This document shows positions 1-64,000 of a stretch of 64,000 bases of DNA, in pieces (within the stretch, counting starts at the first letter, position 1; the number at the start of each line of letters is the position of its first letter). This DNA comes from a virus. The stretch is from the IMG/VR virus record IMGVR_UViG_3300045988_183986; one strand, given 5' to 3'. A program made the translations under genes and the position numbers. The notes under the pieces are model-generated. The model was not told the origin of the DNA, made no database searches, and saw only the letters and a program-made list of their open reading frames with translations.

Positions 1-1152
1 GTGGCGTTCCTGCGGAGTGCTTGCGTTCTTGAACTTACCCTTCATTACATCGGCTCGCCAATAAGGGCTGATACCCAGCACCTCATCAGCGTCGAAATCG
101 ACGAATACGCGGTACTCAGTATACAGCGGCAAACCGTTGTAGATGGTCGGGTTGTGTTCCTTGTCCTTGATATATTCCCTGAGCACCCACTCGTTTGTGG
201 TATTCGCACCATAGAAGCAGGTATTGTTCAACGGCGAAGCCATAGAACAGGTCAGATGATTCAGGAACAGGAAATACTCGCCCATCTCATTGATTTCCTT
301 CGGGTCATGGATATGAGCGTTGCGGAACTCATACTTGGAAGAATAAGTTCCGGTCTTGATGAAGTAATCCTCGTGCTCATCCAGCTTGAATATCCGCTTG
401 CAATAACGGTTCACGATTTCCTTGGTCACAGGATTCAGGGTTTCAAAGCCAAGGCGAGTGAGCTGCAGCATCGGCAGCGGAACACGCAAAATCTTGGTAT
501 CAGGAATCCTGAAGAACTTGTTCCCGCACAACGCTTTTGCCAGCGGCGGAAGCCAGAATCCCATCGTGTTGGGATTCATTTCGAGCATCTGGTAGGTGAA
601 GTCGTCGAGGTCAAGAATATCAAGACCCTGACGGAACTGGTTGTAGTAGAACTTTTTCATGCGGTCATCGCGTGCATCCTTGTACTCGGCGTAATTCTGA
701 AGCAGAATCTTATACGACGGCTCCGAAATATCGACCTTCACGAGATTTCCTGTCAGCTGAGGTCTGAGCTCTTCCGGGTATTTTTTCAGGTCATTGTTCG
801 TTACCGTCACAGCGTATCGAGATGCTGCATAGTTTACATAATATCCGCCGCGTTTTTCATTGTAGATGTACAGGCGAGTACCATCTGTTAACTCACCTAC
901 GATACGGTCAATGAGTGTTTCAAGGTCCCGCGTAAACGGCACCCTCTTGTCAAGCATAGCTTTGACAGTAGCAGTATCCCACTGTAAAAAGTTCTCGGAT
1001 AATGCCCCGCTGTCCAGCACCTGTTTCTTGTAGGTGTCCTCGAATGTTTTGAGGGCATCAGGGCTGGTTTTCAGCATTGCGGCAAGTTCTTCGTAGGAAA
1101 ACGATTTATCTTCCATTTTGGTCATCATTTTACCAATTTTGGCAATCATATT
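1..1152 (-). CDS. hypothetical protein, 3' part outside window (possible ATP-grasp-like fold, weak)
   Basis: Not in ORF track because it runs off the window. Reverse-complement reading from ATG at 1150-1152 (preceded by AAAGGAGG) gives MIAKIGKMMTKMEDKSFSYEELAAMLK... with no stop through position 1. Downstream of and co-oriented with 1176..2201. Confidence 0.5.
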
Positions 1153-1175
1153 TTCGATTTCCTCCTTTTTGGGAA

Positions 1176-2201
1176 TCAGGTGTTTGCAAAATTCGGATTC
1201 TTCCAAATCGACTTATTCCCGTAATAGACTTCGGGAATGTACTTGATGGGAATTCTGCGATTGTCTTCGAGTTGCGAATCGTTGTTCGCGATAAACTCCT
1301 CGATGCGATTTTCTTCACTGCGCGGGGTGATGTTGCAAGTCGAGAAACCTCCACCGTACAGGATATCACTGTTCATCATACCTTTGACCGGATACTTTAC
1401 TTCGGTCGTTTTACCGTTGATGTTCAGGACAAGGCGAACGGTTTCGTATTGCTTAGCAAGTTCTACAAGAAGCCTGAACATGATTTCCTGAGTGTTCGGA
1501 CTATTGTACTTTCTCATATACTCTTCCGTCAACTCTTCCACCACAGCCAATGTAATCCCGTATAGGCGTCCAGACCGCCCGGAATTTGCCTTTTTGATTT
1601 TCTCCATCGTCCGTTCAGCCCAGCCGGTGGGATTAGCAAGATAATCCACTACCAGTTCATCGGCATTTGTGGATGTCAGGCCAAAGCAAGACCCGTTTCC
1701 AATCTCATCGACAATGCTGTCAATAGGGCTGCGATAATTCTTATGCTCATTTATTATGCGACAGAAAGCGTTCTGTCGTGCTATCTTGTCGTAATAACCG
1801 CCCTTGAGAATTTTCTTCTTGTCTTCTTCCATCACATTCTCTCGGAACATATCGAACAGCTTCTGTGCCATTTCCTCTATGACAGAATCCGAGGTAAAAG
1901 AAGAACGGCAGAAAATCGTTTTGAAGTCCTGTGTTTCATTGACGGTTTTGGCATTGTCGACAACGAGGCAAAGGAAGCGTATCTCTTGGTTGAATGTTAC
2001 GGGTTTCTTTTCCAAGGTTCCATAAAACCGCTGCCCGTACAAGGCATCTACCTTGTGTTCGCCATTGGCGAGCGGAACACGAATGAAACGGTAGTAGCGC
2101 CCGGACGGTTTTCCGGTATCGGGAATTGTGTTGCCTTCGAACACGGATGCGCCGGATTTGATAGCCTGCTCAAAATCCTCACGAGTTAAATTGATAGTCA
2201 T
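1176..2201 (-). CDS. hypothetical protein (341 aa), in operon with radical SAM gene
   Basis: Long minus-strand ORF with stop TGA at 1176-1178, tightly spaced between 2231..3016 and the 1..1152 gene. No recognisable motif. Confidence 0.55.
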   Translation of the reverse strand: MTINLTREDFEQAIKSGASVFEGNTIPDTGKPSGRYYRFIRVPLANGEHKVDALYGQRFYGTLEKKPVTFNQEIRFLCLVVDNAKTVNETQDFKTIFCRSSFTSDSVIEEMAQKLFDMFRENVMEEDKKKILKGGYYDKIARQNAFCRIINEHKNYRSPIDSIVDEIGNGSCFGLTSTNADELVVDYLANPTGWAERTMEKIKKANSGRSGRLYGITLAVVEELTEEYMRKYNSPNTQEIMFRLLVELAKQYETVRLVLNINGKTTEVKYPVKGMMNSDILYGGGFSTCNITPRSEENRIEEFIANNDSQLEDNRRIPIKYIPEVYYGNKSIWKNPNFANT

Positions 2202-2230
2202 AATTTCTTCCTTTCTGTTTTTATTATTTT

Positions 2231-3016
2231 TTAGCTATTTTCTTCGATGCACAATTCGCTGCTACGAATGTTTTCCAACCATTTTTCATCCATAACATTG
2301 CCAATACGATACTTCCTCTGGGATTCATAGGACCAGTCACAACCGACGACAACATCACCGATGGCATTCAGATACAGTTCTCCATCAGTGATATTGATTC
2401 CGGCTTCATTTCCCGGTTTACAATCTCTCTCATATTCAATCACAAGTTCCGAAACTATAGGTTCTCTCTTTAGAATCTGATTTGCGTTGATAGTTTTGGC
2501 ACGACCCTCGTTAATGAGATATTGCTTGCGAAAATCCGTTACTTTATCATTACGATTATATCTCAAACCGCTAAGAATACTCGCACTTTCGCGGGGAATT
2601 TCTTCATGAAAATCATCGCTGCTGATACAAAGACCACACGAATAGTCATCCTTGTCATCGCAATAATTCCACCATTCGAGGCTCGCCAAAGCGAGTTCTA
2701 CCATCTTATCGACGGCTTTCCCGTTGGTTACCATATAAAAACTCCCAACGGAAATGTTTCGCTCTCTTACGGCGTTCAAAGTATAGCGAATAGCAGGAAT
2801 GTTCAAAGAAATTTCTCCACCCGTAAAGGTCAAGGAACTGATGTATCCTGCATTAGCAAAACTGTCAAGAAACGCATCGATATATCTTTCCTGAATATCG
2901 ACCGCCTCCGCATCACCACGCAAACAATGCGCACAGCACATATTACAGCGACGGGTAATCTCAATTACCACATCACATGCACTCGAAATATACATTCTAT
3001 TTACTCCTTTCATCAA
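2231..3016 (-). CDS. radical SAM domain protein
   Basis: N-terminal CNMCCAHC (CxxxCxxC 4Fe-4S/SAM cluster motif) followed by a TFTGGE glycine-rich SAM motif. 261 aa. Confidence 0.7.
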   Translation of the reverse strand: MMKGVNRMYISSACDVVIEITRRCNMCCAHCLRGDAEAVDIQERYIDAFLDSFANAGYISSLTFTGGEISLNIPAIRYTLNAVRERNISVGSFYMVTNGKAVDKMVELALASLEWWNYCDDKDDYSCGLCISSDDFHEEIPRESASILSGLRYNRNDKVTDFRKQYLINEGRAKTINANQILKREPIVSELVIEYERDCKPGNEAGINITDGELYLNAIGDVVVGCDWSYESQRKYRIGNVMDEKWLENIRSSELCIEENS

Positions 3017-3327
3017 TTCTCGTCCGCAAAGCTCTCATTGCGGTCAACGATGATATCCACATCAAGTGGTGTAATTTTACCCAGACCGTAATTCAAGAAG
3101 AACGAGCCGGGAATGTCATCGACATCGCCCCAGTTCCAGCAACCACAGTTGATTTCAAGCTGTCGTTTGCCTTCGTCCGTCTTGAGATAATCTTTGATTG
3201 CGCCGCGCAGGACGCTTTCCGGGTCATAGATTTGCTCCGGATTATAGCTGAATTGCATCAGCGTGCATTCCGTTGTGGATAAGTCAATAGCCTCATTGGC
3301 AACAATTGTAAAAACCTTTGTCATAGT
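3013..3327 (-). CDS. hypothetical protein (~104 aa)
   Basis: ORF 3013..3396. Likely start MTKVFTIVANEA at ~3327 preceded by GAGGAGG. Confidence 0.45.
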   Translation of the reverse strand, partial: TMTKVFTIVANEAIDLSTTECTLMQFSYNPEQIYDPESVLRGAIKDYLKTDEGKRQLEINCGCWNWGDVDDIPGSFFLNYGLGKITPLDVDIIVDRNESFADEN

Positions 3328-3346
3328 AATCCTCCTCAATAAACAG

Positions 3347-3802
3347 TCAGGCACAACGAACGCGAATGACATTATCATCATTCGACAAGCAAACAATCAC
3401 GTCCACATCCGGTCCCTCTTTCTCAAGAGCACCTTCAAGGATTGGCTTGATTTTGTGCCATTGATTTTCTGTGATTTTGCAGCCGGGGCTCATAAGCAGA
3501 ATATTTGCTTCGGCCAGCTTTGCTTTCATGACCACTTGTAGGAAACAACCGTATAGGTATCCGTAATTCACCTTGTTACTTTCAAGACAAATCATATCTG
3601 CTATTACGGTCCTTTTATTACCATAGCAGTTCACAACATGTCCCAAGTGATGTTCAGATTTGTCATACCGTACCTTGGCATCCGGAAACATGCTTTCAAT
3701 AGATTCGTTTTTGAAAACACCACTGCTATCACAAAAAACACAAACGATATTTTTGCCGGGAAACTCCTGACTTGATAAACAGCTTTTTGTCTTTTTTATC
3801 AA
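3347..3802 (-). CDS. hypothetical protein (151 aa), possible TTG start
   Basis: ORF track. Start codon at 3800-3802 is TTG with AGGA upstream. Preceded by class B promoter and leader hairpin. Confidence 0.45.
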   Translation of the reverse strand: MIKKTKSCLSSQEFPGKNIVCVFCDSSGVFKNESIESMFPDAKVRYDKSEHHLGHVVNCYGNKRTVIADMICLESNKVNYGYLYGCFLQVVMKAKLAEANILLMSPGCKITENQWHKIKPILEGALEKEGPDVDVIVCLSNDDNVIRVRCA

Positions 3803-3829
3803 TTTTTCTTCATCATCCTTTCGGCGATA

Positions 3830-3867
3830 ACAAAAAATACCGCCACCTCTTACGAGATAGCGGTATG
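3830..3867 (-). terminator. leader hairpin + T-run between class B promoter and gene start
   Basis: ATACCGC...GCGGTAT stem then TTTTTT on minus strand, ~30 nt before start codon. Confidence 0.4.
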
Positions 3868-3904
3868 TTGATTTTGAATTGTAATTGTATTTTATCTATC
3901 GAAT

Positions 3905-3940
3905 ATACTTAGTATATCGATTTTGCAGCAATTTGCAAGC
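3905..3940 (-). promoter_or_regulatory. class B promoter (TTGCAA-aTTGCTGCAAAAtcga-TATACT)
   Basis: Conserved spacer motif. Followed by leader hairpin/T-run at 3830..3867. Confidence 0.5.
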
Positions 3941-3995
3941 GCAGCTATTTAGTGGCGCTTCAACTTTTTCCGGGGGTTTTATTTTTTCGCTTTAC

Positions 3996-4793
3996 TTACA
4001 GCAAACTCATCTCTGCACGATACGCATTGGCGTCGTAGCCCCAGATATTACAAGCAAAATCGATTGCTGCGTTACCTTTGCTGGGATAACCGTCGTCAAC
4101 AAAATCTCCTTTGCAAAGCGCATACCAGCCACAATTACTTCCGATATCCTCATCCGCATATTTTACACGAATATTGGCGTGTGGGAATTTACGGCTCAGT
4201 TCGACAATGGCGCATGCAGGTGTATTCCAAGGGGTTTTAAAATTGATGGCAATTTCCGTATCATTTATTCTACGGATATTCACATCAAAAACATCCCACT
4301 TTACGCCCCAGTTTGCGACACGCCAATAATACCATGAAGCATATCCATATTTTACGGCATTTTCCAAAGCACGCTCCGCTACAGTATCGAACTCTTCGAC
4401 ATTATAGGGGATACGTTTCAGGTTGATGAGTTTGCTATCTTTCACGTGTTCCAGTTTGGAGCGAGCTTCCGCAGCTTCCTTGCAAACACCAACCATATCT
4501 GATGCAGTAAGTTTTTCCTTCCTGTGCAGGAGAAAAGTTTCTCTGCAAATAGCCTTTCTTACGTTTTCCGGATACTTCTCCGGGTCAATTCCGTATTTAT
4601 TTACGGCCGCCCATGCGAGCATCCTGTCACATGGCGATACGATTTGCAGTGATTCCGGCATAGGAACAACAGACTGAAGCGAAAAATCTTTTTCGCCATC
4701 ATCGTCTTTTCCCTTGACACGATTCAGAAAATCCTCCAACTCTGCCTGAGAATTGAAAGAAACAGACATGATATTCATGATATTGTTTGCCAT
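3996..4793 (-). CDS. DUF1281 / Api92-like ferredoxin-like domain protein (mobile-element associated)
   Basis: Motifs VANWGVKWDVFD and ACNIWGYDA resemble the NWGTKWD signature of the DUF1281/Api92-like family. 265 aa. Confidence 0.5.
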   Translation of the reverse strand: MANNIMNIMSVSFNSQAELEDFLNRVKGKDDDGEKDFSLQSVVPMPESLQIVSPCDRMLAWAAVNKYGIDPEKYPENVRKAICRETFLLHRKEKLTASDMVGVCKEAAEARSKLEHVKDSKLINLKRIPYNVEEFDTVAERALENAVKYGYASWYYWRVANWGVKWDVFDVNIRRINDTEIAINFKTPWNTPACAIVELSRKFPHANIRVKYADEDIGSNCGWYALCKGDFVDDGYPSKGNAAIDFACNIWGYDANAYRAEMSLL

Positions 4794-4810
4794 TTATTTT
4801 CTCCTTTGTC

Positions 4811-4999
4811 TTACGCGGGTACGCGTACGCAAGAATAGTGGCAAGCTCCACAATTCAGGAACTTTGCCCGCTTCATCGCCTCATCCAAGCTGAACCGCGT
4901 CGCTTCGTTAATGTTGGCAGTATCACTCTTACACTCTACGTAAAAACGCACATCTCCAAAAAACGGGTCTTTACGGCTTAGCGCATACATATTTTCCAA
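4811..4999 (-). CDS. small hypothetical protein (62 aa, Cys-containing)
   Basis: Short ORF in the gap between flanking minus-strand genes. CGACHYSC motif. Confidence 0.3.
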   Translation of the reverse strand: MENMYALSRKDPFFGDVRFYVECKSDTANINEATRFSLDEAMKRAKFLNCGACHYSCVRVPA

Positions 5000-5011
5000 A
5001 ATAAGTCCTCC

Positions 5012-5752
5012 TCAAATGTACCTCTCCCAGAACTTTTCGAATTCCTCGCTCGGCATCTGTGCTTCCGTTTCATCCAACAGTCTTTCGTAAGAATCACTGG
5101 AAACATCGGTGCCAATAAAATCGGCAACGGCATCATGACCGCGCTGCATCAAAGCGTCTTTCAGAATCGCCCAACGGCATTCGTGAATGGCATCATCCAG
5201 CGTTTTGTTGCCATCAGGCTGCCAATACTCGCCTGTCTGCTGAATTCTATAAAACTCATCCAGCGCATCATCAACATTGTTTTCGAGAAGAATATCGTCA
5301 ATAAAATTGACAGGATAATCCTTGCCGTTGATTTTCACTTCTGCATAACTGAAACAGTCGTCGTCACACGGCATTGCTGCGCATGTGACATCGAAAATCT
5401 CGTGCGTTTTCTTGTTTACCTTGCAAGGCAACTGAAATGTTGCTCCGGACTCGAAACAAGAAAAGACAACCGCTTCCTCAACATCGTTGTCGGGGCACTT
5501 TGCAGACTGGATAAATTCCGGCATGGACAGCACATCAATACTCTCCCTTCGGTCACCCATGGCAGGATAAACCTTCATGATTGTATAACCATCATGCTGC
5601 AGCTTTCGGATAGCACGGCACAGGTCGAGATGCATTTCATGAAGACTGATGCCACTGCCTCGTCCGTCTTTTTTGGTATAGATTTCGACAACTACATCTT
5701 CAGAGGTGGTCTGAACAACATAATAAGTCTTATCATTACAAATCTTAAACAT
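5012..5752 (-). CDS. hypothetical protein
   Basis: ORF 5012..5773. Likely start MFKICNDK with GAGGGAG upstream. Confidence 0.5.
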   Translation of the reverse strand: MFKICNDKTYYVVQTTSEDVVVEIYTKKDGRGSGISLHEMHLDLCRAIRKLQHDGYTIMKVYPAMGDRRESIDVLSMPEFIQSAKCPDNDVEEAVVFSCFESGATFQLPCKVNKKTHEIFDVTCAAMPCDDDCFSYAEVKINGKDYPVNFIDDILLENNVDDALDEFYRIQQTGEYWQPDGNKTLDDAIHECRWAILKDALMQRGHDAVADFIGTDVSSDSYERLLDETEAQMPSEEFEKFWERYI

Positions 5753-5773
5753 AGCACTTATCTCCCTTCTCAA

Positions 5774-5971
5774 TCAAACAAAAGCCAGAAAATCGTTGGC
5801 CGGAATCTGTCGCTGGGCATCGTAAGCGGTGCCGTAGACATCATCACCCCAACTGATTTGCACATCCTTCGTCCACAGAGCAAGCTCAGACATTTTTGCT
5901 GCCACGGCTTTTGCGGAGCTGCAGATATACTTCTTGACGGCGTTGTTTTCTTTTACGTTAATTGTAAACAT
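5774..5971 (-). CDS. small hypothetical protein (~65 aa)
   Basis: ORF 5774..6028. Likely start MFTINVKENN preceded by AGGAGG, immediately after the leader terminator. Confidence 0.4.
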   Translation of the reverse strand: MFTINVKENNAVKKYICSSAKAVAAKMSELALWTKDVQISWGDDVYGTAYDAQRQIPANDFLAFV

Positions 5972-5992
5972 TTCAATTTCCTCCTTAACACA

Positions 5993-6026
5993 ACAAAAAA
6001 ACAGCCATCTCGATTGAGATGGCTGC
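5993..6026 (-). terminator. leader terminator (hairpin + T7) directly upstream of RBS
   Basis: CAGCCATCTCaatcGAGATGGCTG + TTTTTTT on minus strand, between promoter 6085..6120 and start at 5971. Confidence 0.55.
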
Positions 6027-6084
6027 ACGAACAGATTTTGAACTAAAACAAGTCAAGGAATTGATACTTTGATTTATCTTAGTT

Positions 6085-6120
6085 CCTTAATTATATCTAC
6101 TTTGCAGCAATTGACAAGAT
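6085..6120 (-). promoter_or_regulatory. class B promoter (TTGTCA-aTTGCTGCAAAGtaga-TATAAT)
   Basis: Conserved spacer motif. Confidence 0.5.
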
Positions 6121-6147
6121 AGCCACAACAGGAATGCAACATCGTAT

Positions 6148-6369
6148 TCACGGTACTTTTTCAACGACATCTTCACCGTAAACCACGAACAGACCAGAGC
6201 CGTTATCCCAGCGAACCATGATACTGCCGGTATCGTCTATACCTGAAACTGTGCCGAGTGTTCCAATAGGTGGAGCCTGAATATCATCCATTTTCAGCAG
6301 TTTCACGCGTGTTCCGGCTGGATATTCGGCACGGAGCGCAGCGACGATTTCTCGATTTGGGAAAGTCAT
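6148..6369 (-). CDS. DUF4314 domain protein
   Basis: 73 aa; LLKMDDIQAPPIGTLGTVSGIDDTGSIMVRWDNGSGL matches the DUF4314 pattern common in Firmicutes conjugative elements. Confidence 0.6.
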   Translation of the reverse strand: MTFPNREIVAALRAEYPAGTRVKLLKMDDIQAPPIGTLGTVSGIDDTGSIMVRWDNGSGLFVVYGEDVVEKVP

Positions 6370-6385
6370 AAATGTACCTCGCTTC

Positions 6386-6934
6386 TTAATATGTCACGGT
6401 GTCAAAGAACTCCTGACATTCCTCATCGTTCAACACAACGCCAAAGTACGCAACACGCTCGACGGTGGTTTCCCACACCTTAACGGTACGCGTCATAGGC
6501 TGAACGACCCACGAATGCTGTCGCCAAAGGCCATCTTCACTTAAAGCGTACCCGGTTGCAATCTGACATCTGCCACGATTTGCATCCCACAGATAAGCAG
6601 CGTTCTGATGGCAACGACAATCTTCGCCCTTCTTCATATATTTGGAACCATAGAAGAACTGTCCTCGTTCCAGAACTTTTTCCGCATCCTCATCACGGGT
6701 ATTGAGCAAAACCTCATCACCGCCGAAAGTTAAAATTCTATCACGCAGAGCACGCAAAGTTTTTTTCATTTCGTTTGTGAGCCAAGGCGCGGTGGCGTCC
6801 TCGTTGTACAGCTGCATTGCCTCTACTCGTTTTTTCCATTCCTTATCCATTGGATTCCAGCGGACAGGGTTCGCAACCATATCAGGAGAGGTCATGGGCG
6901 TTTTGGCATTCCAACTAAATTTCTTATTTGCCAT
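6386..6934 (-). CDS. hypothetical protein
   Basis: ORF 6386..6955. Likely start MANKKFSW. Confidence 0.45.
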   Translation of the reverse strand: MANKKFSWNAKTPMTSPDMVANPVRWNPMDKEWKKRVEAMQLYNEDATAPWLTNEMKKTLRALRDRILTFGGDEVLLNTRDEDAEKVLERGQFFYGSKYMKKGEDCRCHQNAAYLWDANRGRCQIATGYALSEDGLWRQHSWVVQPMTRTVKVWETTVERVAYFGVVLNDEECQEFFDTVTY

Positions 6935-6993
6935 TATAATACTCCTTTTCAACAAAACCGCTTACCTTTTTCAGGTAAGCGGTTATATTTTGA

Positions 6994-7662
6994 TTATGCG
7001 AGCATGGGATATATTTCTTTCTTTACCGCCCTCATAAGAGCGGCAGCATGTGCGGCGTTTTGTGCATTGCCAACACCTGCGCGAGATATTTTTGGATTCA
7101 CACGCTCAATGAAATTTTTCTTATACGGGGCAGAAATGCTCCTTGCAGCATCGATAATTTGTTTCATGTTTTCAGCGTCGATTTTTTGCTGAACGCATAA
7201 TTTTTGTAACCGTGTGCAAAAAGCGTCTTTGTTGTCCCGTACAGAAGTAGAATGATTTTTTGTTTCTTTATGTGGGATGACTGCCTCACAGGCTATCCGT
7301 TTAACGCTTAACCCTTTACTGCACATGGTCTGAATAAGCCCGTCATATCCCTTGTCTGCCGACACGATGATATAATTGCTTTTCTTTCCTGTTGTGCAAA
7401 GACTACCAAGTTTAGCAACAACGTGGAAATCCATGCTGTTTTTCCCTGCATTAGAGACGCAGAACTCTACTTGGTTGACTGGGTACTTTGCCAGAAAAAC
7501 CTGCAATTCTTTAAGTGACATGTATGTGGCTTCCGGACCGATGAAGATAATCAGCTTGTCCTTTTTGGTTTTAAAATGCACTACATTTAGCCATTTCTTT
7601 TGGACATTCTCGGTATCTATTAGCCAAACGGTTCGAGTGCAGCTCACACATTTCACCCCCAC
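6994..7662 (-). CDS. NYN/LabA-like (PIN-like) domain protein
   Basis: VWLIDTENV near the N-terminus and IIVSADKGYDGLIQ later resemble the D...SxDxD acidic residues of LabA/NYN nucleases. Confidence 0.45.
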   Translation of the reverse strand: MGVKCVSCTRTVWLIDTENVQKKWLNVVHFKTKKDKLIIFIGPEATYMSLKELQVFLAKYPVNQVEFCVSNAGKNSMDFHVVAKLGSLCTTGKKSNYIIVSADKGYDGLIQTMCSKGLSVKRIACEAVIPHKETKNHSTSVRDNKDAFCTRLQKLCVQQKIDAENMKQIIDAARSISAPYKKNFIERVNPKISRAGVGNAQNAAHAAALMRAVKKEIYPMLA

Positions 7663-7949
7663 ACTTCGGTGACTTTTCTGGGGATTCCGTGCTTGTCGAT
7701 TTTCCGTCGATAAATCGTGAATTTGCTCTTGGGATGAGCATTCACATAATCGTTTCTTGCGACATCGGTGTTCGCAATCAACAGATTTTTATCGGCAATA
7801 AGAACGCTTTCCCATCCGGAATCGAGAAGCGTACTGGCAACATCCTTGAAAGATACGTCTGCAGGCGTATCGCACTTACAAACCCCTCGTGCGATAGGAT
7901 GCGCAGTGGCAATGATTTTTGCTGCCGTCATCACAGTCTCGTAACTCAT
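7653..7949 (-). CDS. hypothetical protein (98 aa)
   Basis: ORF track, co-oriented, tightly packed. Confidence 0.4.
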   Translation of the reverse strand: MSYETVMTAAKIIATAHPIARGVCKCDTPADVSFKDVASTLLDSGWESVLIADKNLLIANTDVARNDYVNAHPKSKFTIYRRKIDKHGIPRKVTEVWG

Positions 7950-7961
7950 AGTGTCCTCCTA

Positions 7962-8219
7962 TCACGCCACCTCGAAATACTTTTCGACATCGCTGTTGAT
8001 AGAACGCGCAGGAACACCCTTGGTCTTCTCACTGTAGTAGCCACGCTTTTTCAGCGTGTTCTTAACAATAGAAATGCTCTTGTCGCTGCGCATGGTACGC
8101 TTTCTCTTTTCGATGCGTGCAGAACGAATGCGCTTTTCGTACTTCTGCATACGAACAGCGTCCATAATGATAGGAGCAGTAGTCTCCGCGACATACTCGT
8201 TAAAAGTTTTCATGTTCAC
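7962..8219 (-). CDS. hypothetical protein (85 aa, basic)
   Basis: ORF track. RBS GGAGGA upstream. Preceded by class B promoter and leader terminator. Confidence 0.4.
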   Translation of the reverse strand: MNMKTFNEYVAETTAPIIMDAVRMQKYEKRIRSARIEKRKRTMRSDKSISIVKNTLKKRGYYSEKTKGVPARSINSDVEKYFEVA

Positions 8220-8239
8220 ATATCCTCCGTAATATATTA

Positions 8240-8276
8240 TTTTTCTAAATAAAAAAGGCAGCTATTTTCTCAAAAA
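8240..8276 (-). terminator. leader terminator upstream of 7962..8219
   Basis: GGTAGCTATTTTTgagAAAAATAGCTGCC + TTTTTT on minus strand, ~95 nt downstream of class B promoter, ~20 nt before start. Confidence 0.5.
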
Positions 8277-8371
8277 TAGCTACCTTTAGTACATTGTGAT
8301 TGGCGATAATTCAATCATGCACGCCCACAAAACTCTGGTACGATGCATTGTGTGATTTTATTTATCGGATA

Positions 8372-8406
8372 ACTATATATTATTAACTTTGCAGCAATTT
8401 GCAAGT
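8372..8406 (-). promoter_or_regulatory. class B promoter (TTGCAA-aTTGCTGCAAAGttaa-TAATAT)
   Basis: Conserved spacer motif. Flanked by terminators on both sides. Confidence 0.5.
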
Positions 8407-8415
8407 ACAGGATAC

Positions 8416-8452
8416 AATAAAAGCGCCTCCCGTATTACGGGGAAGCGCCTTA
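8416..8452 (-). terminator. rho-independent terminator after membrane protein gene
   Basis: GGCGCTTCCCCGtaataCGGGAGGCGCT + TTTT on minus strand. Confidence 0.55.
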
Positions 8453-8459
8453 GTGTTAT

Positions 8460-9059
8460 TTATTCTTTGTTATCCGAAGAAATTTTCGGAGACTTCTTCT
8501 TCTCAACGAAAGCATCAATCGTTCGGCCGAAACGATTAAGAAGCATTGCGCCAAGATAAAGAATGATGCCGCTAATCATGATACCAACATCAAGCGTCTC
8601 AAATCCTGCGAAACTCTTGCAATAAATAGAACTGACTGCGAGAGCGCCAAGCGTTGGCAGCGAAGCAATCGTTACCGTAAGTGCCGCATACACAACACTA
8701 TTCAGAACAGTACCAATACTTGCAATGATGCCGCGCTTTTTAAATGTGCGCTGCTTATCGTAGGACATCTGATAAGCCCCGATAAGACTTGGTTCACGAA
8801 TAATGTCGCGCAGATGCAGCAGGCACCACGCCAAAACAGCACACCCGATGCCGCAGCCGACCTTATAGGCACTCATGCGAGAACCCCACAGGTCATTTGC
8901 GTTGGCGGGAACGACGAACGCCAGAATGTTGAACAGGACGGCAAACAAGACGAACATTGCCATGTGGGGATTCTTGGCATTGTTGCGAGCCTCGTTCTTT
9001 GCCTTACTGGCGACTTCCTCGGTCTGATTGTGAATTTTTACATTGAGAATCTTTTCCAT
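8460..9059 (-). CDS. membrane protein, hypothetical
   Basis: 199 aa with 4-5 hydrophobic segments. RBS AAAGGAAAGG upstream. Confidence 0.5.
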   Translation of the reverse strand: MEKILNVKIHNQTEEVASKAKNEARNNAKNPHMAMFVLFAVLFNILAFVVPANANDLWGSRMSAYKVGCGIGCAVLAWCLLHLRDIIREPSLIGAYQMSYDKQRTFKKRGIIASIGTVLNSVVYAALTVTIASLPTLGALAVSSIYCKSFAGFETLDVGIMISGIILYLGAMLLNRFGRTIDAFVEKKKSPKISSDNKE

Positions 9060-9104
9060 TTTTTTACCTTTCCTTTCGTGTGGACGATTTAGTTGTAAAT
9101 CGTT

Positions 9105-9422
9105 TTAATCTCTGTGATAGCGTTGCATCATACCGAACATAGCCGCAAGCGCCAATGCAAGGTAGATGTAAGTGTATCCCTTTTCAATCATGTTCAGAAT
9201 CACGATGGTAAAGCTCGAAAAAGCACCACAATAAAAAGCGGCACCAAGTTTATCGACCAAAAACATCAACATCTGGGCAACGACTGCCGCAGGAACAAGA
9301 AGCTTGAGACGCTTGGCCTCAATGATTCCGTCCCAGTCAAGAACAGCAATGAAGCTGGCTCCCATGCAGATGACCCAAACAAAAGCGAAAATAAGGGTTG
9401 CTGTGTCAAAAAAGTTACTCAT
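9105..9422 (-). CDS. small multi-TM membrane protein, paralog A
   Basis: ORF 9105..9437. Start MSNFFDTA with GGAGGT. Paralogous to 9478..9792; 3' ends share the nucleotide block atctgtgatagcg. Confidence 0.5.
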   Translation of the reverse strand: MSNFFDTATLIFAFVWVICMGASFIAVLDWDGIIEAKRLKLLVPAAVVAQMLMFLVDKLGAAFYCGAFSSFTIVILNMIEKGYTYIYLALALAAMFGMMQRYHRD

Positions 9423-9477
9423 ATCAGTTACCTCCAAAATTACTGATGGTTTACGGGTTTATGGACATCGAATCGCA

Positions 9478-9792
9478 TTATCTGTGATAGCGCTTTGTCA
9501 TGCCAAACATAGCTGCAATCATAATCGCCAAATATGCGTACAAATACAAGTTCTCAATCATTCCAAGAACTGAAATTGTAAGACTGGCGAACATACCGCA
9601 ATACAGAACAGCACCAATTTTTTTGATGATGAACAGCGTGGCTTGCGCAATGATGGCGACAACGAGAAAAACTTTGATGTATTTAGCCTCAAATAAACCA
9701 TCCCAATCGATGGCAAGGAAGATACAAGCCCCCACAGCGAGAGCCCAAACCAAAGCAGCAACAGATGCAACAGCGTCAAAGAAGCTTAACAT
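9478..9792 (-). CDS. small multi-TM membrane protein, paralog B
   Basis: ORF 9478..9807. Start MLSFFDAV. LAIDWDGLFEAKYIK matches AVLDWDGIIEAKRLK in the paralog. Confidence 0.5.
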   Translation of the reverse strand: MLSFFDAVASVAALVWALAVGACIFLAIDWDGLFEAKYIKVFLVVAIIAQATLFIIKKIGAVLYCGMFASLTISVLGMIENLYLYAYLAIMIAAMFGMTKRYHR

Positions 9793-9845
9793 AGCGAATA
9801 CCTCCATGTTTTAAATTAGGTTAATGTTCGGACATCTATATAAAC

Positions 9846-9883
9846 AGCAAAAAGCCGCCAATGGGACAATCCACTGGCGGCTC
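9846..9883 (-). terminator. leader terminator upstream of small membrane paralogs
   Basis: AGCCGCCAGTGGattgtcCCATTGGCGGCT + TTTTT on minus strand. Confidence 0.5.
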
Positions 9884-9929
9884 AGTTGCCGATTGCAATA
9901 ATACAGTTAAATCATTTGATTTATGTTAT

Positions 9930-9965
9930 GTCTCAATTATATTAACTTCGCAGCATAATGCAAGA
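9930..9965 (-). promoter_or_regulatory. class B promoter (TTGCAT-tATGCTGCGAAGttaa-TATAAT)
   Basis: Variant of conserved spacer, immediately after sortase stop. Confidence 0.45.
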
Positions 9966-9971
9966 GCTTTT

Positions 9972-10943
9972 TCAGAAGACTTCGTCAAGTTTTGCACATA
10001 CAATAAAACGAGTATCGTAATTATCACTGCCTGAACAGGTGGACAAAATCAAAACCTTATCATTCAATCCAACTTCTGTGGCGTACTGATTGTAAGAGTA
10101 AGCTTTCATACTTGCAATCTCTGTCAGAAAATACGAATCATCCGGATTCGCAATGGTATAACTTGGGTCAATAGGATAATCGGCAACAGCAAAGATTTTC
10201 CATCGTGTCTGTTGTTCACCCAGAGTAAGATAAATATACCGATGTTCTTTTGCAAAGTTGACATCGCGGAAGTATTTCAAAACACTGAATTTCTTGTGCA
10301 TACTGTTTCCGTTGCTATGTCCAAAAATAACAGTTACTCTGTACATATCATCAACATTGCTGACATTCCATTCGGAGGGAACAAAATAAGCGCCCCAGAT
10401 ACTTTCCCTATCGAACTCATTGTGAGTCAGATAATAATCATCGTCTGTGGGATGCTGCAAAATTGGCTCATCTGTAACATCAACGCCGGGAACAGTTAAG
10501 TAACCAACGGTGTTTTTGGAATACGCTGGCTTTGGTGTCGGTTCCGGTTCTGAATCACTCTCACTTGAATTAGAAGACGGGATAAGAATCGAGGGAGTAG
10601 AAACAGGTTCTTCTACATCATCGGAGATGTTTCCTGTCTCATATGCAGGGATATGATAGTAATCATACGCTTTCCATCCAATATAGCCAATCATGGCAAT
10701 AAGAACGATGCAGATTACGACCAACAAAACTGTCCAGATGGAAAATCGCCGTTTCTCTTTGTCCTCTGACGCGTCCATCGCATCCATCGATTCATTGTCA
10801 TCCTCGTCATGACTTGCCTTTTGATGAGGGAAGTTTTCACCAGTTCCATCATCCTCATCATTTGGAATGTAATTGTACGCACCAAGTTCCTGCTCGAAAT
10901 GTTCTTCTTCAGGCAGTGGTGGAATAATAGGTGTTTTTGCCAT
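9972..10943 (-). CDS. srtB: class B sortase
   Basis: N-terminal TM anchor. Conserved His in IFGHSNGNS, catalytic Cys in LILSTCSGSD (TLxTC-like), Arg in YDTRFIVCAKL. Confidence 0.7.
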   Translation of the reverse strand: MAKTPIIPPLPEEEHFEQELGAYNYIPNDEDDGTGENFPHQKASHDEDDNESMDAMDASEDKEKRRFSIWTVLLVVICIVLIAMIGYIGWKAYDYYHIPAYETGNISDDVEEPVSTPSILIPSSNSSESDSEPEPTPKPAYSKNTVGYLTVPGVDVTDEPILQHPTDDDYYLTHNEFDRESIWGAYFVPSEWNVSNVDDMYRVTVIFGHSNGNSMHKKFSVLKYFRDVNFAKEHRYIYLTLGEQQTRWKIFAVADYPIDPSYTIANPDDSYFLTEIASMKAYSYNQYATEVGLNDKVLILSTCSGSDNYDTRFIVCAKLDEVF

Positions 10944-10954
10944 AATACATCACC

Positions 10955-12118
10955 TTATTCAGCTGCGGCAGACCGCTCGTACACATCAATGCAGTAGTTG
11001 CCCATAATCTTGTTGTACATGCACTCCTGTGCCAAAGGACCTGCCCCATAGGTATCAACGGCGTTATCATAGTTACTGCCAATATAAGCTTTTACTTCAT
11101 CGACAGACGGTTTATAGTCCTGTTCCTCTGCCAGATACTGCGCAACAAGGCTCAGTAAAACATTTTCTTCCGTCTGACTACGAAGACTTTCTGAATACTC
11201 CTCCGAGGTCTTATAATTGCTGTATGTCTGAACGAATGTCTCCAAGTCCATATTGTAGGCAGTTGCTTCGTTTTCGACATACTTCAAGTTGGTTTCAAGA
11301 CTCAGGTTGACAAGGTCTGTCGTATCCTTTTTGAGTTTTACATTGTCAATGAAATACTGTTCAATCTCATTCTGAATCTTATTCATACGAAGATTCTCTT
11401 CAACATATTCACGAAGCAGGTCTACTGTAGTTACAGCAGTGCCGTCTTGCAGCTTGTAGCCACTCATGATACCGGCAACATCAGCATCTGTCATGCTATA
11501 TTGAGAAATCTTATTAAGCGTTACATGGAAAACAGCTTCCTTGTTGGCGAGCTCGATAGTCTGCTCGCCTGTGGTTCTATCTGTTGTACTGCTATATCCA
11601 TCAGGGAATGTTACTGTGACGTCAAACGAATCCCCCGTGTTATGCCCGACGATTTGCTCTTCAAATCCGTCAATAAAGGTATTGGAACCGAGTTCCAAAT
11701 CGTAGTCTTCTGTTGTTCCACCGGTAAAAGCAACACCATCAACCGTACCCTCGTAGTTAATGTTCACAACATCGCCTTCCTGTGCGGCGCGGTCTGTTAC
11801 CTCTGTCGTCAGCTTGTAATTGGACTGAAAATAATCCAACTCATTTTGAATCTCCTCGTCTGTAACGGCGTATACATCTTTGCTGACCGTATACTTCTTA
11901 TAATCCTTGGGCATTTTTATGTACTTGGATGCAGTCACATCACGAAAATACCCGTCATCATCAAGACCGAGGTCATACTCAACAGCGGAAGCTGTTTCGG
12001 AGGTGGCTGTTTCCGCAGTCTCAGATGCACTTGTATCGGCCGTATCTTTACTGCACGCGGTCAATGCAATACATGCAGCACTGATGACCGCCAGAATCAT
12101 TTTTGCGTTTTTCTTCAT
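10955..12118 (-). CDS. trigger-factor-like FKBP-type PPIase lipoprotein (lacks ribosome-binding N-domain)
   Basis: Start MKKNAKMILAVISAACIALTACS (signal peptide + lipobox LTAC) with AAGGAG RBS. GDVVNINYEGTVDGVAFTGGTTEDYDLELGSNTFIDGFEEQIVGHNTGDSFDVTVTFPDGY closely follows the trigger-factor PPIase domain pattern. C-terminal ~200 aa are TF C-domain-like. Confidence 0.65.
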   Translation of the reverse strand: MKKNAKMILAVISAACIALTACSKDTADTSASETAETATSETASAVEYDLGLDDDGYFRDVTASKYIKMPKDYKKYTVSKDVYAVTDEEIQNELDYFQSNYKLTTEVTDRAAQEGDVVNINYEGTVDGVAFTGGTTEDYDLELGSNTFIDGFEEQIVGHNTGDSFDVTVTFPDGYSSTTDRTTGEQTIELANKEAVFHVTLNKISQYSMTDADVAGIMSGYKLQDGTAVTTVDLLREYVEENLRMNKIQNEIEQYFIDNVKLKKDTTDLVNLSLETNLKYVENEATAYNMDLETFVQTYSNYKTSEEYSESLRSQTEENVLLSLVAQYLAEEQDYKPSVDEVKAYIGSNYDNAVDTYGAGPLAQECMYNKIMGNYCIDVYERSAAAE

Positions 12119-12132
12119 GAAAATCTCCTTTA

Positions 12133-12170
12133 TAAAAAGACCCCGGCAGACAGGTTGCCTACCGGGGCAG
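12133..12170 (-). terminator. GC-rich hairpin + T-run after secE-like gene
   Basis: CCCCGG...CCGGGG stem followed by TTTTT, then RBS of lipoprotein gene. Confidence 0.45.
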
Positions 12171-12174
12171 TATT

Positions 12175-12426
12175 TTAAACGAACAGGAACGGGACATGAA
12201 GCAGCAGGGCATAAGCTGCATCCATGATACCAATGATAACGGCAGACACAGCGCTCACAGCAAGAACTGCTCCGGTTCGACGGAACGTATTGCGCATACT
12301 CGGCCAAGTCACATTTTTGGGTGCAACCAGATTGTGCAGTTTCTTGGGCGTGCTCTTGATGAAAGAAGGAATTGCCTTCACGAAATTCACGATAGCCATT
12401 CCAATCTTTTTCAGTTTCTTTTTCAT
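12175..12426 (-). CDS. secE: SecE-like small translocon subunit
   Basis: Start MKKKLKKIGM. KNVTWPSMRNTFRRTGAVLAVSAVSAVIIGIMDAAYALLL matches the bacterial SecE pattern (K.V.WP...E..R.T..V......F.LD). ATG overlaps the upstream gene stop (ATGA). Confidence 0.6.
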   Translation of the reverse strand: MKKKLKKIGMAIVNFVKAIPSFIKSTPKKLHNLVAPKNVTWPSMRNTFRRTGAVLAVSAVSAVIIGIMDAAYALLLHVPFLFV

Positions 12427-12677
12427 GCCGCACCTCCTACTCCGGTTACTACGAACATGATGATTGCGATAACAAGCAGAATAGCTGTACATACAGCAAC
12501 CAGTTTATTTGCGGACGTTTTCGTGCTGTCTTTAGCACTCGAGCGCATTGTATCACTGATTCCGGTGATAACACTAAGACTGTTCTTGTCAGCCTTATCC
12601 ATGGAAAGCGTAACCGCACAAACCAGAACAGAAACCAGCAGAATCAAGATGCACAGAATGATTTCATAAATTGCCAT
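12423..12677 (-). CDS. secG: SecG-like two-TM protein
   Basis: 84 aa. TM1 + polar loop (NSLSVITGISDT) + TM2, resembling SecG topology. Translationally coupled between SecY and SecE paralogs. Confidence 0.45.
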   Translation of the reverse strand: MAIYEIILCILILLVSVLVCAVTLSMDKADKNSLSVITGISDTMRSSAKDSTKTSANKLVAVCTAILLVIAIIMFVVTGVGGAA

Positions 12678-12692
12678 TGTGTTGCCCTCCCG

Positions 12693-14033
12693 TCAATTCA
12701 AGAAACCCTTGTGATGGCGAACCACCAAATGGCTGTTAAGAGAATCGATAACTTCAAGCGTAACACCTGTGACAATCAACAGACTGGTACCGCCAAAGTG
12801 CATATTCAGACCTGTAACCGCAGTTGCCAAGATAGGCACACATGCAATAACCGAAAGAACAAATGCTCCCGAACCGGCGAGAGAATGGCAAGCATTGCGC
12901 AAATAATCACTGGTAGCTTTGCCTGCTCGAATACCGGGGATACTGCCGCCGTTCTTGCGCAGGTTGTTTGCCATTTCGATGGGGTCGAATGTGATGTCGA
13001 TGTAGAATAAGTTGAATGCGAAAATCAGGGCTACATACGCAACATCATAAATCCAATTCCGCGAATTCCAAGATGCCAGCGCCATATACAGGCTGGGGTG
13101 CTTGTTGTAATCGAGGAACATCGTCACGAGAGACGGCATACTGCAAATGGTGGACGAGAAAATAATAGGCATAACACCCGACATAATCAGTTTGATGGGG
13201 ATATAACTGGACTGACCAGTGGATGCTTTGTTCCCTACATTTTTACCGGCATACTGAACAGGAACGCGGCGCTCTGCATCGCTTGCGAAAACGACATAGA
13301 AGGTGGCCACCAAAACAAAGAGGATGACGCCGGGAATCATCAGATAATACCACCATCCATTTTCTTTGCCCATTGCAATAGAGTTCTGGAACAACGAGAT
13401 GACAGCATCCCATCTGGAAATGATACCGGTAAAGATGATAAGGGAAATACCGTTGCCAATACCTTTTTCGTCAATCAGCCATCCAAGCCAGATGACGATT
13501 TGAGAACCAGCAGTCAGAATGGCAATAACAGTAATGGCTTCCACGACCTGCGAAATGCCGGAAGTGTATTTCATCGCACCGTAGTTCTTCATAATAAAGA
13601 AGTACCCGATAGCTGTTACGACCGCCAAACCACAACCAACATACTGCGTGATTTTATTGATTTGCTTCTGCCCGCCGATGTCCTTGCTGATTTCTTCCAG
13701 TTTCGGAATCGCAACAGTCAAAAGCTGGATGATGATGCTTGCGTTGATGTATGCAGATACGCCAATCGCAAATACCGCACACTGAGAAAGTGCGCCACCG
13801 GAAACCAGATTGTAATAATCCAGTACAGAGGTGCTTCCGAACATAGTCTGAAGCGCAGCGGTGTTTACGAACGGAATCGTAATACCGCAACCCAGACGAT
13901 AAATCAGAAGACAAAGGATGGTGAAGAGAATCTTGTTGCGAACATCATCCACCATCAGCTTCTGAAAGATGGTGCTGTTCGAATAAGACTTTTTGAGTTT
14001 CGGCTTTTTCGCCGGATTTTTAATGTTGTCCAA
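12693..14033 (-). CDS. secY: preprotein translocase SecY paralog
   Basis: 446 aa, 10 TM. ILFTILCLLIYRLGCGITIPFVN...SGGALSQCAVFAIGVSAYINASIIIQLL is the canonical SecY N-terminal signature. Not flanked by ribosomal-protein/adk genes. Confidence 0.85.
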   Translation of the reverse strand: MDNIKNPAKKPKLKKSYSNSTIFQKLMVDDVRNKILFTILCLLIYRLGCGITIPFVNTAALQTMFGSTSVLDYYNLVSGGALSQCAVFAIGVSAYINASIIIQLLTVAIPKLEEISKDIGGQKQINKITQYVGCGLAVVTAIGYFFIMKNYGAMKYTSGISQVVEAITVIAILTAGSQIVIWLGWLIDEKGIGNGISLIIFTGIISRWDAVISLFQNSIAMGKENGWWYYLMIPGVILFVLVATFYVVFASDAERRVPVQYAGKNVGNKASTGQSSYIPIKLIMSGVMPIIFSSTICSMPSLVTMFLDYNKHPSLYMALASWNSRNWIYDVAYVALIFAFNLFYIDITFDPIEMANNLRKNGGSIPGIRAGKATSDYLRNACHSLAGSGAFVLSVIACVPILATAVTGLNMHFGGTSLLIVTGVTLEVIDSLNSHLVVRHHKGFLN

Positions 14034-14057
14034 TGCTTACTCCTTCCGCGACTGAGA

Positions 14058-14333
14058 TTATCGAGCAAAGAAAGCAACGATGATTCGCATCAGAAAGGCT
14101 ACAACGGCCAACTTCGTTGCAAGCCACATGAACCAATCGAGTTTGTCGATACCTTCGTCGAATACATTTGTTGCGGCAGCATCTTTTTTGTTACTGTCGC
14201 AATCCCCGTCAACATGGTTTTTCTTGATTTTGTTGCGATTAAGCACAAACAAAGTTCGAAACAAAGCCCATGTTGCAATACAGAATCCGTATACGATTAG
14301 AAGCTCGATACAGAAACTGTGCAAAGACGACAT
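14058..14333 (-). CDS. small membrane protein, hypothetical
   Basis: 91 aa, two hydrophobic segments. Immediately upstream of SecY paralog in same operon. Confidence 0.4.
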   Translation of the reverse strand: MSSLHSFCIELLIVYGFCIATWALFRTLFVLNRNKIKKNHVDGDCDSNKKDAAATNVFDEGIDKLDWFMWLATKLAVVAFLMRIIVAFFAR

Positions 14334-15010
14334 TAAGCGGATGCGCCGTTGGCGTCAGGAGTCGTATTGGAGGCGGTCTCGGCAACGGCCTCTACCGGAG
14401 TTTCCGTGACAGTCTCTGCGGGAGAAGTGATATCCCCGGTGATTGTGGGGACGTTGGCATCTTCTGCGACCGACTCATTGACGGGCGCTTCAATAACCGC
14501 ATCCTTGACTCCATCAGCAGTCACTTTCTTTGCTGCGATTTTTGCGAAGTGCTCATTGCGCTTTTCACGGCAAGCCTTGCAGCGGGTGGGGAGCTTGTAG
14601 TCATGGACGACATACCAGTACAGCTCGCGATTGGTAAACTGCAGCTTCTGACCGCAATCTGCGCAGGTGTCTTCCAGACCGATGTTATCCAGCCCGCGCT
14701 TCACGAAGTCGCGATGAATTTTGCGGCATTCCGGGCAGCGGTTCGGCAGAGAATAACCGTGACTCTCGAAGAAATCGCGGTCACGATTGGTGATGTCGAA
14801 TTCATGACCGCAGTCAACGCACTTGCGGGTCTCAAACACCTCATTGCTCTTTGCATCAGCTTCCTTGCGAGCTTCATCCTCTGCGCGGTGTTTTGCGAAA
14901 TCGTCACGCATACGACACTCGCGGCACAGCACCTCGCTCTCATTGGCGGTGCTGAACGGCTTGTTGCACTTCTCACAGGTCTTGCGGAACTTCTTTGCTG
15001 CATCTTTCAT
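14333..15010 (-). CDS. triple zinc-ribbon protein, hypothetical
   Basis: Three CxxC-(N15-22)-CxxC units (CEKC..CREC; CVDC..CPEC; CADC..CKAC), each followed by an FTN/ITN motif. Acidic C-terminal tail. Confidence 0.5.
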   Translation of the reverse strand: MKDAAKKFRKTCEKCNKPFSTANESEVLCRECRMRDDFAKHRAEDEARKEADAKSNEVFETRKCVDCGHEFDITNRDRDFFESHGYSLPNRCPECRKIHRDFVKRGLDNIGLEDTCADCGQKLQFTNRELYWYVVHDYKLPTRCKACREKRNEHFAKIAAKKVTADGVKDAVIEAPVNESVAEDANVPTITGDITSPAETVTETPVEAVAETASNTTPDANGASA

Positions 15011-15053
15011 GGTTTAAGTCTCCTTTATGGTAAAAAATTAAAATAATGATTGA

Positions 15054-15569
15054 TTAGGCGTTGGGACCAGAAAAAGAATCGATAATTTCATCAACGTGGA
15101 CGTTCAAGTCGGACTTGTCATCATCTTTCTTGGCGGGCTGTTTTACAGGAACAACGATATCAGGCTCATTCTTCTTTTCCTCCGCCGCCTTTTCTTCAAC
15201 AGGCTTCTCTGCGGATTTATCCTTGGCCTCAGTGACCTCGGACGCACTATCGGAATCCACCTTGCCGGATTCATCCTTACCGGCATCAGGATTCGCCTCG
15301 GTTGCCTTATCAGTATCCTTTTTCGTCTCATCATGCTTGCGTTCTACGCGGATGACATGAACGGCAGCCACGGGCGCGTGATGAATATCATCGATGCGCT
15401 CATCACAACCGCAGCACTCATCACAGTCATCACAATCGTCGTCATCATAAAGATAACCGTCATCCTCCAACTCTTTGATGACCTCGTTCTTCACATACTT
15501 GGTCGTGAGTTTCAGGGCAACGGCTGCAACAGTGGCGGCACCAATAACGGACAGAATGTTCTTCTTCAT
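15054..15569 (-). CDS. N-terminally anchored acidic protein with DDDDCDDCDECCGCDE cluster
   Basis: 171 aa. N-terminal hydrophobic segment. Asp/Cys-rich metal-binding-like cluster. K/E/D-rich tail. First gene after class A promoter at 15610..15646. Confidence 0.45.
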   Translation of the reverse strand: MKKNILSVIGAATVAAVALKLTTKYVKNEVIKELEDDGYLYDDDDCDDCDECCGCDERIDDIHHAPVAAVHVIRVERKHDETKKDTDKATEANPDAGKDESGKVDSDSASEVTEAKDKSAEKPVEEKAAEEKKNEPDIVVPVKQPAKKDDDKSDLNVHVDEIIDSFSGPNA

Positions 15570-15609
15570 AAATTTCTCCTTTGACTAAAAAGCAATGTTT
15601 CGCTTGGAA

Positions 15610-15646
15610 TATTTATATTATACCACATAAATATAATGTGGTCAAT
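15610..15646 (-). promoter_or_regulatory. class A promoter: TTGACC-N17-TATAAT with TGTGGTATAATATA
   Basis: Minus-strand reading TTGACCacattatatttatgTGGTATAATATA. Drives the 15569->12175 operon. Confidence 0.6.
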
Positions 15647-15862
15647 ACAAATTGCGAATAAAAAAATGCCCCGCCGAAGCAAGGCACGTAAAATATCAGA
15701 AGTGTCTTATCAGATTGCGCCGTAAAACCCCTTGTTTTAGCTATGGGGATATAAGGCGCAGTGAAACTTAAGTTGTAATGTTTACAAATCGCACAAGTAT
15801 TGAATGGCGAGCTGTGATATAATAAATCAAAAAACTTCTCAACGGCAAAAGGATAAAATGGG

Positions 15863-16966
15863 ATGACATTTCAAAAGGGTGTAAAATTTAGAATCTACCC
15901 AAACCGGGAGCAGCGCAATCTGATTGACCGCACTCTCGGTTGCAGCAGACTCATTTACAATAAAGGTCTTGCCATGCGGGAGGACGCTTTCAAAAGCGGG
16001 GAAAAGTGCGGCTACAAGCAAACTTCTGCTATGCTGACAGCGCTCAAGCAGGATGCGAACTACGCGTTTCTCAAAGAGGTGGATTCCATTGCTTTGCAGC
16101 AAGCGCTGCGAAACCTTGATGCCGGATACACAAACTTTTTCGAGCATAGAGCTGCACATCCAAAATTCAAAAGCAAAAAAAGCGCCAAACAATCATACCG
16201 CACACTCAATATTGATAACGGTATACGCATTTCTAATAAGCGCATTCACTTACCGAAAATCGGTTGGGTAAAAGTTCATCAGTCTATGGAGATTGGCGCA
16301 ATTCACAACGCAACAGTAGCACGCACAGCCACCGGTAAATATTTCGTAGTTCTTAATGTGGAATATGACCCTCAGCCTATGCCAAACAACGGTTGTGTAG
16401 TAGGCATTGATGTTGGACTCAAAGAATTCTATTCCGATAGTAACGGTACTGTGGTTAATAACCCCAAATACTTGGAGAAAAAAGCCAAAAAACTTGCTCG
16501 CGAACAGCGGCGTTTGGCTCGCAAACAGAAAGGCTCACATAATCGTGAAAAGCAGCGTATAAGAGTCGCTGCCGCCCACGAAAAGATTGCTAATCAACGA
16601 AACGATTTCCTTCAAAAACAGTCTACTATGCTGGTGCGTGAAAATCAAACCATCTGCATCGAAGACCTTAATGTAAAGGGAATGCTTCGTAATCATAAAC
16701 TTGCAAGAGCTATTTCCAGTGTTTCGTGGTCGTCTTTCTTTGGCATGCTGGAGTACAAAGCCTATTGGTACGGTTGTACAGTAATTCGTGTACCTACATT
16801 CTATCCGAGCAGCCAAACATGCAGTTGCTGCGGCTATAAGAATGTGGCTGTCAAGAACCTCAGCATCCGTCAATGGGAATGTCCGTCTTGTCACACGGTT
16901 CACAACCGCGATAAAAACGCTGCCGTTAATATTTTGCATAAAGGGCTTGAGCAAAAGTCCGCTTGA
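15863..16966 (+). CDS. tnpB: IS200/IS605-family transposase accessory protein TnpB (RuvC-like, RNA-guided nuclease family)
   Basis: [34 protein letters not shown]-terminus. C-terminal zinc finger [27 protein letters not shown]. Confidence 0.85.
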
Positions 16967-17095
16967 TAAATACATACCGTACCGTGGGACACACGGGAAG
17001 TAACGCCTGTCTGACATCGTGTAAGACGCAACAACCTCGGTTGCTGTGCAGTGGTGGTTGATGCAGGAATCCCCCTGCTTTAGCCGTGGGGAGAA
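16900..17095 (+). ncRNA. putative omega-RNA/right-end guide RNA region of the TnpB element
   Basis: By analogy with IS605 TnpB systems, whose guide RNA derives from the tnpB 3' end plus RE. RE hairpin at ~17068-17092. Confidence 0.3.
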
Positions 17096-17097
17096 TG

Positions 17098-17751
17098 TCA
17101 ACGAATACCGTATCCCATATCTTGTCGTACAAGTTTTATTTCCGAAGTGTCTTTCAGACTGTTCGGGAACATCTCTTTAGCGTAATCCTGATAGCGTTTC
17201 GTAACATACTTTACGCCGAGTTCTTCCGGCTTGATATCTGCTGCGGTCTTTCTGATACGTTGATTCGATGCGCGAGAAGAACATTTCTTGCATAAGCAAA
17301 GCGCGACATTAGAAATGCCTTCATTCCCGCAAACGGCGCATTTTGCATGCGTCTTATCTCTGTCCCATTCCTTTATTTCTTTTCCGTTTTCCGGGTCTAT
17401 TACAAGGCGGTTGCGCTTACAGCGGCGCACATAGAACACGCTTTGGCAGCAGGCAACGCATAAGCCTAAATCTTTGCGGTAGTGAGAAGAGAGACCATCT
17501 GTGACTTCACCGCACAAAAGGCATTTATTTTGAGAAACAATATTCTTGTACTTATTAGCCTTGTTCTCTAATAGCTTTTTTATGATTTCACCGGTCTTAT
17601 CGGGTTCAGGAGGATACGCATCCCATCCGTTTACAGGAAAAAAGCTGGAAAAGTCGTTCCATTCATCATCAGAAAACGAACAGCCGACAGGCTTGAGTAT
17701 CTTAGGAAGTTTATTGGACCATACTTTTTCTGCATTAGACTTCTTCGGCAT
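17098..17751 (-). CDS. Cys-rich hypothetical protein
   Basis: ORF 17098..17808. Likely start MPKKSNAEK. Multiple CxxC pairs. Stop abuts the IS right end. Confidence 0.45.
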   Translation of the reverse strand: MPKKSNAEKVWSNKLPKILKPVGCSFSDDEWNDFSSFFPVNGWDAYPPEPDKTGEIIKKLLENKANKYKNIVSQNKCLLCGEVTDGLSSHYRKDLGLCVACCQSVFYVRRCKRNRLVIDPENGKEIKEWDRDKTHAKCAVCGNEGISNVALCLCKKCSSRASNQRIRKTAADIKPEELGVKYVTKRYQDYAKEMFPNSLKDTSEIKLVRQDMGYGIR

Positions 17752-17782
17752 ACAGGCTCCTCCTTTGGAAGGAGTGACAGAA

Positions 17783-19207
17783 TCAATATTCTGCCACGAT
17801 GTTATCATCGGGTTTCTTCTTTATCAAAGAGTCCCCGAATCGATTTACATGTTCTTTCGGCGGTTCAATGACCTCGATGTCGGTATCCTCCACTTTTTCG
17901 ATTTCGTCAGAGGAATCGTCATCTTTTTCATTCTGAACCTTATCCGATGGATTGGTGATTTGTGCATCCTCTTTTGCAACATCTGAAAGCAAATCAAATG
18001 TCAACTGAGAATTTGAGGACGCTGGTTTCTTTTCTCTTTTCTTGGTTGTTTGGCGTTTTTTGGAAGTTCTTTTTGACTTTACAGGTTCATTGGAACCACC
18101 CTCGCTTGTTTTTGCACTTGCTGTGTTTGAATCAGCAACCGCATCCGCTGAAGCCTTATCCTTGTTTGTTTCTGTGACGGGTTCCTGAACCTTTTTGTTT
18201 TTTGATAAATCATCTTTGTCTGATTGTTTTGATTCCAAAGCAGAAGACTCTTGTGCGTTTGAACCTTGTCCTTCTTGCACTACAGATTCTTCCTTTACTG
18301 GAACCTTGGCAGTTCCCTTCTGCAAAAGGCCATCGATTGCTACAACGGCCTCAGACTTCTTTTCTTCGGACTCCGCCTTCTGTACTGCACGGCGAATCGC
18401 CTCGGTTTTTTCTTTCTTTTCTTTTTCTGCTGATGCGGTATTTTCGTTTTCCTTTATCTCAGCAGGCACATTCATGTCAGATTTCGAATTCCACCACTTT
18501 TCAATAGTAGTAATCGTTCTTTCTACTAATATTATACCACAAAATTTGTGGTTTGACAACTTGCGGCTCGGCACAAAGCATACAATGCCGCACAGAGAAA
18601 CAACCAGTAAAACAATAGCAAGTCCTGCATCAAAAATAAAACAAATAAACGACACCGGAATCAGCAGTTCACAGATACCACGCATGATAAATACTGTTTT
18701 ATCTCCTTGGTCTTTTCGGTTTTGCATAAAACTGTCTCTCCCCTTCTGCGGGTGATAAGACAAACCACTTGACAAGCCGTTTGTTGCCCAATCACAAGGT
18801 ATCTCGTAAGTCTTTTCTCCTAAGCTGTCTGTGTACTGAATTACAGCAATATCAAAATACTCACCATTCTTCTGTGATGCCAAGAATGCACGTAAGAATT
18901 CATTTCCAACAGACCGCGCAGGAACAATAATCGTTTCGATGCCGTCAGAATCTTTTGCGGCGATATCTACTACATAGGTATCATCTTCACCGCGCCATAC
19001 GTTCTGCACAATACCGCGCACCAATATACCGCGCTTATGAACACGCCTTCCCATAAAAGTAAAGGAGTTTTCAGAGTACCATGTGTTTACCATGCAATAC
19101 GCAGCAATAATAAGCAATGTAAGGTACTTAACATTTATGGAGATAATGCTTAAAGAAAAAATATACGGAACGAGCATCAGCAAGACGAATGATACAAAGC
19201 TATTCAC
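17783..19207 (-). CDS. membrane protein with K/E-rich C-terminal half, hypothetical (contains internal class A promoter)
   Basis: 474-aa ORF. N-terminal TM segments. C-terminal low-complexity K/E/S-rich region. Confidence 0.45.
18525..18560 (-). promoter_or_regulatory. class A promoter-like sequence inside ORF 17783..19207
   Basis: Minus strand TTGTCAaaccacaaattttgTGGTATAATATT shares the exact TGTGGTATAATAT block with intergenic class A promoters. Confidence 0.4.
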
Positions 19208-19887
19208 TTTGAATCACCGCCTTCGCCAAATCCGTCCAAAAAGACAAGATTTTCTTTTGTGTGTTTCTTTTTTTGTTCAATAACTTCTTTTTCGGCTTCT
19301 TGTTTGACTTTATCGTACGCTTCCAACGGACTCATGGAAGGTACAGATTTCTGCGTATCAGCAGGGACGATAGTATCATCGTTTTTGACGGCTGTCGTTA
19401 CACGACTGCAGGTTACGAGATTTCTGTCATTAAACGCAGTTACGCCATCCTCATTTGATTTAAAAATAAAGTCATACATAGCACCAACGAAGAAAGAGTT
19501 TTTAACGTTTTTCTTTGATTCGTTGACGCTGAGGAAAAAATCGTATTTTCCGTTTTTGTCGATAAACTCTCCATCCTCATTGACAGGGATGATTCGATAG
19601 GTTGAAATCTGCTGGCGAATCATATTTTTGCTGGACTCATCGGATACAACAATTCCCTTAACAGTCTTATACCGTTCATTTTTTTCATCATTATGAATCT
19701 CATAAATTTGAAAAATAAAATAAGCAGCGCACATCAAGCCGATAAGAAGAATCTTCCACTCCCGCATTACAACAACACCGAAAATAGAAGCAATCAAGAA
19801 CAGAATGGCGATAAGCCCATTCTTCACATACATAGATGTGATAAGGGATTTGCAATCCGGATGATAAATCTTAGACATTTTATTCAC
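19204..19887 (-). CDS. membrane protein, hypothetical
   Basis: 227 aa, two N-terminal TM segments. Confidence 0.45.
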
Positions 19888-20866
19888 CGCCTTCTACGTT
19901 AGAATCTTTATCTGCGCTGTTTGTCGTACTGGCCGACTGTAAAATGCTTGCACCCTGCTCATTCAAAACATCCTCGATTGTCTTGTCGCGTAGTTTAATA
20001 CTGGACAAAACGACATCGTAAGACTCCCCAGACGAAGTAGTTACCCGTGCGATATATTGAATGGTCGTATCCCCCGCAAGCAATGCGCCATCTATTGTTT
20101 GCTTCTGACGATTTCCATCCTTATCTTCGGTCTCAACCACATACATATCCTGTGACGCTTTTTGTGCAGATACAGAAGACGTCATAACAATATCTCCGGC
20201 CTTCATATCAGAGGTCGCGAACTTATTTACGATGGAACCTGTTCTATCCACAAAGAACACGGGAGTATCCTGCTGCATCTTCCCATCGCCGTCTACGAAA
20301 TGCGAACCGCATAAGGATTCGTATTCGTTGACACTCAAAGTCTTATAGCTGAGTTCTGAATCCTCGATGGTATCCCCAGAAGGAATATCCACATTTACGA
20401 CAGCAACTTTATATTCTCCGGTAAGCTGCCCGCTGATTTGGACCCAGTTTGTGTATACGAAGAAGCCAATAGCGATGGCGGCAACGGCAACAATGAACAT
20501 TGCGATACCGATATTACGCTTGTTATTGTTTTTGATGATTTGTGCCTGTTCTAGGATTTCCTTACTGGCATGCTTAGTATCTTTAAGCGTCTGGTTTGCT
20601 TCATCCAGTGTATCGCTTGTCTTTGTAAGCACTTCGTAAGCTTTGGTCTCTCTATGGCCGACATTCACATTCAGCCCTTTTGCGCCATTGTTGTTGGCAG
20701 ACTTTGCGTTGTTGTATTCGGCGCGAAGCGTTTCCACAACGGAATCGTCAAGCGTCATCTGTTCCCCGTTAGGCAGAATTACCGTACCATCATCATAGAC
20801 ATCGAAAACACGTTCCTTGCCTTCATACATGGCGCGTACCTGACCGATAACATAATGTTCGTTCAT
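19880..20866 (-). CDS. single-pass membrane protein, hypothetical
   Basis: ORF 19880..20941. Likely start MNEHYVIGQ with AAGGGA RBS. Central TM IGIAMFIVAVAAIAIGFFVY. Confidence 0.45.
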   Translation of the reverse strand: MNEHYVIGQVRAMYEGKERVFDVYDDGTVILPNGEQMTLDDSVVETLRAEYNNAKSANNNGAKGLNVNVGHRETKAYEVLTKTSDTLDEANQTLKDTKHASKEILEQAQIIKNNNKRNIGIAMFIVAVAAIAIGFFVYTNWVQISGQLTGEYKVAVVNVDIPSGDTIEDSELSYKTLSVNEYESLCGSHFVDGDGKMQQDTPVFFVDRTGSIVNKFATSDMKAGDIVMTSSVSAQKASQDMYVVETEDKDGNRQKQTIDGALLAGDTTIQYIARVTTSSGESYDVVLSSIKLRDKTIEDVLNEQGASILQSASTTNSADKDSNVEGGE

Positions 20867-20880
20867 GTTTATCACATCCC

Positions 20881-21375
20881 TTATCTCTTGTACTTTTCGA
20901 ACACCTTGCGCGAAGGAGCTCTCGGACCGCACATCTTGCACTTTTTACTCTGCTCAACATAATCAATGAGCATCTGACGTTCCCATTCAAGGTATTCGTC
21001 CATATTTTTTTCTTTCCATGAATCGAATTTGCCGTATGAAACACCGAGATAACTGGCGAATATGCTGACAGCATTCAGCATATAATCATTCGGGATTACA
21101 ACCCTTTTCCCGTCCAGATTGTAAGCATGTCCCGTAGTGATTTTGTTTCTTGTCTGTCCTATCTTCATTCGCCTCGTTTCTGTGTTCTTCTTTACCTGAG
21201 TTTCTCTTCTTAGGGTACTGCAGGACTTACAATATTGAGTGTTTTTGGCGGTAGAATAAAAAATCCTGCCGCATTCCTTGCATTTGCGTTCGTACGTTAT
21301 GGTTTTAGGAGTTGTACTTTGTTTTTGGGTTTCTGTATGGTTGCTGTTTTCAGAAGTACAATGATTCCGAGCCAT
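20881..21375 (-). CDS. zinc-ribbon hypothetical protein
   Basis: CKECGRIF...CKSC and CKMCG motifs. Confidence 0.4.
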   Translation of the reverse strand: MARNHCTSENSNHTETQKQSTTPKTITYERKCKECGRIFYSTAKNTQYCKSCSTLRRETQVKKNTETRRMKIGQTRNKITTGHAYNLDGKRVVIPNDYMLNAVSIFASYLGVSYGKFDSWKEKNMDEYLEWERQMLIDYVEQSKKCKMCGPRAPSRKVFEKYKR

Positions 21376-21391
21376 AATCTGTACCTCTTAT

Positions 21392-22453
21392 TTAAACGCG
21401 AGCGTCAATCAGGCAATTCAGCAGCCCGTTCGCGTCACAGCCAAACAATAAGCATCCGAACACACCAATGGCATGTCCTTTTCTGGTAGAGAATGTTCCT
21501 GCCGTAACACCAAGATGCCCGGCAATCTGCTCATCTGTCCAGTTGTACTTTTTCCCCTCAATCATTGCAAGGATAACGTCATAATAACGTTGACCAAGCG
21601 GAAACTGTTTCATGATTTCGACAGCCCCTCGTATGAGTTTCACATACTCCACAATGAGATAGGCATCGCTTCTGTTTTTATCAGAAACTTTGATTTTACT
21701 CAAATCTTCGTACGAAGAAGACCCAAGCAGTTTCATGGCGGGGTCCTTTGACCGTGAGGCACGATACAGAATACGCGTGTATTCCGTAAGAAGCAGCGGA
21801 ACATTATGATAAAGGCTTGCTTCTTCTACCCCGTCCACATCACTGCTTGTCATCAGGATTTTATAATATTCCTTGATAACACTACCTGCTGTATTGTAAA
21901 CGGATTCAATGCACCGCTCGCAATACTTCATGATTTTGATGCGTCCATTCTTCGGAAGAACGGCGGGATTCAAAAAGCAATCAAACACCTCCCGCATGCT
22001 GGAACAATAATCGACTTCGTACAAGAGTTCTAACCGCGACTCCTCAATGGCGTCAAGAAGCATCTGACAACTTTCGAAGTATTCTTTGCGTTTCCTGAAA
22101 TGCAAAGACTCTTCCTCAATATTCGGAGCCAGCCAGCTCTGAATACGGCGCAAACGGGAAATGGCTTCGACATCGCACATCTCATCGTCGTGAACGTTTT
22201 CACAGTTCTGCATCATGACATCAAGGTCTTGTGCCTGCATCATCCATTTGAGTGCCGGATACAATATCATCAGAACAGCCGCTTCTTTCAGTTCCGGCCG
22301 CTCTTCCACAACACGGTTTACGCACTTTGTCAGCACATAAGAATTGGGGATGTCTCCGCCAAAACTTCTACGCAGAACAATGTTGTCCTGCATAATAGCA
22401 TCGAGCAATGCGTAAAGCTGCTGTTCTTGGGCTTTATTCAATGCTTCGGACAA
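21392..22453 (-). CDS. sigma-70 region-4 (HTH) domain protein, possible divergent sigma factor/regulator
   Basis: C-terminus FPLGQRYYDVILAMIEGKKYNWTDEQIAGHLGVTAGTFSTRKGHAIGVF fits the sigma70_r4 pattern (LP.RQR.V..L.Y..g.s..EIA..LG.s.GTV.SR). No clear region 2 seen. Confidence 0.5.
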   Translation of the reverse strand: MSEALNKAQEQQLYALLDAIMQDNIVLRRSFGGDIPNSYVLTKCVNRVVEERPELKEAAVLMILYPALKWMMQAQDLDVMMQNCENVHDDEMCDVEAISRLRRIQSWLAPNIEEESLHFRKRKEYFESCQMLLDAIEESRLELLYEVDYCSSMREVFDCFLNPAVLPKNGRIKIMKYCERCIESVYNTAGSVIKEYYKILMTSSDVDGVEEASLYHNVPLLLTEYTRILYRASRSKDPAMKLLGSSSYEDLSKIKVSDKNRSDAYLIVEYVKLIRGAVEIMKQFPLGQRYYDVILAMIEGKKYNWTDEQIAGHLGVTAGTFSTRKGHAIGVFGCLLFGCDANGLLNCLIDARV

Positions 22454-22893
22454 TTTGCCTTCCCTCCTTTCGCAAGATTCGTTTCAATATGAATATGCGT
22501 GTTATCATGTACGGTTTCGGACAAAAGGCCACTATAATGGAACATGACCTTGTACTTCTTTGCGCTACAGGCATATTTGAGTCGCGCCCAAAGGTCTTTG
22601 TTATGACTGGGCTCAGTATCGCCGTCCTCTACGCCAAAAGAAGCACCAGTACGCGCAATCGCATTATCGCTGCTGAATACGACAATCTGAGACCCTGTTG
22701 GCAAACCGATGTTCTCGATAATGCGGCAGAGCTCTGCCAATTTCAGTCTTGTATAACCAATTGGAGTAGCCATAAAATAAGTATCCTTCTGTCTATCCGA
22801 CTTGGCGGAAGGATTTACGACAAAACTGTGAACGCACACCTCCCCATTCAGTTCCGGCGTTTTGACGATATCAAGATAAATAATAGCGGCCAT
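22438..22893 (-). CDS. RNase HI-like protein
   Basis: IIYLDIVK (first Asp), YTRLKLAELCRI (Glu), IVVFSSDNA (Asp), DLWARL and HYSGLLSETVHDN align with RNase HI catalytic motifs (TDGS/ME-L/STDS/DLW-RL/GH). Overlaps and is coupled to the sigma r4 gene. Confidence 0.55.
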   Translation of the reverse strand: MAAIIYLDIVKTPELNGEVCVHSFVVNPSAKSDRQKDTYFMATPIGYTRLKLAELCRIIENIGLPTGSQIVVFSSDNAIARTGASFGVEDGDTEPSHNKDLWARLKYACSAKKYKVMFHYSGLLSETVHDNTHIHIETNLAKGGKANCPKH

Positions 22894-22919
22894 AAATCGC
22901 TCCCCCTAATGTACAGTAA

Positions 22920-22952
22920 TTGACTTTTTCGCGTTTTTGTGGTATTATATAA
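22920..22952 (+). promoter_or_regulatory. class A-type promoter on plus strand
   Basis: TTGACTttttcgcgtttttgTGGTATTATATA upstream of 23048..23710. Confidence 0.5.
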
Positions 22953-23047
22953 GTGCAGTAAAGGTATAATTTATATTACCGGTTACAAAGATTGTTGTTT
23001 TCGGTAATTATATAAACTTGTCTGTTAAACCAAGCAGGAGGGAAATT

Positions 23048-23710
23048 ATGAGTAACAATATCAACAACAACCACGAATCGGTAGAGAATATCTTCAATGC
23101 TTTCTTGATGGGAGGCAAAATGAACACTGCTTCCAAACAAGAACGAGCAAAAATTGTAGATACCTTTATGGAACAGGCAAAATCTTGCTTTGTTGACACG
23201 GAGAATACCGTGAAATATCTGAATGTTCTGATGGAACGGACGAGACTCCGTTATGGGTTTACCGCTGATGAATTTGCAGCAATGTTGGGATACAGCAGCA
23301 CTGCCGCTTACAACAAGACATTCATGCAACCAAATGCAAACTTTGGAACTGTAGTATTTCCTTATGTGGTTCAGTTTTGCTATCTGTTTGGCTATAATTT
23401 GTCAATTCCTGATTCCGTGTCTGCTCCGCAAACAGTGGCAGACCTATACTCTTTGGAACTGGCTTCTTTTCTGATTTCTCTTGGCCCCGATGCAATGGAT
23501 GATATTTCAAGAACATTGGTCGGTGCCGAATACCTTGACCCGAATTTAAGAAAAACAAGTTCTCAAATACTTTCAAAGGCAAAGAAATACTTCTATGGTA
23601 ATGATGGTGAAGCGTTACCCAATGAAGTTCAGTACCGCAACAGATTAGATAACGCTGAGAATAAGATTAAGCGTCTCGATAAAATAGAGAAAGCCAATCA
23701 CGACAAATGA
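23048..23710 (+). CDS. HTH (XRE-like) domain protein
   Basis: ORF 23018..23710. Start MSNNINNNHE with GGAGGG RBS. FTADEFAAMLGYSSTAAYNK helix-turn-helix-like segment. Confidence 0.45.
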   Translation: MSNNINNNHESVENIFNAFLMGGKMNTASKQERAKIVDTFMEQAKSCFVDTENTVKYLNVLMERTRLRYGFTADEFAAMLGYSSTAAYNKTFMQPNANFGTVVFPYVVQFCYLFGYNLSIPDSVSAPQTVADLYSLELASFLISLGPDAMDDISRTLVGAEYLDPNLRKTSSQILSKAKKYFYGNDGEALPNEVQYRNRLDNAENKIKRLDKIEKANHDK

Positions 23711-24175
23711 TTAGCCGCCAAACATATCGGCTAACTGTAATGCAAGCATCGCTTCTTCTGAAATAGGAGGCGGTGCTTCTTCTGTTTTGGGAGTTGTGTT
23801 GATGGTTTGTGTGTCTGTAATGTTTTGGGGGGAGTAATTTGAAGCTGGCGCAGCTACCGCAATCCCGTTTTTCTGAATGCTGCTTGTCACTGCATCTACA
23901 ATCTGAGGGATACAGCTTCTGATTTCTTCTGCTATTGTGTTTTGCAGTTCCTCTTTTAAGATGGACTGCGCTTCTTGCATCTCATGTTGTTTTGTAGCCT
24001 TGTCGATTATAGCATTTACAACCGCATCGGTTTTTCCGCCGCGTTGCAAACTGTTCAGATAATCATATACAAGTACATGATTGTCTTTGCTTAAATCAAA
24101 AACAAGTGTGGTTCGTACCGTCGTGCCAACGGTCTCTTTTTCTGTTTCATTCTTTTTGGGACGTCCACGCGGCAT
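23711..24175 (-). CDS. parR: ParR-like ribbon-helix-helix centromere-binding protein
   Basis: DNHVLVYDYLNSLQRGGKTDAVVNAIIDKAT resembles the pSK41-type ParR N-terminal RHH (YPQIFDFLENVPRGTKTAHIREAL). AT-hook-like MPRGRPKK. Immediately downstream of parM. Confidence 0.5.
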   Translation of the reverse strand: MPRGRPKKNETEKETVGTTVRTTLVFDLSKDNHVLVYDYLNSLQRGGKTDAVVNAIIDKATKQHEMQEAQSILKEELQNTIAEEIRSCIPQIVDAVTSSIQKNGIAVAAPASNYSPQNITDTQTINTTPKTEEAPPPISEEAMLALQLADMFGG

Positions 24176-24208
24176 TCAGTGCTCACCACGCTTTCGAAAA
24201 CGGTGCTC

Positions 24209-25168
24209 TTAAATTTCACCGCTCATGGTCAGCTTTGCACGAGCCATGATTTCATATCCTTTTGCATTTGCGGTTACATCCGTCAAGAAGAAAAGGTTCT
24301 TGGTGTCAATGGCTCGCTCGATGCTTTCGCGCATCATAGCAGAACCACCGCCCATAAAGATGAAATAGGATGTTTTGAAGTCGTCCTTGATTTTTTCGGA
24401 AATCGTACGAATCAATGCTGTTGCATAATTGTCTGCGGTTTCCTTGGCAATTTTCACGGCGTTTTCATCGACCAGCATGTTGTTGTTCCCTGCAAGGATT
24501 GCCTCAGCCATGTAGTCATCGACCGACAAGGAACAATGGACACGCAGCTCGCTCTCGACAGTGCTCAGGAGTTCAATGACTCCACGGTCATAGCTTTCGC
24601 AGAAAGAAAGGTCCGGAGCATAAGTGTTGCCACGACCAGAGAAACGAATCACATCCGTGGTATACCCGCCGATGTCTACGACATAAGAACGGGGATAGCG
24701 CTTGATTTCCTTCTGAATCTCGCTTGCTGCCGTAATAGAAAAGCCCTGAGGATAGACAAAGACATGCTTGACAGTAATCTCAAACGGGATATCTTTGTAC
24801 ATGAAATTGATGAGTTTCCCGCTTTTGCCGAAATACTCATCATACTTCGCTTTCAGGGACATATGCTGCGGGGGCAAGCCCATCGCGAGGCATACATCGT
24901 ATTTGTAGAATTTCTGATTGGGATACTTCTTTATAAGGTTCTTTGCTACGGCAATCAGCGTCAGCAAAAAGTAAGTATCATCCTTCGTCTTATCCTGCTG
25001 ATAAGGCGTGCGGCTGTCATTGAGAGAATAATACTTCCCCATATAGCACATCGTCTCTCCCTTGATAGCCGGTTCAGTCGTACCGTGACGAACAAGACCA
25101 GTGGGAAACGGCTCACAGCCAGGCGTCTTCATTGCCTTGTTTCCGGTATCTACTCCAATAATCTCCAT
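24209..25168 (-). CDS. parM: actin-like segregation ATPase ParM/StbA family
   Basis: ORF 24209..25468. Start MEIIGVDTGNKAMK with GGAGGA RBS (phosphate-1 motif). DIGGYTTDV (phosphate-2/adenosine motif). Confidence 0.7.
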   Translation of the reverse strand: MEIIGVDTGNKAMKTPGCEPFPTGLVRHGTTEPAIKGETMCYMGKYYSLNDSRTPYQQDKTKDDTYFLLTLIAVAKNLIKKYPNQKFYKYDVCLAMGLPPQHMSLKAKYDEYFGKSGKLINFMYKDIPFEITVKHVFVYPQGFSITAASEIQKEIKRYPRSYVVDIGGYTTDVIRFSGRGNTYAPDLSFCESYDRGVIELLSTVESELRVHCSLSVDDYMAEAILAGNNNMLVDENAVKIAKETADNYATALIRTISEKIKDDFKTSYFIFMGGGSAMMRESIERAIDTKNLFFLTDVTANAKGYEIMARAKLTMSGEI

Positions 25169-25279
25169 AAAAAATCCTCCGAACGAGTCGCAATATAGTT
25201 GAAAGTACGAATTTTGGGATACTCTGCGTGATAAAATATAAGTGTCTACCAGATAACAATGGGACTCACTGACTGATGT

Positions 25280-25390
25280 ATAGCGGTTGTTAAAACGGAA
25301 AGAACAACTAATATACAACTGCCTGTTGTTATCATGATACCACACATGCAGTTGTCCAGCAACGAACTTTTGTTCGCATAGACAACAAAA
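25280..25390. promoter_or_regulatory. cluster of GTTGT/ACAAC inverted repeats (candidate parC centromere / divergent operator region)
   Basis: GTTGTTaaaacggaaagAACAAC, ACAACtgcctGTTGT, GTTGtccagCAAC, gACAACa within ~110 bp between parM (minus) and the XRE gene (plus). Confidence 0.45.
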
Positions 25391-25406
25391 AAGAAAGGAG
25401 TTATTT

Positions 25407-25637
25407 ATGCCATCCACCTTTGATACCATGGTAGGAAAGCGAATCAAAAAGCAACGAATGGAAATCAATTACAGCCAAGAACAGTTGGCGGCAAGCACGA
25501 ATTGTTCCTATCGCTGCATCCAAAAATGGGAGTCAGGAAAGACGATGCCGCGAGCGCAGATGCTATGTAATTTAGCAAAAGCCTTACATGTTTCGTCTGA
25601 CTGGCTGCTGGGTATTTCCAATGACAGGAACGGTTAA
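25407..25637 (+). CDS. XRE-family HTH transcriptional regulator
   Basis: 76 aa. INYSQEQLAASTNCSYRCIQKWESGKTMP is a classic Cro/CI-type HTH. AAAGGAG RBS. Confidence 0.7.
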   Translation: MPSTFDTMVGKRIKKQRMEINYSQEQLAASTNCSYRCIQKWESGKTMPRAQMLCNLAKALHVSSDWLLGISNDRNG

Positions 25638-26983
25638 TCGTTTACCGGGAAAACCAGCGTCTTAGCGATTGTCTCGGCAAGGTCCTGAAACTCGCTCTCA
25701 ACGTGCTCCGGGATAAAACCGATAGCAGCTTCCCTCTTCAAAACGTCGATAGCCTTCGTAAACTGAGAACGGGTGTACGAATACCCCCAACGAAGACCAT
25801 CGGCGTTTTGCTGTAGAATTTCGCAAAGCGGGTCCAGCACAACAAACATGATTTCCTTCACGTTGTTTTCCGTGCAGATACGCATAGCCTCGATAGCTCC
25901 GGCAAAGCCGTACTCCCATTCATCGCTCGTGTGTCCACACATACCGTGGATGATTCGCTTGTCTCCCATATCTACCACGATACCGTAAGCGCCTTCACGC
26001 GTCTCGTCGTTGTAAACGCAAGTGAGGAATACATTCGTACGGAATGCATTCGAAGCCTTCATGGCGGAATCATATTTTGAACCACGGTCGCTCTTCATCG
26101 GAACAATGCCGGTAATAGAAAGCTTGTCTGTCTTAGGCTTCTCCATCTGCATACCGGACTGTCCACGAGCCATGATTGCACTATTCCCTTTCTGAGGAGA
26201 TTCTGTGCGCTGTGCAGGCTGTGAAACAGGCTTCTGAACGGGTTTCGCCTCTGGCTTCATTTCCGGTGCAGAAGCCGTCTTATCCGTCACGGGCTTTTTA
26301 TCCTTAGCCGGAATGACAGGAGGCTTGGGCTGTTCCGAAATCTGTTCGGAAACAGGAGGCTTTGCAATCACCGGAGCGACCTTCTTCTGTTCCGGTTCGG
26401 CATCTTTCGGCCCTTGTTCGTTTTCTTCCGTTTTGTTCAGAACCGTTTCAAAAACATGGAGCGCTTCCTTCGTTTTAGACTCGGTAGCCTCATTTTTGGA
26501 TTCGTCCTTTACAGGAAGAGATTCTTCTTTTACGGGTTCATCCTTTGTTGCAAGCTTGACGGCGGGATTTGATTGCGGTTTCGGTTCTTTCTTAGCGGTG
26601 ACACCGAAAAGGTTTGCGAGAAGTTCTTCCTCTTTCTTCTTCCTTTCAGCTTCCTGCTTCTTGCGTTCTTCCGCAAGCTTACGTTCCTGCTCTGCCTTTT
26701 CGGCTTCTTCTTTTTCAATTTGCTTGCGCATCTTTGCGCGGCGAGCTTCCTCGATGCGCTTTGCTTCTTCTTCTTCTTTCTTTTTCTTTTCGAGATACTC
26801 AGAGTGAATCGGACGAGATGTCGTGGGAGCTGCCTGCAGAGGCTTCTTTGCTTCCACCTGTTCCCCCTTATTCTCCTCCTTCTTGAGCTTTTCCTTTTCT
26901 GCGGCATCAACTTTGCGCTGTGTCATATTGTTGAACAGCTTATTCAACGCCTCAGACTCGGCGATATAAGACTCCTTACTCAT
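25634..26983 (-). CDS. K/E-rich coiled-coil protein with conserved C-terminal globular domain, hypothetical
   Basis: 449 aa. Long charged low-complexity region then ~150-aa ordered domain. Overlaps upstream gene by 8 nt. Confidence 0.4.
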   Translation of the reverse strand: MSKESYIAESEALNKLFNNMTQRKVDAAEKEKLKKEENKGEQVEAKKPLQAAPTTSRPIHSEYLEKKKKEEEEAKRIEEARRAKMRKQIEKEEAEKAEQERKLAEERKKQEAERKKKEEELLANLFGVTAKKEPKPQSNPAVKLATKDEPVKEESLPVKDESKNEATESKTKEALHVFETVLNKTEENEQGPKDAEPEQKKVAPVIAKPPVSEQISEQPKPPVIPAKDKKPVTDKTASAPEMKPEAKPVQKPVSQPAQRTESPQKGNSAIMARGQSGMQMEKPKTDKLSITGIVPMKSDRGSKYDSAMKASNAFRTNVFLTCVYNDETREGAYGIVVDMGDKRIIHGMCGHTSDEWEYGFAGAIEAMRICTENNVKEIMFVVLDPLCEILQQNADGLRWGYSYTRSQFTKAIDVLKREAAIGFIPEHVESEFQDLAETIAKTLVFPVND

Positions 26984-28646
26984 TACCGGTTGCCTCCTTT
27001 TTCGTGATGAGTGTATAGATTAACTCCTCTGTAAGAGGAATAGATGTAACATTGGGCAGATGCTCGAATCGAATACCACGAGCCTTACAAATCTGCTTCG
27101 CCTTTCCGTACAAAGAATGGCTCATCTGTGTAACACGGAAAATAACAATGTCACTGTTTGCGATAAGCGCATCGCAAGTAGCCAGATTACACTGGTCAAC
27201 ATACGAGATGTCCGGCTGTGCATTACGAAGCATGTTGACAAAGTTCTGCTGTCCACCGCAGAAAACAATTTTCTTGTTCTTTGCCATCTGATTCAGCTCT
27301 TTATGATAGTCAATGACTTCTGTTTCCTGTTCACAGATACCTGCATCGGAATCATCAAAGTCATCAAACTCGGAAGTTTCTGGCCGAAGCTGAATGAGCT
27401 TTCGCTCTGCGTTCGCCAACAGCTTTTCCAGTTCATGGATTCTACTCTCGGCATCATCGTTCTTTTTGCGCAAAGCCGTTTCTCGTTTCATGGATGTGGC
27501 CTTGAAATCGTAAAGTTCTTTCTTGACCTTTTCCAGTTTGGCGTTTGTACTTGCCTCAGCCACTTCTTTTTTGACTTCGGAAGCTTTTTGCTTTAGCTGC
27601 TCCTCGTATTTTTTGTTTTCGAGTTCGCGTTTTCTCAGCTTTCTCTGGTTATAGATTGTAGTGCTCTTTTCGAGAATCGCATTCTTTTGTTGCTTTTCTC
27701 CAAAAGAAGAAACAACATATTGCCAGACAAGAGCAATATAAGCATCACGAATTCCTCTGTCGATAGACGCTCTATGTACCATCTTTCTCGGGTCTACTGT
27801 GCAGCTCATTGCCATAATTGCGCAAATTCGCTCTTTCATTTTCTCCGTGATGGGGAACTTATAAAGCGAATGATGATTGACACCAATACTGGTAGAAATC
27901 CGAAAAGAACTCATACACATATCGATACGTGGACGACTGGACATATTTAACGGAGGCGCTGGAGCAACGCCATTCTTGACGGCTTGCGTAAAGAAATCCG
28001 CCATTTCCGGCATATCCCAGCTGTTACAGTCACTGTCGTATCGCAGCGCATAAATCATATCGCCGAGTGTGGCGACATCCCAGATATCGGACACTGCTTC
28101 TTTCACAAAGGCCATCATCGCTTCCGTGCCGCTGTCAGAGAAGGAGTTATCAAAATCTTTGACGATTTTCCTGATACTGTCTCCGTCCTTCACGGATGCT
28201 GCCTGAAAAATGTCCAATGCAGCCTTAAATCCATGCGTAATGGTTCTCTTACTCAAATCATTCTCGTGGAACATCTTTTCGAATAGCTTATCCGATTCGC
28301 CGTCGATTTTCTTTACAATCTGGTACAGCGTGGGATTCGTCTTATCGGCTTTGATGACCAGATACGAAAGGATGTCAAGTGCCGTATCTGTCAATCCATC
28401 ATTCCCTGCAAGAATGATGGTAAGGTCATTTTCGCCTTTAAGGATTTTCCTTTTCATCTTCTGGCAATCGTTGTCTGACTGAGCCAGTTCAATGATTTCC
28501 TTCCTCAAAGGGAAGCACTCGATTAGAAAAGCAATCCGCTGATACACAAAATCAACGGTGCTGATTTTAAATTCTCGCGGGAAATCCCTGATTTCAGCAA
28601 TATCATCAGGAATCACAAAGCCGTTAATCACATTCTGTGTAACCAA
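26976..28646 (-). CDS. hypothetical protein (556 aa)
   Basis: Long ORF. Central coiled-coil. No recognisable motifs. Confidence 0.45.
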   Translation of the reverse strand: MVTQNVINGFVIPDDIAEIRDFPREFKISTVDFVYQRIAFLIECFPLRKEIIELAQSDNDCQKMKRKILKGENDLTIILAGNDGLTDTALDILSYLVIKADKTNPTLYQIVKKIDGESDKLFEKMFHENDLSKRTITHGFKAALDIFQAASVKDGDSIRKIVKDFDNSFSDSGTEAMMAFVKEAVSDIWDVATLGDMIYALRYDSDCNSWDMPEMADFFTQAVKNGVAPAPPLNMSSRPRIDMCMSSFRISTSIGVNHHSLYKFPITEKMKERICAIMAMSCTVDPRKMVHRASIDRGIRDAYIALVWQYVVSSFGEKQQKNAILEKSTTIYNQRKLRKRELENKKYEEQLKQKASEVKKEVAEASTNAKLEKVKKELYDFKATSMKRETALRKKNDDAESRIHELEKLLANAERKLIQLRPETSEFDDFDDSDAGICEQETEVIDYHKELNQMAKNKKIVFCGGQQNFVNMLRNAQPDISYVDQCNLATCDALIANSDIVIFRVTQMSHSLYGKAKQICKARGIRFEHLPNVTSIPLTEELIYTLITKKEATGNE

Positions 28647-28670
28647 GTTATCAACTCCTTCACCGGCAGT

Positions 28671-28952
28671 TTAAGTTCGATGAACTTTGTTTTTCATACA
28701 ACAAGGAAGGCAACAGACACCGTATGTGTTATTGCCCCACTCGCAATGCGCTCGACTGCAAATAACACCGCGTTGGGCTTTGACGGTTTTCTTCTCTTCT
28801 TTCTTCTTTTCGATTTCGCCTTCCCGAAGAATGGTCTTTACTTCCTTTGTTGTGATACCATACTTTCTGGCAATCTGAACGACCGTTTTTCCTCCGTTGA
28901 ATTCCTCTACAGCCTGTTCATGTGTTACGCCACAGCCAAATTTTCCGTACAT
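28671..28952 (-). CDS. small HTH + Cys-rich protein
   Basis: GKTVVQIARKYGITTKEVKTIL HTH-like. C-terminal CxxxxHCxWG..CCLPCC. Confidence 0.4.
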   Translation of the reverse strand: MYGKFGCGVTHEQAVEEFNGGKTVVQIARKYGITTKEVKTILREGEIEKKKEEKKTVKAQRGVICSRAHCEWGNNTYGVCCLPCCMKNKVHRT

Positions 28953-29036
28953 GATTTAACCCTCACTCTAAATACGGCAAAAAGGCCATGCGCTCTATTT
29001 CTTATAAGAAATGGCGGTATGGCCTGTTTGCCTCGC

Positions 29037-29555
29037 TTAAATAATCGAGAACTTACGCTTTTTGTTTGTGAACTCAACAATCATAGAAGGACGACGACTG
29101 CCGATAGTCTCTTTCCGATTCTCAGAATCAATGAACAGATAAGGGTTCGTCATCTTAATTCTGGCAGGCAGAAACTTTACCCTTACTCCCTGCTGTCCAT
29201 AAATGTATCTCTGGAACCAGTCAGAGTCCGTAGAAACGGGTAAAAGCATGACGACCGTGGTATTCTTTTTCCTTGACTCCTCGTACGCCTTGCGCACCCA
29301 CAACTTAAAGGACTTATGCCCTGTCGGGGGATTGCAAAATACTGTTTCACCTTTCCAGTCCTGCAAGAGACCATCGACACGCTCCGTGTAATATTTCTTG
29401 CATTTATGATTTTTGTCCGATGCAGCCGCATCCAGAGTGAAACCGTATTCCTTGTTCAGGTCATCGAAAAGCCCCTGAGGCGTCTCCCATTCCTGTTTGT
29501 GAGTATTCTTGACTGCATAAGTCTTATCCGTTGTTTTCGTTTCTACGCTGTTCAT
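29037..29555 (-). CDS. phage/plasmid-type DNA N6-adenine methyltransferase (Dam family)
   Basis: EWETPQGLFDDLNKEYGFTLDAAAS followed by VFCNPPTG (NPPY-like catalytic motif). Typical of orphan Dam MTases of mobile elements. Confidence 0.7.
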   Translation of the reverse strand: MNSVETKTTDKTYAVKNTHKQEWETPQGLFDDLNKEYGFTLDAAASDKNHKCKKYYTERVDGLLQDWKGETVFCNPPTGHKSFKLWVRKAYEESRKKNTTVVMLLPVSTDSDWFQRYIYGQQGVRVKFLPARIKMTNPYLFIDSENRKETIGSRRPSMIVEFTNKKRKFSII

Positions 29556-29584
29556 GGCAATCTTCCCCTTACGATTGATGATGT

Positions 29585-30223
29585 TTATTTCGTGGTCTTT
29601 GGGCCTTTTAAAAGCCCCTTGGTTCTGAGAATGTTCCGCACATATGCAAGGCGTCTTCTGCCAAAGCCATGTGCATTCTGCTTACTTTTGTTTTCGGCAT
29701 AAGCCATATCAGAATACTTGATGCCGTCTTTGTAATGCTTCAAGAGATAATCTGTAACAGTCGTATCTCTGATTGCAAGAATAGCATCGACAATTCTCGC
29801 TTCTTCTTTTTTCGAATAAGGATAATCGTCGATGTTATACCTGACCCCGTCCAGCCCGCAAATGATATTCACGGGCCAACCCTTACGGAAGGCAATGTTT
29901 GCTTCGCGGATATTCCGTTCTGTCATGACATCGCCGGTCTTATCTCTTCTGTGCCTGTACAATGTTCGCTGCGCACAGGCTTTGCATACACCCCGCGCAT
30001 ATATGATAGAAAGCCTATTACAAATAGGGCATTCTTCGATTCGGACATGTTTTCCGGACTTAACGGTTTGATAATCCAATCCGTTGATGTAAGTCTTGTT
30101 GTTAAAGGTGATTGTTTCTGCACCCTTATATTCAGGGAACTCATCTCCTGTATAAATTCCCTTCATCTCTGCGGGGAGAGTATCTGCGTCGCTTTGAAGT
30201 ACGTAGAATTTCTTTTTGCTCAT
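29585..30223 (-). CDS. zinc-finger hypothetical protein
   Basis: CPICN...CKAC pair. 212 aa. Confidence 0.45.
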   Translation of the reverse strand: MSKKKFYVLQSDADTLPAEMKGIYTGDEFPEYKGAETITFNNKTYINGLDYQTVKSGKHVRIEECPICNRLSIIYARGVCKACAQRTLYRHRRDKTGDVMTERNIREANIAFRKGWPVNIICGLDGVRYNIDDYPYSKKEEARIVDAILAIRDTTVTDYLLKHYKDGIKYSDMAYAENKSKQNAHGFGRRRLAYVRNILRTKGLLKGPKTTK

Positions 30224-30242
30224 GGTCTACCACCGTTTCTGT

Positions 30243-30962
30243 TTATCCTGCGATGCTGCTTTCAGCAACCTCGAATGGCTTTACATCAACAAGCCTTACA
30301 GAAACAATGGTAGCAAGCAGGTCTTTGGTGCTATTGAAGATGATGTTCTTCTTCTCGCCAAAGGTATCATAGAACTGAGCAGAGCAGCGATTCGGATTGT
30401 CATCGGTATCCAGCATTTTGAATCCGCTCTCTCCTCTGCACAGCATCGTGGTAATATAACTACCCATGTTGCAGAAGAAATCGGTTGTAGTGAACCGGAA
30501 TACCGGAGGCGTTTTCTTACGGATGGTGATGTACCGCTCGTAAAGCTCTCCGTTGATTTCCGTAACCATCAGAAGTTCAAAGGTACAGATGAACTGCCCT
30601 GCTGTCGGTGACGGAATTCCGTGCGTAGGAGTTCCCTTGTGCTGCGCCGCACTCTCCGCCTCGTACATGATTCCGTACTGTGTAACGTTGACGGTGCCGA
30701 GATTGTCAATCTTCTTGACAGTCTGATGTTTGACGAGATAGCCGTCGTACATAAGACGGTCAATAATTCTCTCGCCCTTGGCTTTCAGATTGTCGCCCTC
30801 AATCGTTGAAACGACTTCGTCAGAACCCTCGTACTGATAGCCAACGACACGACCAAAACATGCAGGCGCATCGTTTTCACTTTCTACTTTCAGGGACATA
30901 ACTGACCCGAAAGGGCAATACTCCGGAATTCTTTTCTTTGCTACATAACGTTTTTCTACCAT
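30243..30962 (-). CDS. hypothetical protein (239 aa)
   Basis: ORF track. Class A promoter at 31120..31156 upstream. Confidence 0.45.
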   Translation of the reverse strand: MVEKRYVAKKRIPEYCPFGSVMSLKVESENDAPACFGRVVGYQYEGSDEVVSTIEGDNLKAKGERIIDRLMYDGYLVKHQTVKKIDNLGTVNVTQYGIMYEAESAAQHKGTPTHGIPSPTAGQFICTFELLMVTEINGELYERYITIRKKTPPVFRFTTTDFFCNMGSYITTMLCRGESGFKMLDTDDNPNRCSAQFYDTFGEKKNIIFNSTKDLLATIVSVRLVDVKPFEVAESSIAG

Positions 30963-31119
30963 TGAATCTGTCCCCCGTATTTGCTTGTTAATTCGTATGA
31001 TATTGCCTATTTATTCTAATATAGTCAACATCAAAAAACTGCGTAAAAAATCGCACAGATGTTCTTCTGCGCTGTTCCACCATAGAAATATCACCGATAT
31101 TCCCTGTTCATCTTGAACA

Positions 31120-31156
31120 TATCTATATTATACCACATTAAAACAAGGTAGTCAAC
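31120..31156 (-). promoter_or_regulatory. class A promoter TTGACT-N17-TATAAT (TGTGGTATAATATA)
   Basis: Minus strand TTGACTaccttgttttaatgTGGTATAATATA. Confidence 0.55.
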
Positions 31157-31162
31157 GACAAA

Positions 31163-31200
31163 AACCGTCGCAAATGTTAGTTTTCGCATTTACGACGGCT
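31163..31200 (-). terminator. rho-independent terminator after flotillin gene
   Basis: 12-bp stem CCGTCGcAAATG/CATTTaCGACGG followed by T-run on minus strand. Confidence 0.5.
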
Positions 31201-31223
31201 GAAGTTATATTTTTTTGAGCAAA

Positions 31224-32759
31224 TTATTTTATATCGCTTGCGTTTTCGTCAGGTTCGATGTGCGCATTGTCATCAGCCTTCTCGATTGCAGGCAAACCGT
31301 GAATGTTGATATTGCGGTCGGTCTTAGCATTGATACTGTTCGCACGAACGATATCGGCCATATCGATACCGGTAGCTTCCTTGACAGTCTGCATGGTCTG
31401 TGCCATCAGCACGGGAACATTCCCAGACACGCCGGAAACGCCAGATGCATCGCCGCCGATGATAGATACCTTGTCGATTGCGGACAAGGGCTGAGCCACA
31501 TTCTTAGCAATATCAGGCAGGACCTTGATAAGCATTTCAGCGACAGCGGCATCGTTGTACTGCTTGTAAGCCTCCGCCTTTTGCTTCATAGCTTCGGCTT
31601 CAGCAATACCCTTCTGACGGATAGCCTCAGCTTCTGCCTTACCTACAAGGGCAATACCTTCGGCTTCCTGCTGCTTTGCAAATTTCTGAGCCTCAGCAGC
31701 GCGTTCGGCTTCGTATTTTTTTGCTTCTGCTTCTTTTTGGCGTTTATACAATTCGGCATCCGCAGCTTTGCGAACCTCTGCATCCAGTTTTCTCTGCTGA
31801 ACCTCGGCTTCCTGTGCAGCAAGGTCGACCATCTTTTTCTGCTTTGCGATTTCCGCATCAGCTTCGGCTTCTTTGATTTCCTTGGCGCGAAGATTTGTCT
31901 GAATCTGTCCTGCAGCGTTGGCATCAGCAGCAGCCTTGTCAGCCTCGGCCTTCAATTTGGCCTTTGCCAGCTGCAATTCATTGTTGCGCTGTGCAATAGC
32001 AGTCTGGGCTTCAACTTCCTTTTCATTGGCTGCCATTTCAGCGTCAGCCTTTGCGCGAGCAATATCACGAGCGGCTTCGGCACGAGCAATCTCTGCGCGT
32101 TTCTTGACGGCTTCTTCCTGCTCAATACCAATAGCCTCAATGACGCCGTGATTGTGACCTTGCGCATCGACGGCGTCTTTTACATCCTGCACATTGAAGG
32201 TCACAACTTCAAGACCCATTTTTGCAAGGTCAGGACGGGCATTTTCGATTACTGACAGCGCCATTTGTTTACGATTTGTGAGAATCTGGTCAACCGTCAT
32301 ATCCGAAACGATTTCGCGCAGGTTGCCTTGCAAGACATCATTTACTTTGTCATTGATGCCTTTTTCGTCCATGCCAAGGAAGTTCGAAATAGCCGACTGC
32401 TGACGACCCGTAATATATTCCTTGACATCCTTTGCACCAGATGCCTGAACCTCAGAGTCGAGAACAGTAGAATTATCGCTGTATACCTGAATCGTTACAA
32501 CAGAATCAATCCAGAGCGATACGCCTTCTTTTGTCTTGACACCCGTCTCAGGGGTTTTGACATCAATTTTCAGAAGACGCATATTCAGCTTATCTGCACG
32601 CTGCAGCACAGGGATGACAAATGTACCCTTTCCACAAACGACCTTGGGCTTTTTCAAGCCGAATCCAGTCACAACGATGGCTGCTGTGGGAGGCGCTTTT
32701 TTGTAGCATGTGAATGCGAACAAAACAAACAATACGACAATGATGATTCCTAAAAACAT
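31224..32759 (-). CDS. flotillin / SPFH (band 7) family protein
   Basis: N-terminal TM. SPFH core followed by long Ala/Glu/Lys-rich heptad region (AEAEA/KAEA repeats). 511 aa, typical of FloA/YqiK-type flotillins. Confidence 0.8.
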   Translation of the reverse strand: MFLGIIIVVLFVLFAFTCYKKAPPTAAIVVTGFGLKKPKVVCGKGTFVIPVLQRADKLNMRLLKIDVKTPETGVKTKEGVSLWIDSVVTIQVYSDNSTVLDSEVQASGAKDVKEYITGRQQSAISNFLGMDEKGINDKVNDVLQGNLREIVSDMTVDQILTNRKQMALSVIENARPDLAKMGLEVVTFNVQDVKDAVDAQGHNHGVIEAIGIEQEEAVKKRAEIARAEAARDIARAKADAEMAANEKEVEAQTAIAQRNNELQLAKAKLKAEADKAAADANAAGQIQTNLRAKEIKEAEADAEIAKQKKMVDLAAQEAEVQQRKLDAEVRKAADAELYKRQKEAEAKKYEAERAAEAQKFAKQQEAEGIALVGKAEAEAIRQKGIAEAEAMKQKAEAYKQYNDAAVAEMLIKVLPDIAKNVAQPLSAIDKVSIIGGDASGVSGVSGNVPVLMAQTMQTVKEATGIDMADIVRANSINAKTDRNINIHGLPAIEKADDNAHIEPDENASDIK

Positions 32760-32774
32760 GGTATACTCCTTTTC

Positions 32775-33005
32775 TTATCTGCAATGGGATTTGCAATACT
32801 TTGACACTTTGCTGGCGACCTCTTTCTTGAATGCATATTCATCACATTGTGCCAAACGCATTTTATATATCTCCTGCTGTTTGGCAACACGAGCCGAATA
32901 GCCTTCGCATACGGAATGACATCCAGCTTTGCGATGTGGGCATTGATAACAGGTTCTAAAAATGTCGTGTTCGCTCGCACTTCCAGTATTGCTGTTCGAT
33001 GTCAT
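32775..33005 (-). CDS. small Cys-rich protein
   Basis: 76 aa with CYQCPHRKAGCHSVCEGY and C-terminal CKSHC. Own promoter at ~33038..33068 (TGTGGTATAATATA). Confidence 0.4.
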   Translation of the reverse strand: MTSNSNTGSASEHDIFRTCYQCPHRKAGCHSVCEGYSARVAKQQEIYKMRLAQCDEYAFKKEVASKVSKYCKSHCR

Positions 33006-33037
33006 AAATGGAACTCCCCCTATCTTTCCAATTGATA

Positions 33038-33068
33038 TATTATATTATACCACAAATAGGCAAAAGAA
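33038..33068 (-). promoter_or_regulatory. class A-type extended -10 promoter (weak -35)
   Basis: tttgTGGTATAATATA on minus strand. Confidence 0.4.
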
Positions 33069-33123
33069 TCAATTAAAAAGATGAGCAAGATACTTCTCGC
33101 TCGCCTTCTGCTTTTCTGTGTTG

Positions 33124-34212
33124 TTAGATTTCTTCGCTGCCTTCGCTATCTTCTTCTTTGCGACTATCCTTAGAGAACCCAACAAAACCGCATGCGCCTG
33201 CGGAAATTCCGAAGATTACTGCCATGATGGGCATGATGAGTCTGTTTCGATATACAGCGCCTACAATGAAATTGGCGTTAGCTACCTGCTCCAATACATA
33301 GTGTGCAATCGCGCAAATCGTAAGTTCAGAAGCGTTACCGAACGATTCATCAAGACCGATGCTGAGCAACGACATGGAATAGGTTGCGCTGGCTACATAC
33401 TTGATTTCGATAGGTGCAGCAGTTTCATATACAGCTACATAGCTCTTGCCGGTATTCTTTTGACCGTAGAAAGACAGTGTGCGGTAGAATCCGCCTTCTG
33501 CCCTTGCTACTGGGTCGCTTGTCCACTTACCGCCTGTGATTTTATAGGAATCACTGTTCAGACCGATGGCAGACATCAAATCGCTCTTATAACCATCCCA
33601 AAGCGGTGTGGCGGGATTGTATGTGTGGACTTTTCCGAGATAGACATATGCGGTGGCACCTTCCGGAATTACGACTTGTCCATCAATCGTGAAATCGACC
33701 CATGTATCGGTGTCCTCGACTTCATTGACCTCTTTCAGAACGCCTTCAACTTCCGTACCATCATCAAGAGTGAAGGTCTTGTTTTGCGGGGCGTTCGGTT
33801 TCTTGTCTTCGCCCTTGTACTCTACTGTCATTTCTGTGGGAATATCGGCTTGTTCTTCCGTGTACTGAACATCTTCGAGCGGCAATTCATACTGTTCTCC
33901 GCCCAGCGTTACAGTATAGGTCTGAGGAACTTCTTTTACAGTCAAATCCGTATATTCTACGGTTTCTTGATACTTGGTATTGAGTTCCCTTTGCTGATAA
34001 TCTACGCTGTCTTCGTCGAGGACATAGGTATTACCGTTCTCCTCAATTTCCTTCGGAAGAGGATTGGCATCGGCTTCTTCTTGGTCCTTGTAATTGAACT
34101 CACGAGTGATATCAATATCAATATCACCAAGAGAAGTCAACGCTTGTGTAGAAATGCATCCTACGCAAAGCAGCGCACTTACAAAAGCAAGCACTCTCAT
34201 TATATTCTTCAT
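33124..34212 (-). CDS. secreted/membrane-anchored surface protein, hypothetical
   Basis: ORF 33124..34329. Likely start MKNIMRVLAFVSALLCVGC (signal peptide). C-terminal hydrophobic segment IMAVIFGISAGACGFVGF. Confidence 0.5.
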   Translation of the reverse strand: MKNIMRVLAFVSALLCVGCISTQALTSLGDIDIDITREFNYKDQEEADANPLPKEIEENGNTYVLDEDSVDYQQRELNTKYQETVEYTDLTVKEVPQTYTVTLGGEQYELPLEDVQYTEEQADIPTEMTVEYKGEDKKPNAPQNKTFTLDDGTEVEGVLKEVNEVEDTDTWVDFTIDGQVVIPEGATAYVYLGKVHTYNPATPLWDGYKSDLMSAIGLNSDSYKITGGKWTSDPVARAEGGFYRTLSFYGQKNTGKSYVAVYETAAPIEIKYVASATYSMSLLSIGLDESFGNASELTICAIAHYVLEQVANANFIVGAVYRNRLIMPIMAVIFGISAGACGFVGFSKDSRKEEDSEGSEEI

Positions 34213-34271
34213 AGCTTTTTTTGGCGTCTTAGCAGCTTGTCTGCCTGTACGCCGCCTCCTTTCGAATTCTC

Positions 34272-34306
34272 CTTTTATTGTATCTACTTTGCAGCAAATA
34301 GCAAAG
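34272..34306 (-). promoter_or_regulatory. class B promoter (TTGCTA-tTTGCTGCAAAGtaga-TACAAT)
   Basis: Contains the conserved TTGCTGCAAAG spacer. Overlaps upstream terminator. Confidence 0.5.
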
Positions 34307-34337
34307 AAAAAAGCCGAGCGGCTTATCACCGCTCGGC
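34304..34337 (-). terminator. rho-independent terminator
   Basis: GCCGAGCGGtgataaGCCGCTCGGC + T-run on minus strand after 34352..34912. Confidence 0.55.
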
Positions 34338-34351
34338 ATCCCCATCACATA

Positions 34352-34912
34352 TCAATCTTCATCGACGTCTTCGTTGACAGTCGTGTTTACTCGTTCCTCT
34401 TTCGGAATGTACTTAGGTGTGGACTCACAACGACATTTGAGTACATATTCACTATCGCCAAACGCAAGTTCCTTTAATGCTAACGGATAGGCAAAAAACA
34501 GCTTCTTGGCAAATGCTTCATCCTTATCAAACGCTTTTGCCAGTTTCTTGTAGAAGAACCAGCAATAAGCAGACAATGCAAGAGTGTAAGCAATGGAATC
34601 GAACTGGAACATTGTAAATCCAGTTCCCAACTCGACATGGTTCATAAAATACCACACCCAAAGCCAAGACGGAACACACTGAATGATAGAGCCTACACCG
34701 TATACCAGCGGATACACGCCATAGGTACCATAGGCGAAAATGAGCGGAGAAGCTCCCTTCTTATATGCCTTATAGGACATTTTCATAACACAAACAAAAA
34801 TAAAAAGAAGTGTTACGGTAGTCAGCAGATTAGCAATGAAGTGTAAGAAGCCAAGCCCCTTCGTACAAAGATGTAAAGTCAATCCTAAATAAAGAATAAT
34901 CGGCATTTTCAT
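34352..34912 (-). CDS. multi-TM membrane protein, hypothetical
   Basis: 186 aa, 5-6 hydrophobic segments. GAGGAGG RBS. Class A promoter at 34922..34958. Confidence 0.45.
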   Translation of the reverse strand: MKMPIILYLGLTLHLCTKGLGFLHFIANLLTTVTLLFIFVCVMKMSYKAYKKGASPLIFAYGTYGVYPLVYGVGSIIQCVPSWLWVWYFMNHVELGTGFTMFQFDSIAYTLALSAYCWFFYKKLAKAFDKDEAFAKKLFFAYPLALKELAFGDSEYVLKCRCESTPKYIPKEERVNTTVNEDVDED

Positions 34913-34921
34913 TCCTCCTCT

Positions 34922-34958
34922 TTTCTATATTATACCACATTTTGCCTTAATGGTCAAC
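34922..34958 (-). promoter_or_regulatory. class A promoter TTGACC-N17-TATAAT
   Basis: TTGACCattaaggcaaaatgTGGTATAATATA on minus strand. Confidence 0.55.
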
Positions 34959-34969
34959 TTGTATAATAC

Positions 34970-35005
34970 AAAAAAGATAGCCGCCCATTTCTGAGCGGCT
35001 ATCTG
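34970..35005 (-). terminator. rho-independent terminator
   Basis: AGATAGCCGCtcagaaatggGCGGCTATCT + TTTTTT on minus strand after lipoprotein gene. Confidence 0.55.
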
Positions 35006-35154
35006 AAGATTTGAGGTCCACATTCAGCGCCTAAACCCTGTTCTGCTTCCCTGATGACTGGTTTTATCGTTGCTCGCCAACCGCAGGTCTATACATCCTG
35101 CATCGCACTTTGAGAAAATAATCGAGTTTATGTGCCAGCCTCACAAGGCGTCTT

Positions 35155-35811
35155 TTAGCCTACTGCAGTTTCGTCAGCAGGGGCCTCGGACTCAGCAGCA
35201 GAATCGGCTTCGGCAGTATCCTCAGAGGAAGCCTCCTCAGTGGATTCGGCGGCATCGCCATCAGTCTCGGCGCTTTCAGCCTCGCTGTCGGAAGCCTCAC
35301 TGTCAGCAGCTTCGGATTCAGCAGTGCTCTCAGCCTCGGATGCAGCCGCTTCCTCAGCAGGCACGGAGGTAGCCACCAGCAGATTGCCCTCGGCATCAGC
35401 CTGACCACAGTTGTACAGATATGCGAACGCGGCGCTCAGATTGTCGAACTTGGACAGGTCAGGAACCTCAACAGTAGAACCGTCATCAGCGGTCTTGGTA
35501 CCGTCGAAATGAACGCTGCCATCCTCGTCATAGCGAACGGTGACGGTATAGCCATCGCTTGCCAGAGCCTCGGTCATATAAGCGGCATAAGCGTTCATGG
35601 TGGTCTTCATCTGGTCCTCGCTCAGAGAAACACCATCGGGCATCTCAGTCAGCTTGCTGTTATCCAGAACCTCAACTGCGGACTCACTGGTCGCGCCGCT
35701 TGCACTGGCAGCATCATCCTTCTTGCCACAACCAACAAATGCAGTGCAGGCCATTGCCATAGCGAGACACAGCGCAGCACCCTTCTTTACAGAACTCTTG
35801 TTAACCTTCTG
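35155..35811 (-). CDS. acidic lipoprotein, hypothetical
   Basis: ORF 35155..35862. Likely start MQKVNKSS with AAAAGGAG RBS. Lipobox LAMAMAC. SEAES/AESE acidic repeats at C-terminus. Confidence 0.5.
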   Translation of the reverse strand, partial: QKVNKSSVKKGAALCLAMAMACTAFVGCGKKDDAASASGATSESAVEVLDNSKLTEMPDGVSLSEDQMKTTMNAYAAYMTEALASDGYTVTVRYDEDGSVHFDGTKTADDGSTVEVPDLSKFDNLSAAFAYLYNCGQADAEGNLLVATSVPAEEAAASEAESTAESEAADSEASDSEAESAETDGDAAESTEEASSEDTAEADSAAESEAPADETAVG

Positions 35812-35875
35812 CATGAGTAACTTCTCCTTTTTCATGTGTGTTTGTTTGATGTGCATAAACAAGCTTCATGCACTA

Positions 35876-35912
35876 TGCTTATATTATACCACCAAAAGCA
35901 TAAATAGTCAAC
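35876..35912 (-). promoter_or_regulatory. class A promoter TTGACT-N17-TATAAT
   Basis: TTGACTatttatgcttttggTGGTATAATATA on minus strand. Confidence 0.55.
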
Positions 35913-35990
35913 AAAGAATAGCGCCCCACAGATTTACCTGCGGAGCGCTATATGTTATCTCTTACGCGGAGTAGAGATTATTTCAGTTGG

Positions 35991-38900
35991 TTACTGCTTC
36001 TTTTCCTCGGTTTTATCCTCGGTCTTTTCAGCAGCTTTTTCTTCGCTATCGCCCTTCTTCTTCTTAACGATGACAAATGCGCCAACGCCAATCAGAGCAA
36101 CAACAACGATAACAGGAACGATGATGTCTGCGCCAAAACCAACGCCAGTCTTGTAGTTGACTACAACAGGTGCCGGAGTGGGAGCAGGTTCATTCTTGAC
36201 TACAGGAGTCGGAGTCGGTCTGCTTTCTTCCGGAGGATTCTCCAGCTTAACGCTTGCTACCCGGACATCGCCGTAGTTGCCTGCCTTATCGACTGTACGG
36301 GTCACAATGTAACCAGTCCAATCGGGGCTCAGCTTGAAGGTAACGTAACCGTTGTCCTTATCAATGCTTGTGACATTGACAGTCTCGAACTTGGTTTCGT
36401 CGAAGGTGTAATCGCCCTTAGCACTCTTGGCAATAGCAGAACCATTGACCTTGTAATACTGAATCTTAGCAACACCGGAGTTGTACTCGCCATCCAGAGC
36501 GGAGATAGCAGGAACGGAATCCTTGACCTTTACAACAGGCACGAAGTCGGGGTCTTCGGTATCATCCTTGCCACCGTTTTCGTCGGGAGTAGCAACGACA
36601 TCGTTACCGTTTTCGTCACCGGTCTCGTCGCCAGTTGTGAAGAGAGCGGGCTTGCCATGAGCAATACGAAGCGTAGTGGCTTCGGTCTTGTCATTGGTCG
36701 TTTCGGTCTTCTCGGACTCGGCGGGAACCTTCTCATCGGTACCGGATTCGGTTTCATCCTTCTTACCGGAATCTTCCTTCTTGTCGGTATCGTTCTTCTT
36801 ATCGTCCTTCTTATCGTTGTCCTTTTCGGGAGCCTTGCCGGTCTCTTCACCAGTAATGAACACATTGATGGTGCTCTCGAACTTGACAAACTTTTCGTTC
36901 AGCAAGTCGGTCTTATTGGTAGAATCAACCTTATCGGCAGCGAAAGCGGAAGCAACGACAGGAGCTTCGGTATCAAGAGAAGTGATGATAGTTCCCATCT
37001 CGGTAATGGCACCGGTCTTCAGGTCAATCAGGTAATAGGTAGAAGTAACCTTCTCACTATTAGCGGAAATGACCATCTTCTCGGCCCACTCAGCATCGGT
37101 CAGGGAATCGCTGGTTCCGATTGCGTAACCCTTAGGAGCGATAACTTCAACCTTAGAGTTGAAGTACAGGCCACTCAGGTCATCAGTCGTCTTCTTGGTA
37201 ACCTCAACAGGCTTACCGGTCTTTTCGTCAGCCACAGTACCAACGATAGTTGCGGGCTCTACATCGGCAAGATGCAGACGCTGAACTTCGAGGTCTCCGG
37301 TGGTAGGTAGGTAATTGTAGTTGTCGTAAGCGCCGCCAACATACTTGAAAGCGTCCTTCGTCAAGCCAACATTACCGAAGATACCATCGATGCTGGAAGC
37401 AACAATGAGTTCGAAGGAAGGCAGCTTAACGGTTTCAGCAGTCTCGTCGAAAGCGTAACCACTGGTCTTGATTTCGGGAATCTCCGTCTTAGTGCCATAC
37501 AGCTTGACGACGGGGTTCGGGTCGAGAGTAACCGTCAGGTCTTTACGAGCAATAACGAACTGACCATCGGCTTCGTTCTTATCGGCATCAACGACCTTGA
37601 TGGTTACTGCGTAATTCTGCTCAACAGCAGCATCGTAATCAGAAGTAACGGTGTAGGTGTAAGTACCAGCGTTCTTGACGTTTTCAGTCTTGAATTGGCT
37701 GTCACTCTCCACGCCGTCATCGCCGCTTGCGATATCAGGAGTCAGAGTAGCCTTTGCATCAGCGGTCAAGGGAGCAGTCTGTGCATTGTCGGTGGTCTTG
37801 TCGTTCTCGAAAGGAGTATAAACAAGTGCCATCTTCAGACCCAGAGAATCAGGTTTGACAGCTGCACCGTGTGTACCGTCGCCATTAGTGGCAACAGCAT
37901 TAACGGTGAAATCGGGGTTAGTGGTATCGCCATAGACGATATCCTTGGGCTCGGTGACAGTGACTTCTACCAGACGCTCGCCAATGGTGTAGACGCCATT
38001 GACAATCGTAATCAGGTAATCGTCATTGTCGTAAGAACCGACCATGTCGTATGCACCGTAATTCTTGACAGATTCGGGCACGCTCTCCGCAACCAGAGAA
38101 GCAGCACCATCAGCAGACTTCATGGAAATCTTTTCGGCAACCGCGTTCTCAACATCCTTCTGAGTGATGCTGATAATAGCTTTCAGGTCATCGCCATTTA
38201 CGATGGTCTTCTTATCGGCATCGCCAGTATAGGTAAGAGTATTGCTCAGTTCAGCCATTTCATTGCCGTAGACAGAACCAACAGTGCCGATGGTCCAAGT
38301 CAGAGGACGCTGAGTGACCGTGTAAGTGCCGTTCATAGCAGTTACCAGATAATCCTGATAAGAAGCTTGACCGACGCGGTGAGCCAGACCGGAGAAGGAA
38401 GGAACAATGTCATAGCCTCCGACATGGCTTGCAGAAGTGACGAGGCACAGGTTCGTGCCTTCCAGAATATCACCATTGACCAGAGCTGCCTTGGCAGTGT
38501 CACCAGTGTATTCCAGAACGTTCACGGTGCCGTAATCAGACCAATCTTCAACAGCAACATCGTCGCCATAGATAGAAGTCTGGGGCTTAGCGGTGACAGT
38601 GATGGGACGCTTGTCGATAACAAAATCAACGGGAGCGTAAACAAAGGTGTAGTTGTTTGCTGCGGCATTCTCAACATTTGCAGGAACGACCTTGCCGGTA
38701 CCAGCGTGAGAAGCTACCGTTGCGGGAGCTCCCTCAGCATCTGTGAAGTTGAAGGTCAGGTTTGCAATGCTCAGGACACCAGCATCATCAGGAGTGGTGT
38801 TGCCCTTGACGGGTTTCACAACGAATCCATCGAAAATCAGGTCGTCGCCGGAGAGAACAGGGTTCTCATCGCCGTAAATCTTGCTCTGGGGAGCCAGAGT

Positions 38901-41900
38901 AACATTCAGCGTAGCAGGAGTGATTTCAAAGGTGTTGTTTACGCGGGTGATATTGAAGTTGGCATCATCGCCCTCGATAATCATCGGGTGCTTGCCGACA
39001 TCTTCACCAGCATCGGTGCCAGCGTCAGGACGAACAACCTTCAGATTTGCAAGGTCGCCTGCATCCTCGCTCACATAGTAAGCGCCGTCACCAGTTGCAG
39101 TCCAAGTCAGTTCGGGGTCAGCCTCGCCGTAGACCTTCTTCTGGCCTTCGTCAACAACCACGATTACATCGCGCTTATCGACATGCAGAGAACCATCAAC
39201 AAAGACAATGGGGTCATAGTTCTTTGCGCCCTTGTTTTCCAGACCGCTCATGGTGATGACATAATCGCCAGCAGCAGGACGAGCAGGAATCTCGGACAGA
39301 GAACCGTCAGCATTCTTGATGTTGTAGACAACCGAGCCAGTGAATGCGGAAGCAACGGTGTCATTGTTCTTCAAGCCAGTAACGGTGTAGCTGAACGTGG
39401 GAACGGTGCCGCCATAAATCATGGAGTAACCGCCAGCCACAGTAAAGGTGACCTTAACGGGCTTGATGGTCAGAGTAGCAACTTCCATAGCTTCGGGCTC
39501 GGTGGTGGAAGAACCAACATCGACGGAAGTGCCGGAGCCAGTCACGATGGTGATGGCGTAGTTGCCGTACTTGTTGTACAGAGTAGAGCTGATGGGATAT
39601 TCACCGACATCCTCACCGGCTTTGCGAGTGACAGAACCACTCAGAGCACCAGTAGTCAGTTCCAGCGTATTCTTCTTCAGACCATCGTTGGAAATGTTGC
39701 CGGAAATCTCGCTGTAAGAGAATGCGGGGTCTGCATCGCCGTAATCCTTCTCGTAGTTGGAGAAAGTCAGGGTGATGGGACGAGGAGTGATGGTGATGGT
39801 AGAATCAATCACCGTCAGGTCGTAGTTGGCAGGCTGTGCGTAGATAGCTTTCAGAGCATAAGTGCCAACGCTTGCGGAAGCAGAAGTTGCACCGGAAGTC
39901 AGGGTAATGCCCTTAAGAATCTTTTCGGCTTCTGCTGCCTGAACATCAGTAGTAGTCAGCAGACCAGTGCCGCCCTTGATGTAATCCTTCACGTTCATAG
40001 AAGTGAGGGTCTCACCATAGGTCTTTTCGGTTTCAAGCAGGTTGATAACGGCAGTACGCTTATTGATGGTGAAGCGAACATCATTGGTGAAGCTGATACG
40101 ATAGTTCTTTGCCATCGTCTGCTCATAGATGTTACCGCTGTAAATCGGATAAGTGCCAGCGTTCTCGCCTGCTTCACGGCTCAGACGAGCCTGTGCGAAG
40201 TCGGCCTTGGGTTCTGCGAAGCTGGTGGTGTTGTAGTCGAAGATGACATAGGTATCGTTGACTGCAAAGCTGGGGTCAGTCTCGCCGTAAGTCTTGGACA
40301 GGCCATAGCGAGGAGTGATGGTCAGGGGCATCTGATGAACAATCAGCATGTTCTTGCCATCGGGCTCAGACAGCTTAACGCTGTTTGCGGGCTGGTTATC
40401 CAGACGGAAGGTCAGGTTGTAAGAACCTGCATCGTACAGACCAGAAGCGTTCGCAGTAGCCTCAACGGCGATACGAACAACACCCAGAGAAACATCCTTG
40501 CCGTCCATCTTGATGTTGACGGTTTCGCCATCGTGGTAAATCTGAGTGCCATCGGAGGTATTCACGTTGACGGAAACTTCCTTGGCGATGGTATCGGGCT
40601 TCTTCTCACCGTAAGTAGTCTGCAGTGCGTTGAAGGTGACAGAGACATCAGCCTCGGTGACTTGGAACGTAGCCTGCGGAGCAATCGTTACGATGTAGTT
40701 GGGGTTCTCATCATAAGAGATGGTAGCCTCATAGTTGCCGACAACCGTAGTGGGGTCTTCCCACTTGGTCAGGTCGATGTGGATGTTCAGCGGGCTGCCC
40801 TGCGGGTCAACCACATTGATAGCCTGAGAACCGGTCTCGTCATACAGCGCATAGCTGGGGGTGTTCTTACCGGCAACGCCATACTTACGGACGCTGTTGG
40901 TAGTACCCTTGATGGTGACAGGCAGTGCATTGATAGTCAGCGTACCGCTTGTACCATCGCTGTAAGTGCCGGTATAAACGATGTTGTAGTTGGGGTTGGT
41001 GTAACCGGAAACAACAATAGGATAGGTACCGACACCAGTCAGCTTACCAACGGTATTGTCAACGCCATACTTGATGGTGACAGTGCCGCCCAGAGAAGCG
41101 ACGGTATCATGGATGCCGATTTCATCGTTGCTTGCGAAGTTCTTGTATTCCAGTGCGCCGGTAATGTCGGCATCGCTGGGATTCTCTGCGCCATACAGAC
41201 GCTCACGGTTCGGAACGGTGATGGTCAGAGTACGCTTGGTGATAGTGTACTTATCGGGAGCATTGAAGGTGATGTCGTAGTTCTTGGCGATTTCAGCAGT
41301 CTGGAACTGTGCATCGCTGTAAGCGTAAGAGCCAACAGTCTCGCCGACCTCACGAGTCACAACGCAGCCAGCAAAGTCGGAACCAACACGGCCACCCTTG
41401 CCATTGACGGGGTCAAGAGTAAAGGCAACGCCGCCCTTGGCATCACTGTCGCCGTAAACCTTCGTCTGACCGCCCATCACATTGATGGCGATAGGACGCT
41501 TGGTAACGGTCAGCTTGCTGTTGACAAAACGAACCAGATAGTTGTCGTAACGGTCGTAGTTCTTGCCATCGGCATTGGGGTCCCAGTCAGAAGACCAACG
41601 CTCCTGAGAAGCACCCTGCACAGATGCGCTGACGGTGTATTCGCCAACATTGGCAGTTGTAGGAGTGCCGCTGTTACCAGCCGCATCTACCATAGTAAAG
41701 CCAAGCTTGTCCTCGGTCAAACCGATGCTTGCCTGTGTATCGTTCAGCTTGAAACCTTCGATGGATTTAATCTTGCCGGAACGAGCAGCGCCATACATTG
41801 CGGACAGGTCATCGAGAGTGACAGTCAGCATTGCAGGATGGATGATGTACTTGCTGTTGATGACCTTGACGTCATAGTAAGCAGTGCATGCAGGGGGAAC

Positions 41901-43943
41901 TTCGACAGTCATCGGATATTCGCCAACATTCTTATTGTCGATATCCTGACGCTGTGTTGTCAGAACCATGCTGACCAGCTTGTTCACACCGTCATCAGCG
42001 GTGATGTCGGAACCGGCGACAATACGCTTATCGGAGGCCACTGCCTGAGCAGCACCGTTATAAGCAACAGCGTCGAAGGTGATGGTGGAAGACTTGCCCT
42101 TTTCAGCCTCACCATAGATGGCATCAATCTGGTCATTGGTGATGGTTACGTTACGCTTGGTAATTTCAAACGTTGCGGTAGCAAGGTTGATGTTATAACC
42201 ATTGATAGGCGCATTCGTCTGGATATTGCCGATTGTAACAGTGTAGCCACCGGGAGCAGAGGTGATGCTGGGCAGAACAACGGTGGGTTCACCGCTCAGA
42301 CCAAGCATCTCTTTCAGAGCAACTGCGTTGGACTTGTGCTCGTTGTTGGTCTTATACTCGAAATTGGTTTTATCGGTATCAGACCAACCGGTAATCACGA
42401 AGTCAACCTGAGGATTCTGCTGACCATACTGACGAGTGGCTTTGCTGCCGGTCGTCTGTACGCCATCATTGCCCTTGAAGACAAATACAGGAGTCAGGGT
42501 CAGAGTCTTTTCAGAAACGACAACATACACATCGCCGGTATTGGGCTGAATGTCGATGTTGTAGTTCGTGTTGCTCTTCGCGGAGGAACCTAAGATGATT
42601 TTGTAAGAACCGGTAGTGTCCTTATCGAAGTTCTCTGTGGTCAGAACATCCGCAGGAAGCAGGTCGCCGTCAACCAGACCACCATTGGTATCCATAACGG
42701 TGTAGTTAATCTGGCTGATGGTATTGCCCTTCGTAACATAGGTGGTATGAGGGACAATGTAAATCTGACGCTTGTTGATAGTCACACCCGTGTCATTGCG
42801 GATGTTCTTGGAAGAATCCAAGTTGGAACCATCAATGATGGTGTAATTCAGACCATTCACAGTAACGCTTGTGGCACCTGTATCAACATAAGTCGGATAA
42901 GTACCGGCATTGCAATGAATGTCTGTGGGATTCTGGCCGTCGCCATCAGCCGGAGCATACATGATGAAGCTCAGACCGTCGATAGCTGCCTGAATATCCT
43001 TTTCGACTTCCTGAGAAGTACGGGAATCAGCAGTGCTGTATTCGATGGTCAGACCCTTAGACTTGAAAGAGTCACCGTAGGTGTAGGTAACAGTCTGAGG
43101 CAGAATGCGAATGACATTCTCCTGACCGCTAATCTTGGTATACTGAATACCCGTGCCTGCGGCAATCTGCTTACCAGTCTCAGCAGCGGTGATTGCCTGA
43201 TAGTCCCCGATGACAGTCGTAGAACCGCCGCCATCAAACGCGCTGGCACCGCTGTTGTCTACGGGGTTTTCCTGACGGTCGCAAACCTGCAGATACAGGT
43301 CAGACATGTCAAGGTATGCATTCATGACGGGCTCGGCGACCTGCTCATCCTCGCTCAGAGAATAATACATGTCTTCAATGGGTTCCCAGTCATAAACTGC
43401 ATCCAGTTCCTCAGTGCGACGCGTGACCATCGCATCAAGAACCGCGTTTTCCTTGTCAGCCTGCCATGCCTTGCTTGCAAGACCGAAGTTGTTTGCAGCA
43501 GTCAGAATTTCATCTTTACGGCTTACAAGGGCGTTAGCCGCATCGATAAATGCCTGTGCTGCTTCACTGATGCTGCCAGTGGTAGAAGCTTCGCTGGAAG
43601 TGCTGGTGCTTGCACCAGTATCAGAGGCAGCACTGTTTGCGTAGGCAGTGGTCGTTTCAGACCCCGCCTGACTTGTAGCCTCAGAAGAAACATCGCTCGT
43701 CACAGAAGTGTCGCTGGACGCGGAACTTGCTGTGTCGGTAACATCGCTTTTCGGCGCGGGAGTAGTAGCGGAAGAGTCGGAGTTTGTTGTCGTAGTGCTG
43801 AGTGCATCAGTTTCCTTCGGAGCTTCTTCACTCTGCGTGATTCCACTCGCGCTCTCCACTGCATAAGCAGTGACAGGAGCAAACTGAGACAGGCACATTG
43901 CTACGGCGACAATCGCACTCAAAAACCGCTTACGAGGTTTCTG
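35991..43943 (-). CDS. giant cell-wall-anchored adhesin (~2,650 aa) with MBG (YGX-type) repeats and C-terminal N-Y-K-T-G sorting signal
   Basis: ORF 35991..44009. Start MQKPRKRFLSAIVAVAMCLSQFAPVTAYA (signal peptide, AGGAGGG RBS). Ser/Thr-rich N-terminal stalk. >15 repeats with TxTKRPxT...KxYGxxDP signature. C-terminus PTPAPVVVNYKTGVGFGADIIVPVIVVVALIGVGAFVIVKKKKGD. Confidence 0.85.
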   Translation of the reverse strand, partial: QKPRKRFLSAIVAVAMCLSQFAPVTAYAVESASGITQSEEAPKETDALSTTTTNSDSSATTPAPKSDVTDTASSASSDTSVTSDVSSEATSQAGSETTTAYANSAASDTGASTSTSSEASTTGSISEAAQAFIDAANALVSRKDEILTAANNFGLASKAWQADKENAVLDAMVTRRTEELDAVYDWEPIEDMYYSLSEDEQVAEPVMNAYLDMSDLYLQVCDRQENPVDNSGASAFDGGGSTTVIGDYQAITAAETGKQIAAGTGIQYTKISGQENVIRILPQTVTYTYGDSFKSKGLTIEYSTADSRTSQEVEKDIQAAIDGLSFIMYAPADGDGQNPTDIHCNAGTYPTYVDTGATSVTVNGLNYTIIDGSNLDSSKNIRNDTGVTINKRQIYIVPHTTYVTKGNTISQINYTVMDTNGGLVDGDLLPADVLTTENFDKDTTGSYKIILGSSAKSNTNYNIDIQPNTGDVYVVVSEKTLTLTPVFVFKGNDGVQTTGSKATRQYGQQNPQVDFVITGWSDTDKTNFEYKTNNEHKSNAVALKEMLGLSGEPTVVLPSITSAPGGYTVTIGNIQTNAPINGYNINLATATFEITKRNVTITNDQIDAIYGEAEKGKSSTITFDAVAYNGAAQAVASDKRIVAGSDITADDGVNKLVSMVLTTQRQDIDNKNVGEYPMTVEVPPACTAYYDVKVINSKYIIHPAMLTVTLDDLSAMYGAARSGKIKSIEGFKLNDTQASIGLTEDKLGFTMVDAAGNSGTPTTANVGEYTVSASVQGASQERWSSDWDPNADGKNYDRYDNYLVRFVNSKLTVTKRPIAINVMGGQTKVYGDSDAKGGVAFTLDPVNGKGGRVGSDFAGCVVTREVGETVGSYAYSDAQFQTAEIAKNYDITFNAPDKYTITKRTLTITVPNRERLYGAENPSDADITGALEYKNFASNDEIGIHDTVASLGGTVTIKYGVDNTVGKLTGVGTYPIVVSGYTNPNYNIVYTGTYSDGTSGTLTINALPVTIKGTTNSVRKYGVAGKNTPSYALYDETGSQAINVVDPQGSPLNIHIDLTKWEDPTTVVGNYEATISYDENPNYIVTIAPQATFQVTEADVSVTFNALQTTYGEKKPDTIAKEVSVNVNTSDGTQIYHDGETVNIKMDGKDVSLGVVRIAVEATANASGLYDAGSYNLTFRLDNQPANSVKLSEPDGKNMLIVHQMPLTITPRYGLSKTYGETDPSFAVNDTYVIFDYNTTSFAEPKADFAQARLSREAGENAGTYPIYSGNIYEQTMAKNYRISFTNDVRFTINKRTAVINLLETEKTYGETLTSMNVKDYIKGGTGLLTTTDVQAAEAEKILKGITLTSGATSASASVGTYALKAIYAQPANYDLTVIDSTITITPRPITLTFSNYEKDYGDADPAFSYSEISGNISNDGLKKNTLELTTGALSGSVTRKAGEDVGEYPISSTLYNKYGNYAITIVTGSGTSVDVGSSTTEPEAMEVATLTIKPVKVTFTVAGGYSMIYGGTVPTFSYTVTGLKNNDTVASAFTGSVVYNIKNADGSLSEIPARPAAGDYVITMSGLENKGAKNYDPIVFVDGSLHVDKRDVIVVVDEGQKKVYGEADPELTWTATGDGAYYVSEDAGDLANLKVVRPDAGTDAGEDVGKHPMIIEGDDANFNITRVNNTFEITPATLNVTLAPQSKIYGDENPVLSGDDLIFDGFVVKPVKGNTTPDDAGVLSIANLTFNFTDAEGAPATVASHAGTGKVVPANVENAAANNYTFVYAPVDFVIDKRPITVTAKPQTSIYGDDVAVEDWSDYGTVNVLEYTGDTAKAALVNGDILEGTNLCLVTSASHVGGYDIVPSFSGLAHRVGQASYQDYLVTAMNGTYTVTQRPLTWTIGTVGSVYGNEMAELSNTLTYTGDADKKTIVNGDDLKAIISITQKDVENAVAEKISMKSADGAASLVAESVPESVKNYGAYDMVGSYDNDDYLITIVNGVYTIGERLVEVTVTEPKDIVYGDTTNPDFTVNAVATNGDGTHGAAVKPDSLGLKMALVYTPFENDKTTDNAQTAPLTADAKATLTPDIASGDDGVESDSQFKTENVKNAGTYTYTVTSDYDAAVEQNYAVTIKVVDADKNEADGQFVIARKDLTVTLDPNPVVKLYGTKTEIPEIKTSGYAFDETAETVKLPSFELIVASSIDGIFGNVGLTKDAFKYVGGAYDNYNYLPTTGDLEVQRLHLADVEPATIVGTVADEKTGKPVEVTKKTTDDLSGLYFNSKVEVIAPKGYAIGTSDSLTDAEWAEKMVISANSEKVTSTYYLIDLKTGAITEMGTIITSLDTEAPVVASAFAADKVDSTNKTDLLNEKFVKFESTINVFITGEETGKAPEKDNDKKDDKKNDTDKKEDSGKKDETESGTDEKVPAESEKTETTNDKTEATTLRIAHGKPALFTTGDETGDENGNDVVATPDENGGKDDTEDPDFVPVVKVKDSVPAISALDGEYNSGVAKIQYYKVNGSAIAKSAKGDYTFDETKFETVNVTSIDKDNGYVTFKLSPDWTGYIVTRTVDKAGNYGDVRVASVKLENPPEESRPTPTPVVKNEPAPTPAPVVVNYKTGVGFGADIIVPVIVVVALIGVGAFVIVKKKKGDSEEKAAEKTEDKTEEKKQ

Positions 43944-44087
43944 CATGTTAGTTGCCCTCCTAATAATGTGAGTGTTCTGTGGTTTTACCACAGCCGGATT
44001 TATATACACCCTTACCTACTCCCTAGTGTGCAGCCTCGATTGTAGATAAGAAAGTATATCAAAACACAAGCAATCAAATTGCATATT

Positions 44088-44120
44088 TACAATATGCCAC
44101 AAAAAGACAGAAAAGTCAAT
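44088..44120 (-). promoter_or_regulatory. degenerate class A-like promoter inside long 5' UTR
   Basis: TTGACTtttctgtctttttgTGGCATATTGT on minus strand. Confidence 0.3.
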
Positions 44121-44129
44121 CAAAAATTT

Positions 44130-44145
44130 TGGCACAAAAATGCCA
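44130..44145. promoter_or_regulatory. perfect palindrome TGGCA-N6-TGCCA in adhesin 5' UTR
   Basis: tggcacaaaaatgcca. Candidate operator. Confidence 0.3.
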
Positions 44146-44257
44146 CCCATGAACGCATTCTCATATTTCGTATGGACATGGATGGTTGAAACATTAACGC
44201 AAAACCTGCTTGACTATAGCTATTATTTGTTCTGAGAAATTTGATGCTGTATTTATA

Positions 44258-44292
44258 TCTATTATATTACTTACTTTGCAGCAACGGTCAAT
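44258..44292 (-). promoter_or_regulatory. class B promoter (TTGACC-gTTGCTGCAAAGtaag-TAATAT)
   Basis: Conserved TTGCTGCAAAG spacer. ~230-nt 5' UTR to the 2,650-aa adhesin gene. Confidence 0.5.
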
Positions 44293-44322
44293 AATTATTC
44301 TGAAAATTAGAAGTTTTTTACG

Positions 44323-44361
44323 CAAAAAAAAGAGCGGCAGCTCTTTCGAACCACCGCTCTA
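44323..44361 (-). terminator. rho-independent terminator after giant adhesin gene
   Basis: AGAGCGG...CCGCTCT stem followed by TTTTTTTT on minus strand. Confidence 0.5.
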
Positions 44362-44373
44362 TTGTTTTACCGC

Positions 44374-47300
44374 TTATTCAGCGGAATCATCCTTATGGTT
44401 ATCTTTGTTGTCGTTTTCGTCCTTCTTGCGCTTGTGGTTTACTACCACCAGAGCAGCGACGCCAATGCCAACCATTGCTACCAGCCCAACAATGCTCTGT
44501 GCAAATCCGATACCCGTCTTCTTGTTGCTCGTGAAGATAGAGAAGAGGGAGAAGGGTTTGCCGTCTACCTTGAAGATATCGAGCCAGCCAATCGGCGGGG
44601 TCTTGGGCTTCTCAGTAGGAACAGGGGTCGGAGTAGGCTTCGGGTTGTCGGGAGTCGGAGTCGGTTTAGGCTCGTCAGGCGTTGTGGGAGTAGAGGGTTT
44701 CACAACAGGGACTTTCACCTCGTTGGAAGGTTTCTCTACATCTTCATCAATCGGCTTGGACGGGTCCTTACCATGACCCGGATTCTCGGGGTCTTCGGGA
44801 TTCTGACCCGGAGCCTTAGCGACAGCCACGTTAATGACATCGTGTCCGGCATCCGCGTCAACGGCAACATAAGAATAGGTCAGAGTGAAGGATTCGCCAA
44901 CAGGGATACGAGCAATAGTGAACGTTGTCGTTGCGCTATTGTAAGTATATCCATCACCGTTCTGAGCTTCAATATGGCTTTCGCCGTCATTGTTGTCCTT
45001 TACGGTTACATTGACAAGGTCTACTTCACCAGTATTGGTTACTACCACACGATAATTGATGGTTTCACCGACATTGACTTTCGTCTTGTCAGCACTCTTC
45101 ACAATCGTGAGGCTCTTTTCGAGCGGAACATCCGTTTCCGTACCGGAACCCGGAACTTCCACATCGACCTTGTTGGACGGAATATCCGTATCAGGGTCAA
45201 TCGGTTTCGTCGGGTCTTTACCCTGTCCGGGATTCTCCGGGTCTTCAGGGTTCGTACCGGGAACATGAATCGTCGCTACGTTTTCAAGAATGTGCGTGGT
45301 CACATCGGCGATACCGACAGTATAAGCGTAGTGGACAACCACATCGCCGCCAGCAGGAATCGTGTCGATGGTGAATACACCATTCTCATAGTGATAACCA
45401 GCGCCATCCACTGCGAAAATGCTTCCGGAGAAGTTATTCTCATCAGTCAGAGCAGCATTCTGAATATCGTGGTCTTTGCCATTGTGTACCGTTACGGTAT
45501 AGGTGACAGTCTCACCCAGCTTTGCGACAGTCTTGTTTGCAGACTTCCAGATGGTGACAACGCCATCATCAGGCTTCTTCACATCGACTGTATTGGACGG
45601 GATATTATACTGCTCGCCATCGTGCGTGTACTTAATGGTTGCGGTATTCTCCATAACGCTCTCATCGGTCGTCTCTACCGTATAGGTATAAACGATATCA
45701 AGAGCCTCACCGGCATCCAGATAACCGATAGTCCAAGTACCGTCTCCGTTATAGGTATAGCGGTTAGAACTCTCAGCCGTAACATCACCCGCAAAGTTGT
45801 TATGGTCTGCGACAGTGATATCGTTTACGGTTTTGTCTGTCGTATTCTTCACCGTAATGGTGTAGGTCACAACATCTGTCACCTTAGCGATATACTTATC
45901 GGCATCCTTTTCAACATCGATAGGCGGTGTCGGGTCTTTCACAACAGCAGCGTTCAGAACCTTAGGAGCATCAGCGGTAACTACCACATAGGTGAAGTTA
46001 AGCGTTACGCTCTCGCCAGCCTTTACAGTGCTGATGGTATAGGAGTTGTCGCCGTTATCCGCAACACCATCCATAGGTACGAAGTTGAGCGTTCCGTTGC
46101 CATCGAAGAAGTCTTCGACAACAACATTTTCCGCATCAATCTTGCCCTTGTTGGCGACAGTAACCATATAGTTGAGCGTATCGCCAACCTTGGCTTCTGC
46201 CTTATCAACGGACTTGGTGATTTCGATTACAGGAATCTCTGTTTCGGTTTCAGAGCCGGAAACTTCCACATCAACCTTGTTGGACGGAATCTCCGTATCG
46301 GGGTCAATGGGTTTCTCGGGGTCTTTGCCGTGACCCGGATTATTCGGGTCTTCGGGATTCGTGCCGGGAACATGGATTGTTGCAATGTTTTCGAGAATCT
46401 GCGTGGGCACATCAGCAATTTCAACCGTATAGGTGTAGTGGATAACCACATCACCGCCTGCGGGAATCTTATTGATTGTGAATTCGCCGTTCTCGAAGGT
46501 GTAATCTGCACCTTCAACGCTTACGATTTCGCCAGCAAAGTTGTTGGTGTCTGTCAGACGAGCGTTTTCGATGTCGTGATTCTTTCCGTTATGAACCGTG
46601 ACGGTATAGGTTACAACCTCACCCGGCTCAGCCTTTGTCTTATCTGCAGCCTTGCGGATGGTAACAACACCATCATCGGGCTTCTCGACATCGACGGGGT
46701 TAGAGGGGATATTGTAATCTGTGCCATCCTTGCTGTAAGTCACATTTGCAATGTTTTCGATGACGGTGGCATCCTCAGCCTGCATCGTATAGGTGTAGGT
46801 GATATGGATGGTCTCGCCAGCGGCAATAGTCGGAATAGTCCATGTCTTATTGCCATTGTAAGTGTACTTGTCAGCGTTTTCGGCCTTGATTTCGCCCTTG
46901 AAGTTGTTAGTATCGGTGACAGTTACATTGTCAACAGGCTCAGAAGTGGTGTTCTTCACGGAAATCGTGTAGGTTACAACCTCATCAACCTTTGCAATGT
47001 GCTTGTCGGCTTCCTTCTCGACGTCAACAGGCGGTGTCGGGTCTTTGATTACTGCGGCGTTCAGTACGAGAGGTTCGTCTCCTTCAACTACAACATAGCT
47101 GAAACGAAGCTTTACGCTCTCCCCTGCCTTGACCGTAGAAATAGTGTAGGTGTTGTCTCCGTTATCTGTCACACCATCCATGGCCTTGAAGTTCAGCGTT
47201 CCGTTTCCGTCAAAGAAGTCCTTAATCAGGATATTCTCAGCATCCGCGTTACCGCCGTTCTTGACAGTGACGGTGTAGTTTAGCGTATCACCAATCTTGG

Positions 47301-50300
47301 CAGTAGGCTTATCTACAGACTTGGTAATAGAGATTTCCGGAATCTCGGTCTCAACTTCGGAACCGGGGACTTTCACTTCGACCTTATTGGACGGAATGTC
47401 CGTATCGGGGTCAATAGGTTTATCCGGGTCCTTGCCGTGTCCGGGATTCTCAGGGTCTTCCGGATTCGTGCCGGGCACATGTGCCGTGGCAACATTTTCC
47501 AGAATGTGAGTGGGTACATCTGCAATCTGCACCGTGTAGGTGTAGGTTAGAACGGCGTCTGCACCAGCAGCAATCTTATCGATTACAAAGTGTCCGTCAA
47601 CGAACTTGTAGCCGACACCATTTGTGCCGGTAATCGTTCCAGCAAAGTTGTTGGAATCGCTTACGACCACATTGGTGATGTCATGCGCCTTGCCGTTGTG
47701 AATCGTAACCGTGTAGGTCACGACCTCACCGGGCTCTGCAATCTTCTTGTCACCGCTCTTGACAATCGTAACTTCGCCATCCTTCGGAACAACGACTTCA
47801 ACGGGGTCTGCCTTGATGACATACTCGCCGTCATCGGTCGTGTAGCGAACATCAGCTTTGTTGACCAGTGTAGAGGGGTCGGTAGTCTTCACCGTATAGG
47901 TGTAGAGAATATCGATGCTCTCACCAGCCTTGATGCTGGGGATAGTCCAAGTATGGTTGCCATTGTAGGTGTACTTGGCGTTGTCTTTAGAGGTGATTGC
48001 ACCTGTAAAGTTGTTGGTATCGCTGACCAGCAGGTCGGTAACGGTCTTATCAGTCGTGTTCTTCACCGTGATGGTGTAGTTGACGACTTCATCGACCATC
48101 GCCACATGCTTGTCTGCGGTTTTCTCGATGTCAATGGGAGGAGTCGGGTCTTTCACAACAGCAGCGTTCAGGACCATCGGTGCATCTCCGGCAACGACCG
48201 TGTAAGTGAAGCGGAGCGTAATGCTCTGACCCTTCTCCACATTCGCAACCGTGTAGGTGTAATCACCGTTATCCGTCACACCGTCCATCGGAACGAAGTT
48301 CAGGACACCGTTACCGTCAAAGAAATCCTTGACGATAGCGTTCTTGACTGCCTGTCCGCCAACATTCGTCAGCGTAATCGTGTAGTTCAGCGTATCGCCA
48401 ACCTTGGCTTCCGTTTTATCTACACTCTTAACGATTTCGAGCTTGCCTTCCGGCACATCAACATGCGTGCCGTCACCGGGAACCTCAACATCGACCTTGT
48501 TGGAAGGAATCTCCTCATCAGGGTCGCCGGGGTTCTTGCCGGGGACATGAGCCGTTGCAATGTTTTCAAGAATCTTGGTCGGAACATCGGCAATCTGGAC
48601 TGTGTAGGTGTAACGGACCACTGCGTCACCGCCAGCAGGAATCTTGTCAATGACAAATTCGCCGTTGGTGAACTTGTAGCCAGCGCCATCTACGCCTTCA
48701 ATCTTGCCCGCGAAGTTGTTCGCGTCAGTCAGACGGACATTCTTGATGTCGTAATCCTTACCGTTGTGAATTGTAACCGTATAGGTAACGACCTCGTTCG
48801 GCTCAGCCTTGGTCTTGTCGGCAGTCTTAAAGATGGTAACGACACCATCGTTAGGCTTTTCGACTTCGACGGGGTTGGACGGAATATCGTAGTCAGTACC
48901 GTTGTAGCTATAACGCACATCGGCAGTGTTTTCAATGACAGTTTCATCGCTTGCCTGCATCGTATAGGTGTAGGTAATGTCGATGGACTTGCCGGATTCG
49001 AGCGTTGCGATGGTCCAAGTCTTATCACCGTTGTAGGTGTAGCCCTTGCCATCTTTGCCTTCGATTTCGCCCTTGAAGTTGTTCGTATCGCTTACCAGCA
49101 GATTCGTCAAGGTGTCCTTGGAATTGTTCTTCACCGTAATGGTGTAGGTAACAATCTCATTAACCTTAGCGATATGCTTGTCTGCGCTCTTCACAATATC
49201 CGTGGACGGTTTGGGAGTTGTGATGACTGCCGCGTTCAAAACCTCAGGTGCGTCACCGTCAACCACCACATAGGTGAAGTTAAGCGTTACGCTCTCGCCA
49301 GCCTTGACACTTGCAATCGTGTAGGTGTCATCACCGTTATCGGTGACGCCATCCATAGCCACGAAGTTCAGTGTGCCCTTGCCGTCGAAGAAGTCCTTGA
49401 CCATGACATTCTCGGCATCGCCCTTACCGTTGTTCTTGACAGTAATCGTGTAGTTCAGGGTATCACCGACAGCGGCTTCACTCTTGTCTACACTCTTCGT
49501 CAGAACAAGGTCAGGAATCTTGGTTTCTGTCTCGGAACCCGGAACCTCAACATCGACAGGATTCGAAGGAATCTTCTCATCGTTATCGATAGGCTTATTC
49601 GGGTCTTTACCGTGACCGGGGTTGTTCGGGTCTTCGGGGTTCATTCCGGGAACATCAGCCGTAGCGATGTTTTCCAGAATCTGAGTAGGCACATCACCAA
49701 TTTCAACCGTGTAGGTGTAGGTCAGAGTGACCGAAGCGCCTGCGGCAATCTCAGCGATATGGAACTCGCCGTTCTCGAAGGTGTAATCTGCGCCGTCAAC
49801 ACCAGTGATTTCACCAGCGAAGTTGTTGGCATCAGTTACTACAACATCGTGAACATCGAAGCCCTTGTTGTTGGTAACGGTTACATTGTAGGTGACGACC
49901 TCACCCGGCTTAGCCATCTTCTTGTCCGCTTCTTTGTGGATGGAGACAGTGCCCTTATCGGGTACGACCACATCGACAGTCGGCGTATCAAGTTTCACGG
50001 TATCGCCGTTCTCGGAATACGTCACATCAGCCTTGTTCTCGAGGAGCTTCTCATCATTGCTCTGTACCGTGTAGGTATAGGTGATGTTGATAGTCTCCCC
50101 TGCTCCGATTTCCGGAATCGTCCAAGTGCTATCGCCGTTATAGGTGTACTTATCTGTATTGGCGGCATTGATGCTGCCAACAAAGTTATTGGTATCCTTG
50201 ACAGTGACATTCGTCTTTGCTTTGGTATCGGGGTTATACACGCTGATGGTGTAGGTCACGATTTCATCGACAAATGCGAACTTCTTGTCAGCCGTCTTGG

Positions 50301-53300
50301 TGGGTTCGAGCGGCGGGTCAACGGGCGGTGTCGTGACGACAGCGGCGTTCAGGACCTCAGGCTCATCGCCTTCCACGATAACATAGGTGAAGCGGAGCTC
50401 CATGAATGTACCGGCAGGCAGTTTGTTGATGGTGTAAGTGCCATCACCGTTCACTACAACACCGACAGCCGGGATGTAGTTGAGTTTACCGTGTCCATCG
50501 AAGAAGTCTTCGACCAGAATATTTTTCAGTTCGCCATCGCCAACATTAGACACCTTAACGGTGTAATGCAGCATATCGCCAACAGAAGCACTCTTCTTGT
50601 CTACGAATTTCTCGACTTTCAACTTGCCCTCGGGCGGGTTGACAGGAACAGGTACATCACTGCCGGGAACCTTGACGGTGACCTCGTTAGAAGGCTTCGT
50701 CTTTTCATTCTCAGGAGTCTGGTCTTCGTCAGCGAACCAGTAATGCAGCGTAGCCACATTCTTCAGCTCGTTGTAGGTATCCTGACCCTTACCGGCATCG
50801 GTATTCAGCACAATGTAATCATATTCTACCGTGACAGTCTTGCCAGCCGGAATAGTGCCGACCTTGATGACTGCGGAACCGGCAGATGCAGATTCCAGAG
50901 TACCGTTCTTGACATTCGTGATAACGCCGTTGAAGTTGTTCTTGTCGTGCAGCGCTGCATTCACATAGTCAACAGTGTCATTGTTGTGCATGACGACGGT
51001 ATAATGCACCGTATCGCCGATGTTTGCAATGGCCTTGTCTGCCTGTTTTACAACGGTGGGTCCGACATGTTCCGGCGTGGGAGTTTCGGGGATGACAGGG
51101 ATATCAACCTCATTGGAAGGAATCTTTACCTTGCCGGAATCCGTCACATATGTCATTTCGGCGTTATTGACAAGCATGGCATTGGGAGCATCTTCATTCA
51201 TTACCGTGTAGGTGTAGACAATGTCTACGCTCTCACCAGCGCCGATAGAAGAAATATTCCAGACCTTGTCGCCAATATAGCTTACAACATCAGTGTTTTC
51301 GGCAGGCGTGATAACGCCCGTGAAGTTGTTCGTATCCTTGACCTCAACATTCGTCTTGGTTTCGTTAGTCGTATTGGTAACGGTAATGGTGTAAGTCACC
51401 ACCTCGCCAACTACTACGGTCTGTTTATCTGCCTTTTTCTCGATTTCGGGAATTTCCGGAATCTCGACAGCAGCATTGTTTACGACATCCTTGTCGCCTT
51501 CCTGTACGGTATAGGTGACAGGAATCTCAACGACCTCACCAGCCGCAATTTCTGCGATGGTGAAGGAATGAGTCGCTGCGTCATAGGTGTACTTGTCGGA
51601 ACTTGCAGCATTGATTTCACCAATGCCGTCATTGAAGTCGCGCACAACTACATTCTGAGCAGTCATTGCACCGTTGTTCGTAACGGTAATGGTGTAGTGA
51701 ATGGTATCGCCAATCATCACACTGGATTCAAGAGAAGTCTTCACAACGCGAATGTCGCGGTCAGGCACTTCGCCTACATGGACAGTCTCAGTATCGGGGT
51801 CGCTCGTAACAGTCTTGTTGTCGGGGTTCTTGCCCTCAGCAACAGCCGTATTCACGATGTTACCGTTATCGAGGTTCATGTCCTCTGCCACAGCAGTATA
51901 GACATAAGTGATTTCAACGGAATCGCCTGCGTTCAGCTCAGGAATCATCCACTTGCCGTTTCCGTCATACATCAAATCGCCAGTGTACTTGACAGTGCCG
52001 TTGCCGTTGGATGTATCGGTAACGATAACATTCGTCAGCTTGGTATTGCCACTGTTCTTGACGGTCAGAGTATAGGTTACGGTCGTGTCATTGCCGTTCA
52101 TATCAACGAAGCTCTTGTCAGCGTTCTTTACGATGGTCAGTTCATCACGGAGCACATCAACCTCAACAGGTTTAGAAGGTTCTTCGATGTCCTTGTCACC
52201 CGGAATCTCAGTATCGGGATTCTTGGGAGCGTGAGCAGTAGCTACGTTGATAATCGTTTCGGGGTCACCGTTCTGCACAATATACAGGTAATTCAGAGTA
52301 ACGGAATCACCGATATTCAGAGCAGGAATGGTGAACAGTCTGGTTTCGGGGTTATAGGTATATCCGTCGCCGGTAGAGACGATAAACATACCCAGAGCAT
52401 TGGTGTCATCGGAGACGGTAACATTCGTCATATCGACAGTGCCGTCGTTCGTGACAGTGACCTGATACTTGACGACTTCGCCGGGATAAGCGTGGTCGCG
52501 GTCAGCAGACTTGACAATCGTCAGGTGCTTGTAGTACAGCGGCACGATTACTTCGTTGGAATCGACAGGTTTCTCAGGAATAGTCGGGTCTTCGCGAGCA
52601 GGAATCGTTGCGGTAGCAATGTTATCCAGCTTGCCGTTTGCGAGGTCATCTGCAACAACCGTGTACTTATAGGTGATGGTTACGGACTTACCAACGCCAA
52701 GGCTGGTGATTGTCCATGTTCCATCATCGTTGACACGATAGCCGAAGTGGAGCTTCGTGTTCTCGACAGGCTCGCCCATGAAGTTGTTCGTATCCTTTAC
52801 GACAACATTTTCAAGCTTCGTGTTGCCCGTATTGGTGACTTTCAGCGTGTAAGTGACGACATCACCTACGCCAGCCTCAGTCTTATCAGCACTCTTTTCG
52901 ATGGTCAGATTCTGACGGATGATTTCCACATCAACATCAGGAGTCTCAACCAACCAATCCTTGTTAGGCTCGGTATAGTTCGGAGTGGTGCTGCCATCAG
53001 GGTTCTCAGTATAGCTCTCGACTACCTTCATATCGGTAATCTTGGCGTTGTTTTCGAGGATATCGTTGTTGTTGGTGCCGTGGTCGGTCGGGTCTACCGT
53101 GTAGGTATAGGTGAACGTTACAGCATTGGTATGGGTTTCATCGCGCAGATGGGAAATCTCTGCGATAACGAACTCGCCCTTCTCTGCATCATAGGTCACA
53201 CCGTTTGCCTGAGACAGGACAGGAACACCAACGAAGTTGTTGGTATCTTTAACGATGACGTTGTGCAGGTCATGACTGGTCGCGTTCGTAACGGTAATCG

Positions 53301-56300
53301 TGTAGCGAATCACATCGTAATCCGTAGCGCGTTCACGGTCAGCAGATTTCTCGATAGAGACAATTTCCTTATCGCGAACGGTCAGAGTACCATCCACATA
53401 CTTGATGATGTAGTTGGCATTGCTGCCGCTGCCATCTTCGGTGTTGATGATAACTGCATCGCTGGGAACGTTCTTGCTGGAACCCACTTCGGTCTGAGAA
53501 CCGGTTACGGTCACAGAATCCATCTTATCGTGAATGCCAAGCAGGTCGTTATCTACGAGTTCCGGAGCGTAGGTATAGCCGGGTTCCGTCAACGGAGTAC
53601 CGTCATATACCTTTTCTGCGGAGTTTGCAGTAATGGTTACCTCACGCGGGTCAATGAAGAAATGTCCGGGAGTTACTGTGCCAATCTCAATATTATCTAC
53701 CTCTGTATAGGTAGGAACAATGGAATAGCCGGGGTTCTCGGTACGAACATTCTCACCCGGAACACGAGCTGCATCCAGATTCAGGGCACGGTCGATATAA
53801 TCGCGCAGGTCCTTATCCGGAGTGTAAGGCTCATCCTTCTCGTTCGTGAGCGTATAGGAAACATTGAACTTATCTGGGTCGTTATCACCGTAGGTCTTGC
53901 GGTCGTCTTCTGCCTTGATGTTAATAATCAAGGGTTTGACGGTCAACTTACCATCGATGTAAACGAAATCGTAGTTCGGGTTATGGAAAGTAGAATCCTT
54001 GGCAGATACAGGATATTCACCAACAGGGCTCCACTTCTCTGCATCAGTCTTGGTCTTGAGCGCATCTTTACCACCGATATCATCGATGGTGTCACCGCGC
54101 TTATAGCCGGTAATGGTTACGTTGGGTGTCGGGTTATCTTCGCCGAAATACTTTTCGTCGTCAATAACTGTAACAACGATGGTTGCAGGTACAATAGTCA
54201 GAGTTCCGGGAGTGGTAATGATTTCGTAGTTGCCGGACGGGTCAGTGCCATCAATGGTGATGGGATACTTGCCTACCTGCTCACCGTCATCAGTATCAGC
54301 GCCGGGACGCTTTGTGGTGATATCGAAGAAGTCTTCGTCACCGGGATTGACCAGTTCTTCGGGGTCAGTAATCGTCCAAGTCAGCGGGTCGGGGTCTTTC
54401 TCTCCGTAAACCTTCTGCTGGTCATCTGCCTTCACATGGATAGGTTTCTTACCAATCGTCAGGTCACCGCCAACATAGATAAACTTGTAATTGCTCTTGT
54501 CAGCAACCAACTGCTGTCTATCGTAGTTGATGGGATAATTACCAACTTTCGTCTTATTCGTTACGGGATTGCCAGCGTTATCGTTGCAGTACATTGTAGC
54601 AGTGCCGGAGACCTTGGATTCATCGTCCTTGATACCGGTACCTGTTTCGTCCTTAACGTCACGACCGACAAAACCTGTGATGGAATAAGTGAATTCGGGA
54701 ATCTCATCGCCGTAGGTGGTCTTGTATCCGCCATCGACCGTAACAGTGAGCGTTGCGGGGATGATTTTCAGAGAACCATCGTATACGGTAACGGCATAGT
54801 TCTTGTTGCTTGTATCGTACTTTGCGGAAATGAGGTAATCACCATCATAGAGGGTAGTTCCCCACTTATTGAGAGAATCTGCTGCAGTGACATCGCCGCG
54901 CACAACATTCTCACCCTTGGTGCGGTACAACTCAACATTCAGCGGGCTGTTTTCGGGGTCAATCAGGCCAATCACATTGCCAGCATTGTCTTCGTAATGG
55001 AAGGTAAATGCCGGGTCAGCAGTGCCGTAGGTCTTGACCTTATGGTCAATACGAACAATCAGTTCCTTCGGGTTGACAGTGATATCGCCATTGACATAGC
55101 GGATAACATAGTTCTTCTCGAAGTTTGTGTTGCTCTTGACTTCGAAAGTGGAGCCGATATGCTCTTCACCGTCTTCCAGAACAACGCAATCCGGGTTCAC
55201 CGCATCCTCGTTGTTGTTGCCAGCAGTTACGATGTACTTGCCAGCGTCAGACAGGTCGAAGCACAGAGTAGCGAAGCCAAGTTCACCGTTCAGAACGGTT
55301 TCCTTCGTGTCATCACGCTTGAAGCCGGTAATATCGGCATCAAATGCGGGATTCTCTTCGCCATAGGTCTTGGAATAGCCACCCTTTACGGTAACAACCA
55401 GCTCAGCCGGAGTAATCGTAAAGTTGCCGTTCTCCATGGTAATAACGTAGTTGGTGATACCATCCTTGCTGACAGGGCTGATATCGTTGGCATTGATGGC
55501 GTAAGCCTTGCCGAACGAATGCTCGCCAGTCCAGACATCTTCACCGGGTTCACGAGTCACGCCAGTACCTTCGAGGTCGCCGGGCTGGACAGGCACATCC
55601 GCGCCTTCCTTCTCGGTGAGAACGGGACCGTTTGCGTACTCGATGTAGTAGTTGCCATCTTCGCCACGGACACCGTCATGGAGCGTGTACTTCAATTCAG
55701 GGTCAGCGTCGCCGTAAACCTTGGTGTTATCCGCAGCAATAACGGAAACGGGGCGAGGAATGATAGTCAGGTTGCCAGCGGTAATCGTGATGTCATCATC
55801 ATCATAGATGGTGCTGTGGACACCGGACAGGCTGATGCAATCCTTGTAAGTGCCGCTGGAGCTGGTCTGTGTATCCAGATGGGTAAAGGTAAAGGAATTG
55901 GTGTTGATACCGGCTTCCTCTGCCGTGATTTCAACAGCCTCGCCGTTTTCTACCTTAAACACATGATAGGTGTAATCGGTAGAACCATCGTAGAAGCGGT
56001 TGACACGGTCGCCGTAATAGCGAACCTTATCATCCACGGTAATCATCAGACCCTGACGCTTGACAATGAGGTCGTTTGCGTAACGGTACTCAAAGTCGTA
56101 GTTCGGGTTATCCAGCTCAAGCTGTTTCTGGTCGTTCGCTGCGAGGTTACCGATTTGACGGTCCTGCGGCGTGGAGTAGACGGGATAAGAACCGACTTCC
56201 TCACCCTCTGCACGGACCAGATTGAAGACGATGGGAACCTTATCGGGGTTCACAACAACGCTTGCATCCGTGATACGGCTGCCTGCGCCGAGCTTCTGCT

Positions 56301-59300
56301 GACCATTTACGGAATTATGGGTAATCATATCGGTCAGGGTGAAATCCTGAACCTTATCAGCATCGCCCAGTTCCTTCTGCCAGCCAGTGACTTCCAGCAG
56401 CATCGGACGAGGTTTGATAGTCAGAACACCGGGCGTGTAGTTCGCAATCGTATAGTTATAACCGCCATCTGCGTTTTCACGAGGTACGAGAATCGTATGC
56501 TCTTCGCAGTAACTCTTATCGCCATACAAGTAATTGGAACCGACATCGGTGTACTTATTGTAAGTCAGGTTGATGTAATCGCTCAGAGTATTCTTTGCGG
56601 TTTCAAGAACCTTTGCGGTTGCGCCATCGTTATTCTTCAAAGCAACATCAGCAGTATCGCCGTGCTTCAAGCCAACAACGGTCAGCGTGTAGTCGTTTTT
56701 GTTATCTTCGCCGTAGTAACGCTCCTGATTACCGAATACGATTGTCAACGGGACAGGCGTAATGGTCATCTTAGCGTCGTTCGTTTCGACGATATAGTTG
56801 CTTGCTGTGCTCTTTTCGTAAGAGATACGGATGGTATAGCCTTCGTCACGGACATTCTCACCGCTGTCACGAACTGCCTTGATGCCGAGCATTTCGCTGG
56901 TAGGCTTAATGATTTCGCCATCGACAGTCCACTTCAATGCGGGTTCCGTGCCGCCGTATGCCTTCGTTGCATCGAGAGCCGCAATGCGAATCAGACGAGG
57001 ATGTACTTTCAGAACATTGGACTCGTAAACGAGTTCGTAGTTGGAAACTACCTGTCCTTCACTGTTCGTGACGGTCTTGATGCCAAGAGTATTGCCGTAA
57101 CCGGTGTTTTCGTTCACGGATACAGGATATCCGTTTACGGGAACATGGGTATGCGGATGGTCATCGTCATGATAATGCTCATGACCCTTGTGCATTTCGT
57201 TGTATTTCTCCAAGCAGTAAGCGCATTCTTCTTCGGGAACATCCGTCTGATAGATTACATCACTGCTCTGTGTAGCGGTTGTCAGATAAGGCAGATTAGA
57301 AGTGCCGTTCTTGAATGCCAGAGCGGTGCGGGAAGCGCCGTTTACGACCTCAACCACATTACCGATGGTATCATTACCAATCAGATGCATGTTGTTGTAA
57401 TCAACGGTAGCGTCATCGCCCAGAACGGTCCAGTTGTTCTCGTCCGAAACATCCAGTTCATTGCCTTGGTCATCTGTGCCAAGAACCTTGAATGTGGAGT
57501 TGAAGAACGGGTTCGTCGTACCGTAAATCTTCTGGCTTTCGTCAACGGAAATCATAATCTTGCGGGGTTTGACCTCGATGGAGCCGGGGTCTTCCGTGAC
57601 AACATAGTTCTTCAACACATCATAGTTGAATTCGTTCAGACCAATGTAAGATACGGGGTAAGAACCAGCATCTGTTGTCTCACTCGGTACTACATTGTAA
57701 ACGAACTTGCTCTGATAGTTGTTTGTTTTCTTCGCTTTCAGGTCGAGTTTTTCATCGTCCTGTGCAGCAGTCTTATGGTCTTCGACCAGACCTTCCATGG
57801 TCAGCCAGCTGTCAGAACCCTTATTCCAGTAGTAGACATCGTCTGCATACGGAAGCTTGATGTTCTTGAAACCGTGTCCATAAGTGGTGCTTACGCTCTT
57901 GACCTGCGCACGCAGCGTCGTACGGTAAATACCACCGCTGAAAGTCTTGTCTGCGATATAGTAGTCGTTGTAGTTGTTATTCACAAGGTACATTTCATTG
58001 TTCTGCTCAATGTCACGTACCAGTGCGTTCGTATCATCGATATCCTGTACAGTGTACTCAAATTCGATGTTTACGGTACCGCCGACCGGAATCGTGTCAA
58101 TGTAGAACTCTGTGCCCTGCTGGTTCATACGAATGCCATTGGTGGATTTCAGAGTGATGGGGCCATTGCCTGCAAATCTGCTCTTGAGACGCAGGTTCTG
58201 GATAGCAACAGGAGCAACATAGTTGTTCTGCGCGGCCAGACCATATCCAGTATCCTTGTTCGTAACTGCAATCGTAACAGTCATCTTCTGACCAACCTGC
58301 GGGGTGGTCGTGCTGTAGCTGTACTTTACAGAATACGGCAGATGGCGAATCGTATTCGTCGAAAGACCATTGTAACGGTCTTCTTTGATGACACCATTGT
58401 CGCCGTTTGCATCATACCCGGTCAGCTGCTCGCCAGCATTGCTGTCAGCATAAGAACCAACATAGGTCTGAGCATTCAGTTCAACGGAATCGTAGTTGGT
58501 GATATTATCAATATAGATATTTCCCTGCCCTTCTTCACCAATATTGGCGTTGTAGTAGGAATCATATACCTTGATGTTGTTCGGATTCACTACCGTGTTC
58601 TGGTAGTTATCCTGCTCGGTCTTGGTATAGCGGGTAATATCGATGTTTTCCTGTTTACCAGCAAGAATCATTTCATATGCCTGCTCGATAGTCACATTCT
58701 GATTATCGTAGACAGTCGTATCGGTCAGATACTTGCCGTTTCCGATATCATTGGAGTTGCCATCGTAGTTCCACTTGTATTTGTTCACATCATGGTACTG
58801 ACTGTGAACATACAGAGGACGAGGATTGATGGTACCAGTGAAATCTTCACTTGCAATATAATAGTTGTCAAACGGGTTGTTAATCAGTTCAAGAATCGTA
58901 ACGGTCTTGATACTGTGCAGACCCGTATGGATGGACTCTCTGAAACTCGTTTTTGCGAAGTCCTCAGGAGCATAGTTTTCGCAATAATAGCCGTAAGCCA
59001 GTGTGCTGTTCAGCGCGACAGTATCGCCGTGAACAATACCGGAATCAGCAGTTGCTGCTTTGATTTTAATATCAGATACCTTTGCGGTGCTGATATTGTC
59101 GTAAATCTTATTGTTGTCATAGCTGTAAAGATGCAGCGGGCGCGGATAAATATCGAAGTATACGACATTACCGTTGCCGGATACATATTCATCAGGTGTA
59201 GTGCTTTCGCCACGGACTACATAAGTCTTGCCGGGCTTCGTGTTCTCCCAGCAGAAAGTAACTTCGTACTTGCCCGTGTAGGTTGCCGTAGCAGTGTAGG

Positions 59301-62300
59301 AACCGGTACGAACGAGAGGCTTCTTCTTGCTATCGGTAGTAGCGTTTGTAGGATATGTGATGTTGGGAGATTCGTTGTTCGAATAGGTGATGTTTACGCC
59401 GCGCAGGATTTCCTGTTCATCGATACCTGCATCGGTATCGCCGTCCCATACAACGTGTGCGGTAACAGTCAACTGGTTGCCGTCGTACATCTTATTAGCA
59501 ACAGTCAGCATGACCTTGGCACGAGTAGGAGTGCATTCGTTTGCATCCTCGAAGCCAATATCCATTGCGTTCTTGCCAACGCGACGATACAGACGCTTAT
59601 TCAGGTCAACAACCTTGATTTTTGCACGACCAGCCTGGCCAATACCGGAACCGGCACCGTCATTCAGCTGGTTTGCACCAGTGACGTTTGCTTTAATGAT
59701 GATGTTGCCGTTGTCAAGGTTTGTACCAACAGAAGCGGCATAAGAAGAACCACGCAATGCACCATCGGTAGAAGCAGACTGCCAACCAGAACCGCCGCCG
59801 TTTTCGTGCAGTGTGTTGTTGTAGCCTTCCTCGTCTTCTCGCTGCATTTTGATATCACTGCTGTGGGTGCCACTGTAAGTCCAGCCACAGATATCGCCAT
59901 GATGGTATTCGTAGCCATCGCTGAAGACCTTGTCTTCCTTTAATGCACAGTGATAACGCTGACCACTGTAGTCTGAACCAGAACCGCCGACACCACGCTC
60001 GGTGTATCCATTGCCGGAGATAATTGCAGCACCGGAACCGCCGCCAGCAACGCCGAACATCGACGAGCCGTCACCGTAGTTCTTCAGCTGTCCGTCACCA
60101 ATAAGGCCGAATGCAACCGTGGTAGCGCCACCACCACCGCCAAAGCCTATGGGAGAATTGCTGTGGTAGCTGTGGTCAGGGTCGCCTCCCCCTTTATAGC
60201 AGTCATAGAACACTGCGCCGACACCACCGGAACCACCGCCGTTATAGCCACCGGAACCACCGGAACCACTGCCGGTAGAACCGCCACCGGAACCACCACC
60301 GGAACCGCCACCGCCTGCACCGCCAGCGACAAAGTAGAGGGTCGTGCCTTCCTTAATGTCTGCTGTGATAATGGTGTGGCTGCCGGAGTTGCCGCTGATA
60401 CCATCTGTCATACTTGCATTGCCGCCGCCAGCACCCCACAGGTCAATCTGATAGGTTGCATCGAACGGAGCGGTCCAAGAAGAAGTGGGATTGTTTCCGT
60501 CATTGGCTTTGAAGGACTTGTCGGCCGCACGAACATTCTTTTCATCGATGTAGAAGAAAACCTGTTCGTTGGTGCCGTCAAACTCTTCCATGTCGTAGCA
60601 ATGATACTGGATAGCATTGCGCCAGAACCATTGCCAGATTTCCTTCGGGTAAGAATAATCGGACCATAATGCATAGCCGTGGTCCAGATAAGGCGCATAG
60701 TCCTCGTTGTTCTTGTCCAGATATCCGCGTTCATCGAGGGAAATGCCAAGTTCAGCCATCGTCTTGCCCTGAACATCAATCTGAGAAGGATTGCCGTTCA
60801 TGTCATAACGAGTAACGGTTGTCATTTGTCCACGATACTGAGTACCGAGATTGACGCTCAGATGGTCACTCTGGTTAAACACAGTACGAGAAGTGTCTCT
60901 GTGCTTGCCATACGGGAACTCATTCACAATCTGATAGCGGGACATAATGTACCGAAGTCCATTAGGCGCTTCAATTGTCAGTTCGGGATACATGAAAATA
61001 GAGTGCTTATCAACGCCGCAACTAACAAGATTGCGCTCGTTTGCATGGATACTGATATTGTAATCCAGCCACAACTCTGCACCAGTGTCGGTGTTATCTT
61101 CATCGATACCGCCGTTCACATAGTCAAAGTTATGAGCAAGGGTATTTGTGATGGTCTGACTCTTCAGTTTCGTGCTGTTGTAGCCGCGAATGTATTCCAG
61201 ATACGGCTTGCACTGGAAATAGAAGTGCTCAGTACCGAAGTCCATCGGGTTCGTTGCGGATTCAATGTGCAGGCTCGTGGTAATGCTCCACTTAGCATAT
61301 GCACTGTTGATGTCAAACGGCTGACCATTCAACATCGTATCCTCAACGGGTTTGATATCATCAATGGTGATGTAGGCGGTGAACTTGCCGAACGGAGAAC
61401 CGGAATGCTCAGTTTCGATTGCGTCCACGACCTGCTTCATCACAGAACTGTCATCTGTATTGATGTCGTATCTGGTTTTGACGATATTTGCCCAGTCTTT
61501 GTAGTTTTCGGTAGTCAAACCGTTACCGTTGTTAGCGTACCCGTTGATATTGATGGGGTTGATGACGGGCTTATAATCGGTAGATTCCGAATTCAAGTCG
61601 TCTTGGAAGCCCCACTGCAATACAGGGATAAGGATACGGTTTCCGGATTCTGTCAATTTGCTGGGAGAGAATGTGATAGTCGTTGTATAAACGGCCACGT
61701 TCTTATCAGAAATCAACGGGTTATTGGAATCGCCTCTGCTGGCATTCCAGTTATCCACTTGGTCTTGCGTTGTCTCAACAGACCAGTAATTCTGACCAAA
61801 ATCGCCAGTCGCATCGCCCTCGCTGTTATGCTCCTGCATCATCAATGCACGGGCTTCCAGCATAGTTGCGGAAACGAAAGGTGCATCGACCTGCAACAAG
61901 CCATAACGGGAAGTGTCGAATCCTGCGTTGTCAGCATCGCCGATTGCGCTGTAGGAGTTCTCGACCTTGGTTCTCTTTTCGTTAAAGCGATAGCTTGCAA
62001 CGATACGGAAATAATATCCGGACCAGTTGTAATCTGCCGCGTGCAGGGTAAGGGTGATAGTAGTGTGTTTCTGAGCACACTGCTGGTCAGTGAAACCATC
62101 AGGACGCCAGAAATCGGCAGGCAGCCATTTGTTGTCATGAATCATACTTGCGGTCTCTTTCCCCTTTGCGAGGGTATCGACCGTATGTGCTTCAATGTCA
62201 ACCTTGTTTACCTGACTATTATCTACGGTATTCAATGTATAAGTACCGCCGAATGTGACGGATGTGGCAAGAGTCTGCCAATCGTCATCATAGGGGTCTT

Positions 62301-64000
62301 TGTACTGAACATCGTAGCTGTAGCCCTTATCATCAAGGCCCTTCCAGTAATCTGTTTCAAATACGAAGGTGGCTTCGTCCTGAGTCATAACACGCTGATT
62401 CGGTGCCTGCGTCATGGACATGGGGCGCTCTTCGATTTGAATGATACCGGAAGCTTCCGGAGTGATTACGCCGGGGTCGATGGTGGAATAAGTCTTACCC
62501 TCAACCTCGTAGTCTGTACGAAGCTGAATAGCGTTTCCTGTATATGCCAGCATTTGCAGCTGTACATCCACGGAACTGTGCGGGTAATTGTATACACCAT
62601 CATTGCCGTCGTGGAATACCGGCGTTTTGATGATACCTGTTACGGCACCGTCTTCGGTAGTGAACTGACCGTAATGGCCAATCTTGACCCAGTCGCTCAG
62701 AGCATTATTGGTATTGCGCAGGTCAACCACGCGGTAATACCATGTTACGGATTCATTGCTGATGGGCTGATTGTAGATGATACCGGAACCTTCGAGAACC
62801 TTAGTGGTCTCGCCTTCCCAGTAACGGTAGTTCTCAATAGGTGTTGCTTCGATTGTCAGCAGTTCCAGAGGAACCGTTTCGCAGTCGTTCCAGAAATGAG
62901 GAGGAACCTTTGCAACGATAGGACCGTATTTGGTGACCTCATTGCCAGCCTTGTCATATACGCGGGCACGAAGAATCGTCTTACCGCCTACATAGATACA
63001 TGGCAGGTTAGAAATACAATACTGGTCTACGTTGTTGACTACACAGCTGAAATCGTCGCCCGGCTGTAATAGTGCCGTGTTATCCTCGTACCGGATATGA
63101 ACGGTATATCCCTCGTGAACCTGACCATCATTGAACAACTTTGCGTCGCTCAGCTTGCCGTAGATACGAGCGATACCGGTGGTACGAACGGACGGAGAGC
63201 TGTTACCGCTGTCCTTAAAGACAGTGTCCCAGCCTTTCAGTCTATCAGTACCAAGGTTCCAGTCGTTGCCGTCTCCGGTACGGTATGCACCCAAATCACC
63301 GGTGGTGTTATCGAACAGAGCACCGTCTTTGGGAACTTTTACATCGAAGTATTTGCTGTTCCAGTGACCTGTGAAGTTCTTGATGGGCTTCCAAGTCGTG
63401 GAATCAAAGCCCAGCTTCGTCAGGTCGAGGTCTTCCATCAGTTCGTAGCAATCGCTCAGAGGATACCAGTAGCTGCCGCCATTGGCGAGAGCTGTCAGAA
63501 TCTTCTTGGCGTTTGCTGCATTGACACGATGGACGAAGTGCGTCATCTGCTGGTCGGCTTGGTCAGCGGCACAGACTTCACACTGCTTGCGCTGAGAAAT
63601 CCACATCAGGGTGTTGACGCAAAGTTGCATCTCCTCAGAAGAAGCGTGGTTGATTTGACGACCACCTACTTCAATCGGCAAGTGACCAATCTGGTTCATA
63701 ACAAAGTTGCCGGAACCAGCCAGATAGAAATTGTTGGTACCATTGCGTCCATCGACGGTAGGCTCATACAACTTGCCGAGTCCAGCATTTGTAAACACGC
63801 TAGAGCATCCATTGTATTGAACCCAGATATCATCGAATGCGACCTGACCATTACTGTGCGTCAGAGCAGCAGGAATCGTCTGCCCTACACTGAACTTATA
63901 AGGCCAGTTGGTTGGTGTACGATGCTTGATGTCGGGGTTGACCATCGCCTCTTCGTATGTAAAACCGCCGTTAGAACGGATACGTAAGGAGGTGTTGCCG
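44374..64000 (-). CDS. giant cell-wall-anchored adhesin, 5' end outside window (>6,540 aa): Gly-rich domain + MBG repeats + ~18 DUF11/CnaB-type repeats + N-K-K-T-G sorting signal
   Basis: ORF 44374..63945 extends without a stop to the window edge, so the true N-terminus and signal peptide are upstream. GAGGG/GGSGGG region. MBG motifs (KxYGxxDP). Repeats of type LTIEKSADKTEAGVGDVVTYTLKVTNTGN (DUF11). C-terminus SNKKTGIGFAQSIVGLVAMVGIGVAALVVVNHKRKKD. Confidence 0.85.
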   Translation of the reverse strand, partial: GNTSLRIRSNGGFTYEEAMVNPDIKHRTPTNWPYKFSVGQTIPAALTHSNGQVAFDDIWVQYNGCSSVFTNAGLGKLYEPTVDGRNGTNNFYLAGSGNFVMNQIGHLPIEVGGRQINHASSEEMQLCVNTLMWISQRKQCEVCAADQADQQMTHFVHRVNAANAKKILTALANGGSYWYPLSDCYELMEDLDLTKLGFDSTTWKPIKNFTGHWNSKYFDVKVPKDGALFDNTTGDLGAYRTGDGNDWNLGTDRLKGWDTVFKDSGNSSPSVRTTGIARIYGKLSDAKLFNDGQVHEGYTVHIRYEDNTALLQPGDDFSCVVNNVDQYCISNLPCIYVGGKTILRARVYDKAGNEVTKYGPIVAKVPPHFWNDCETVPLELLTIEATPIENYRYWEGETTKVLEGSGIIYNQPISNESVTWYYRVVDLRNTNNALSDWVKIGHYGQFTTEDGAVTGIIKTPVFHDGNDGVYNYPHSSVDVQLQMLAYTGNAIQLRTDYEVEGKTYSTIDPGVITPEASGIIQIEERPMSMTQAPNQRVMTQDEATFVFETDYWKGLDDKGYSYDVQYKDPYDDDWQTLATSVTFGGTYTLNTVDNSQVNKVDIEAHTVDTLAKGKETASMIHDNKWLPADFWRPDGFTDQQCAQKHTTITLTLHAADYNWSGYYFRIVASYRFNEKRTKVENSYSAIGDADNAGFDTSRYGLLQVDAPFVSATMLEARALMMQEHNSEGDATGDFGQNYWSVETTQDQVDNWNASRGDSNNPLISDKNVAVYTTTITFSPSKLTESGNRILIPVLQWGFQDDLNSESTDYKPVINPININGYANNGNGLTTENYKDWANIVKTRYDINTDDSSVMKQVVDAIETEHSGSPFGKFTAYITIDDIKPVEDTMLNGQPFDINSAYAKWSITTSLHIESATNPMDFGTEHFYFQCKPYLEYIRGYNSTKLKSQTITNTLAHNFDYVNGGIDEDNTDTGAELWLDYNISIHANERNLVSCGVDKHSIFMYPELTIEAPNGLRYIMSRYQIVNEFPYGKHRDTSRTVFNQSDHLSVNLGTQYRGQMTTVTRYDMNGNPSQIDVQGKTMAELGISLDERGYLDKNNEDYAPYLDHGYALWSDYSYPKEIWQWFWRNAIQYHCYDMEEFDGTNEQVFFYIDEKNVRAADKSFKANDGNNPTSSWTAPFDATYQIDLWGAGGGNASMTDGISGNSGSHTIITADIKEGTTLYFVAGGAGGGGSGGGSGGGSTGSGSGGSGGYNGGGSGGVGAVFYDCYKGGGDPDHSYHSNSPIGFGGGGGATTVAFGLIGDGQLKNYGDGSSMFGVAGGGSGAAIISGNGYTERGVGGSGSDYSGQRYHCALKEDKVFSDGYEYHHGDICGWTYSGTHSSDIKMQREDEEGYNNTLHENGGGSGWQSASTDGALRGSSYAASVGTNLDNGNIIIKANVTGANQLNDGAGSGIGQAGRAKIKVVDLNKRLYRRVGKNAMDIGFEDANECTPTRAKVMLTVANKMYDGNQLTVTAHVVWDGDTDAGIDEQEILRGVNITYSNNESPNITYPTNATTDSKKKPLVRTGSYTATATYTGKYEVTFCWENTKPGKTYVVRGESTTPDEYVSGNGNVVYFDIYPRPLHLYSYDNNKIYDNISTAKVSDIKIKAATADSGIVHGDTVALNSTLAYGYYCENYAPEDFAKTSFRESIHTGLHSIKTVTILELINNPFDNYYIASEDFTGTINPRPLYVHSQYHDVNKYKWNYDGNSNDIGNGKYLTDTTVYDNQNVTIEQAYEMILAGKQENIDITRYTKTEQDNYQNTVVNPNNIKVYDSYYNANIGEEGQGNIYIDNITNYDSVELNAQTYVGSYADSNAGEQLTGYDANGDNGVIKEDRYNGLSTNTIRHLPYSVKYSYSTTTPQVGQKMTVTIAVTNKDTGYGLAAQNNYVAPVAIQNLRLKSRFAGNGPITLKSTNGIRMNQQGTEFYIDTIPVGGTVNIEFEYTVQDIDDTNALVRDIEQNNEMYLVNNNYNDYYIADKTFSGGIYRTTLRAQVKSVSTTYGHGFKNIKLPYADDVYYWNKGSDSWLTMEGLVEDHKTAAQDDEKLDLKAKKTNNYQSKFVYNVVPSETTDAGSYPVSYIGLNEFNYDVLKNYVVTEDPGSIEVKPRKIMISVDESQKIYGTTNPFFNSTFKVLGTDDQGNELDVSDENNWTVLGDDATVDYNNMHLIGNDTIGNVVEVVNGASRTALAFKNGTSNLPYLTTATQSSDVIYQTDVPEEECAYCLEKYNEMHKGHEHYHDDDHPHTHVPVNGYPVSVNENTGYGNTLGIKTVTNSEGQVVSNYELVYESNVLKVHPRLIRIAALDATKAYGGTEPALKWTVDGEIIKPTSEMLGIKAVRDSGENVRDEGYTIRISYEKSTASNYIVETNDAKMTITPVPLTIVFGNQERYYGEDNKNDYTLTVVGLKHGDTADVALKNNDGATAKVLETAKNTLSDYINLTYNKYTDVGSNYLYGDKSYCEEHTILVPRENADGGYNYTIANYTPGVLTIKPRPMLLEVTGWQKELGDADKVQDFTLTDMITHNSVNGQQKLGAGSRITDASVVVNPDKVPIVFNLVRAEGEEVGSYPVYSTPQDRQIGNLAANDQKQLELDNPNYDFEYRYANDLIVKRQGLMITVDDKVRYYGDRVNRFYDGSTDYTYHVFKVENGEAVEITAEEAGINTNSFTFTHLDTQTSSSGTYKDCISLSGVHSTIYDDDDITITAGNLTIIPRPVSVIAADNTKVYGDADPELKYTLHDGVRGEDGNYYIEYANGPVLTEKEGADVPVQPGDLEGTGVTREPGEDVWTGEHSFGKAYAINANDISPVSKDGITNYVITMENGNFTITPAELVVTVKGGYSKTYGEENPAFDADITGFKRDDTKETVLNGELGFATLCFDLSDAGKYIVTAGNNNEDAVNPDCVVLEDGEEHIGSTFEVKSNTNFEKNYVIRYVNGDITVNPKELIVRIDHKVKTYGTADPAFTFHYEDNAGNVIGLIDPENSPLNVELYRTKGENVVRGDVTAADSLNKWGTTLYDGDYLISAKYDTSNKNYAVTVYDGSLKIIPATLTVTVDGGYKTTYGDEIPEFTYSITGFVGRDVKDETGTGIKDDESKVSGTATMYCNDNAGNPVTNKTKVGNYPINYDRQQLVADKSNYKFIYVGGDLTIGKKPIHVKADDQQKVYGEKDPDPLTWTITDPEELVNPGDEDFFDITTKRPGADTDDGEQVGKYPITIDGTDPSGNYEIITTPGTLTIVPATIVVTVIDDEKYFGEDNPTPNVTITGYKRGDTIDDIGGKDALKTKTDAEKWSPVGEYPVSAKDSTFHNPNYDFVYIDGKLTVKPLIINIKAEDDRKTYGDNDPDKFNVSYTLTNEKDEPYTPDKDLRDYIDRALNLDAARVPGENVRTENPGYSIVPTYTEVDNIEIGTVTPGHFFIDPREVTITANSAEKVYDGTPLTEPGYTYAPELVDNDLLGIHDKMDSVTVTGSQTEVGSSKNVPSDAVIINTEDGSGSNANYIIKYVDGTLTVRDKEIVSIEKSADRERATDYDVIRYTITVTNATSHDLHNVIVKDTNNFVGVPVLSQANGVTYDAEKGEFVIAEISHLRDETHTNAVTFTYTYTVDPTDHGTNNNDILENNAKITDMKVVESYTENPDGSTTPNYTEPNKDWLVETPDVDVEIIRQNLTIEKSADKTEAGVGDVVTYTLKVTNTGNTKLENVVVKDTNNFMGEPVENTKLHFGYRVNDDGTWTITSLGVGKSVTITYKYTVVADDLANGKLDNIATATIPAREDPTIPEKPVDSNEVIVPLYYKHLTIVKSADRDHAYPGEVVKYQVTVTNDGTVDMTNVTVSDDTNALGMFIVSTGDGYTYNPETRLFTIPALNIGDSVTLNYLYIVQNGDPETIINVATAHAPKNPDTEIPGDKDIEEPSKPVEVDVLRDELTIVKNADKSFVDMNGNDTTVTYTLTVKNSGNTKLTNVIVTDTSNGNGTVKYTGDLMYDGNGKWMIPELNAGDSVEITYVYTAVAEDMNLDNGNIVNTAVAEGKNPDNKTVTSDPDTETVHVGEVPDRDIRVVKTSLESSVMIGDTIHYTITVTNNGAMTAQNVVVRDFNDGIGEINAASSDKYTYDAATHSFTIAEIAAGEVVEIPVTYTVQEGDKDVVNNAAVEIPEIPEIEKKADKQTVVVGEVVTYTITVTNTTNETKTNVEVKDTNNFTGVITPAENTDVVSYIGDKVWNISSIGAGESVDIVYTYTVMNEDAPNAMLVNNAEMTYVTDSGKVKIPSNEVDIPVIPETPTPEHVGPTVVKQADKAIANIGDTVHYTVVMHNNDTVDYVNAALHDKNNFNGVITNVKNGTLESASAGSAVIKVGTIPAGKTVTVEYDYIVLNTDAGKGQDTYNELKNVATLHYWFADEDQTPENEKTKPSNEVTVKVPGSDVPVPVNPPEGKLKVEKFVDKKSASVGDMLHYTVKVSNVGDGELKNILVEDFFDGHGKLNYIPAVGVVVNGDGTYTINKLPAGTFMELRFTYVIVEGDEPEVLNAAVVTTPPVDPPLEPTKTADKKFAFVDEIVTYTISVYNPDTKAKTNVTVKDTNNFVGSINAANTDKYTYNGDSTWTIPEIGAGETINITYTYTVQSNDEKLLENKADVTYSENGDTVKLDTPTVDVVVPDKGTVSIHKEADKKMAKPGEVVTYNVTVTNNKGFDVHDVVVTDANNFAGEITGVDGADYTFENGEFHIAEIAAGASVTLTYTYTVEIGDVPTQILENIATADVPGMNPEDPNNPGHGKDPNKPIDNDEKIPSNPVDVEVPGSETETKIPDLVLTKSVDKSEAAVGDTLNYTITVKNNGKGDAENVMVKDFFDGKGTLNFVAMDGVTDNGDDTYTIASVKAGESVTLNFTYVVVDGDAPEVLNAAVITTPKPSTDIVKSADKHIAKVNEIVTYTITVKNNSKDTLTNLLVSDTNNFKGEIEGKDGKGYTYNGDKTWTIATLESGKSIDITYTYTMQASDETVIENTADVRYSYNGTDYDIPSNPVEVEKPNDGVVTIFKTADKTKAEPNEVVTYTVTIHNGKDYDIKNVRLTDANNFAGKIEGVDGAGYKFTNGEFVIDKIPAGGDAVVRYTYTVQIADVPTKILENIATAHVPGKNPGDPDEEIPSNKVDVEVPGDGTHVDVPEGKLEIVKSVDKTEAKVGDTLNYTITLTNVGGQAVKNAIVKDFFDGNGVLNFVPMDGVTDNGDYTYTVANVEKGQSITLRFTYTVVAGDAPMVLNAAVVKDPTPPIDIEKTADKHVAMVDEVVNYTITVKNTTDKTVTDLLVSDTNNFTGAITSKDNAKYTYNGNHTWTIPSIKAGESIDILYTYTVKTTDPSTLVNKADVRYTTDDGEYVIKADPVEVVVPKDGEVTIVKSGDKKIAEPGEVVTYTVTIHNGKAHDITNVVVSDSNNFAGTITGTNGVGYKFVDGHFVIDKIAAGADAVLTYTYTVQIADVPTHILENVATAHVPGTNPEDPENPGHGKDPDKPIDPDTDIPSNKVEVKVPGSEVETEIPEISITKSVDKPTAKIGDTLNYTVTVKNGGNADAENILIKDFFDGNGTLNFKAMDGVTDNGDNTYTISTVKAGESVKLRFSYVVVEGDEPLVLNAAVIKDPTPPVDVEKEADKHIAKVDEVVTYTISVKNTTSEPVDNVTVTDTNNFKGEIKAENADKYTYNGNKTWTIPTIAAGETIHITYTYTMQAEDATVIENIANVTYSKDGTDYNIPSNPVDVEKPDDGVVTIRKAADKTKAEPGEVVTYTVTVHNGKNHDIENARLTDTNNFAGEIVSVEGADYTFENGEFTINKIPAGGDVVIHYTYTVEIADVPTQILENIATIHVPGTNPEDPNNPGHGKDPEKPIDPDTEIPSNKVDVEVSGSETETEIPVIEITKSVDKAEAKVGDTLNYMVTVANKGKIDAENVVVEDFFDGNGTLNFVPMDGVADNGDNSYTISTVKAGESVTLNFTYVVVTADAPKVLNAAVVKDPTPPIDVEKDADKYIAKVTDVVTYTITVKNTTDKTVNDITVADHNNFAGDVTAESSNRYTYNGDGTWTIGYLDAGEALDIVYTYTVETTDESVMENTATIKYTHDGEQYNIPSNTVDVKKPDDGVVTIWKSANKTVAKLGETVTYTVTVHNGKDHDIQNAALTDENNFSGSIFAVDGAGYHYENGVFTIDTIPAGGDVVVHYAYTVGIADVTTHILENVATIHVPGTNPEDPENPGQGKDPTKPIDPDTDIPSNKVDVEVPGSGTETDVPLEKSLTIVKSADKTKVNVGETINYRVVVTNTGEVDLVNVTVKDNNDGESHIEAQNGDGYTYNSATTTFTIARIPVGESFTLTYSYVAVDADAGHDVINVAVAKAPGQNPEDPENPGHGKDPSKPIDEDVEKPSNEVKVPVVKPSTPTTPDEPKPTPTPDNPKPTPTPVPTEKPKTPPIGWLDIFKVDGKPFSLFSIFTSNKKTGIGFAQSIVGLVAMVGIGVAALVVVNHKRKKDENDNKDNHKDDSAE

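Follow-up and report, generated by a model that had tools for sequence, protein, structure and literature searches.

Large mobile elements can carry a short, near-invariant, element-specific motif in many of their promoter regions, by which one element-encoded protein exerts coordinate control. The KorA (OA) and KorB (OB) operators of RK2/RP4 and SPBRE of SPbeta, at about 7–12 copies, are the described systems closest to the one analysed here. In SPbeta, this repeated promoter-embedded element is bound by the master repressor MrpR, and SPBRE was recognised in silico decades ahead of its binding protein (PMC10516654). A second group of systems, comprising pLS20 conAn, the LoaP leaders and HK022 put, has a leader terminator before long conjugative-element operons, so that read-through is needed. 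The window analysed here, 64,000 nucleotides long, is part of a "Hodor" conjugative megaplasmid of group G2 from human-gut Bacillota, and the description of the Hodors does not mention promoters (PMC12934698). For Hodor23, that description cites a public metatranscriptome (SRR7880364) paired with a metagenome (SRR7880223), both under PRJNA492158. In PLSDB and INPHARED, megablast with 24 kb of sequence found no match.

Six copies of a promoter module are present in the window, all on the minus strand and all where a preliminary description of this DNA had placed them. Their common register is a −35 element TTGCnn, a 16-nt spacer with (T)TGCTGCAAAGT, and a −10 element TAtAMT. The spacer, earlier given as 16–17 nt, is 16 nt in all six. 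The box within it, earlier called invariant, is exact in four copies and nearly so in the remaining two (TGCTGCAAAAT at site 3921 and ATGCTGCGAAGT at site 9930). As had been proposed, the sites resemble sigma-A-type promoters, and they are located just 3' of the preceding operon's terminator and 5' of co-oriented genes. The modules and their leaders are the following.

3911–3938, minus strand: module 1 core promoter, −35 TTGCAA at 3938–3933 and −10 TATACT at 3916–3911.
3931–3920, minus strand: module 1 box, TTGCTGCAAAAT, with one mismatch; predicted +1 is the A at 3904.
3831–3904, minus strand: leader 1, about 70 nt, with box CGATAGATAAAA at 3900–3890, then a AATTCAAAATC box.
3866–3837, minus strand: hairpin of the leader 1 intrinsic terminator, with T-run.
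6090–6117, minus strand: module 2 core promoter, −35 TTGTCA at 6117–6112 and −10 TATAAT at 6095–6090.
6110–6099, minus strand: module 2 box, TTGCTGCAAAGT; predicted +1 is the A at 6083.
5995–6083, minus strand: leader 2, with a 5'-terminal hairpin from +1 that includes box AAGATAAATCAAAG, then a TTCAAAATC box.
6026–6001, minus strand: hairpin of the leader 2 terminator (GCAGCCATCTC-AATC-GAGATGGCTG), with T-run.
8377–8404, minus strand: module 3 core promoter, −35 TTGCAA at 8404–8399 and −10 TAATAT at 8382–8377.
8397–8386, minus strand: module 3 box, TTGCTGCAAAGT; predicted +1 is the A at 8370.
8451–8420, minus strand: terminator of the operon upstream of module 3.
8248–8370, minus strand: leader 3, about 120 nt, with box CCGATAAATAAAA at 8366–8356 and terminator hairpin at 8287–8254 with T-run.
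9936–9963, minus strand: module 4 core promoter, −35 TTGCAT at 9963–9958 and −10 TATAAT at 9941–9936.
9956–9945, minus strand: module 4 variant box, ATGCTGCGAAGT, with G at box position 14 (compare the G1 lineage).
9929, minus strand: predicted +1 of module 4, an A.
9845–9929, minus strand: leader 4, about 85 nt, with box ACATAAATCAAAT and terminator hairpin at 9883–9852 with T-run.
34277–34304, minus strand: module 5 core promoter, −35 TTGCTA at 34304–34299 and −10 TACAAT at 34282–34277.
34297–34286, minus strand: module 5 box, TTGCTGCAAAGT; predicted +1 at 34270.
44264–44291, minus strand: module 6 core promoter, −35 TTGACC at 44291–44286 and −10 TAATAT at 44269–44264.
44284–44273, minus strand: module 6 box, TTGCTGCAAAGT; predicted +1 near 44257.
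44360–44331, minus strand: giant gene's terminator, preceding module 6.
44133–44257, minus strand: leader 6, about 120 nt, with box ATATAAATACA, a long hairpin at 44183–44141 and a T-run at 44139–44135.

A ribosome-binding site follows leader 2, ahead of a 65-aa ORF, and gene starts lie near 8213 and 9792 after the T-runs of leaders 3 and 4. Module 5 has neither a leader terminator nor an A-rich box, and its predicted transcript leads straight into a lipoprotein-like ORF (ATG 34212); a longer GTG ORF at this module, up to 34329, is an artefact. With at most one mismatch, the 11-mer TTGCTGCAAAG has 8 matches in the window, on the minus strand only, against 1.59 expected, a number reached by none of 100 shuffled windows. 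Three further matches of the 11-mer (16092, 23272 and 31812) were rejected as modules, being intra-ORF and without −35/−10 elements. The window has 67 sites of the form TTG-N19-TAnnnT. Compared with the 12-mer box, the six modules deviate at 0, 0, 0, 0, 1 and 2 positions, and the best other site deviates at 4.

The module recurs throughout related plasmids. One 346-kb relative holds at least 37 copies, 31 of them with the exact core, on one strand and co-oriented with genes. On one plasmid, 32 of the 33 occurrences of the 10-mer box belong to a module, and inverted copies are absent. The consensus over 47 G2 paralogue groups is tcTTGc..tTTGCTGCAAAGT.aaTAtaMT......At...aaaAAtaaAA. Its TTG is invariant, hexamer position 4 is C in 35/47, the spacer measures 16 nt in all copies, and the −10 element TAtAMT has T1, A2 and T6 in 46–47 of 47. 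In unbiased tests, fixing either half of the box leaves the other half invariant in 47–48 of 48 sites of related plasmids. The deeply diverged G1 group has an identical layout with another box (TTGC-N6-kTGCGAAyyG-N2-TAnAAT, 77 paralogue groups; TTGC in 65/77 copies), and its 12-bp box GTGCGAATTG is the counterpart of G2 TTGCTGCAAAGT. Among 185,579 species-representative genomes, no multi-copy occurrence of the box was found, and the strict motif gave only single, chance-level matches. This result, together with a box that differs between lineages, is consistent with an element-encoded factor. In the distant relative L105, class-A modules are absent within 21 kb. A single inverted copy of TGCTGCGAAGT lies there directly 3' of a canonical −10 element, a single case that is suggestive of an operator.

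We propose, at a probability of about 0.4, that these are plasmid-wide promoter-leader-terminator cassettes in which the box is the operator of a plasmid-encoded regulator, most likely a repressor. The host sigma-A-type core would consist of −35 TTGCnn, the fixed 16-bp spacer, −10 TAtAMT and A at +1, and the 11–12-bp box (T)TGCTGCAAAGT at −27 to −16 would be the putative operator for a lineage-specific DNA-binding regulator. As the box overlaps the site that RNA polymerase needs, the entire promoter class could be switched at once, and the likeliest mode would be repression while the plasmid is carried, similar to that by KorA/KorB in RK2 or by MrpR at SPBRE in SPbeta. The core promoters score 9–11 of 12 consensus matches; such a core is adequate for sigma-A alone, so an activator is not obviously needed, which favours negative control. 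The likeness to KorA/KorB and SPBRE lies in the short element-specific motif repeated over many promoter regions, and the one protein acting on it is, in Hodors, a postulated one. Hodors differ from these systems in copy number (at least 37 per plasmid), in an asymmetric box held in one register within the −35/−10 spacer, and in the added conserved leader and terminator.

The symmetry of the box fits a dimeric repressor less well. The partial dyad TTGCA-N6-TGCAA described earlier occurs at only 2/6 sites, and the fourth base of the −35 hexamer varies over the 47 paralogues, so that this dyad is not a feature of the family. The G2 box holds an inner palindrome, TT(T)GC-T-GCAA(A), with asymmetric conservation that reaches G17 and T18; these two positions, which are as invariant as the palindrome, have no symmetric counterparts. 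In G1, the box kTGCGAAyyG forms no palindrome. Asymmetry of this kind is unusual for a dimeric repressor. In addition, TTGC in place of TTGACA, the constant 16-nt spacer and the missing TG extension could mean factor-dependent positive control. A plasmid activator, a sigma-appropriating factor or a divergent sigma factor would then read the box, and perhaps TTGC, to define a temporal or conditional promoter class. We regard this as rather unlikely. These departures from consensus are class-specific in both lineages, and TGC recurs 10 bp apart (positions 1–3 and 11–13) in G1 and G2, recalling the lambda CII site, TTGC-N6-TTGC. The regulons of T4 MotA (box at −30), Mu Mor/C and lambda CII likewise consist of many promoters, each with a class-specific box at a set distance from a −10 element of the sigma70 type. 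Their boxes, however, replace or flank the −35 element, whereas Hodors retain a −35-like TTGC and have the box centred near −22; the spacer is an odd position for an activator, and the core elements suffice for unaided recognition by sigma-A.

The proteins encoded in the window bear on the same question. The preliminary description had proposed a dedicated factor, a view with which the promoter-restricted, lineage-specific box is consistent, and had named as a candidate the 353-aa protein at 21392–22453, taken to be a sigma70 region 4 protein. That assignment is unsupported, and the lack of detectable sigma domains counts against this candidate as a positive determinant. Pfam at E<5 yields no family, and an HMM search against PDB sequences found nothing, with no sigma match. 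The AF2 model (pLDDT 59) has no Foldseek match at E<0.1, its sole sigma match being sigma28 at E=1 and probability 0.35. With its HTH-looking C-terminus, the protein is a candidate regulator. It has only 5 homologue clusters, all Hodor-type, and no tblastn match in PLSDB; the L105 homologue is 52% identical. A 93-aa HTH protein (28671–28952), whose gene belongs to an operon with a class-B promoter, shows weak similarity (E 0.002–0.013) to the late activators Mor/C and to sigma70 region 4. This would suit an activator, but the similarity is below every curated threshold. Class B promoters, which the plasmid carries besides those of the modules, are a near-perfect match to the consensus (TTGACy-N12-aTGTGGTATAATATA). 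Two more candidate HTH proteins (23018–23710 and 25407–25637) are encoded on the strand opposite to everything else in the window. The former is 41% identical between G1 and G2; neighbouring proteins diverge similarly, so this divergence is not diagnostic. The signature DxDGD of an element-encoded RNA polymerase is absent from the conserved 16.5–23 kb cluster, in which the ORFs look like membrane or zinc-ribbon proteins. Other sigma assignments were also rejected for misfit to the conserved positions or to sigma spacing, namely the box as the −35 element of a different sigma factor, the A-rich box further downstream as a −10 element or T4-late-like TATAAATA, and a sigma-54 −24/−12 arrangement.

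The module extends past the promoter. An A, the predicted +1, is conserved 7 nt after the −10 element in 41/47 G2 copies, followed by a conserved box CGATA(A/G)ATAA at about +5 to +14. Hairpins at the 5' terminus start exactly at the predicted +1 and show compensatory changes (ACUAAG/UUUUAGU versus AUCAAG/UUUUGAU), which supports the start assignment. In 40/47 G2 paralogous copies (85%), a predicted strong intrinsic terminator lies 32–118 nt downstream, just 5' of the ribosome-binding site, against a background of 36/400 random windows (9%) and 10/235 shuffles; the ribosome-binding site follows the T-run by about 5–30 nt in most copies. In G1, 33/77 copies have a terminator within 126 nt. In G1, the leader is homologous to that of G2, is conserved in sequence and forms a structured RNA, with a predicted three-way junction of P1 (GUACG/CGUAC), P1a and a variable P2; its terminator helix has compensatory changes in 8/13 pairs. 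The best match of the G1-leader covariance model in the window is leader 1 (3832–3910, E=0.016). Rfam 15 had 0 matches in the window at gathering threshold, and 0 at E≤1 in four G1 loci holding the structured leader, which sets it apart from known leader-terminator attenuators. In the repressor reading, the transcript would enter this conserved leader (5' box CGAUA(A/G)AUAA at +5 to +14, then a AAUUCAAAAUC box) and meet the strong terminator a few nt before the ribosome-binding site. Because the terminator is ahead of that site, operon expression would need read-through too, which may form a second control layer, attenuation. Repression by itself leaves the terminators between promoter and gene unexplained.

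Terminators placed before ribosome-binding sites logically require some read-through device, and this brings in antitermination of the lambda Q type. A plasmid protein would load at the box, join RNA polymerase in early elongation over +5 to +14 and confer resistance to the leader terminator solely on polymerases that initiated at these promoters; we judge this on the improbable side. That the cassettes, when the factor is absent, yield only RNAs of 70–120 nt, comparable to the lambda PR' 6S RNA, is a similarly tentative proposition. The lambda QBE is located in the −35/−10 spacer, which the Hodor box also occupies. Lambda PR'/tR' shares with the cassette this spacer element, a conserved initially transcribed element, which in G1 and G2 has a fixed distance from +1, and a close terminator giving a short RNA. 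The short G2 leaders hold no alternative, riboswitch-like antiterminator fold (dG about −3 kcal/mol at the lowest), their 5' part being unstructured; this speaks against a riboswitch. A device of the Q type would also insulate operons from upstream read-through. On the other hand, a lambda phage has a single promoter of this kind, immediately preceded by the Q gene, whereas Hodors have dozens, for which Q-type control would be unprecedented. Pfam and PHROGs scans, which covered about 45 ORFs of the window on a plasmid of roughly 350 kb, revealed no antiterminator family, Q and NusG included. The +5 to +14 box (GATAAAT / AAAAAT / GATAGAT) is not convincing as a −10-like pause, unlike that of lambdoid PR': T occupies hexamer position 6 in 29/47 and A position 2 in 28/47, and T at position 6 is missing in the common register. 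A nearby terminator is also missing in 7/47 G2 and 44/77 G1 copies. It is unlikely that most Hodor operons are under such promoter-coupled antitermination, with orthogonal G1 and G2 box/factor pairs averting cross-talk between co-resident plasmids. The leader terminators of pLS20 conAn, LoaP and put offer a likeness of another kind, but these act once per operon cluster, and the Hodor unit, linked to a single type of promoter, recurs ahead of operons by the dozen.

Module 6 stands before the gene for a giant surface protein, which the preliminary description had regarded as a 2,650-aa adhesin driven by this module. Two further features matter here.

35991–44009, minus strand: giant surface-protein ORF, 2,672 aa.
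44091–44119, minus strand: another promoter, canonical in form (TTGACT, 17-nt spacer and TG-extended CATATT), which separates leader 6 from the 2,672-aa ORF.

The leader hairpin with its T-run and this TG-extended promoter intervene, so that transcription of the gene from the module is doubtful; the promoter at 44091–44119 is likely to be its direct promoter. The G1 orthologue keeps it as TTGACT...GTGGTATAAAG, and some G1 relatives have an insertion between the module and the giant gene. In the orthologous promoter 5' of the 2,650-aa gene, TTGACCGTT is kept and the box is swapped (G2 GCTGCAAAG, G1 TGTGCGAAG). The unit 44291–44133 precedes an independent canonical promoter of the downstream gene, and a class-B promoter near 31130 is arranged alike, with a short RNA, a terminator and then another promoter. 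Such units have the anatomy of sRNA genes, a promoter with a short transcript and a strong terminator, and the G1 leader is structured, conserved in sequence and without an Rfam family. The terminated RNA of 70–120 nt could accordingly be a functional regulatory or decoy product, with the box as no more than a regulatory site of its promoter and downstream genes served by other promoters or by leakage. We find this quite unlikely for the family at large: in most copies the start codon and ribosome-binding site come 5–30 nt past the T-run, leaving no room for another promoter, so that the downstream operons would be promoterless, and the central part of the RNA differs greatly between copies in both length and sequence, some copies having only about 10 nt of it.

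It had been cautioned that the motif might belong to a longer dispersed repeat such as a MITE. The motif is indeed the upstream part of a longer cassette that includes the initially transcribed box, leader and terminator. The cassette does not have the character of a MITE: every copy lies between genes and shares their strand, terminal repeats were not seen, and the conserved blocks are broken by unrelated sequence of variable length. Being always intergenic, co-oriented with genes and without terminal inverted repeats, the longer repeat unit leaves the promoter role standing. The strict register could nevertheless descend from one ancestral cassette, which weakens the argument for a repressor. 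In the extreme, no trans-acting factor would be involved, the cassette having spread by duplication or gene conversion, or the spacer contacting host RNA polymerase to tune promoter strength. Descent accounts for the register, and leader sub-families and gene families (e.g. the G1 MFEICNDK... proteins) have been duplicated with the cassette. Even so, we consider this distinctly improbable. In about 47 paralogues, the flanks (positions 4, 5, 19–21 and 28–33) are randomised and 11–12 box positions are invariant, which requires selection on the box. Moreover, the G1 and G2 boxes differ at orthologous promoters, and host genomes are without such a promoter class.

A dedicated plasmid-encoded factor is the best reading of the cassette family. 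The most likely such factor is a repressor, and its rivals are a Q-like antiterminator and an activator or sigma factor. Hodors are newly described, exceed 300 kb and are common in human-gut Bacillota, and they lack both a host in culture and any described regulation. One cis-element at no fewer than 37 operon starts per plasmid is a direct handle on that regulation, predicting both the transcription units of the plasmid and a master regulator that could be found with a 12-bp probe. With the leader comes a new RNA motif, repeated many times over and without an Rfam entry. G1 and G2 constitute two apparently orthogonal promoter/box systems, which could become tools for gut Firmicutes. If a promoter-loaded factor does bypass the leader terminators, Q-type control would reach beyond a single phage promoter and cover an entire replicon. 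As a whole, the cassette family points to a plasmid-encoded master switch for most operons of the plasmid.

The six promoter modules of the preliminary description (modules 1-6, minus strand, -35 elements starting at 3938, 6117, 8404, 9963, 34304 and 44291) were confirmed by reading that strand and by their separation, in mismatches, from other sites. All six have one architecture, TTG(C/T/A)nn, a 16-nt spacer and a -10-like TAnnnT, and spacer positions 7-18 hold a conserved box, TTGCTGCAAAGT. Mismatches to this 12-mer number 0, 0, 0, 0, 1 and 2 at the six sites, and 4 at the next best among the 67 TTG-N19-TAnnnT sites of the whole window. With at most one mismatch, TTGCTGCAAAG has eight matches in the window, all of them on the minus strand, where chance predicts 1.59; none of 100 shuffles reached eight. 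The 11-mer matches at 16092, 23272 and 31812 were rejected as modules: they lie inside ORFs and lack promoter elements. Two details required revision: the spacer, given earlier as 16-17 nt, is 16 nt in every copy, and the outer dyad TTGCA-N6-TGCAA is not shared by the modules in general. With 9-11 of 12 consensus matches, the core promoter appears good enough for unaided sigma-A.

GC content and sequence place the window in G2, one of two groups (G1 and G2) of Hodors, which are conjugative megaplasmids of more than 300 kb with hosts presumed to be Bacillota (2026 preprint, PMC12934698). Many contigs from human-gut metagenomes, up to 235 kb long, encode the identical SecY protein, and one variant adjoins Rep_3 and ParA; these contigs fit the preprint's description, and the window matches a Hodor-type plasmid. 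The preprint text makes no mention of promoters, terminators, sigma factors or antitermination (PMC12934698). Nearly all window genes are on the minus strand. Pfam matches comprise SecY, an FKBP/trigger-factor-like protein, a ParM/Alp7A-type actin, a phage-type Dam methylase, flotillin, a PIN7 protein, DUF4314, an IS605-type TnpB on the plus strand and a 2,672-aa protein with MBG domains; there is also an ORF exceeding 6,500 aa.

Selected genes of the window
10955-12433, minus strand: FKBP/trigger-factor-like protein (Pfam)
12693-14033, minus strand: SecY (Pfam)
15863-16966, plus strand: TnpB, IS605 family (OrfB_IS605 with Cas12f-like TNB domain)
35991-44009, minus strand: 2,672-aa ORF with seven MBG_2 stretches
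44374-63945, minus strand: giant ORF of more than 6,523 aa, no Pfam match in its first 2,000 aa

A plasmid-borne secretion module at 9972-15569 (minus strand) lies upstream of giant surface-protein genes, as for the Hodors in PMC12934698. Two small ORFs follow SecY, one a SecE match (Pfam), and the module also holds a zf_Tbcl zinc-ribbon protein and a 323-aa ORF at the place of sortase B in that preprint. The TnpB gene, inserted against an otherwise unidirectional region, is present in strains L005, L007, L009 and L010 (L-numbers denote stretches fetched from related contigs) and absent from L006 and L008; the insertion is therefore polymorphic. It holds a chance-looking exact TTGCTGCAAAG at 16092-16102. 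Both giant ORFs are set off from their neighbours by a terminator each, and the true start of the larger is uncertain because its ATG, at 63945, is only 55 nt from the window end.

A strict pattern for the G2 module, TTGCTGCAAAGTNNATANNAT, was scanned over IMG/VR. It gave many matches on large Hodor G2 contigs, on one strand per contig, and single chance matches elsewhere; one genome each of 185,579 species yielded isolated chance-level matches and no Hodor-like site. Because both scans gave only chance-level matches outside Hodor contigs, the box is element-specific and not a host promoter type. The fetched G2 pieces contain 55 distinct module sites, corresponding to about 47 paralogous ones. 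The 106 kb fetched from one 346-kb contig hold at least 37 modules, every one on the same strand (31 with the exact core, 6 with one mismatch), and on this plasmid 32 of 33 occurrences of the 10-mer are in module context, the remaining one being a module with a degenerate -35. When one box half was fixed in the search, the other was invariant in 47-48 of 48 sites; when only TTGC, TAYAMT and A+1 were fixed, the box was present in 26-27 of 31. The motif search over the replicon and related genomes proposed in the preliminary description thus returned dozens of G2 copies with an invariant box, and we regard passive conservation of the box as improbable.

The conserved unit is larger than the promoter. 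The consensus of 47 G2 paralogues (position 0 being the T of TTG) is tcTTGc..tTTGCTGCAAAGT.aaTAtaMT......At...aaaAAtaaAA. The A at position 34, 7 nt past the -10 and present in 41 of 47 copies, is the likely transcription start; one leader sub-family has a 5'-terminal hairpin with compensatory changes, beginning exactly there. A second conserved block, (C)GATA(A/G)ATAA or AAAAATAAAA, occupies +5 to +14, and 40 of 47 G2 modules have a hairpin and T-run 32-118 nt past the predicted start. The background is 36 of 400 random 126-nt gene-strand windows and 10 of 235 shuffled leaders; at dG < -14 kcal/mol, 29 of 47 modules compare with 5 of 400 random windows.

Leader terminators in the window (each a hairpin with T-run)
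3866-3837, minus strand: module 1
6026-6001, minus strand: module 2
8287-8254, minus strand: module 3
9883-9852, minus strand: module 4
44183-44135, minus strand: module 6

The module at 34304 is the exception in the window, running without a terminator directly into a lipoprotein-like ORF. About half of the terminator stems share GCYATCTC-N4-GAGRTGGC, with TTCAAAATC just ahead. The ribosome-binding site usually follows 5-30 nt past the T-run, which leaves no room for another promoter; no stable alternative fold was found in short leaders. The promoter-like core first described stands, and its extent does not, since the conserved block, leader and terminator continue downstream. A reading of this cassette as a MITE was rejected. 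The cassettes might instead be small-RNA genes, which we consider a marginal prospect. Behind them lie, among others, genes for NrdD, a RecG-like helicase, YqaJ exonuclease, AAA_5 and VWA proteins, SLT transglycosylase, DUF3854, RHS, radical SAM, PIN7 and DUF4314 proteins, as well as many genes of no assigned function; the cassettes appear to control a broad part of the plasmid, not one pathway.

G1-type contigs were retrieved with the N-terminus of the 2,672-aa protein (81-82%) and with SecY (89-90% protein identity). Orthologous G2 and G1 promoters agree in the -35 and its flank (TTGACCGTT) and differ in the box, GCTGCAAAG in G2 and TGTGCGAAG in G1. The G1-type pattern has at least 120 matching stretches on many large gut contigs; in 77 G1 paralogue groups the consensus is TTGC-N6-kTGCGAAyyG-N2-TAnAAT, and the spacer is 16 nt here too. 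The two lineages share TTGC at the -35, TGC at positions 11-13 and AA at 15-16, with lineage-specific flanks, and the site of module 4 at 9963 (TGCTGCGAAGT) is intermediate between the two boxes. A terminator is nearby in 33 of 77 G1 modules, and in at least 29 distinct G1 copies the leader is structured, running from GTACGATAGATAnCA through a variable hairpin and CGTACA(A)TTCAcAATTTCGCTT to a terminator. Helix P1 of this leader (GUACG/CGUAC) formed in nearly all minimum-free-energy folds, and compensatory changes affect 8 of the 13 pairs of the terminator helix. Rfam gave no match in the window (gathering threshold) or in four G1 loci (E<=1). A covariance model built from G1 leaders only was searched without filters over both strands of the G2 window; its best four matches, weak singly, yet all falling on leaders, were those of modules 1, 4, 2 and 3 (E = 0.016, 0.17, 0.23 and 0.51). 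Because layout, core positions and leader are common to G1 and G2, the cassette as a whole is ancestral to both.

L021 (IMGVR_UViG_3300045988_183951, about 13420-13580, minus strand) has a G1-type module (TTGCATGTTTGTGCGAACCGAATAGAAT) with a G1-type structured leader on a contig whose other modules are G2-type, and the G1-pattern match L234 is on the G2 contig IMGVR_UViG_3300029428_000172; therefore both box types can coexist on one plasmid, or cassettes have been exchanged between lineages. Members of a paralogous gene family, with proteins starting MFEICNDKT.. or MFKIHDDKV.., repeatedly lie directly behind the G1 leader (e.g. L227 with two copies, L239, L251, L235, L337), and part of the cassette copy number therefore reflects duplicated gene-plus-cassette units. 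In a distant Hodor relative (L105, ena:ERZ2916246 NODE_56, about 2300-2345) a canonical promoter, TTGACC...TGTGGTATAATAACTTCGCAGCAG, has an inverted TGCTGCGAAGT directly after its -10; from this single case, the box may work in that lineage as an orientation-independent operator.

A second promoter class (class B) is a near-perfect Firmicutes sigma-A consensus with extended -10. Its 12-mer TGGTATAATATA, within TTGACy-N12-aTGTGGTATAATATA, has 7 copies in the window where chance predicts 0.13. Class-B promoters stand ahead of the Sec and Dam operons, flotillin and two small genes close to the giant proteins, and a plus-strand one precedes an HTH gene.

Class B copies in the window
15614-15645, minus strand: promoter
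18528-18559, minus strand: copy inside an ORF
22940-22951, plus strand: promoter ahead of an HTH gene
31124-31150, minus strand: promoter
33041-33070, minus strand: promoter
34926-34960, minus strand: promoter
35880-35910, minus strand: promoter

A class-B relative, kept in G1, is located at 44119-44091, between the leader terminator of module 6 and the 2,672-aa ORF, and in two G1 contigs an insertion parts the module from its terminator and the 2,650-aa gene. The earlier claim that the module drives this adhesin gene is unsupported because terminator and class-B relative intervene and because of these insertions. The inserted few hundred bases (L089 and L091, about 2418-2760, G1 contigs 181067 and 183547) are absent from L088 and L090. 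The stretch 30963-31223 (minus strand) has, ahead of a gene, a class-B promoter, about 70 nt of leader, a terminator-like hairpin (GCGCAGAAGAACATCTGTGCGATTTTTT) and a promoter-like site (TTGACTATATTAGAATAAATAGGCAATATCAT), the same layout (short RNA, terminator, promoter) as at 44291-44091.

From our analyses, the sequence establishes a class of sigma-A-like promoters whose box at -27 to -16 is invariant and lineage-specific, together with strict co-orientation with genes, a conserved box in the predicted initially transcribed region and, in most G2 copies, a conserved leader and predicted terminator directly ahead of the ribosome-binding site. A plasmid-encoded protein would read the box. Occlusion classically takes place at the spacer, and self-silencing through one repeated operator is common in large mobile elements, e.g. 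RK2 KorA/KorB. SPBRE/MrpR of SPbeta is such a repeated operator of a self-silencing element (PMC10516654). Since the core would suffice for unaided sigma-A, the spacer suits occlusion and self-silencing of this kind is common, we rank a regulon-wide repressor acting via the box first, with a probability of about 0.4. A positive specificity factor or sigma factor reading the box, suggested by TTGC as a mark of this class, by the unvarying 16-nt spacer and by the absent TG extension, is a rather unlikely alternative. The leader terminators require an additional read-through device; the simplest alternative, rather unlikely as well, is a box-bound factor that would itself provide read-through in a Q-like manner. 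Among about 45 window ORFs, no member of a sigma, NusG or Q family was detected.

The protein at 21392-22453, proposed earlier as a sigma70 region-4 protein, gave no domain match even at E<5 and no significant fold or PDB-sequence match. Its homologues are Hodor-type only, its AF2 model is poor (pLDDT 59), and its C-terminus looks HTH-like, with nothing beyond. Other candidates for a regulator include two HTH genes that run against the otherwise unidirectional gene flow.

Candidate regulators
23018-23710, against gene flow: 230-aa HTH protein; orthologues at the corresponding position in G1 (41% identity) and a distant relative (27%)
25407-25637, against gene flow: 76-aa XRE repressor-like protein (Pfam 1.5e-13; PHROG 'transcriptional repressor')
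28671-28952: 93-aa HTH protein with weak resemblance to Mor/C late activators and sigma70 region 4

The putative recognition helix of the 230-aa protein differs in each of the G2 window, G1 and the distant relative. The ParM/Alp7A-type actin gene and, after it, a gene for a 154-aa protein occupy 23711-25468 (minus strand). This protein starts with an AT-hook (PRGRPKK); its strand-helix-helix pattern looks like a ParR-type ribbon-helix-helix adaptor, and it could be a second DNA-binding candidate regulator.

In the way they work, the cassettes would resemble a Kor/SPBRE-type operator regulon or lambda PR'-QBE-tR'. We assign them to neither, because the proteins named for box binding are candidates, because the window ORFs gave no Q homologue, because the box is symmetric in part and the block at +5 to +14 matches a -10-like pause element imperfectly, and because their copy number and coupling to a conserved leader RNA are unusual. 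The cis-element is solid, and we infer its mechanism. It represents a module class so far undescribed for these recently recognised, abundant gut megaplasmids, and public metatranscriptomes and a 12-bp probe would allow it to be tested at once.

Follow-up and report, generated by a model that had tools for sequence, protein, structure and literature searches.

The window analysed here is a stretch of 64,000 nucleotides from the IMG/VR virus record IMGVR_UViG_3300045988_183986. All of its long open reading frames, and with them all of its genes, lie on the minus strand, and the features described below are therefore read on that strand. Pfam searches identified SecY, SecE, an FKBP/trigger-factor-like protein, a 2672-aa protein with MBG (YGX; MBG_2) domains, a ParM/Alp7A-like actin, Dam and a flotillin, while SecG gave a weak, sub-threshold match (18.4 bits against a cut-off of 29.2). 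A further ORF of 6523 aa is cut off by the end of the window, the GC content ranges from 0.40 to 0.52, and a search for tRNA genes in the window found none.

This gene set matches the description of Hodor, an element of the human gut whose hallmarks are a SecYGE, trigger factor and sortase module, ParM, a GC content of ~45% and giant MBG-domain surface proteins of >7300 aa and ~2640 aa (PMC12934698). The Sec/trigger factor module, the giant MBG proteins, ParM and the GC content all have their counterparts in the window, and we therefore assign the element, from its gene content, to the ‘Hodor’ conjugative megaplasmids of human-gut Bacillota. A phage identity was dropped in favour of this assignment; PHROGs were uninformative for 20 window proteins. 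Hodor, widespread in the human gut but so far uncultured, has been detected in 9349 samples, with 1625 draft genomes reconstructed, and the words ‘promoter’, ‘terminator’ and ‘antitermin’ are absent from the text of the preprint that describes it (PMC12934698).

Megablast of positions 1–20 kb against phage and plasmid collections returned no match. Scanning IMG/VR with the promoter core described below yielded contigs of 143–346 kb that carry several copies each, with a SecY 99% identical to that of the window in three of them; the closest contigs are records of 241–346 kb with SecY at this identity. The same scan over 185,579 species genomes gave scattered single chance matches and no host or chromosomal regulon.

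Class-B promoters and leader terminators in the window

Six promoters in the window, here called class B, share the consensus TTGC-N7-TGCAAA-N5-TAnnnT with the core TTGCTGCAAAGT (W1 to W6, Table 1); in W1 to W4 the -35 reads TTGCnn, the near-invariant 12-nt core occupies the spacer and the -10 approaches TAtAaT. This layout points to promoters of the housekeeping-sigma type, and we placed their predicted transcription start sites (TSSs) at a conserved A 7 nt past the -10.

In four of the six, canonical intrinsic terminators (dG -17.5 to -28 kcal/mol plus a U-run) follow the promoter, and the order in all four intergenic regions is promoter, leader, hairpin with U-run, Shine–Dalgarno sequence (SD) and start codon. 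An earlier note on this DNA had reported a hairpin and T-run between the predicted TSS and the ribosome binding site (RBS) at four class-B promoters, and folding confirms each of them (W1–W4). Three of its intervals were exact; the one at W3, 8240–8276, was shifted by ~10 nt and thereby lost the 5' arm. Each structure combines a GC stem-loop of 11–15 bp (dG -17.5 to -28.2) with a U-tract of U5–U7, as expected of an intrinsic terminator. The hairpins of W1 to W4 start 44, 63, 89 and 46 nt past the -10 and end 74, 89, 123 and 89 nt past it, giving predicted terminated RNAs of ~75, 90, 123 and 83 nt. From the end of the U-run to the start codon there remain ~27, 22, 28–34 and 54 nt, such that the 5–30 nt given previously holds for three of the four and falls short at W4, where the -35 starts 9 nt past the stop codon of the gene at 9972–10943. 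Between 1 and 20 kb we counted 34 terminator-like sites, against 17.9 +/- 3.5 in shuffled sequence, with W1–W4 among the eight best. The W2 hairpin recurs with identical sequence in relatives, where its U-run varies from 6 to 8.

Two further class-B promoters, at 34304–34277 (W5) and 44291–44264 (W6), lie beyond the four described earlier. W5 leads directly into an RBS; in W6 the leader is long, its hairpin is weak and a second, class-A-like promoter follows.

Other terminators in the window help to place the leader hairpins. The separate terminator that the earlier note had seen ahead of a promoter in the 8.2–8.45 kb interval was recovered at 8449–8422; it is an ordinary terminator of the upstream 199-aa gene, and with it the W3 unit is flanked by terminators on both sides of its promoter. 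Three more stand directly before an RBS inside operons. One lies in the W3 operon, with no promoter between it and the RBS of the 189-aa gene; the other two (12168–12140 and 29025–28983) lie in operons of class-A promoters, the second promoter type of the element (TTGACn...TGTGGTATAAT).

Table 1. Promoters, leaders, terminators and gene starts of the class-B units, with other features of the window (dG in kcal/mol).
Feature	Coordinates	Strand	Details
W1 promoter	3911..3938	-	-35 TTGCAA 3938-3933; core TTGCTGCAAAAT 3931-3920; -10 TATACT 3916-3911
W1 predicted TSS	3904	-	A
W1 leader, ~75 nt	3830..3904	-	box TTCGATAGATAAAAT 3903-3889; motif TTCAAAATC 3878-3870
W1 terminator	stem 3866-3837; U-run 3836-3830	-	13 bp; dG -20.4
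W1 gene start	SD 3820-3816; TTG 3802	-	
W2 promoter	6090..6117	-	-35 TTGTCA 6117-6112; core TTGCTGCAAAGT 6110-6099; -10 TATAAT 6095-6090
W2 predicted TSS	6083	-	A
W2 leader, ~90 nt (feature under study)	5994..6083	-	-10-like box TAAGATAAAT 6081-6072; helix P1 GAACUAAG/UUUUAGUUC; motif TTCAAAATC 6042-6034
W2 terminator	stem 6026-6001; U7 6000-5994	-	11 bp; dG -18.9
W2 gene start	SD 5986-5980; ATG 5971	-	
Internal terminator, W3 operon	6957..6983	-	dG -18.5; directly before RBS of 189-aa gene
W3 promoter	8377..8404	-	-35 TTGCAA 8404-8399; core TTGCTGCAAAGT 8397-8386; -10 TAATAT 8382-8377
W3 predicted TSS	8370	-	A
W3 leader, ~123 nt	8248..8370	-	box TCCGATAAATAAAAT
W3 terminator	stem 8287-8254; U-run 8253-8248	-	15 bp; dG -17.5
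W3 gene start	SD 8228-8224; GTG 8219 or ATG 8213	-	
Terminator of upstream 199-aa gene, ahead of W3 promoter	8420..8451	-	stem 8449-8422; dG -18.1
W4 promoter	9936..9963	-	-35 TTGCAT 9963-9958; core ATGCTGCGAAGT 9956-9945; -10 TATAAT 9941-9936
W4 predicted TSS	9929	-	A
W4 leader, ~83 nt	9847..9929	-	box TAACATAAATCA; motif TTGCAATC 9898-9891
W4 terminator	stem 9883-9852; U-run 9851-9847	-	13 bp, 8 GC; extended stem 9889-9847, dG -28.2
W4 gene start	SD 9805-9801; ATG 9792	-	
Internal terminator between secE and trigger-factor-like gene	12140..12168	-	U-run adjoins RBS
SecY	12693-14033	-	Pfam
Internal terminator after Dam methylase gene	28983..29025	-	directly before next RBS
W5 class-B promoter, without leader terminator	34277..34304	-	terminator 34337-34313 upstream; RBS directly after
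W6	44091..44291	-	class-B promoter 44291-44264; 254-nt leader; weak hairpin 44185-44143 (dG -12.8)
W6 second promoter, class-A-like	44119-44091	-	ahead of 2672-aa MBG-domain gene

A class-specific arrangement in related contigs

To the window we added the IMG/VR relatives of its lineage, giving 30 distinct class-B units. The search that collected them required TTG at the -35 and TAnnnT at the -10 and allowed three mismatches in the core, and the invariance of TTG and TAnnnT among the 30 units is thus not independent evidence for a promoter. What speaks for one is that two good hexamers keep a constant distance of 16 nt, that the core between them shows much less variation than three mismatches would permit, and that 26 of the 30 units have an A at 7 nt past the -10. 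The motif is moreover confined to intergenic regions and always directed into genes, the hairpin-less units lead straight into an RBS, and the distance from U-run to start codon leaves no room for a promoter in the other units. That the motif might instead, for example, only bind a protein, in which case the hairpins would be ordinary terminators and transcription would start from promoters at other places, would fit the predicted nature of the TSSs and a simple sigma-70 scan, in which promoter-like sites are overall about as frequent as in shuffled sequence; against the regularities just listed we regard this as highly improbable. A palindromic operator across the -35 (TTGCA-N6-TGCAA) was also considered and rejected, as the pattern is not kept between units.

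The leader terminator is a property of class B. It is present in 25 of the 30 distinct class-B units and in none of eight class-A promoters (Fisher p = 2.6e-5), and seven of those eight have a terminator upstream of the promoter instead. The architecture of promoter, short leader, terminator and RBS that the earlier note described as repeated at four sites is thus specific to one promoter class and forms a regulon-like family in the relatives. The 25 leader terminators start 42–103 nt past the -10, and the end of hairpin and U-run typically lies ~20–35 nt from the start codon. Five of the 30 core promoters, W6 with its weak hairpin included, lack a strong leader terminator, and four class-B units run straight into an RBS. 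Downstream operons include thyX, an nrdD-like gene and a nucleotidase, and consist mostly of DNA-metabolism or unassigned genes.

The 25 hairpins are diverse in sequence, yet all have stems of 8–22 bp with dG of -10.9 to -28.5 and all comply with the form of a terminator; about half of them have the inner stem GC(C/U)AUCUC-tetraloop-GAGAUGGC in common, with loops that vary. Because the sequences diverge while every stem is kept, and because stem pairs covary in the sister lineage described below, selection, as read from these alignments, is on the hairpin rather than on its sequence.

Could the leader hairpins simply end the operon upstream? In W1, W2 and W4 the leader hairpin is indeed the first terminator past the upstream stop codon. 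However, seven or eight units (3, 7, 10, 13, 17, 19 and 27 among them) hold a second terminator ahead of the promoter, in which case the leader hairpin is not needed for that purpose, and the 22–35 nt between U-run and start codon are too short to hold a promoter of their own. Thus the earlier view that these are not merely upstream-gene terminators stands, and since no promoter fits between U-run and start codon, read-through appears obligatory for expression of the genes that follow.

The same observations bear on what we consider the main rival to regulated read-through, namely that the hairpins are constitutive attenuators or insulators: leaky terminators, served by no dedicated factor, that close the operon before them and also hold the output of near-consensus promoters at a constant low level, while the internal terminators set expression steps within operons. 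Consistent with this, terminators directly before an RBS occur in class-A operons as well (12168–12140 and 29025–28983), and secYGE and tig-sortase are reported to be separately co-transcribed (PMC12934698), as a step at 12168–12140 would produce. The surplus upstream terminators of seven or eight units sit poorly with it, as do the long, GC-rich stems with U5–U7, which have the profile of efficient rather than leaky terminators. It is also hard to see, without a regulatory purpose, why the terminator should follow the promoter in 25 of 30 class-B units but precede it in seven of eight class-A units. A constitutive arrangement therefore seems doubtful to us, though a small-RNA function and an RNA switch, discussed below, are less likely still.

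Conserved elements of the leader

Three parts of the leader are kept while the segment in the middle varies between units. The first is a box at +1 to +11, A-U-n-n-G-A-U-A-A-A-U (its sequence form is also given as UGUACGAUAGAUA), conserved in leaders of the window lineage. The second is a TTCAAAATC-like motif (also TTCACAAT), conserved 10–20 nt before the hairpin and absent from ordinary terminators (p = 0.004, with units that are not independent of one another). The third is the hairpin itself. Box and TTCAAAATC/TTCACAAT motif co-occur with the terminator, a further point against purely constitutive attenuation.

In about ten units the box pairs with a downstream complement to form a helix, P1, with compensatory differences between units (AUAUAAGAUAAA/UUUAUCUUAUAU, ACUAAGAUAA/UUAUCUUAAU and, in W2, GAACUAAG/UUUUAGUUC); short units such as W1 lack it. 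The box also overlaps a -10-like hexamer 7–8 nt past the -10 (approximately +2 to +7), which reads TAAGAT in W2 and TAACAT in W4, whereas W1 (TTCGAT) and W3 (TCCGAT) are without the critical A at position 2. TAAGAT occurs in nine window-lineage units (W2 and eight others), and T[AT]nGAT is matched by only 9 of 25. Two other readings of the leader were set aside: a leader peptide, because the leaders are 40–90 nt long and without an RBS, and a single-stranded-DNA promoter of the Frpo-like kind, because by inspection the helices involve the leader and not the -35 and -10 hexamers.

The borders of the cassette are sharp, in that similarity between copies stops there. This observation could also be accommodated if the cassettes were small-RNA genes, whose 75–125-nt products (5' box, variable ‘seed’, terminator) act in trans or as decoys, with read-through into genes being incidental. 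Each ~110-bp cassette is a self-contained promoter–RNA–terminator unit repeated at many intergenic sites, its middle varies while box, motif and hairpin are kept, and in the sister lineage the RNA keeps both its 5' helix and its length of ~100 nt. But the cassettes always face the gene that follows and stop a short way ahead of its RBS, and the operons behind them, with thyX, the nrdD-like gene and the nucleotidase among their genes, are without another promoter, which makes a role as free-standing RNA genes quite unlikely.

A sister lineage with a homologous leader

A second set of contigs, with SecY 90% identical to that of the window, lacks the core TTGCTGCAAAGT; here the promoters read TTGC-N6-GTGCGAA-N5-TAnAAT, with a TGCGAA core. 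Aligned on the -10, the two lineages share the skeleton TTGC-N7-TGC(A/G)AA-N5-TAnnnT, in which TGCRAA holds an identical register. A scan with the skeleton motif gave 99 distinct sister matches, some of them due to chance, and 52 have a leader terminator; in 39 of these 52 the hairpin lies at a constant position of +61 to +75. Up to half of the raw sister-lineage matches, like five of the 30 window-lineage promoters, carry neither box nor terminator, and the core can hence act without the leader, for instance as an ordinary operator.

The sister leader RNA is ~100 nt long and strongly conserved, with a conserved 5' helix. Read from 5' to 3', it opens with nnUGUACGAUAGAUA(A/C)CA; a variable hairpin comes next, followed by UCGUACAAUUCACAAU..., and the RNA closes with the terminator, in the form GGCGGACUUCC... 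or GCAGACUC..., and its U-run. Pairing in the terminator helix reaches 95%, and 8 of its 11 pairs show compensatory changes; P1 (UGUACGA/UCGUACA) is 80% paired and mostly invariant, although in some variants several compensatory changes preserve it (e.g. UGUAUAAUAGAU/AUCUGUUAUACA). The hexamer TACGAT is present in 29 of the 52 sister units with a terminator versus 7 of the 47 without. Other variants are without the -10-like hexamer but retain a compensated P1 (e.g. TGCATAACAGAT/ATCTGTCATGC), and the keeping of P1 where the hexamer is lost argues for a role of the box at the RNA level.

We built a covariance model (R1) on the sister leader and searched the whole window with it on both strands. 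R1 ranks W2 first (E = 0.039), W3 second and W1 third, the three spanning E = 0.04–0.2, with ordinary terminators below, a ranking that favours homology of the window and sister leaders. Rfam 15 gave no match in the window at gathering score and noise only at E up to 5 over 3700–10100, and no leader match in five sister-lineage loci; the sister leader is thus a candidate new RNA family.

No competing fold in the window lineage

The earlier note had raised attenuation within the leader as one route to conditional read-through. If the leaders were RNA switches, whether riboswitch-like or dependent on a protein or antisense RNA, an alternative pairing of comparable stability would have to block the terminator. 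No such exclusive structure was found in leaders of the window lineage. Blocking the 3' arm of the terminator costs 14–28 kcal/mol, no less than in shuffled leaders (mean z = +0.49); in folds of the nascent RNA, the 5' arm and the leader do not pair more than expected (56 nt observed versus 95 expected, that is, fewer than in shuffles); and a short helix after the AAUC motif gave a permutation p of 0.2. Folding of the leaders for alternative antiterminator structures, the check proposed for this idea, thus did not bear it out.

The sister lineage is less uniform in this respect. There, 24 of 32 leaders, where 5.2 would be expected, can form a helix of 5–7 bp that joins the linker (UUCGC/UCUGU) to the base of the terminator 5' arm (GCGGA/GCAGA), and this helix is seen in nascent-RNA folds; UCUGU also pairs with the 5' box in some variants, giving a 1:2 / 2:3 / 3:4 topology, and the zipper-type leader attenuator of the pLS20 family offers a precedent for a switch. 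Yet this helix is far weaker than the 11–16-bp terminator, and its covariation reflects two subfamilies and so effectively one event. Together with the missing Rfam match and the window-lineage folds, this makes an RNA switch very unlikely in our judgement.

Proposed default termination and a possible antitermination factor

We propose that transcription from most class-B promoters ends prematurely by default, and that a factor encoded on the plasmid, loading at the promoter or leader in the manner of Q, AlpA or nut-like systems, lifts this block; we put the probability of this reading at roughly 0.45, a little short of even. The hairpins reported in the earlier note would be the terminators of a cassette of ~110 bp, conserved and placed at the front of most class-B units, which comprises a promoter with a TGCRAA spacer core, an early transcribed box, a variable segment, often closed by P1, and the terminator. 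RNA polymerase would by default make a 75–125-nt RNA and stop, and the downstream genes, being without another promoter, would be expressed by read-through alone. A putative trans-acting plasmid factor would render the polymerase resistant to the terminator, loading either at the promoter-spacer element and early transcribed box, as lambda Q and AlpA do, or on the 5' leader RNA, as in nut, put and LoaP systems. Given leaders with no competing fold, such a factor is the most economical route to regulated read-through.

Polymerase modified in this way would presumably also pass terminators inside operons, and the three terminators found directly before an RBS within operons are as expected if the polymerase is processively terminator-resistant. 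Two of these three are in class-A operons, however, which indicates that read-through is not tied to initiation at class B.

Pfam searches for Q, AlpA, NusG/KOW, ANTAR, CAT-RBD and sigma genes found none in ~155–170 proteins or clusters (45 window ORFs, 115 further clusters and 10 first genes of terminator-less units), a set that covers ~45% of the 346-kb plasmid and, outside the window, ORFs of at least 70 aa. PDB sequence searches with five small proteins likewise gave no match. The NusG-paralogue or other RNA-binding antiterminator gene that the earlier note suggested looking for was therefore absent from the ~155 clusters of this ~45%, a result that accords with factor-independent attenuation as described above.

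More tentatively, and with somewhat less confidence than in the cassette mechanism itself, we suggest that Hodor may run a replicon-wide antitermination regulon of dozens of qut-like cassettes, served by a plasmid factor at the TGCRAA element and 5' box, with a leader RNA class absent from Rfam. If so, most accessory and DNA-metabolism operons would be kept silent, each yielding only a ~100-nt RNA, and the logic of Q and AlpA would be carried over from a single late operon to the entire 350 kb of an element in Bacillota. Such a terminator-first promoter class would imply a master switch for a large share of plasmid genes, and it is plausible that this switch controls how the plasmid establishes itself after transfer or how heavily it burdens the host. 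A promoter-loaded antiterminator would also come with >100 natural variant sites for dissecting its loading rules, and the cassettes, as compact (~110 bp) insulated promoter modules, may be useful in Bacillota synthetic biology.

Comparison with known systems

The closest parallels are lambda Q (PR'-qut-tR', with its 6S RNA) and AlpA of Pseudomonas (PalpB-tB), which require a binding element between -35 and -10 and a -10-like sequence (CACGAT in AlpA) (PMC9371919). Like these, the Hodor cassette places a conserved element, a candidate site for a factor, between the -35 and the -10; a hexamer resembling a -10 (TAAGAT or TACGAT, compared with CACGAT for AlpA) stands early in the transcript of part of the units, and an intrinsic terminator lies between the promoter and the regulated genes, so that the default product would be a short RNA. 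The element in question, the near-invariant 12-nt core TTGCTGCAAAGT in the spacer, is also found on promoters without a terminator, in contrast to Q and AlpA. Other differences are that Q and AlpA each serve one promoter whereas the Hodor replicon carries dozens, that the Hodor -10-like hexamer is imperfect in many units and its box also takes part in a covarying helix, P1, that no Q- or AlpA-family protein was found on the inspected part of Hodor, and that the element is a plasmid of Bacillota rather than a phage. As no protein was identified and the pause element is only partly present, the cassette is not assignable as a member of the Q/AlpA group; operation along the lines of Q/AlpA or of nut/put/LoaP-type promoter-proximal antitermination is, by analogy, what we favour at the odds given above.

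The leaders can also be compared with put of HK022, an RNA of two defined stem-loops spanning ~70 nt, and with canT/T1 of Tn916, a case of processive antitermination in a Gram-positive conjugative element. In all of these the element lies close to the promoter, before the first terminator, and insulates, and the Hodor leader would similarly act in cis. Unlike put, the leader is in many Hodor units, W1 and the other short ones among them, an A/U-rich stretch without structure ahead of the terminator, a comparison made by description and Rfam only. LoaP and RfaH are NusG paralogues that are recruited in 5' leaders, and LoaP is known in Bacillota. They share with the proposed Hodor system a conserved leader element upstream of terminators that recruits a processivity factor, but they use one or few loading sites where Hodor would have many, and no NusG/KOW protein was found in the inspected part of Hodor.

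Among conjugative plasmids of Gram-positive bacteria, conAn of pLS20 provides processive antitermination (PMC8191782), and the pLS20 family combines this bipartite conAn system with a zipper-type leader attenuator (PMC8191782, PMC13401043). The parallels are a leader terminator with further terminators inside operons, and the same logic of suppressing spurious or premature transcription. There, however, conAn2, within a region of 315–383 bp, and ConAn1 act once, at the head of a 32-kb conjugation operon, and the leader is 456 nt with a long-stem antiterminator, whereas Hodor leaders of 40–90 nt, with no competing fold, stand before many operons. The Hodor system thus differs from every described case in its copy number, with dozens of cassettes on one replicon against one or two, in its host and type of element and in its partly structured, conserved leader.

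Implied read-through outside the class-B leaders

At three intrinsic terminators inside operons of the window, the U-run adjoins the next ribosome binding site with no promoter between the two (Table). Their position implies that read-through is obligatory outside the leaders of class-B units (promoter TTGC-N7-TGCAAA-N5-TAnnnT) as well. The second promoter family, class A, has a conserved extended -10 (TTGACn-N12/13-TGTGGTATAAT-ATA), with a terminator directly upstream of the promoter in seven of the eight distinct copies and within the leader in none of the eight.

Tandem promoters in the interval 44291-44009 precede the gene for a 2672-aa MBG-domain protein; a class-B promoter is followed by a 254-nt leader containing a weak hairpin and then by a class-A-like promoter (44119-44091). 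The 6523-aa ORF, which is incomplete at the window end and has a terminator at its 3' side, presumably corresponds to the Hodor surface protein of >7300 aa.

Table. Promoters, terminators and ORFs of the window and of sister-lineage loci
Feature	Position	Strand
Class-A promoters	35911-35883, 34957-34929, 33072-33044, 31155-31127, 18559-18531, 15645-15617	minus
Compact intrinsic terminator after Dam gene	29025-28983	minus
Compact intrinsic terminator between secE and trigger-factor-like gene	12168-12140	minus
Compact intrinsic terminator within W3 (class-B) operon	6983-6957	minus
ORFs of class-B operons (1-10 kb)	2231-3016, 3996-4793, 6148-6369, 6994-7662	minus
Two neighbouring ORFs, similar in length (110 and 109 aa)	9105-9437, 9478-9807	minus
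199-aa ORF, next after this pair	8460-9059	minus
6523-aa ORF	63945-44374	minus
Terminator 3' of 6523-aa ORF	44360-44331	
Weak hairpin in 254-nt leader	44185-44143	
Large ORFs, TnpB/IS605-like by eye	L306:3777-4919, L407:3418-4560, L311:5601-6818, L370:9412-10893	

Genes behind the promoters

Between 1 and 10 kb, the products of the class-B operons are small accessory proteins, namely a radical SAM protein, a DUF1281_C/Api92-like protein, a DUF4314 protein and a PIN7 nuclease. The 110/109-aa ORF pair lies immediately downstream of the leader of the class-B unit W4. Among the genes driven by class-B units in relatives are thyX, an nrdD-like gene and one for a 5'-nucleotidase. Genes for dCMP deaminase and NAD-ligase are present in the related loci. 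As a whole, these genes are reminiscent of the early genes of phages or the establishment genes of plasmids.

In the sister lineage, some large ORFs (Table) immediately behind terminator-less GTGCGAA-type promoters resemble, by eye, TnpB/IS605-type proteins. At least 11 tRNA genes form an array on one Hodor-like contig of this lineage (L316:1778-3425).

Viral filing and plasmid identity

The nearest relatives of the window are IMG/VR contigs filed as viral genomes, e.g. IMGVR_UViG_3300023499_000220 (346 kb) and 3300045988_181067 (389 kb), whereas the window region gave no informative PHROG match and contains genes for plasmid partition and for secretion. The Hodor preprint makes a point that fits this, namely that such plasmids had been wrongly filed as huge phages (PMC12934698).

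Follow-up and report, generated by a model that had tools for sequence, protein, structure and literature searches.

Trigger factor (TF) is the textbook ribosome-bound chaperone, and the locus described here raises the question of what a TF homolog does when its gene lies between a set of Sec translocon genes and a sortase gene. The window, which is the whole 64,000-nt stretch of DNA analysed, carries this gene at 10955..12118 on the minus strand (387 amino acids; coordinates include the stop codon), and all features given below lie on the same strand. A sequence-only reading of the window had described the product as an extracytoplasmic TF paralog with the peptidyl-prolyl isomerase (PPIase) domain and C-domain of TF, in which a signal peptide and lipobox replace the N-terminal ribosome-binding domain, and had proposed that it is a dedicated foldase for giant adhesins.

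The domain content given in that description was upheld. The NCBIfam profile TIGR00115 (tig) matched residues 71-349 with an E-value of 3.8e-50 and 170.9 bits, below its curated equivalog cut-off of 180.2 bits. Because the alignment begins at profile position 108 (positions 108-371 of 410), the first ~107 positions, which represent the ribosome-binding domain, are missing. In the Pfam search FKBP_C matched at 2e-16 and Trigger_C at 2e-4, slightly under its gathering score, and the C-terminal arm domain (PF05698) that characterises TF is present; no match to the TF N-domain (PF05697) was found in this protein or in any of its 120 best homologs. The GFRxGxxP motif was not found in the protein either, while GFRxG was present in 45 canonical TFs of the same survey. 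The best sequence matches among solved structures were all TFs (8p7x, 2e-19; E. coli 1w26, 3.5e-17), and full-length TFs ranked first in a fold search with the AF2 model (pLDDT 86).

A phmmer alignment to 1w26 placed the N-terminal segment of the chaperone body at residues 45-103 (11810..11986), corresponding to the final strand of the N-domain of E. coli TF and the linker (TF residues about 95-150); G51, G56, A63, Y66 and P70 within it are invariant in a 42-sequence family alignment. A 69-aa query taken from this segment returned 76 cluster representatives, nearly all 360-405 aa long and matched from residue 35-80 onwards. One 941-aa match (P0258) in this fragment search, a repeat-rich, tail-fibre-like protein, was judged a chance match. 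Compared with E. coli TF, the FKBP-type PPIase domain that follows at residues about 104-207 (11498..11809) contains an insertion of 10 residues (about 179-188) specific to the family, and residues 208-387 (10958..11497) form the all-helical C-terminal, or arm, domain of TF. Pocket residues F168, F177, F185, I195, F198, Y221 and F233 of the E. coli TF PPIase align with Y122, F131, Y139, I149, F152, Y175 and F197 here, and conservation of all seven in the family alignment is complete or at least 90%. The gene is a TF homolog without the ribosome-binding domain and with a retained PPIase pocket, and its product presumably acts as a chaperone and prolyl isomerase.

The case for export depends on where translation begins. 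The ATG at 12118 was identified as the start, with the Shine-Dalgarno sequence AAGGAG (12125..12130) read 6 nt ahead of it. Translation from an upstream GTG (a 492-aa ORF to 12433) would overlap secE and a hairpin and adds no similarity to the TF N-domain. This start was excluded because both close and distant relatives (L081, L082, L085 and L087) have in-frame stops 4-14 codons 5' of the same ATG, which removes the possibility that the real start lies upstream and that no signal peptide exists.

Residues 1-22 (12053..12118) read as a lipoprotein signal peptide, MKKNAK followed by MILAVISAACIA and LTAC, with Cys22 as the predicted lipidated residue. The rule applied, together with conservation, to call lipoproteins was a positive n-region, a hydrophobic h-region and [LVI][ASTVI][GAS]C within about 15-35 residues. 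All three elements are present: the n-region MKKNAK has a computed net charge of +3, the h-region (residues 7-21) has a mean Kyte-Doolittle hydropathy of 2.48, and the lipobox L-T-A-C ends in a Cys22 that is at least 90% conserved in the 42-sequence alignment. Composition and pLDDT delimit a flexible Thr/Ser/Ala/Glu-rich tether of 22 aa at residues 23-44 (11987..12052); T6 S5 A6 E3 D2 were counted across residues 23-46, and residues 1-44 have pLDDT <50 in the AF2 model. Among 35 homologs without the N-domain in GTDB, 29 passed the lipobox rule, 2 more have visible lipoboxes and 3 carry a K/R-rich N-tail and a transmembrane (TM) anchor instead. Since two distinct anchoring solutions exist in the family, selection for tethering on the outside is suggested. 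The replacement of the ribosome-binding domain by a signal peptide and lipobox was thus confirmed, and the predicted location of the protein is most likely extracytoplasmic, with export through the signal peptide and lipidation at Cys22 expected to follow. Compared with Tig, the protein has the homologous FKBP PPIase and C-terminal arm in the same order and conserved pocket residues, but it lacks the ~110-residue ribosome-binding domain and its motif, scores under the Tig cut-off, carries the FKBP insertion and has a lipoprotein signal and tether.

The neighbouring genes form a compact module, in which intergenic gaps are 12-24 nt or genes overlap. A promoter-like site at 15617..15645 (TTGACC, 17-nt spacer, TATAAT, TG extension; 11/12 matches, a match to consensus only) precedes a zinc-ribbon (zf_Tbcl) protein gene at the module head (14333..15010; PF13451, 2.4e-10) and a 91-aa membrane ORF (14058..14333). 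The SecY paralog (446 aa, 12693..14033) matched PF00344 at 8e-87 and TIGR00967 with 330 bits, and its closest cellular SecY is from Gemmiger sp. (49% identity). The SecG-like protein (84 aa, two hydrophobic segments, 12423..12677) matched weakly (PF03840, 2.4e-3; TIGR00810, 4.2e-4), and the start of the SecE paralog gene (83 aa, 12175..12426; PF00584, 4.1e-8; TIGR00964, 4.6e-8) overlaps the secG stop (ATGA). On the other side of the TF-like gene, and starting 12 nt 3' of it, lies the gene for a class-B-like sortase (323 aa, 9972..10943) with an acidic N-tail, one TM segment and visible catalytic motifs FGH, LSTC and TRF. It matched TIGR03064 at 5.9e-22, with 78 bits against a cut-off of 153.75, and gave no match to the Pfam Sortase profile. 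A terminator-like hairpin at 9852..9883 closes the TF-like/sortase unit, and another (12140..12168; 13-bp stem with 8 GC pairs, T-run) separates secE from the TF-like gene. The second hairpin is kept with compensatory changes in a relative at 72% identity (L092) and absent from L082. The position of the TF-like gene between the SecYEG set and the sortase stood up in relatives at 98, 72, 59 and 58% identity, which retain the order zinc ribbon, SecY, SecG, SecE, TF-like protein and sortase; the zinc-ribbon gene upstream of SecY is kept in L081, L082, L092 and L093.

This arrangement has been published. The "Hodor" conjugative megaplasmids carry a surface module of a hypothetical gene ("hyp"), SecY, SecG, SecE, trigger factor and a class B sortase (Yuan et al., bioRxiv 2026, PMC12934698), on replicons 211-389 kb long that encode Rep_3, ParA/B/M and a type IV secretion system (T4SS), together with giant proteins of about 2642 aa and >7300 aa that have MBG domains and a cell-wall sorting signal (PMC12934698). 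Our zinc-ribbon protein is the "hyp" of that preprint, which also names the SecG-like protein SecG and assigns the sortase to class B (PMC12934698). The gene order and giants of the window fit the published module, together with ParM and TnpB, and the window contains a ParM/Alp-like gene. Near-identical genes were located on contigs of 240-382 kb. Matched by the module description, the window is most probably part of a gut-bacterial Hodor megaplasmid of roughly 350 kb. A phage origin, given the IMG/VR record, was rejected: PHROGs matched a partition protein and unknowns only, and megablast of phage and plasmid collections gave no match. The Hodor megaplasmid had likewise been taken for a huge phage (PMC12934698).

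According to the preprint, the TF and SrtB genes share a transcript, and the giants are put forward as the proteins that the TF chaperones (PMC12934698); the hairpin between secE and the TF-like gene is consistent with the separate SecYGE and TF-SrtB transcripts reported there. The gene cluster and the chaperone proposal are therefore already known. The Hodor "trigger factor" is the same gene as ours; its description there leaves out the loss of the N-domain, the export signal and the chromosomal family at large, and the words lipoprotein, ribosome, PPIase and FKBP do not occur in the main text (PMC12934698). As written, the label implies a conventional cytosolic TF. What is new here is the predicted extracytoplasmic topology and a broad Clostridial family.

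Two giant surface proteins encoded in the window are the candidate clients. The first (2651 aa, 35991..43946) carries a Sec signal peptide and contains 5 MBG_2 domains; at its C-terminus NYKTGVGF precedes a TM segment and KKKK. The second (>6523 aa, 44374..64000, with its N-terminus beyond the window) contains MBG_2, DUF11 x22, DUF7507 x20, DUF7927 and CARDB and ends in NKKTGIGF, a TM segment and HKRKK. Both thus end in sorting-signal-like xxTG(V/I)G motifs and are encoded on the same strand as the TF-like gene, 24 kb from it; their proline content is ordinary (4.1-4.7%). In L092, a 2627-aa MBG protein is encoded merely 5.4 kb upstream on the same strand and ends in QAPTGVG, a TM segment and KKK. 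A regular expression for cell-wall sorting signals found none in the flanks of L082, L087, L090, L092 and L095; it missed the QAPTGVG of L092, which was seen on direct translation.

Since the ribosome dock has been lost and a lipoprotein export signal gained, the protein's most likely place of action is outside the membrane, on the giant surface proteins that the plasmid encodes. The reading we favour, with moderate confidence, is that a TF homolog has been re-targeted outside the cytoplasmic membrane, where it would act after translocation and, on Hodor, prefer the two giants as clients. The protein would be made with a type-II (lipoprotein) signal peptide, exported via Sec, lipidated at Cys22 and kept at the membrane-wall interface by its ~22-residue flexible tether. 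There, a cradle formed by the N-terminal segment and C-terminal arm, with the inserted FKBP prolyl isomerase, would grip the unfolded chain leaving the translocon, a mirror image of cytosolic TF at the ribosome exit. On Hodor the preferred chains would be the two giants, threaded through the plasmid SecYEG and anchored by the co-transcribed class-B-like sortase. The choice of the giants as clients and any physical coupling of the protein to SecYEG or the sortase are parts of this proposal.

The proposal of a dedicated foldase for giant adhesins held in part. The giants do carry sortase-type C-terminal signals, the 2651-aa protein also a Sec signal, and the preprint arrived at chaperoning independently; the mostly stand-alone chromosomal family, the 24-kb distance to the giants and the hairpin that splits secE from the gene speak against dedication. 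The most probable of the alternatives is an extracytoplasmic foldase of general purpose. On that view the plasmid would carry a xenolog of a TF-like lipoprotein with a housekeeping role in Clostridia. It would raise the host's overall capacity for post-translocational folding, of T4SS parts and lipoproteins as well as enzymes and adhesins, and have no special tie to the giants. Of 80 GTDB loci surveyed, 35 were of the TF-like type without the N-domain, from Ruminococcaceae, Lachnospiraceae, Acutalibacteraceae and others, and they belong to what is, judged by sequence, a broad unnamed family of TF lipoproteins in Clostridia. Most members are chromosomal and stand-alone or monocistronic; in Faecalibacterium prausnitzii and F. 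gallinarum the homologs share a syntenic metabolic neighbourhood, with malic enzyme and fumarase as the Faecalibacterium neighbours. Cultured strains that carry a chromosomal homolog include F. prausnitzii (WP_423406252), Gemmiger formicilis An812 and Johnsonella ignava ATCC 51276. In a tblastn search with the window proteins, which other sortase classes would escape, the chromosomal homologs in the 80 loci had neither SecY nor a related sortase at a distance of up to 10 kb; the single exception in the survey was a distant SrtB-like match in Filifactor (L050), 6 kb away from a canonical TF. Because the chromosomal members stand alone in this way, the family is not intrinsically an adhesin factor. 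The mobile elements L090 and L095 also carry the TF-like gene without SecYEG or a sortase, and TF and PrsA, the extracellular foldase lipoprotein of Bacillota, are both promiscuous chaperones. Against a purely general role, the TF-like gene is among the few genes common to both deeply diverged Hodor groups, in which it is always joined to the sortase and follows SecYGE, and in L087, a mobile element unrelated to Hodor (47% identity), a TF-like lipoprotein is joined by another sortase, a second and independent pairing of this kind. We consider a general role unlikely, though worth serious attention.

That pairing, the 12-nt gap, an overlap of the two genes in L082 and the reported co-transcription (PMC12934698) make the sortase the tightest and best conserved partner of the gene, which the terminator-like hairpin parts from secE. 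The protein might accordingly be a sortase accessory or scaffold and no foldase, its TF-like body holding the sorting-signal region or a membrane-retained intermediate of the giants, or stabilising an unusual sortase. Translocation would then be coupled to anchoring, and the FKBP domain would be a binding surface only. The stand-alone chromosomal homologs have no neighbouring sortase, purifying selection maintains the whole PPIase pocket, and no TF-fold sortase partner is known, all of which make this role improbable.

N-domain-less TF paralogs do occur in the cytosol. PceT of Desulfitobacterium is one, a specialised chaperone that has lost ribosome binding and binds a Tat signal peptide before export. 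Three of four Myxococcus Tig paralogs are others (PMC13599543), and both NCBI and the Hodor preprint label proteins such as ours "trigger factor". A cytosolic TF-type chaperone that keeps the giant pre-proteins unfolded and competent for translocation before SecA/SecYEG, like SecB or PceT, with the hydrophobic N-terminus as no signal or an inward-facing anchor, is nevertheless highly improbable: the n-region, h-region and lipobox are canonical, the Cys is conserved though signal sequences otherwise diverge freely, a low-complexity tether typical of Gram-positive lipoproteins follows the lipobox, the positive-inside N-tail and TM segment of the lipobox-less variants likewise place the body outside, and the Myxococcus paralogs Tig2-4, specialised chaperones that have lost ribosome binding, are cytosolic and explicitly without signal peptides (PMC13599543).

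If the favoured post-translocational reading is right, the closest functional counterpart would be PrsA, with FKBP replacing parvulin. PrsA is likewise tethered to the outside of the membrane and has its PPIase inserted in a composite chaperone domain of N- and C-terminal parts, and post-translocational folding is the predicted shared role. The TF-like protein differs in that its PPIase is of the FKBP type and its chaperone module is a true homolog of the TF C-domain; no match to the parvulin/rotamase profile and no detectable sequence homology to PrsA were found in it. Because TF works independently of ATP, a chaperone of this type is suited to a compartment that has none. In E. coli, TF can be replaced by PrsA that lacks its signal peptide and is fused to the ribosome-binding domain of TF (PMC6858329), and the two chaperone modules are therefore interchangeable when re-tethered. 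The protein described here would be the converse of that engineered experiment: with a lipid anchor swapped for the ribosome dock, the same ATP-independent cradle would serve both sides of the membrane. PrsA can largely do without its PPIase activity (review PMC12445088), and the FKBP domain of the TF-like protein may likewise be of little importance. Other envelope PPIases are more distant. SurA, PpiD and PEB4-type proteins are parvulins of diderm hosts with other anchoring and other clients (outer-membrane proteins), and the FKBP lipoproteins of envelope machines (BamJ-type BAM subunits of Bacteroidota, the SprA-bound PPI of T9SS), like Mip and FkpA, lack the TF C-terminal arm and belong to diderms with other partner machines.

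More tentatively, it is possible that the N-domain-less TF lipoproteins are a major unrecognised class of post-translocational chaperones in gut Clostridia (Faecalibacterium, Gemmiger, Lachnospiraceae and others), mislabelled "trigger factor", and that Hodor acquired one along with a SecYEG and a sortase of its own, so that secretion, folding and anchoring form one self-sufficient line, with the TF-like lipoprotein docked at the exit of the plasmid translocon. Docked in this way, the protein would mirror, outside the cell, TF at the ribosome tunnel, and the export of adhesins of 2,600-7,700 aa would become possible. Independently of this, the predicted extracytoplasmic location moves the mechanism implied for the Hodor "trigger factor" from before translocation to after it, and the family offers a concrete handle on the folding of multi-thousand-residue surface proteins in monoderms, with possible use in secretion engineering in Clostridia. 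Annotation now lumps the whole family with Tig, including in F. prausnitzii, a key gut commensal, and a non-exhaustive search of the literature found no description of such a family. In a crude identity-based NJ tree, 29 of 39 TF-like lipoproteins fell in one pure clade and the remainder elsewhere.

The TF-like lipoprotein gene (12118..10955, minus strand) encodes 387 aa, and an AAGGAG ribosome-binding site lies 6 nt 5' of its ATG. The GTG start at 12433, which gives the longest ORF mechanically, was ruled out, as that ORF crosses secE and a hairpin. Relatives have in-frame stops 4-14 codons 5' of the equivalent ATG, so an upstream start, with loss of the signal peptide, is not tenable. The N-terminus runs from MKKNAK (+3) through 15 hydrophobic residues (mean Kyte-Doolittle value 2.48) to L-T-A-C22, by its sequence a canonical lipobox. 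The signal peptide and LTAC lipobox claimed in the sequence-only reading were thus upheld, and the protein is probably exported and lipidated. A 22-residue Thr/Ser/Ala/Glu tether follows the lipobox and is disordered in the AlphaFold model (pLDDT <50, residues 1-44).

The NCBIfam tig model TIGR00115 matched the protein at 3.8e-50 over profile positions 108-371 of 410 only, with a score (170.9 bits) under the equivalog cut-off of 180.2. The Pfam search gave FKBP_C (2e-16) and Trigger_C (2e-4) and did not find Trigger_N, in agreement with the earlier claim of a trigger factor (TF) homolog that has lost the ribosome-binding domain. Every significant match in a PDB sequence search was a TF. Structure prediction bore this out: an AF2 model built from a 42-sequence family alignment (pLDDT 86, pTM 0.74) resembles full-length TFs, which were its best eight Foldseek matches (E 1e-11 to 8e-9). 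Residues 45-70 align with the final strand of the N-domain of TF, which suggests that the protein arose from a full-length TF by N-terminal truncation. The E. coli TF pocket residues F168, F177, F185, I195, F198, Y221 and F233 correspond to Y122, F131, Y139, I149, F152, Y175 and F197, and in the family alignment each of the seven is either invariant or conserved to 90% or more. Because this hydrophobic FKBP pocket is conserved, catalytic competence as a PPIase is plausible; F198 of E. coli TF has a role in that activity. Relative to E. coli TF, the family also has some 10 extra residues in the FKBP domain (11555-11584, minus strand; residues ~179-188; consensus STDAEGNxI). This insertion falls between the Y221 and F233 equivalents, and in it D180 is invariant and T179 at least 90% conserved.

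The minus-strand order SecY, SecG-like, SecE, TF-like protein, sortase places the gene between a SecYEG paralog and a sortase. The topology and genomic context first read (signal, lost N-domain, Sec/sortase neighbours) both stand. A promoter-like site (15645..15617, minus strand) comes first in the order, and directly 5' of it an IS605-type TnpB (OrfB_IS605, Cas12f1-like TNB; 15863-16966, plus strand) is inserted; TnpB is absent from the corresponding position in the relatives L081 and L085. The Sec operon opens with three small conserved genes (14058-15569, minus strand). They encode an acidic, Cys-rich protein of 171 aa with a signal anchor, a CDDCDECCGCDE cluster and an acidic tail, a multi-zinc-ribbon protein (zf_Tbcl) and a 91-aa two-TM membrane protein. 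Every Hodor-like relative examined keeps the zf_Tbcl gene 5' of SecY, and the order zf, SecY, SecG, SecE, TF-like protein, sortase is kept at 98, 72, 59 and 58% identity.

At 330 bits, SecY (12693-14033, minus strand; PF00344, 8e-87) exceeds the cut-off of the canonical SecY equivalog model (253.6); it scored 150 bits against the accessory SecY2 model. Its nearest cellular homolog, from Gemmiger, is only 49% identical. SecA was not seen within the 64-kb window, so the plasmid translocon presumably relies on host SecA. The SecG-like gene lies between secY and secE (SecE, 4.1e-8) on the same strand, and the overlap of the secG stop and secE start as ATGA (12423-12426) suggests that translation of these two small subunits of the translocon is coupled. 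The sortase (9972-10943, minus strand) follows the TF-like gene after 12 nt and precedes a terminator (9883..9852, minus strand). It is class-B-like and divergent (TIGR03064, 5.9e-22, only 78 bits), and a Pfam Sortase match was not found at E<0.1. Unusually among sortases, a strongly acidic cytoplasmic N-terminal tail of about 65 residues precedes its TM segment; this tail could be a docking element.

IMG/VR has proteins 97-99% identical on three contigs (88.9, 240.7 and 346.0 kb), and contigs as long as 353-382 kb carry further members of the same 90% clusters. Megablast found no match to the window in PLSDB or INPHARED. In every feature of its surface module, the window matches the published description of Hodor, conjugative megaplasmids of 211-389 kb from the human gut that were initially taken for huge phages (Yuan et al., bioRxiv 2026-02-22, PMC12934698). 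Metatranscriptomes in that preprint showed two transcription units, TF with SrtB and SecYGE. We found that secE and the TF-like gene are separated by a terminator-like hairpin (12168..12140, minus strand; 13 bp, GC-rich, with a T-run), which fits these separate units. It is kept with compensatory base changes in the 72%-identity relative L092 (9945-9978) and absent from the 58%-identity lineage L082, which has a 24-nt gap there. Since the space 3' of the hairpin is too short for a promoter, the hairpin may set the SecYGE : TF-sortase ratio, either by terminating transcription in part or as an mRNA-stabilising/processing site.

Both giant surface proteins are encoded further along the window on the same strand. 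Giant 1 (C-terminus 35991-36120, minus strand) has 2651 aa, a Sec signal peptide and 5 MBG_2 domains; giant 2 (C-terminus 44374-44500, minus strand) exceeds 6523 aa, a lower bound as its N-terminus lies beyond the window end, and carries MBG_2, 22 DUF11, 20 DUF7507, DUF7927 and CARDB. In L092, which shares the module order, a 2627-aa MBG protein is encoded only 5.4 kb upstream. The giants end in xKTG(V/I)GF (NYKTGVGF, NKKTGIGF), a hydrophobic segment and a K/R tail, with QAPTGVG at the same place in L092 (2295-2594). The motif is non-canonical, without LPxTG and with only TG(V/I)G conserved. Class-B sortase motifs include NPKTG and (S/P)PxTG, which it resembles in sequence. Directly downstream of the giant genes is a 233-aa acidic lipoprotein (lipobox FVGC; 35155-35856, minus strand), probably one of those that the preprint lists for the giant operon as "three downstream neighbour genes".

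Among the best 120 homologs (about 330-520 aa), Trigger_N was found in none and FKBP_C in all, with or without Trigger_C. Their N-termini carry the lipoboxes LTAC, LAAC, ITAC, LAGC and AAGC, and some Faecalibacterium-type homologs have a signal-anchor TM segment, not a lipobox. A GTDB survey (one genome per species) recovered 80 loci, 45 with canonical TF including GFRxG and 35 N-domain-less. The lipobox rule was passed by 29 of the 35; a lipobox was seen by eye in 2 more (L053, L057), 3 (L008, L024, L064) have a K/R-rich tail and TM segment, and 1 is cut at a contig end. The members without a lipobox Cys (P0072, P0087, P0093, L008, L024, L064) share a K/R-rich N-tail and single TM helix, a signal anchor that appears to offer an alternative means of holding the same TF body on the outer side of the membrane. 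The tether of homolog P0270 reaches ~130 residues. A 69-aa query of the family-specific N-segment retrieved 76 clusters at the 50% level, nearly all 360-405 aa, with matches starting at residue 35-80. Hosts include Faecalibacterium, Gemmiger, Lachnospiraceae, Acutalibacteraceae, Tyzzerella, Robinsoniella and Johnsonella; the F. prausnitzii member is named just "trigger factor" by NCBI.

The evidence best supports an extracytoplasmic holdase/foldase of the TF type, anchored by lipid. Its place of action would be the membrane-wall interface, where polypeptides exit the translocon, and on Hodor its chief clients would be the sortase-anchored giants. The data show the domain architecture, the lost ribosome dock, the signal and its conservation (with the TM anchor as an alternative), the fold, the conserved pocket and the synteny; from these we infer export and lipidation, the activity, its clients and any docking to SecYEG. 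Dedication to adhesins, as first proposed, is plausible. A general, non-dedicated foldase is rather unlikely; in its favour, the chromosomal family members stand alone. The F. gallinarum and F. prausnitzii genes adjoin those for malic enzyme and fumarase, and neither SecY nor a related sortase was found within 10 kb of any N-domain-less GTDB locus. We consider a sortase accessory or scaffold quite improbable. The cytosolic pre-export chaperone that the label "trigger factor" implies is hardly credible, given the conserved lipobox, the TM anchors of variants and the known cytosolic N-less Myxococcus paralogs, which have no signal peptides (PMC13599543).

The extracytoplasmic TF-type chaperone was first described as unrelated in fold to PrsA, which is incorrect for the chaperone module. 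PrsA, an extracellular foldase of Gram-positive bacteria, is laid out alike, its PPIase being inserted into a chaperone domain made of N and C parts (PMC12445088). When S. aureus PrsA lacking the signal peptide was fused to the ribosome-binding domain of TF, the fusion rescued a TF/DnaK-deficient E. coli strain (PMC6858329), the engineered converse of what the TF-like lipoprotein appears to be. Both the module and a chaperone role in general terms have already been published (PMC12934698). The words lipoprotein, ribosome, PPIase and FKBP have zero occurrences in the main text of that preprint, so the topology is not reported there, and neither the exported, ribosome-independent nature of the protein nor the broad Clostridial family was found in the literature searched.

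On other mobile-element-like contigs, L087 (47% identity; 10001-12169) has a different, 181-aa sortase 460 bp downstream of the TF-like gene, and L090 (8001-9149) and L095 (3498-4607) encode the lipoprotein without such pairing; their contexts include resolvase, N6_N4 methyltransferase, pEK499_p136, ThyX and DSPc. Repeated recruitment of the chaperone by mobile elements of gut Clostridia is hinted at by these cases. The closest cellular relatives of the protein (Faecalibacterium and Gemmiger, 39-40%), with the Gemmiger SecY, hint weakly at Ruminococcaceae as source or host of the element. The remaining window genes, mostly without Pfam matches, include a ParM/Alp7A-like actin partition protein (24209-25429, minus strand; phrog_691, 5e-29), TnpB, a PIN protein, a radical-SAM protein and a flotillin/SPFH protein (31224-32759, minus strand).
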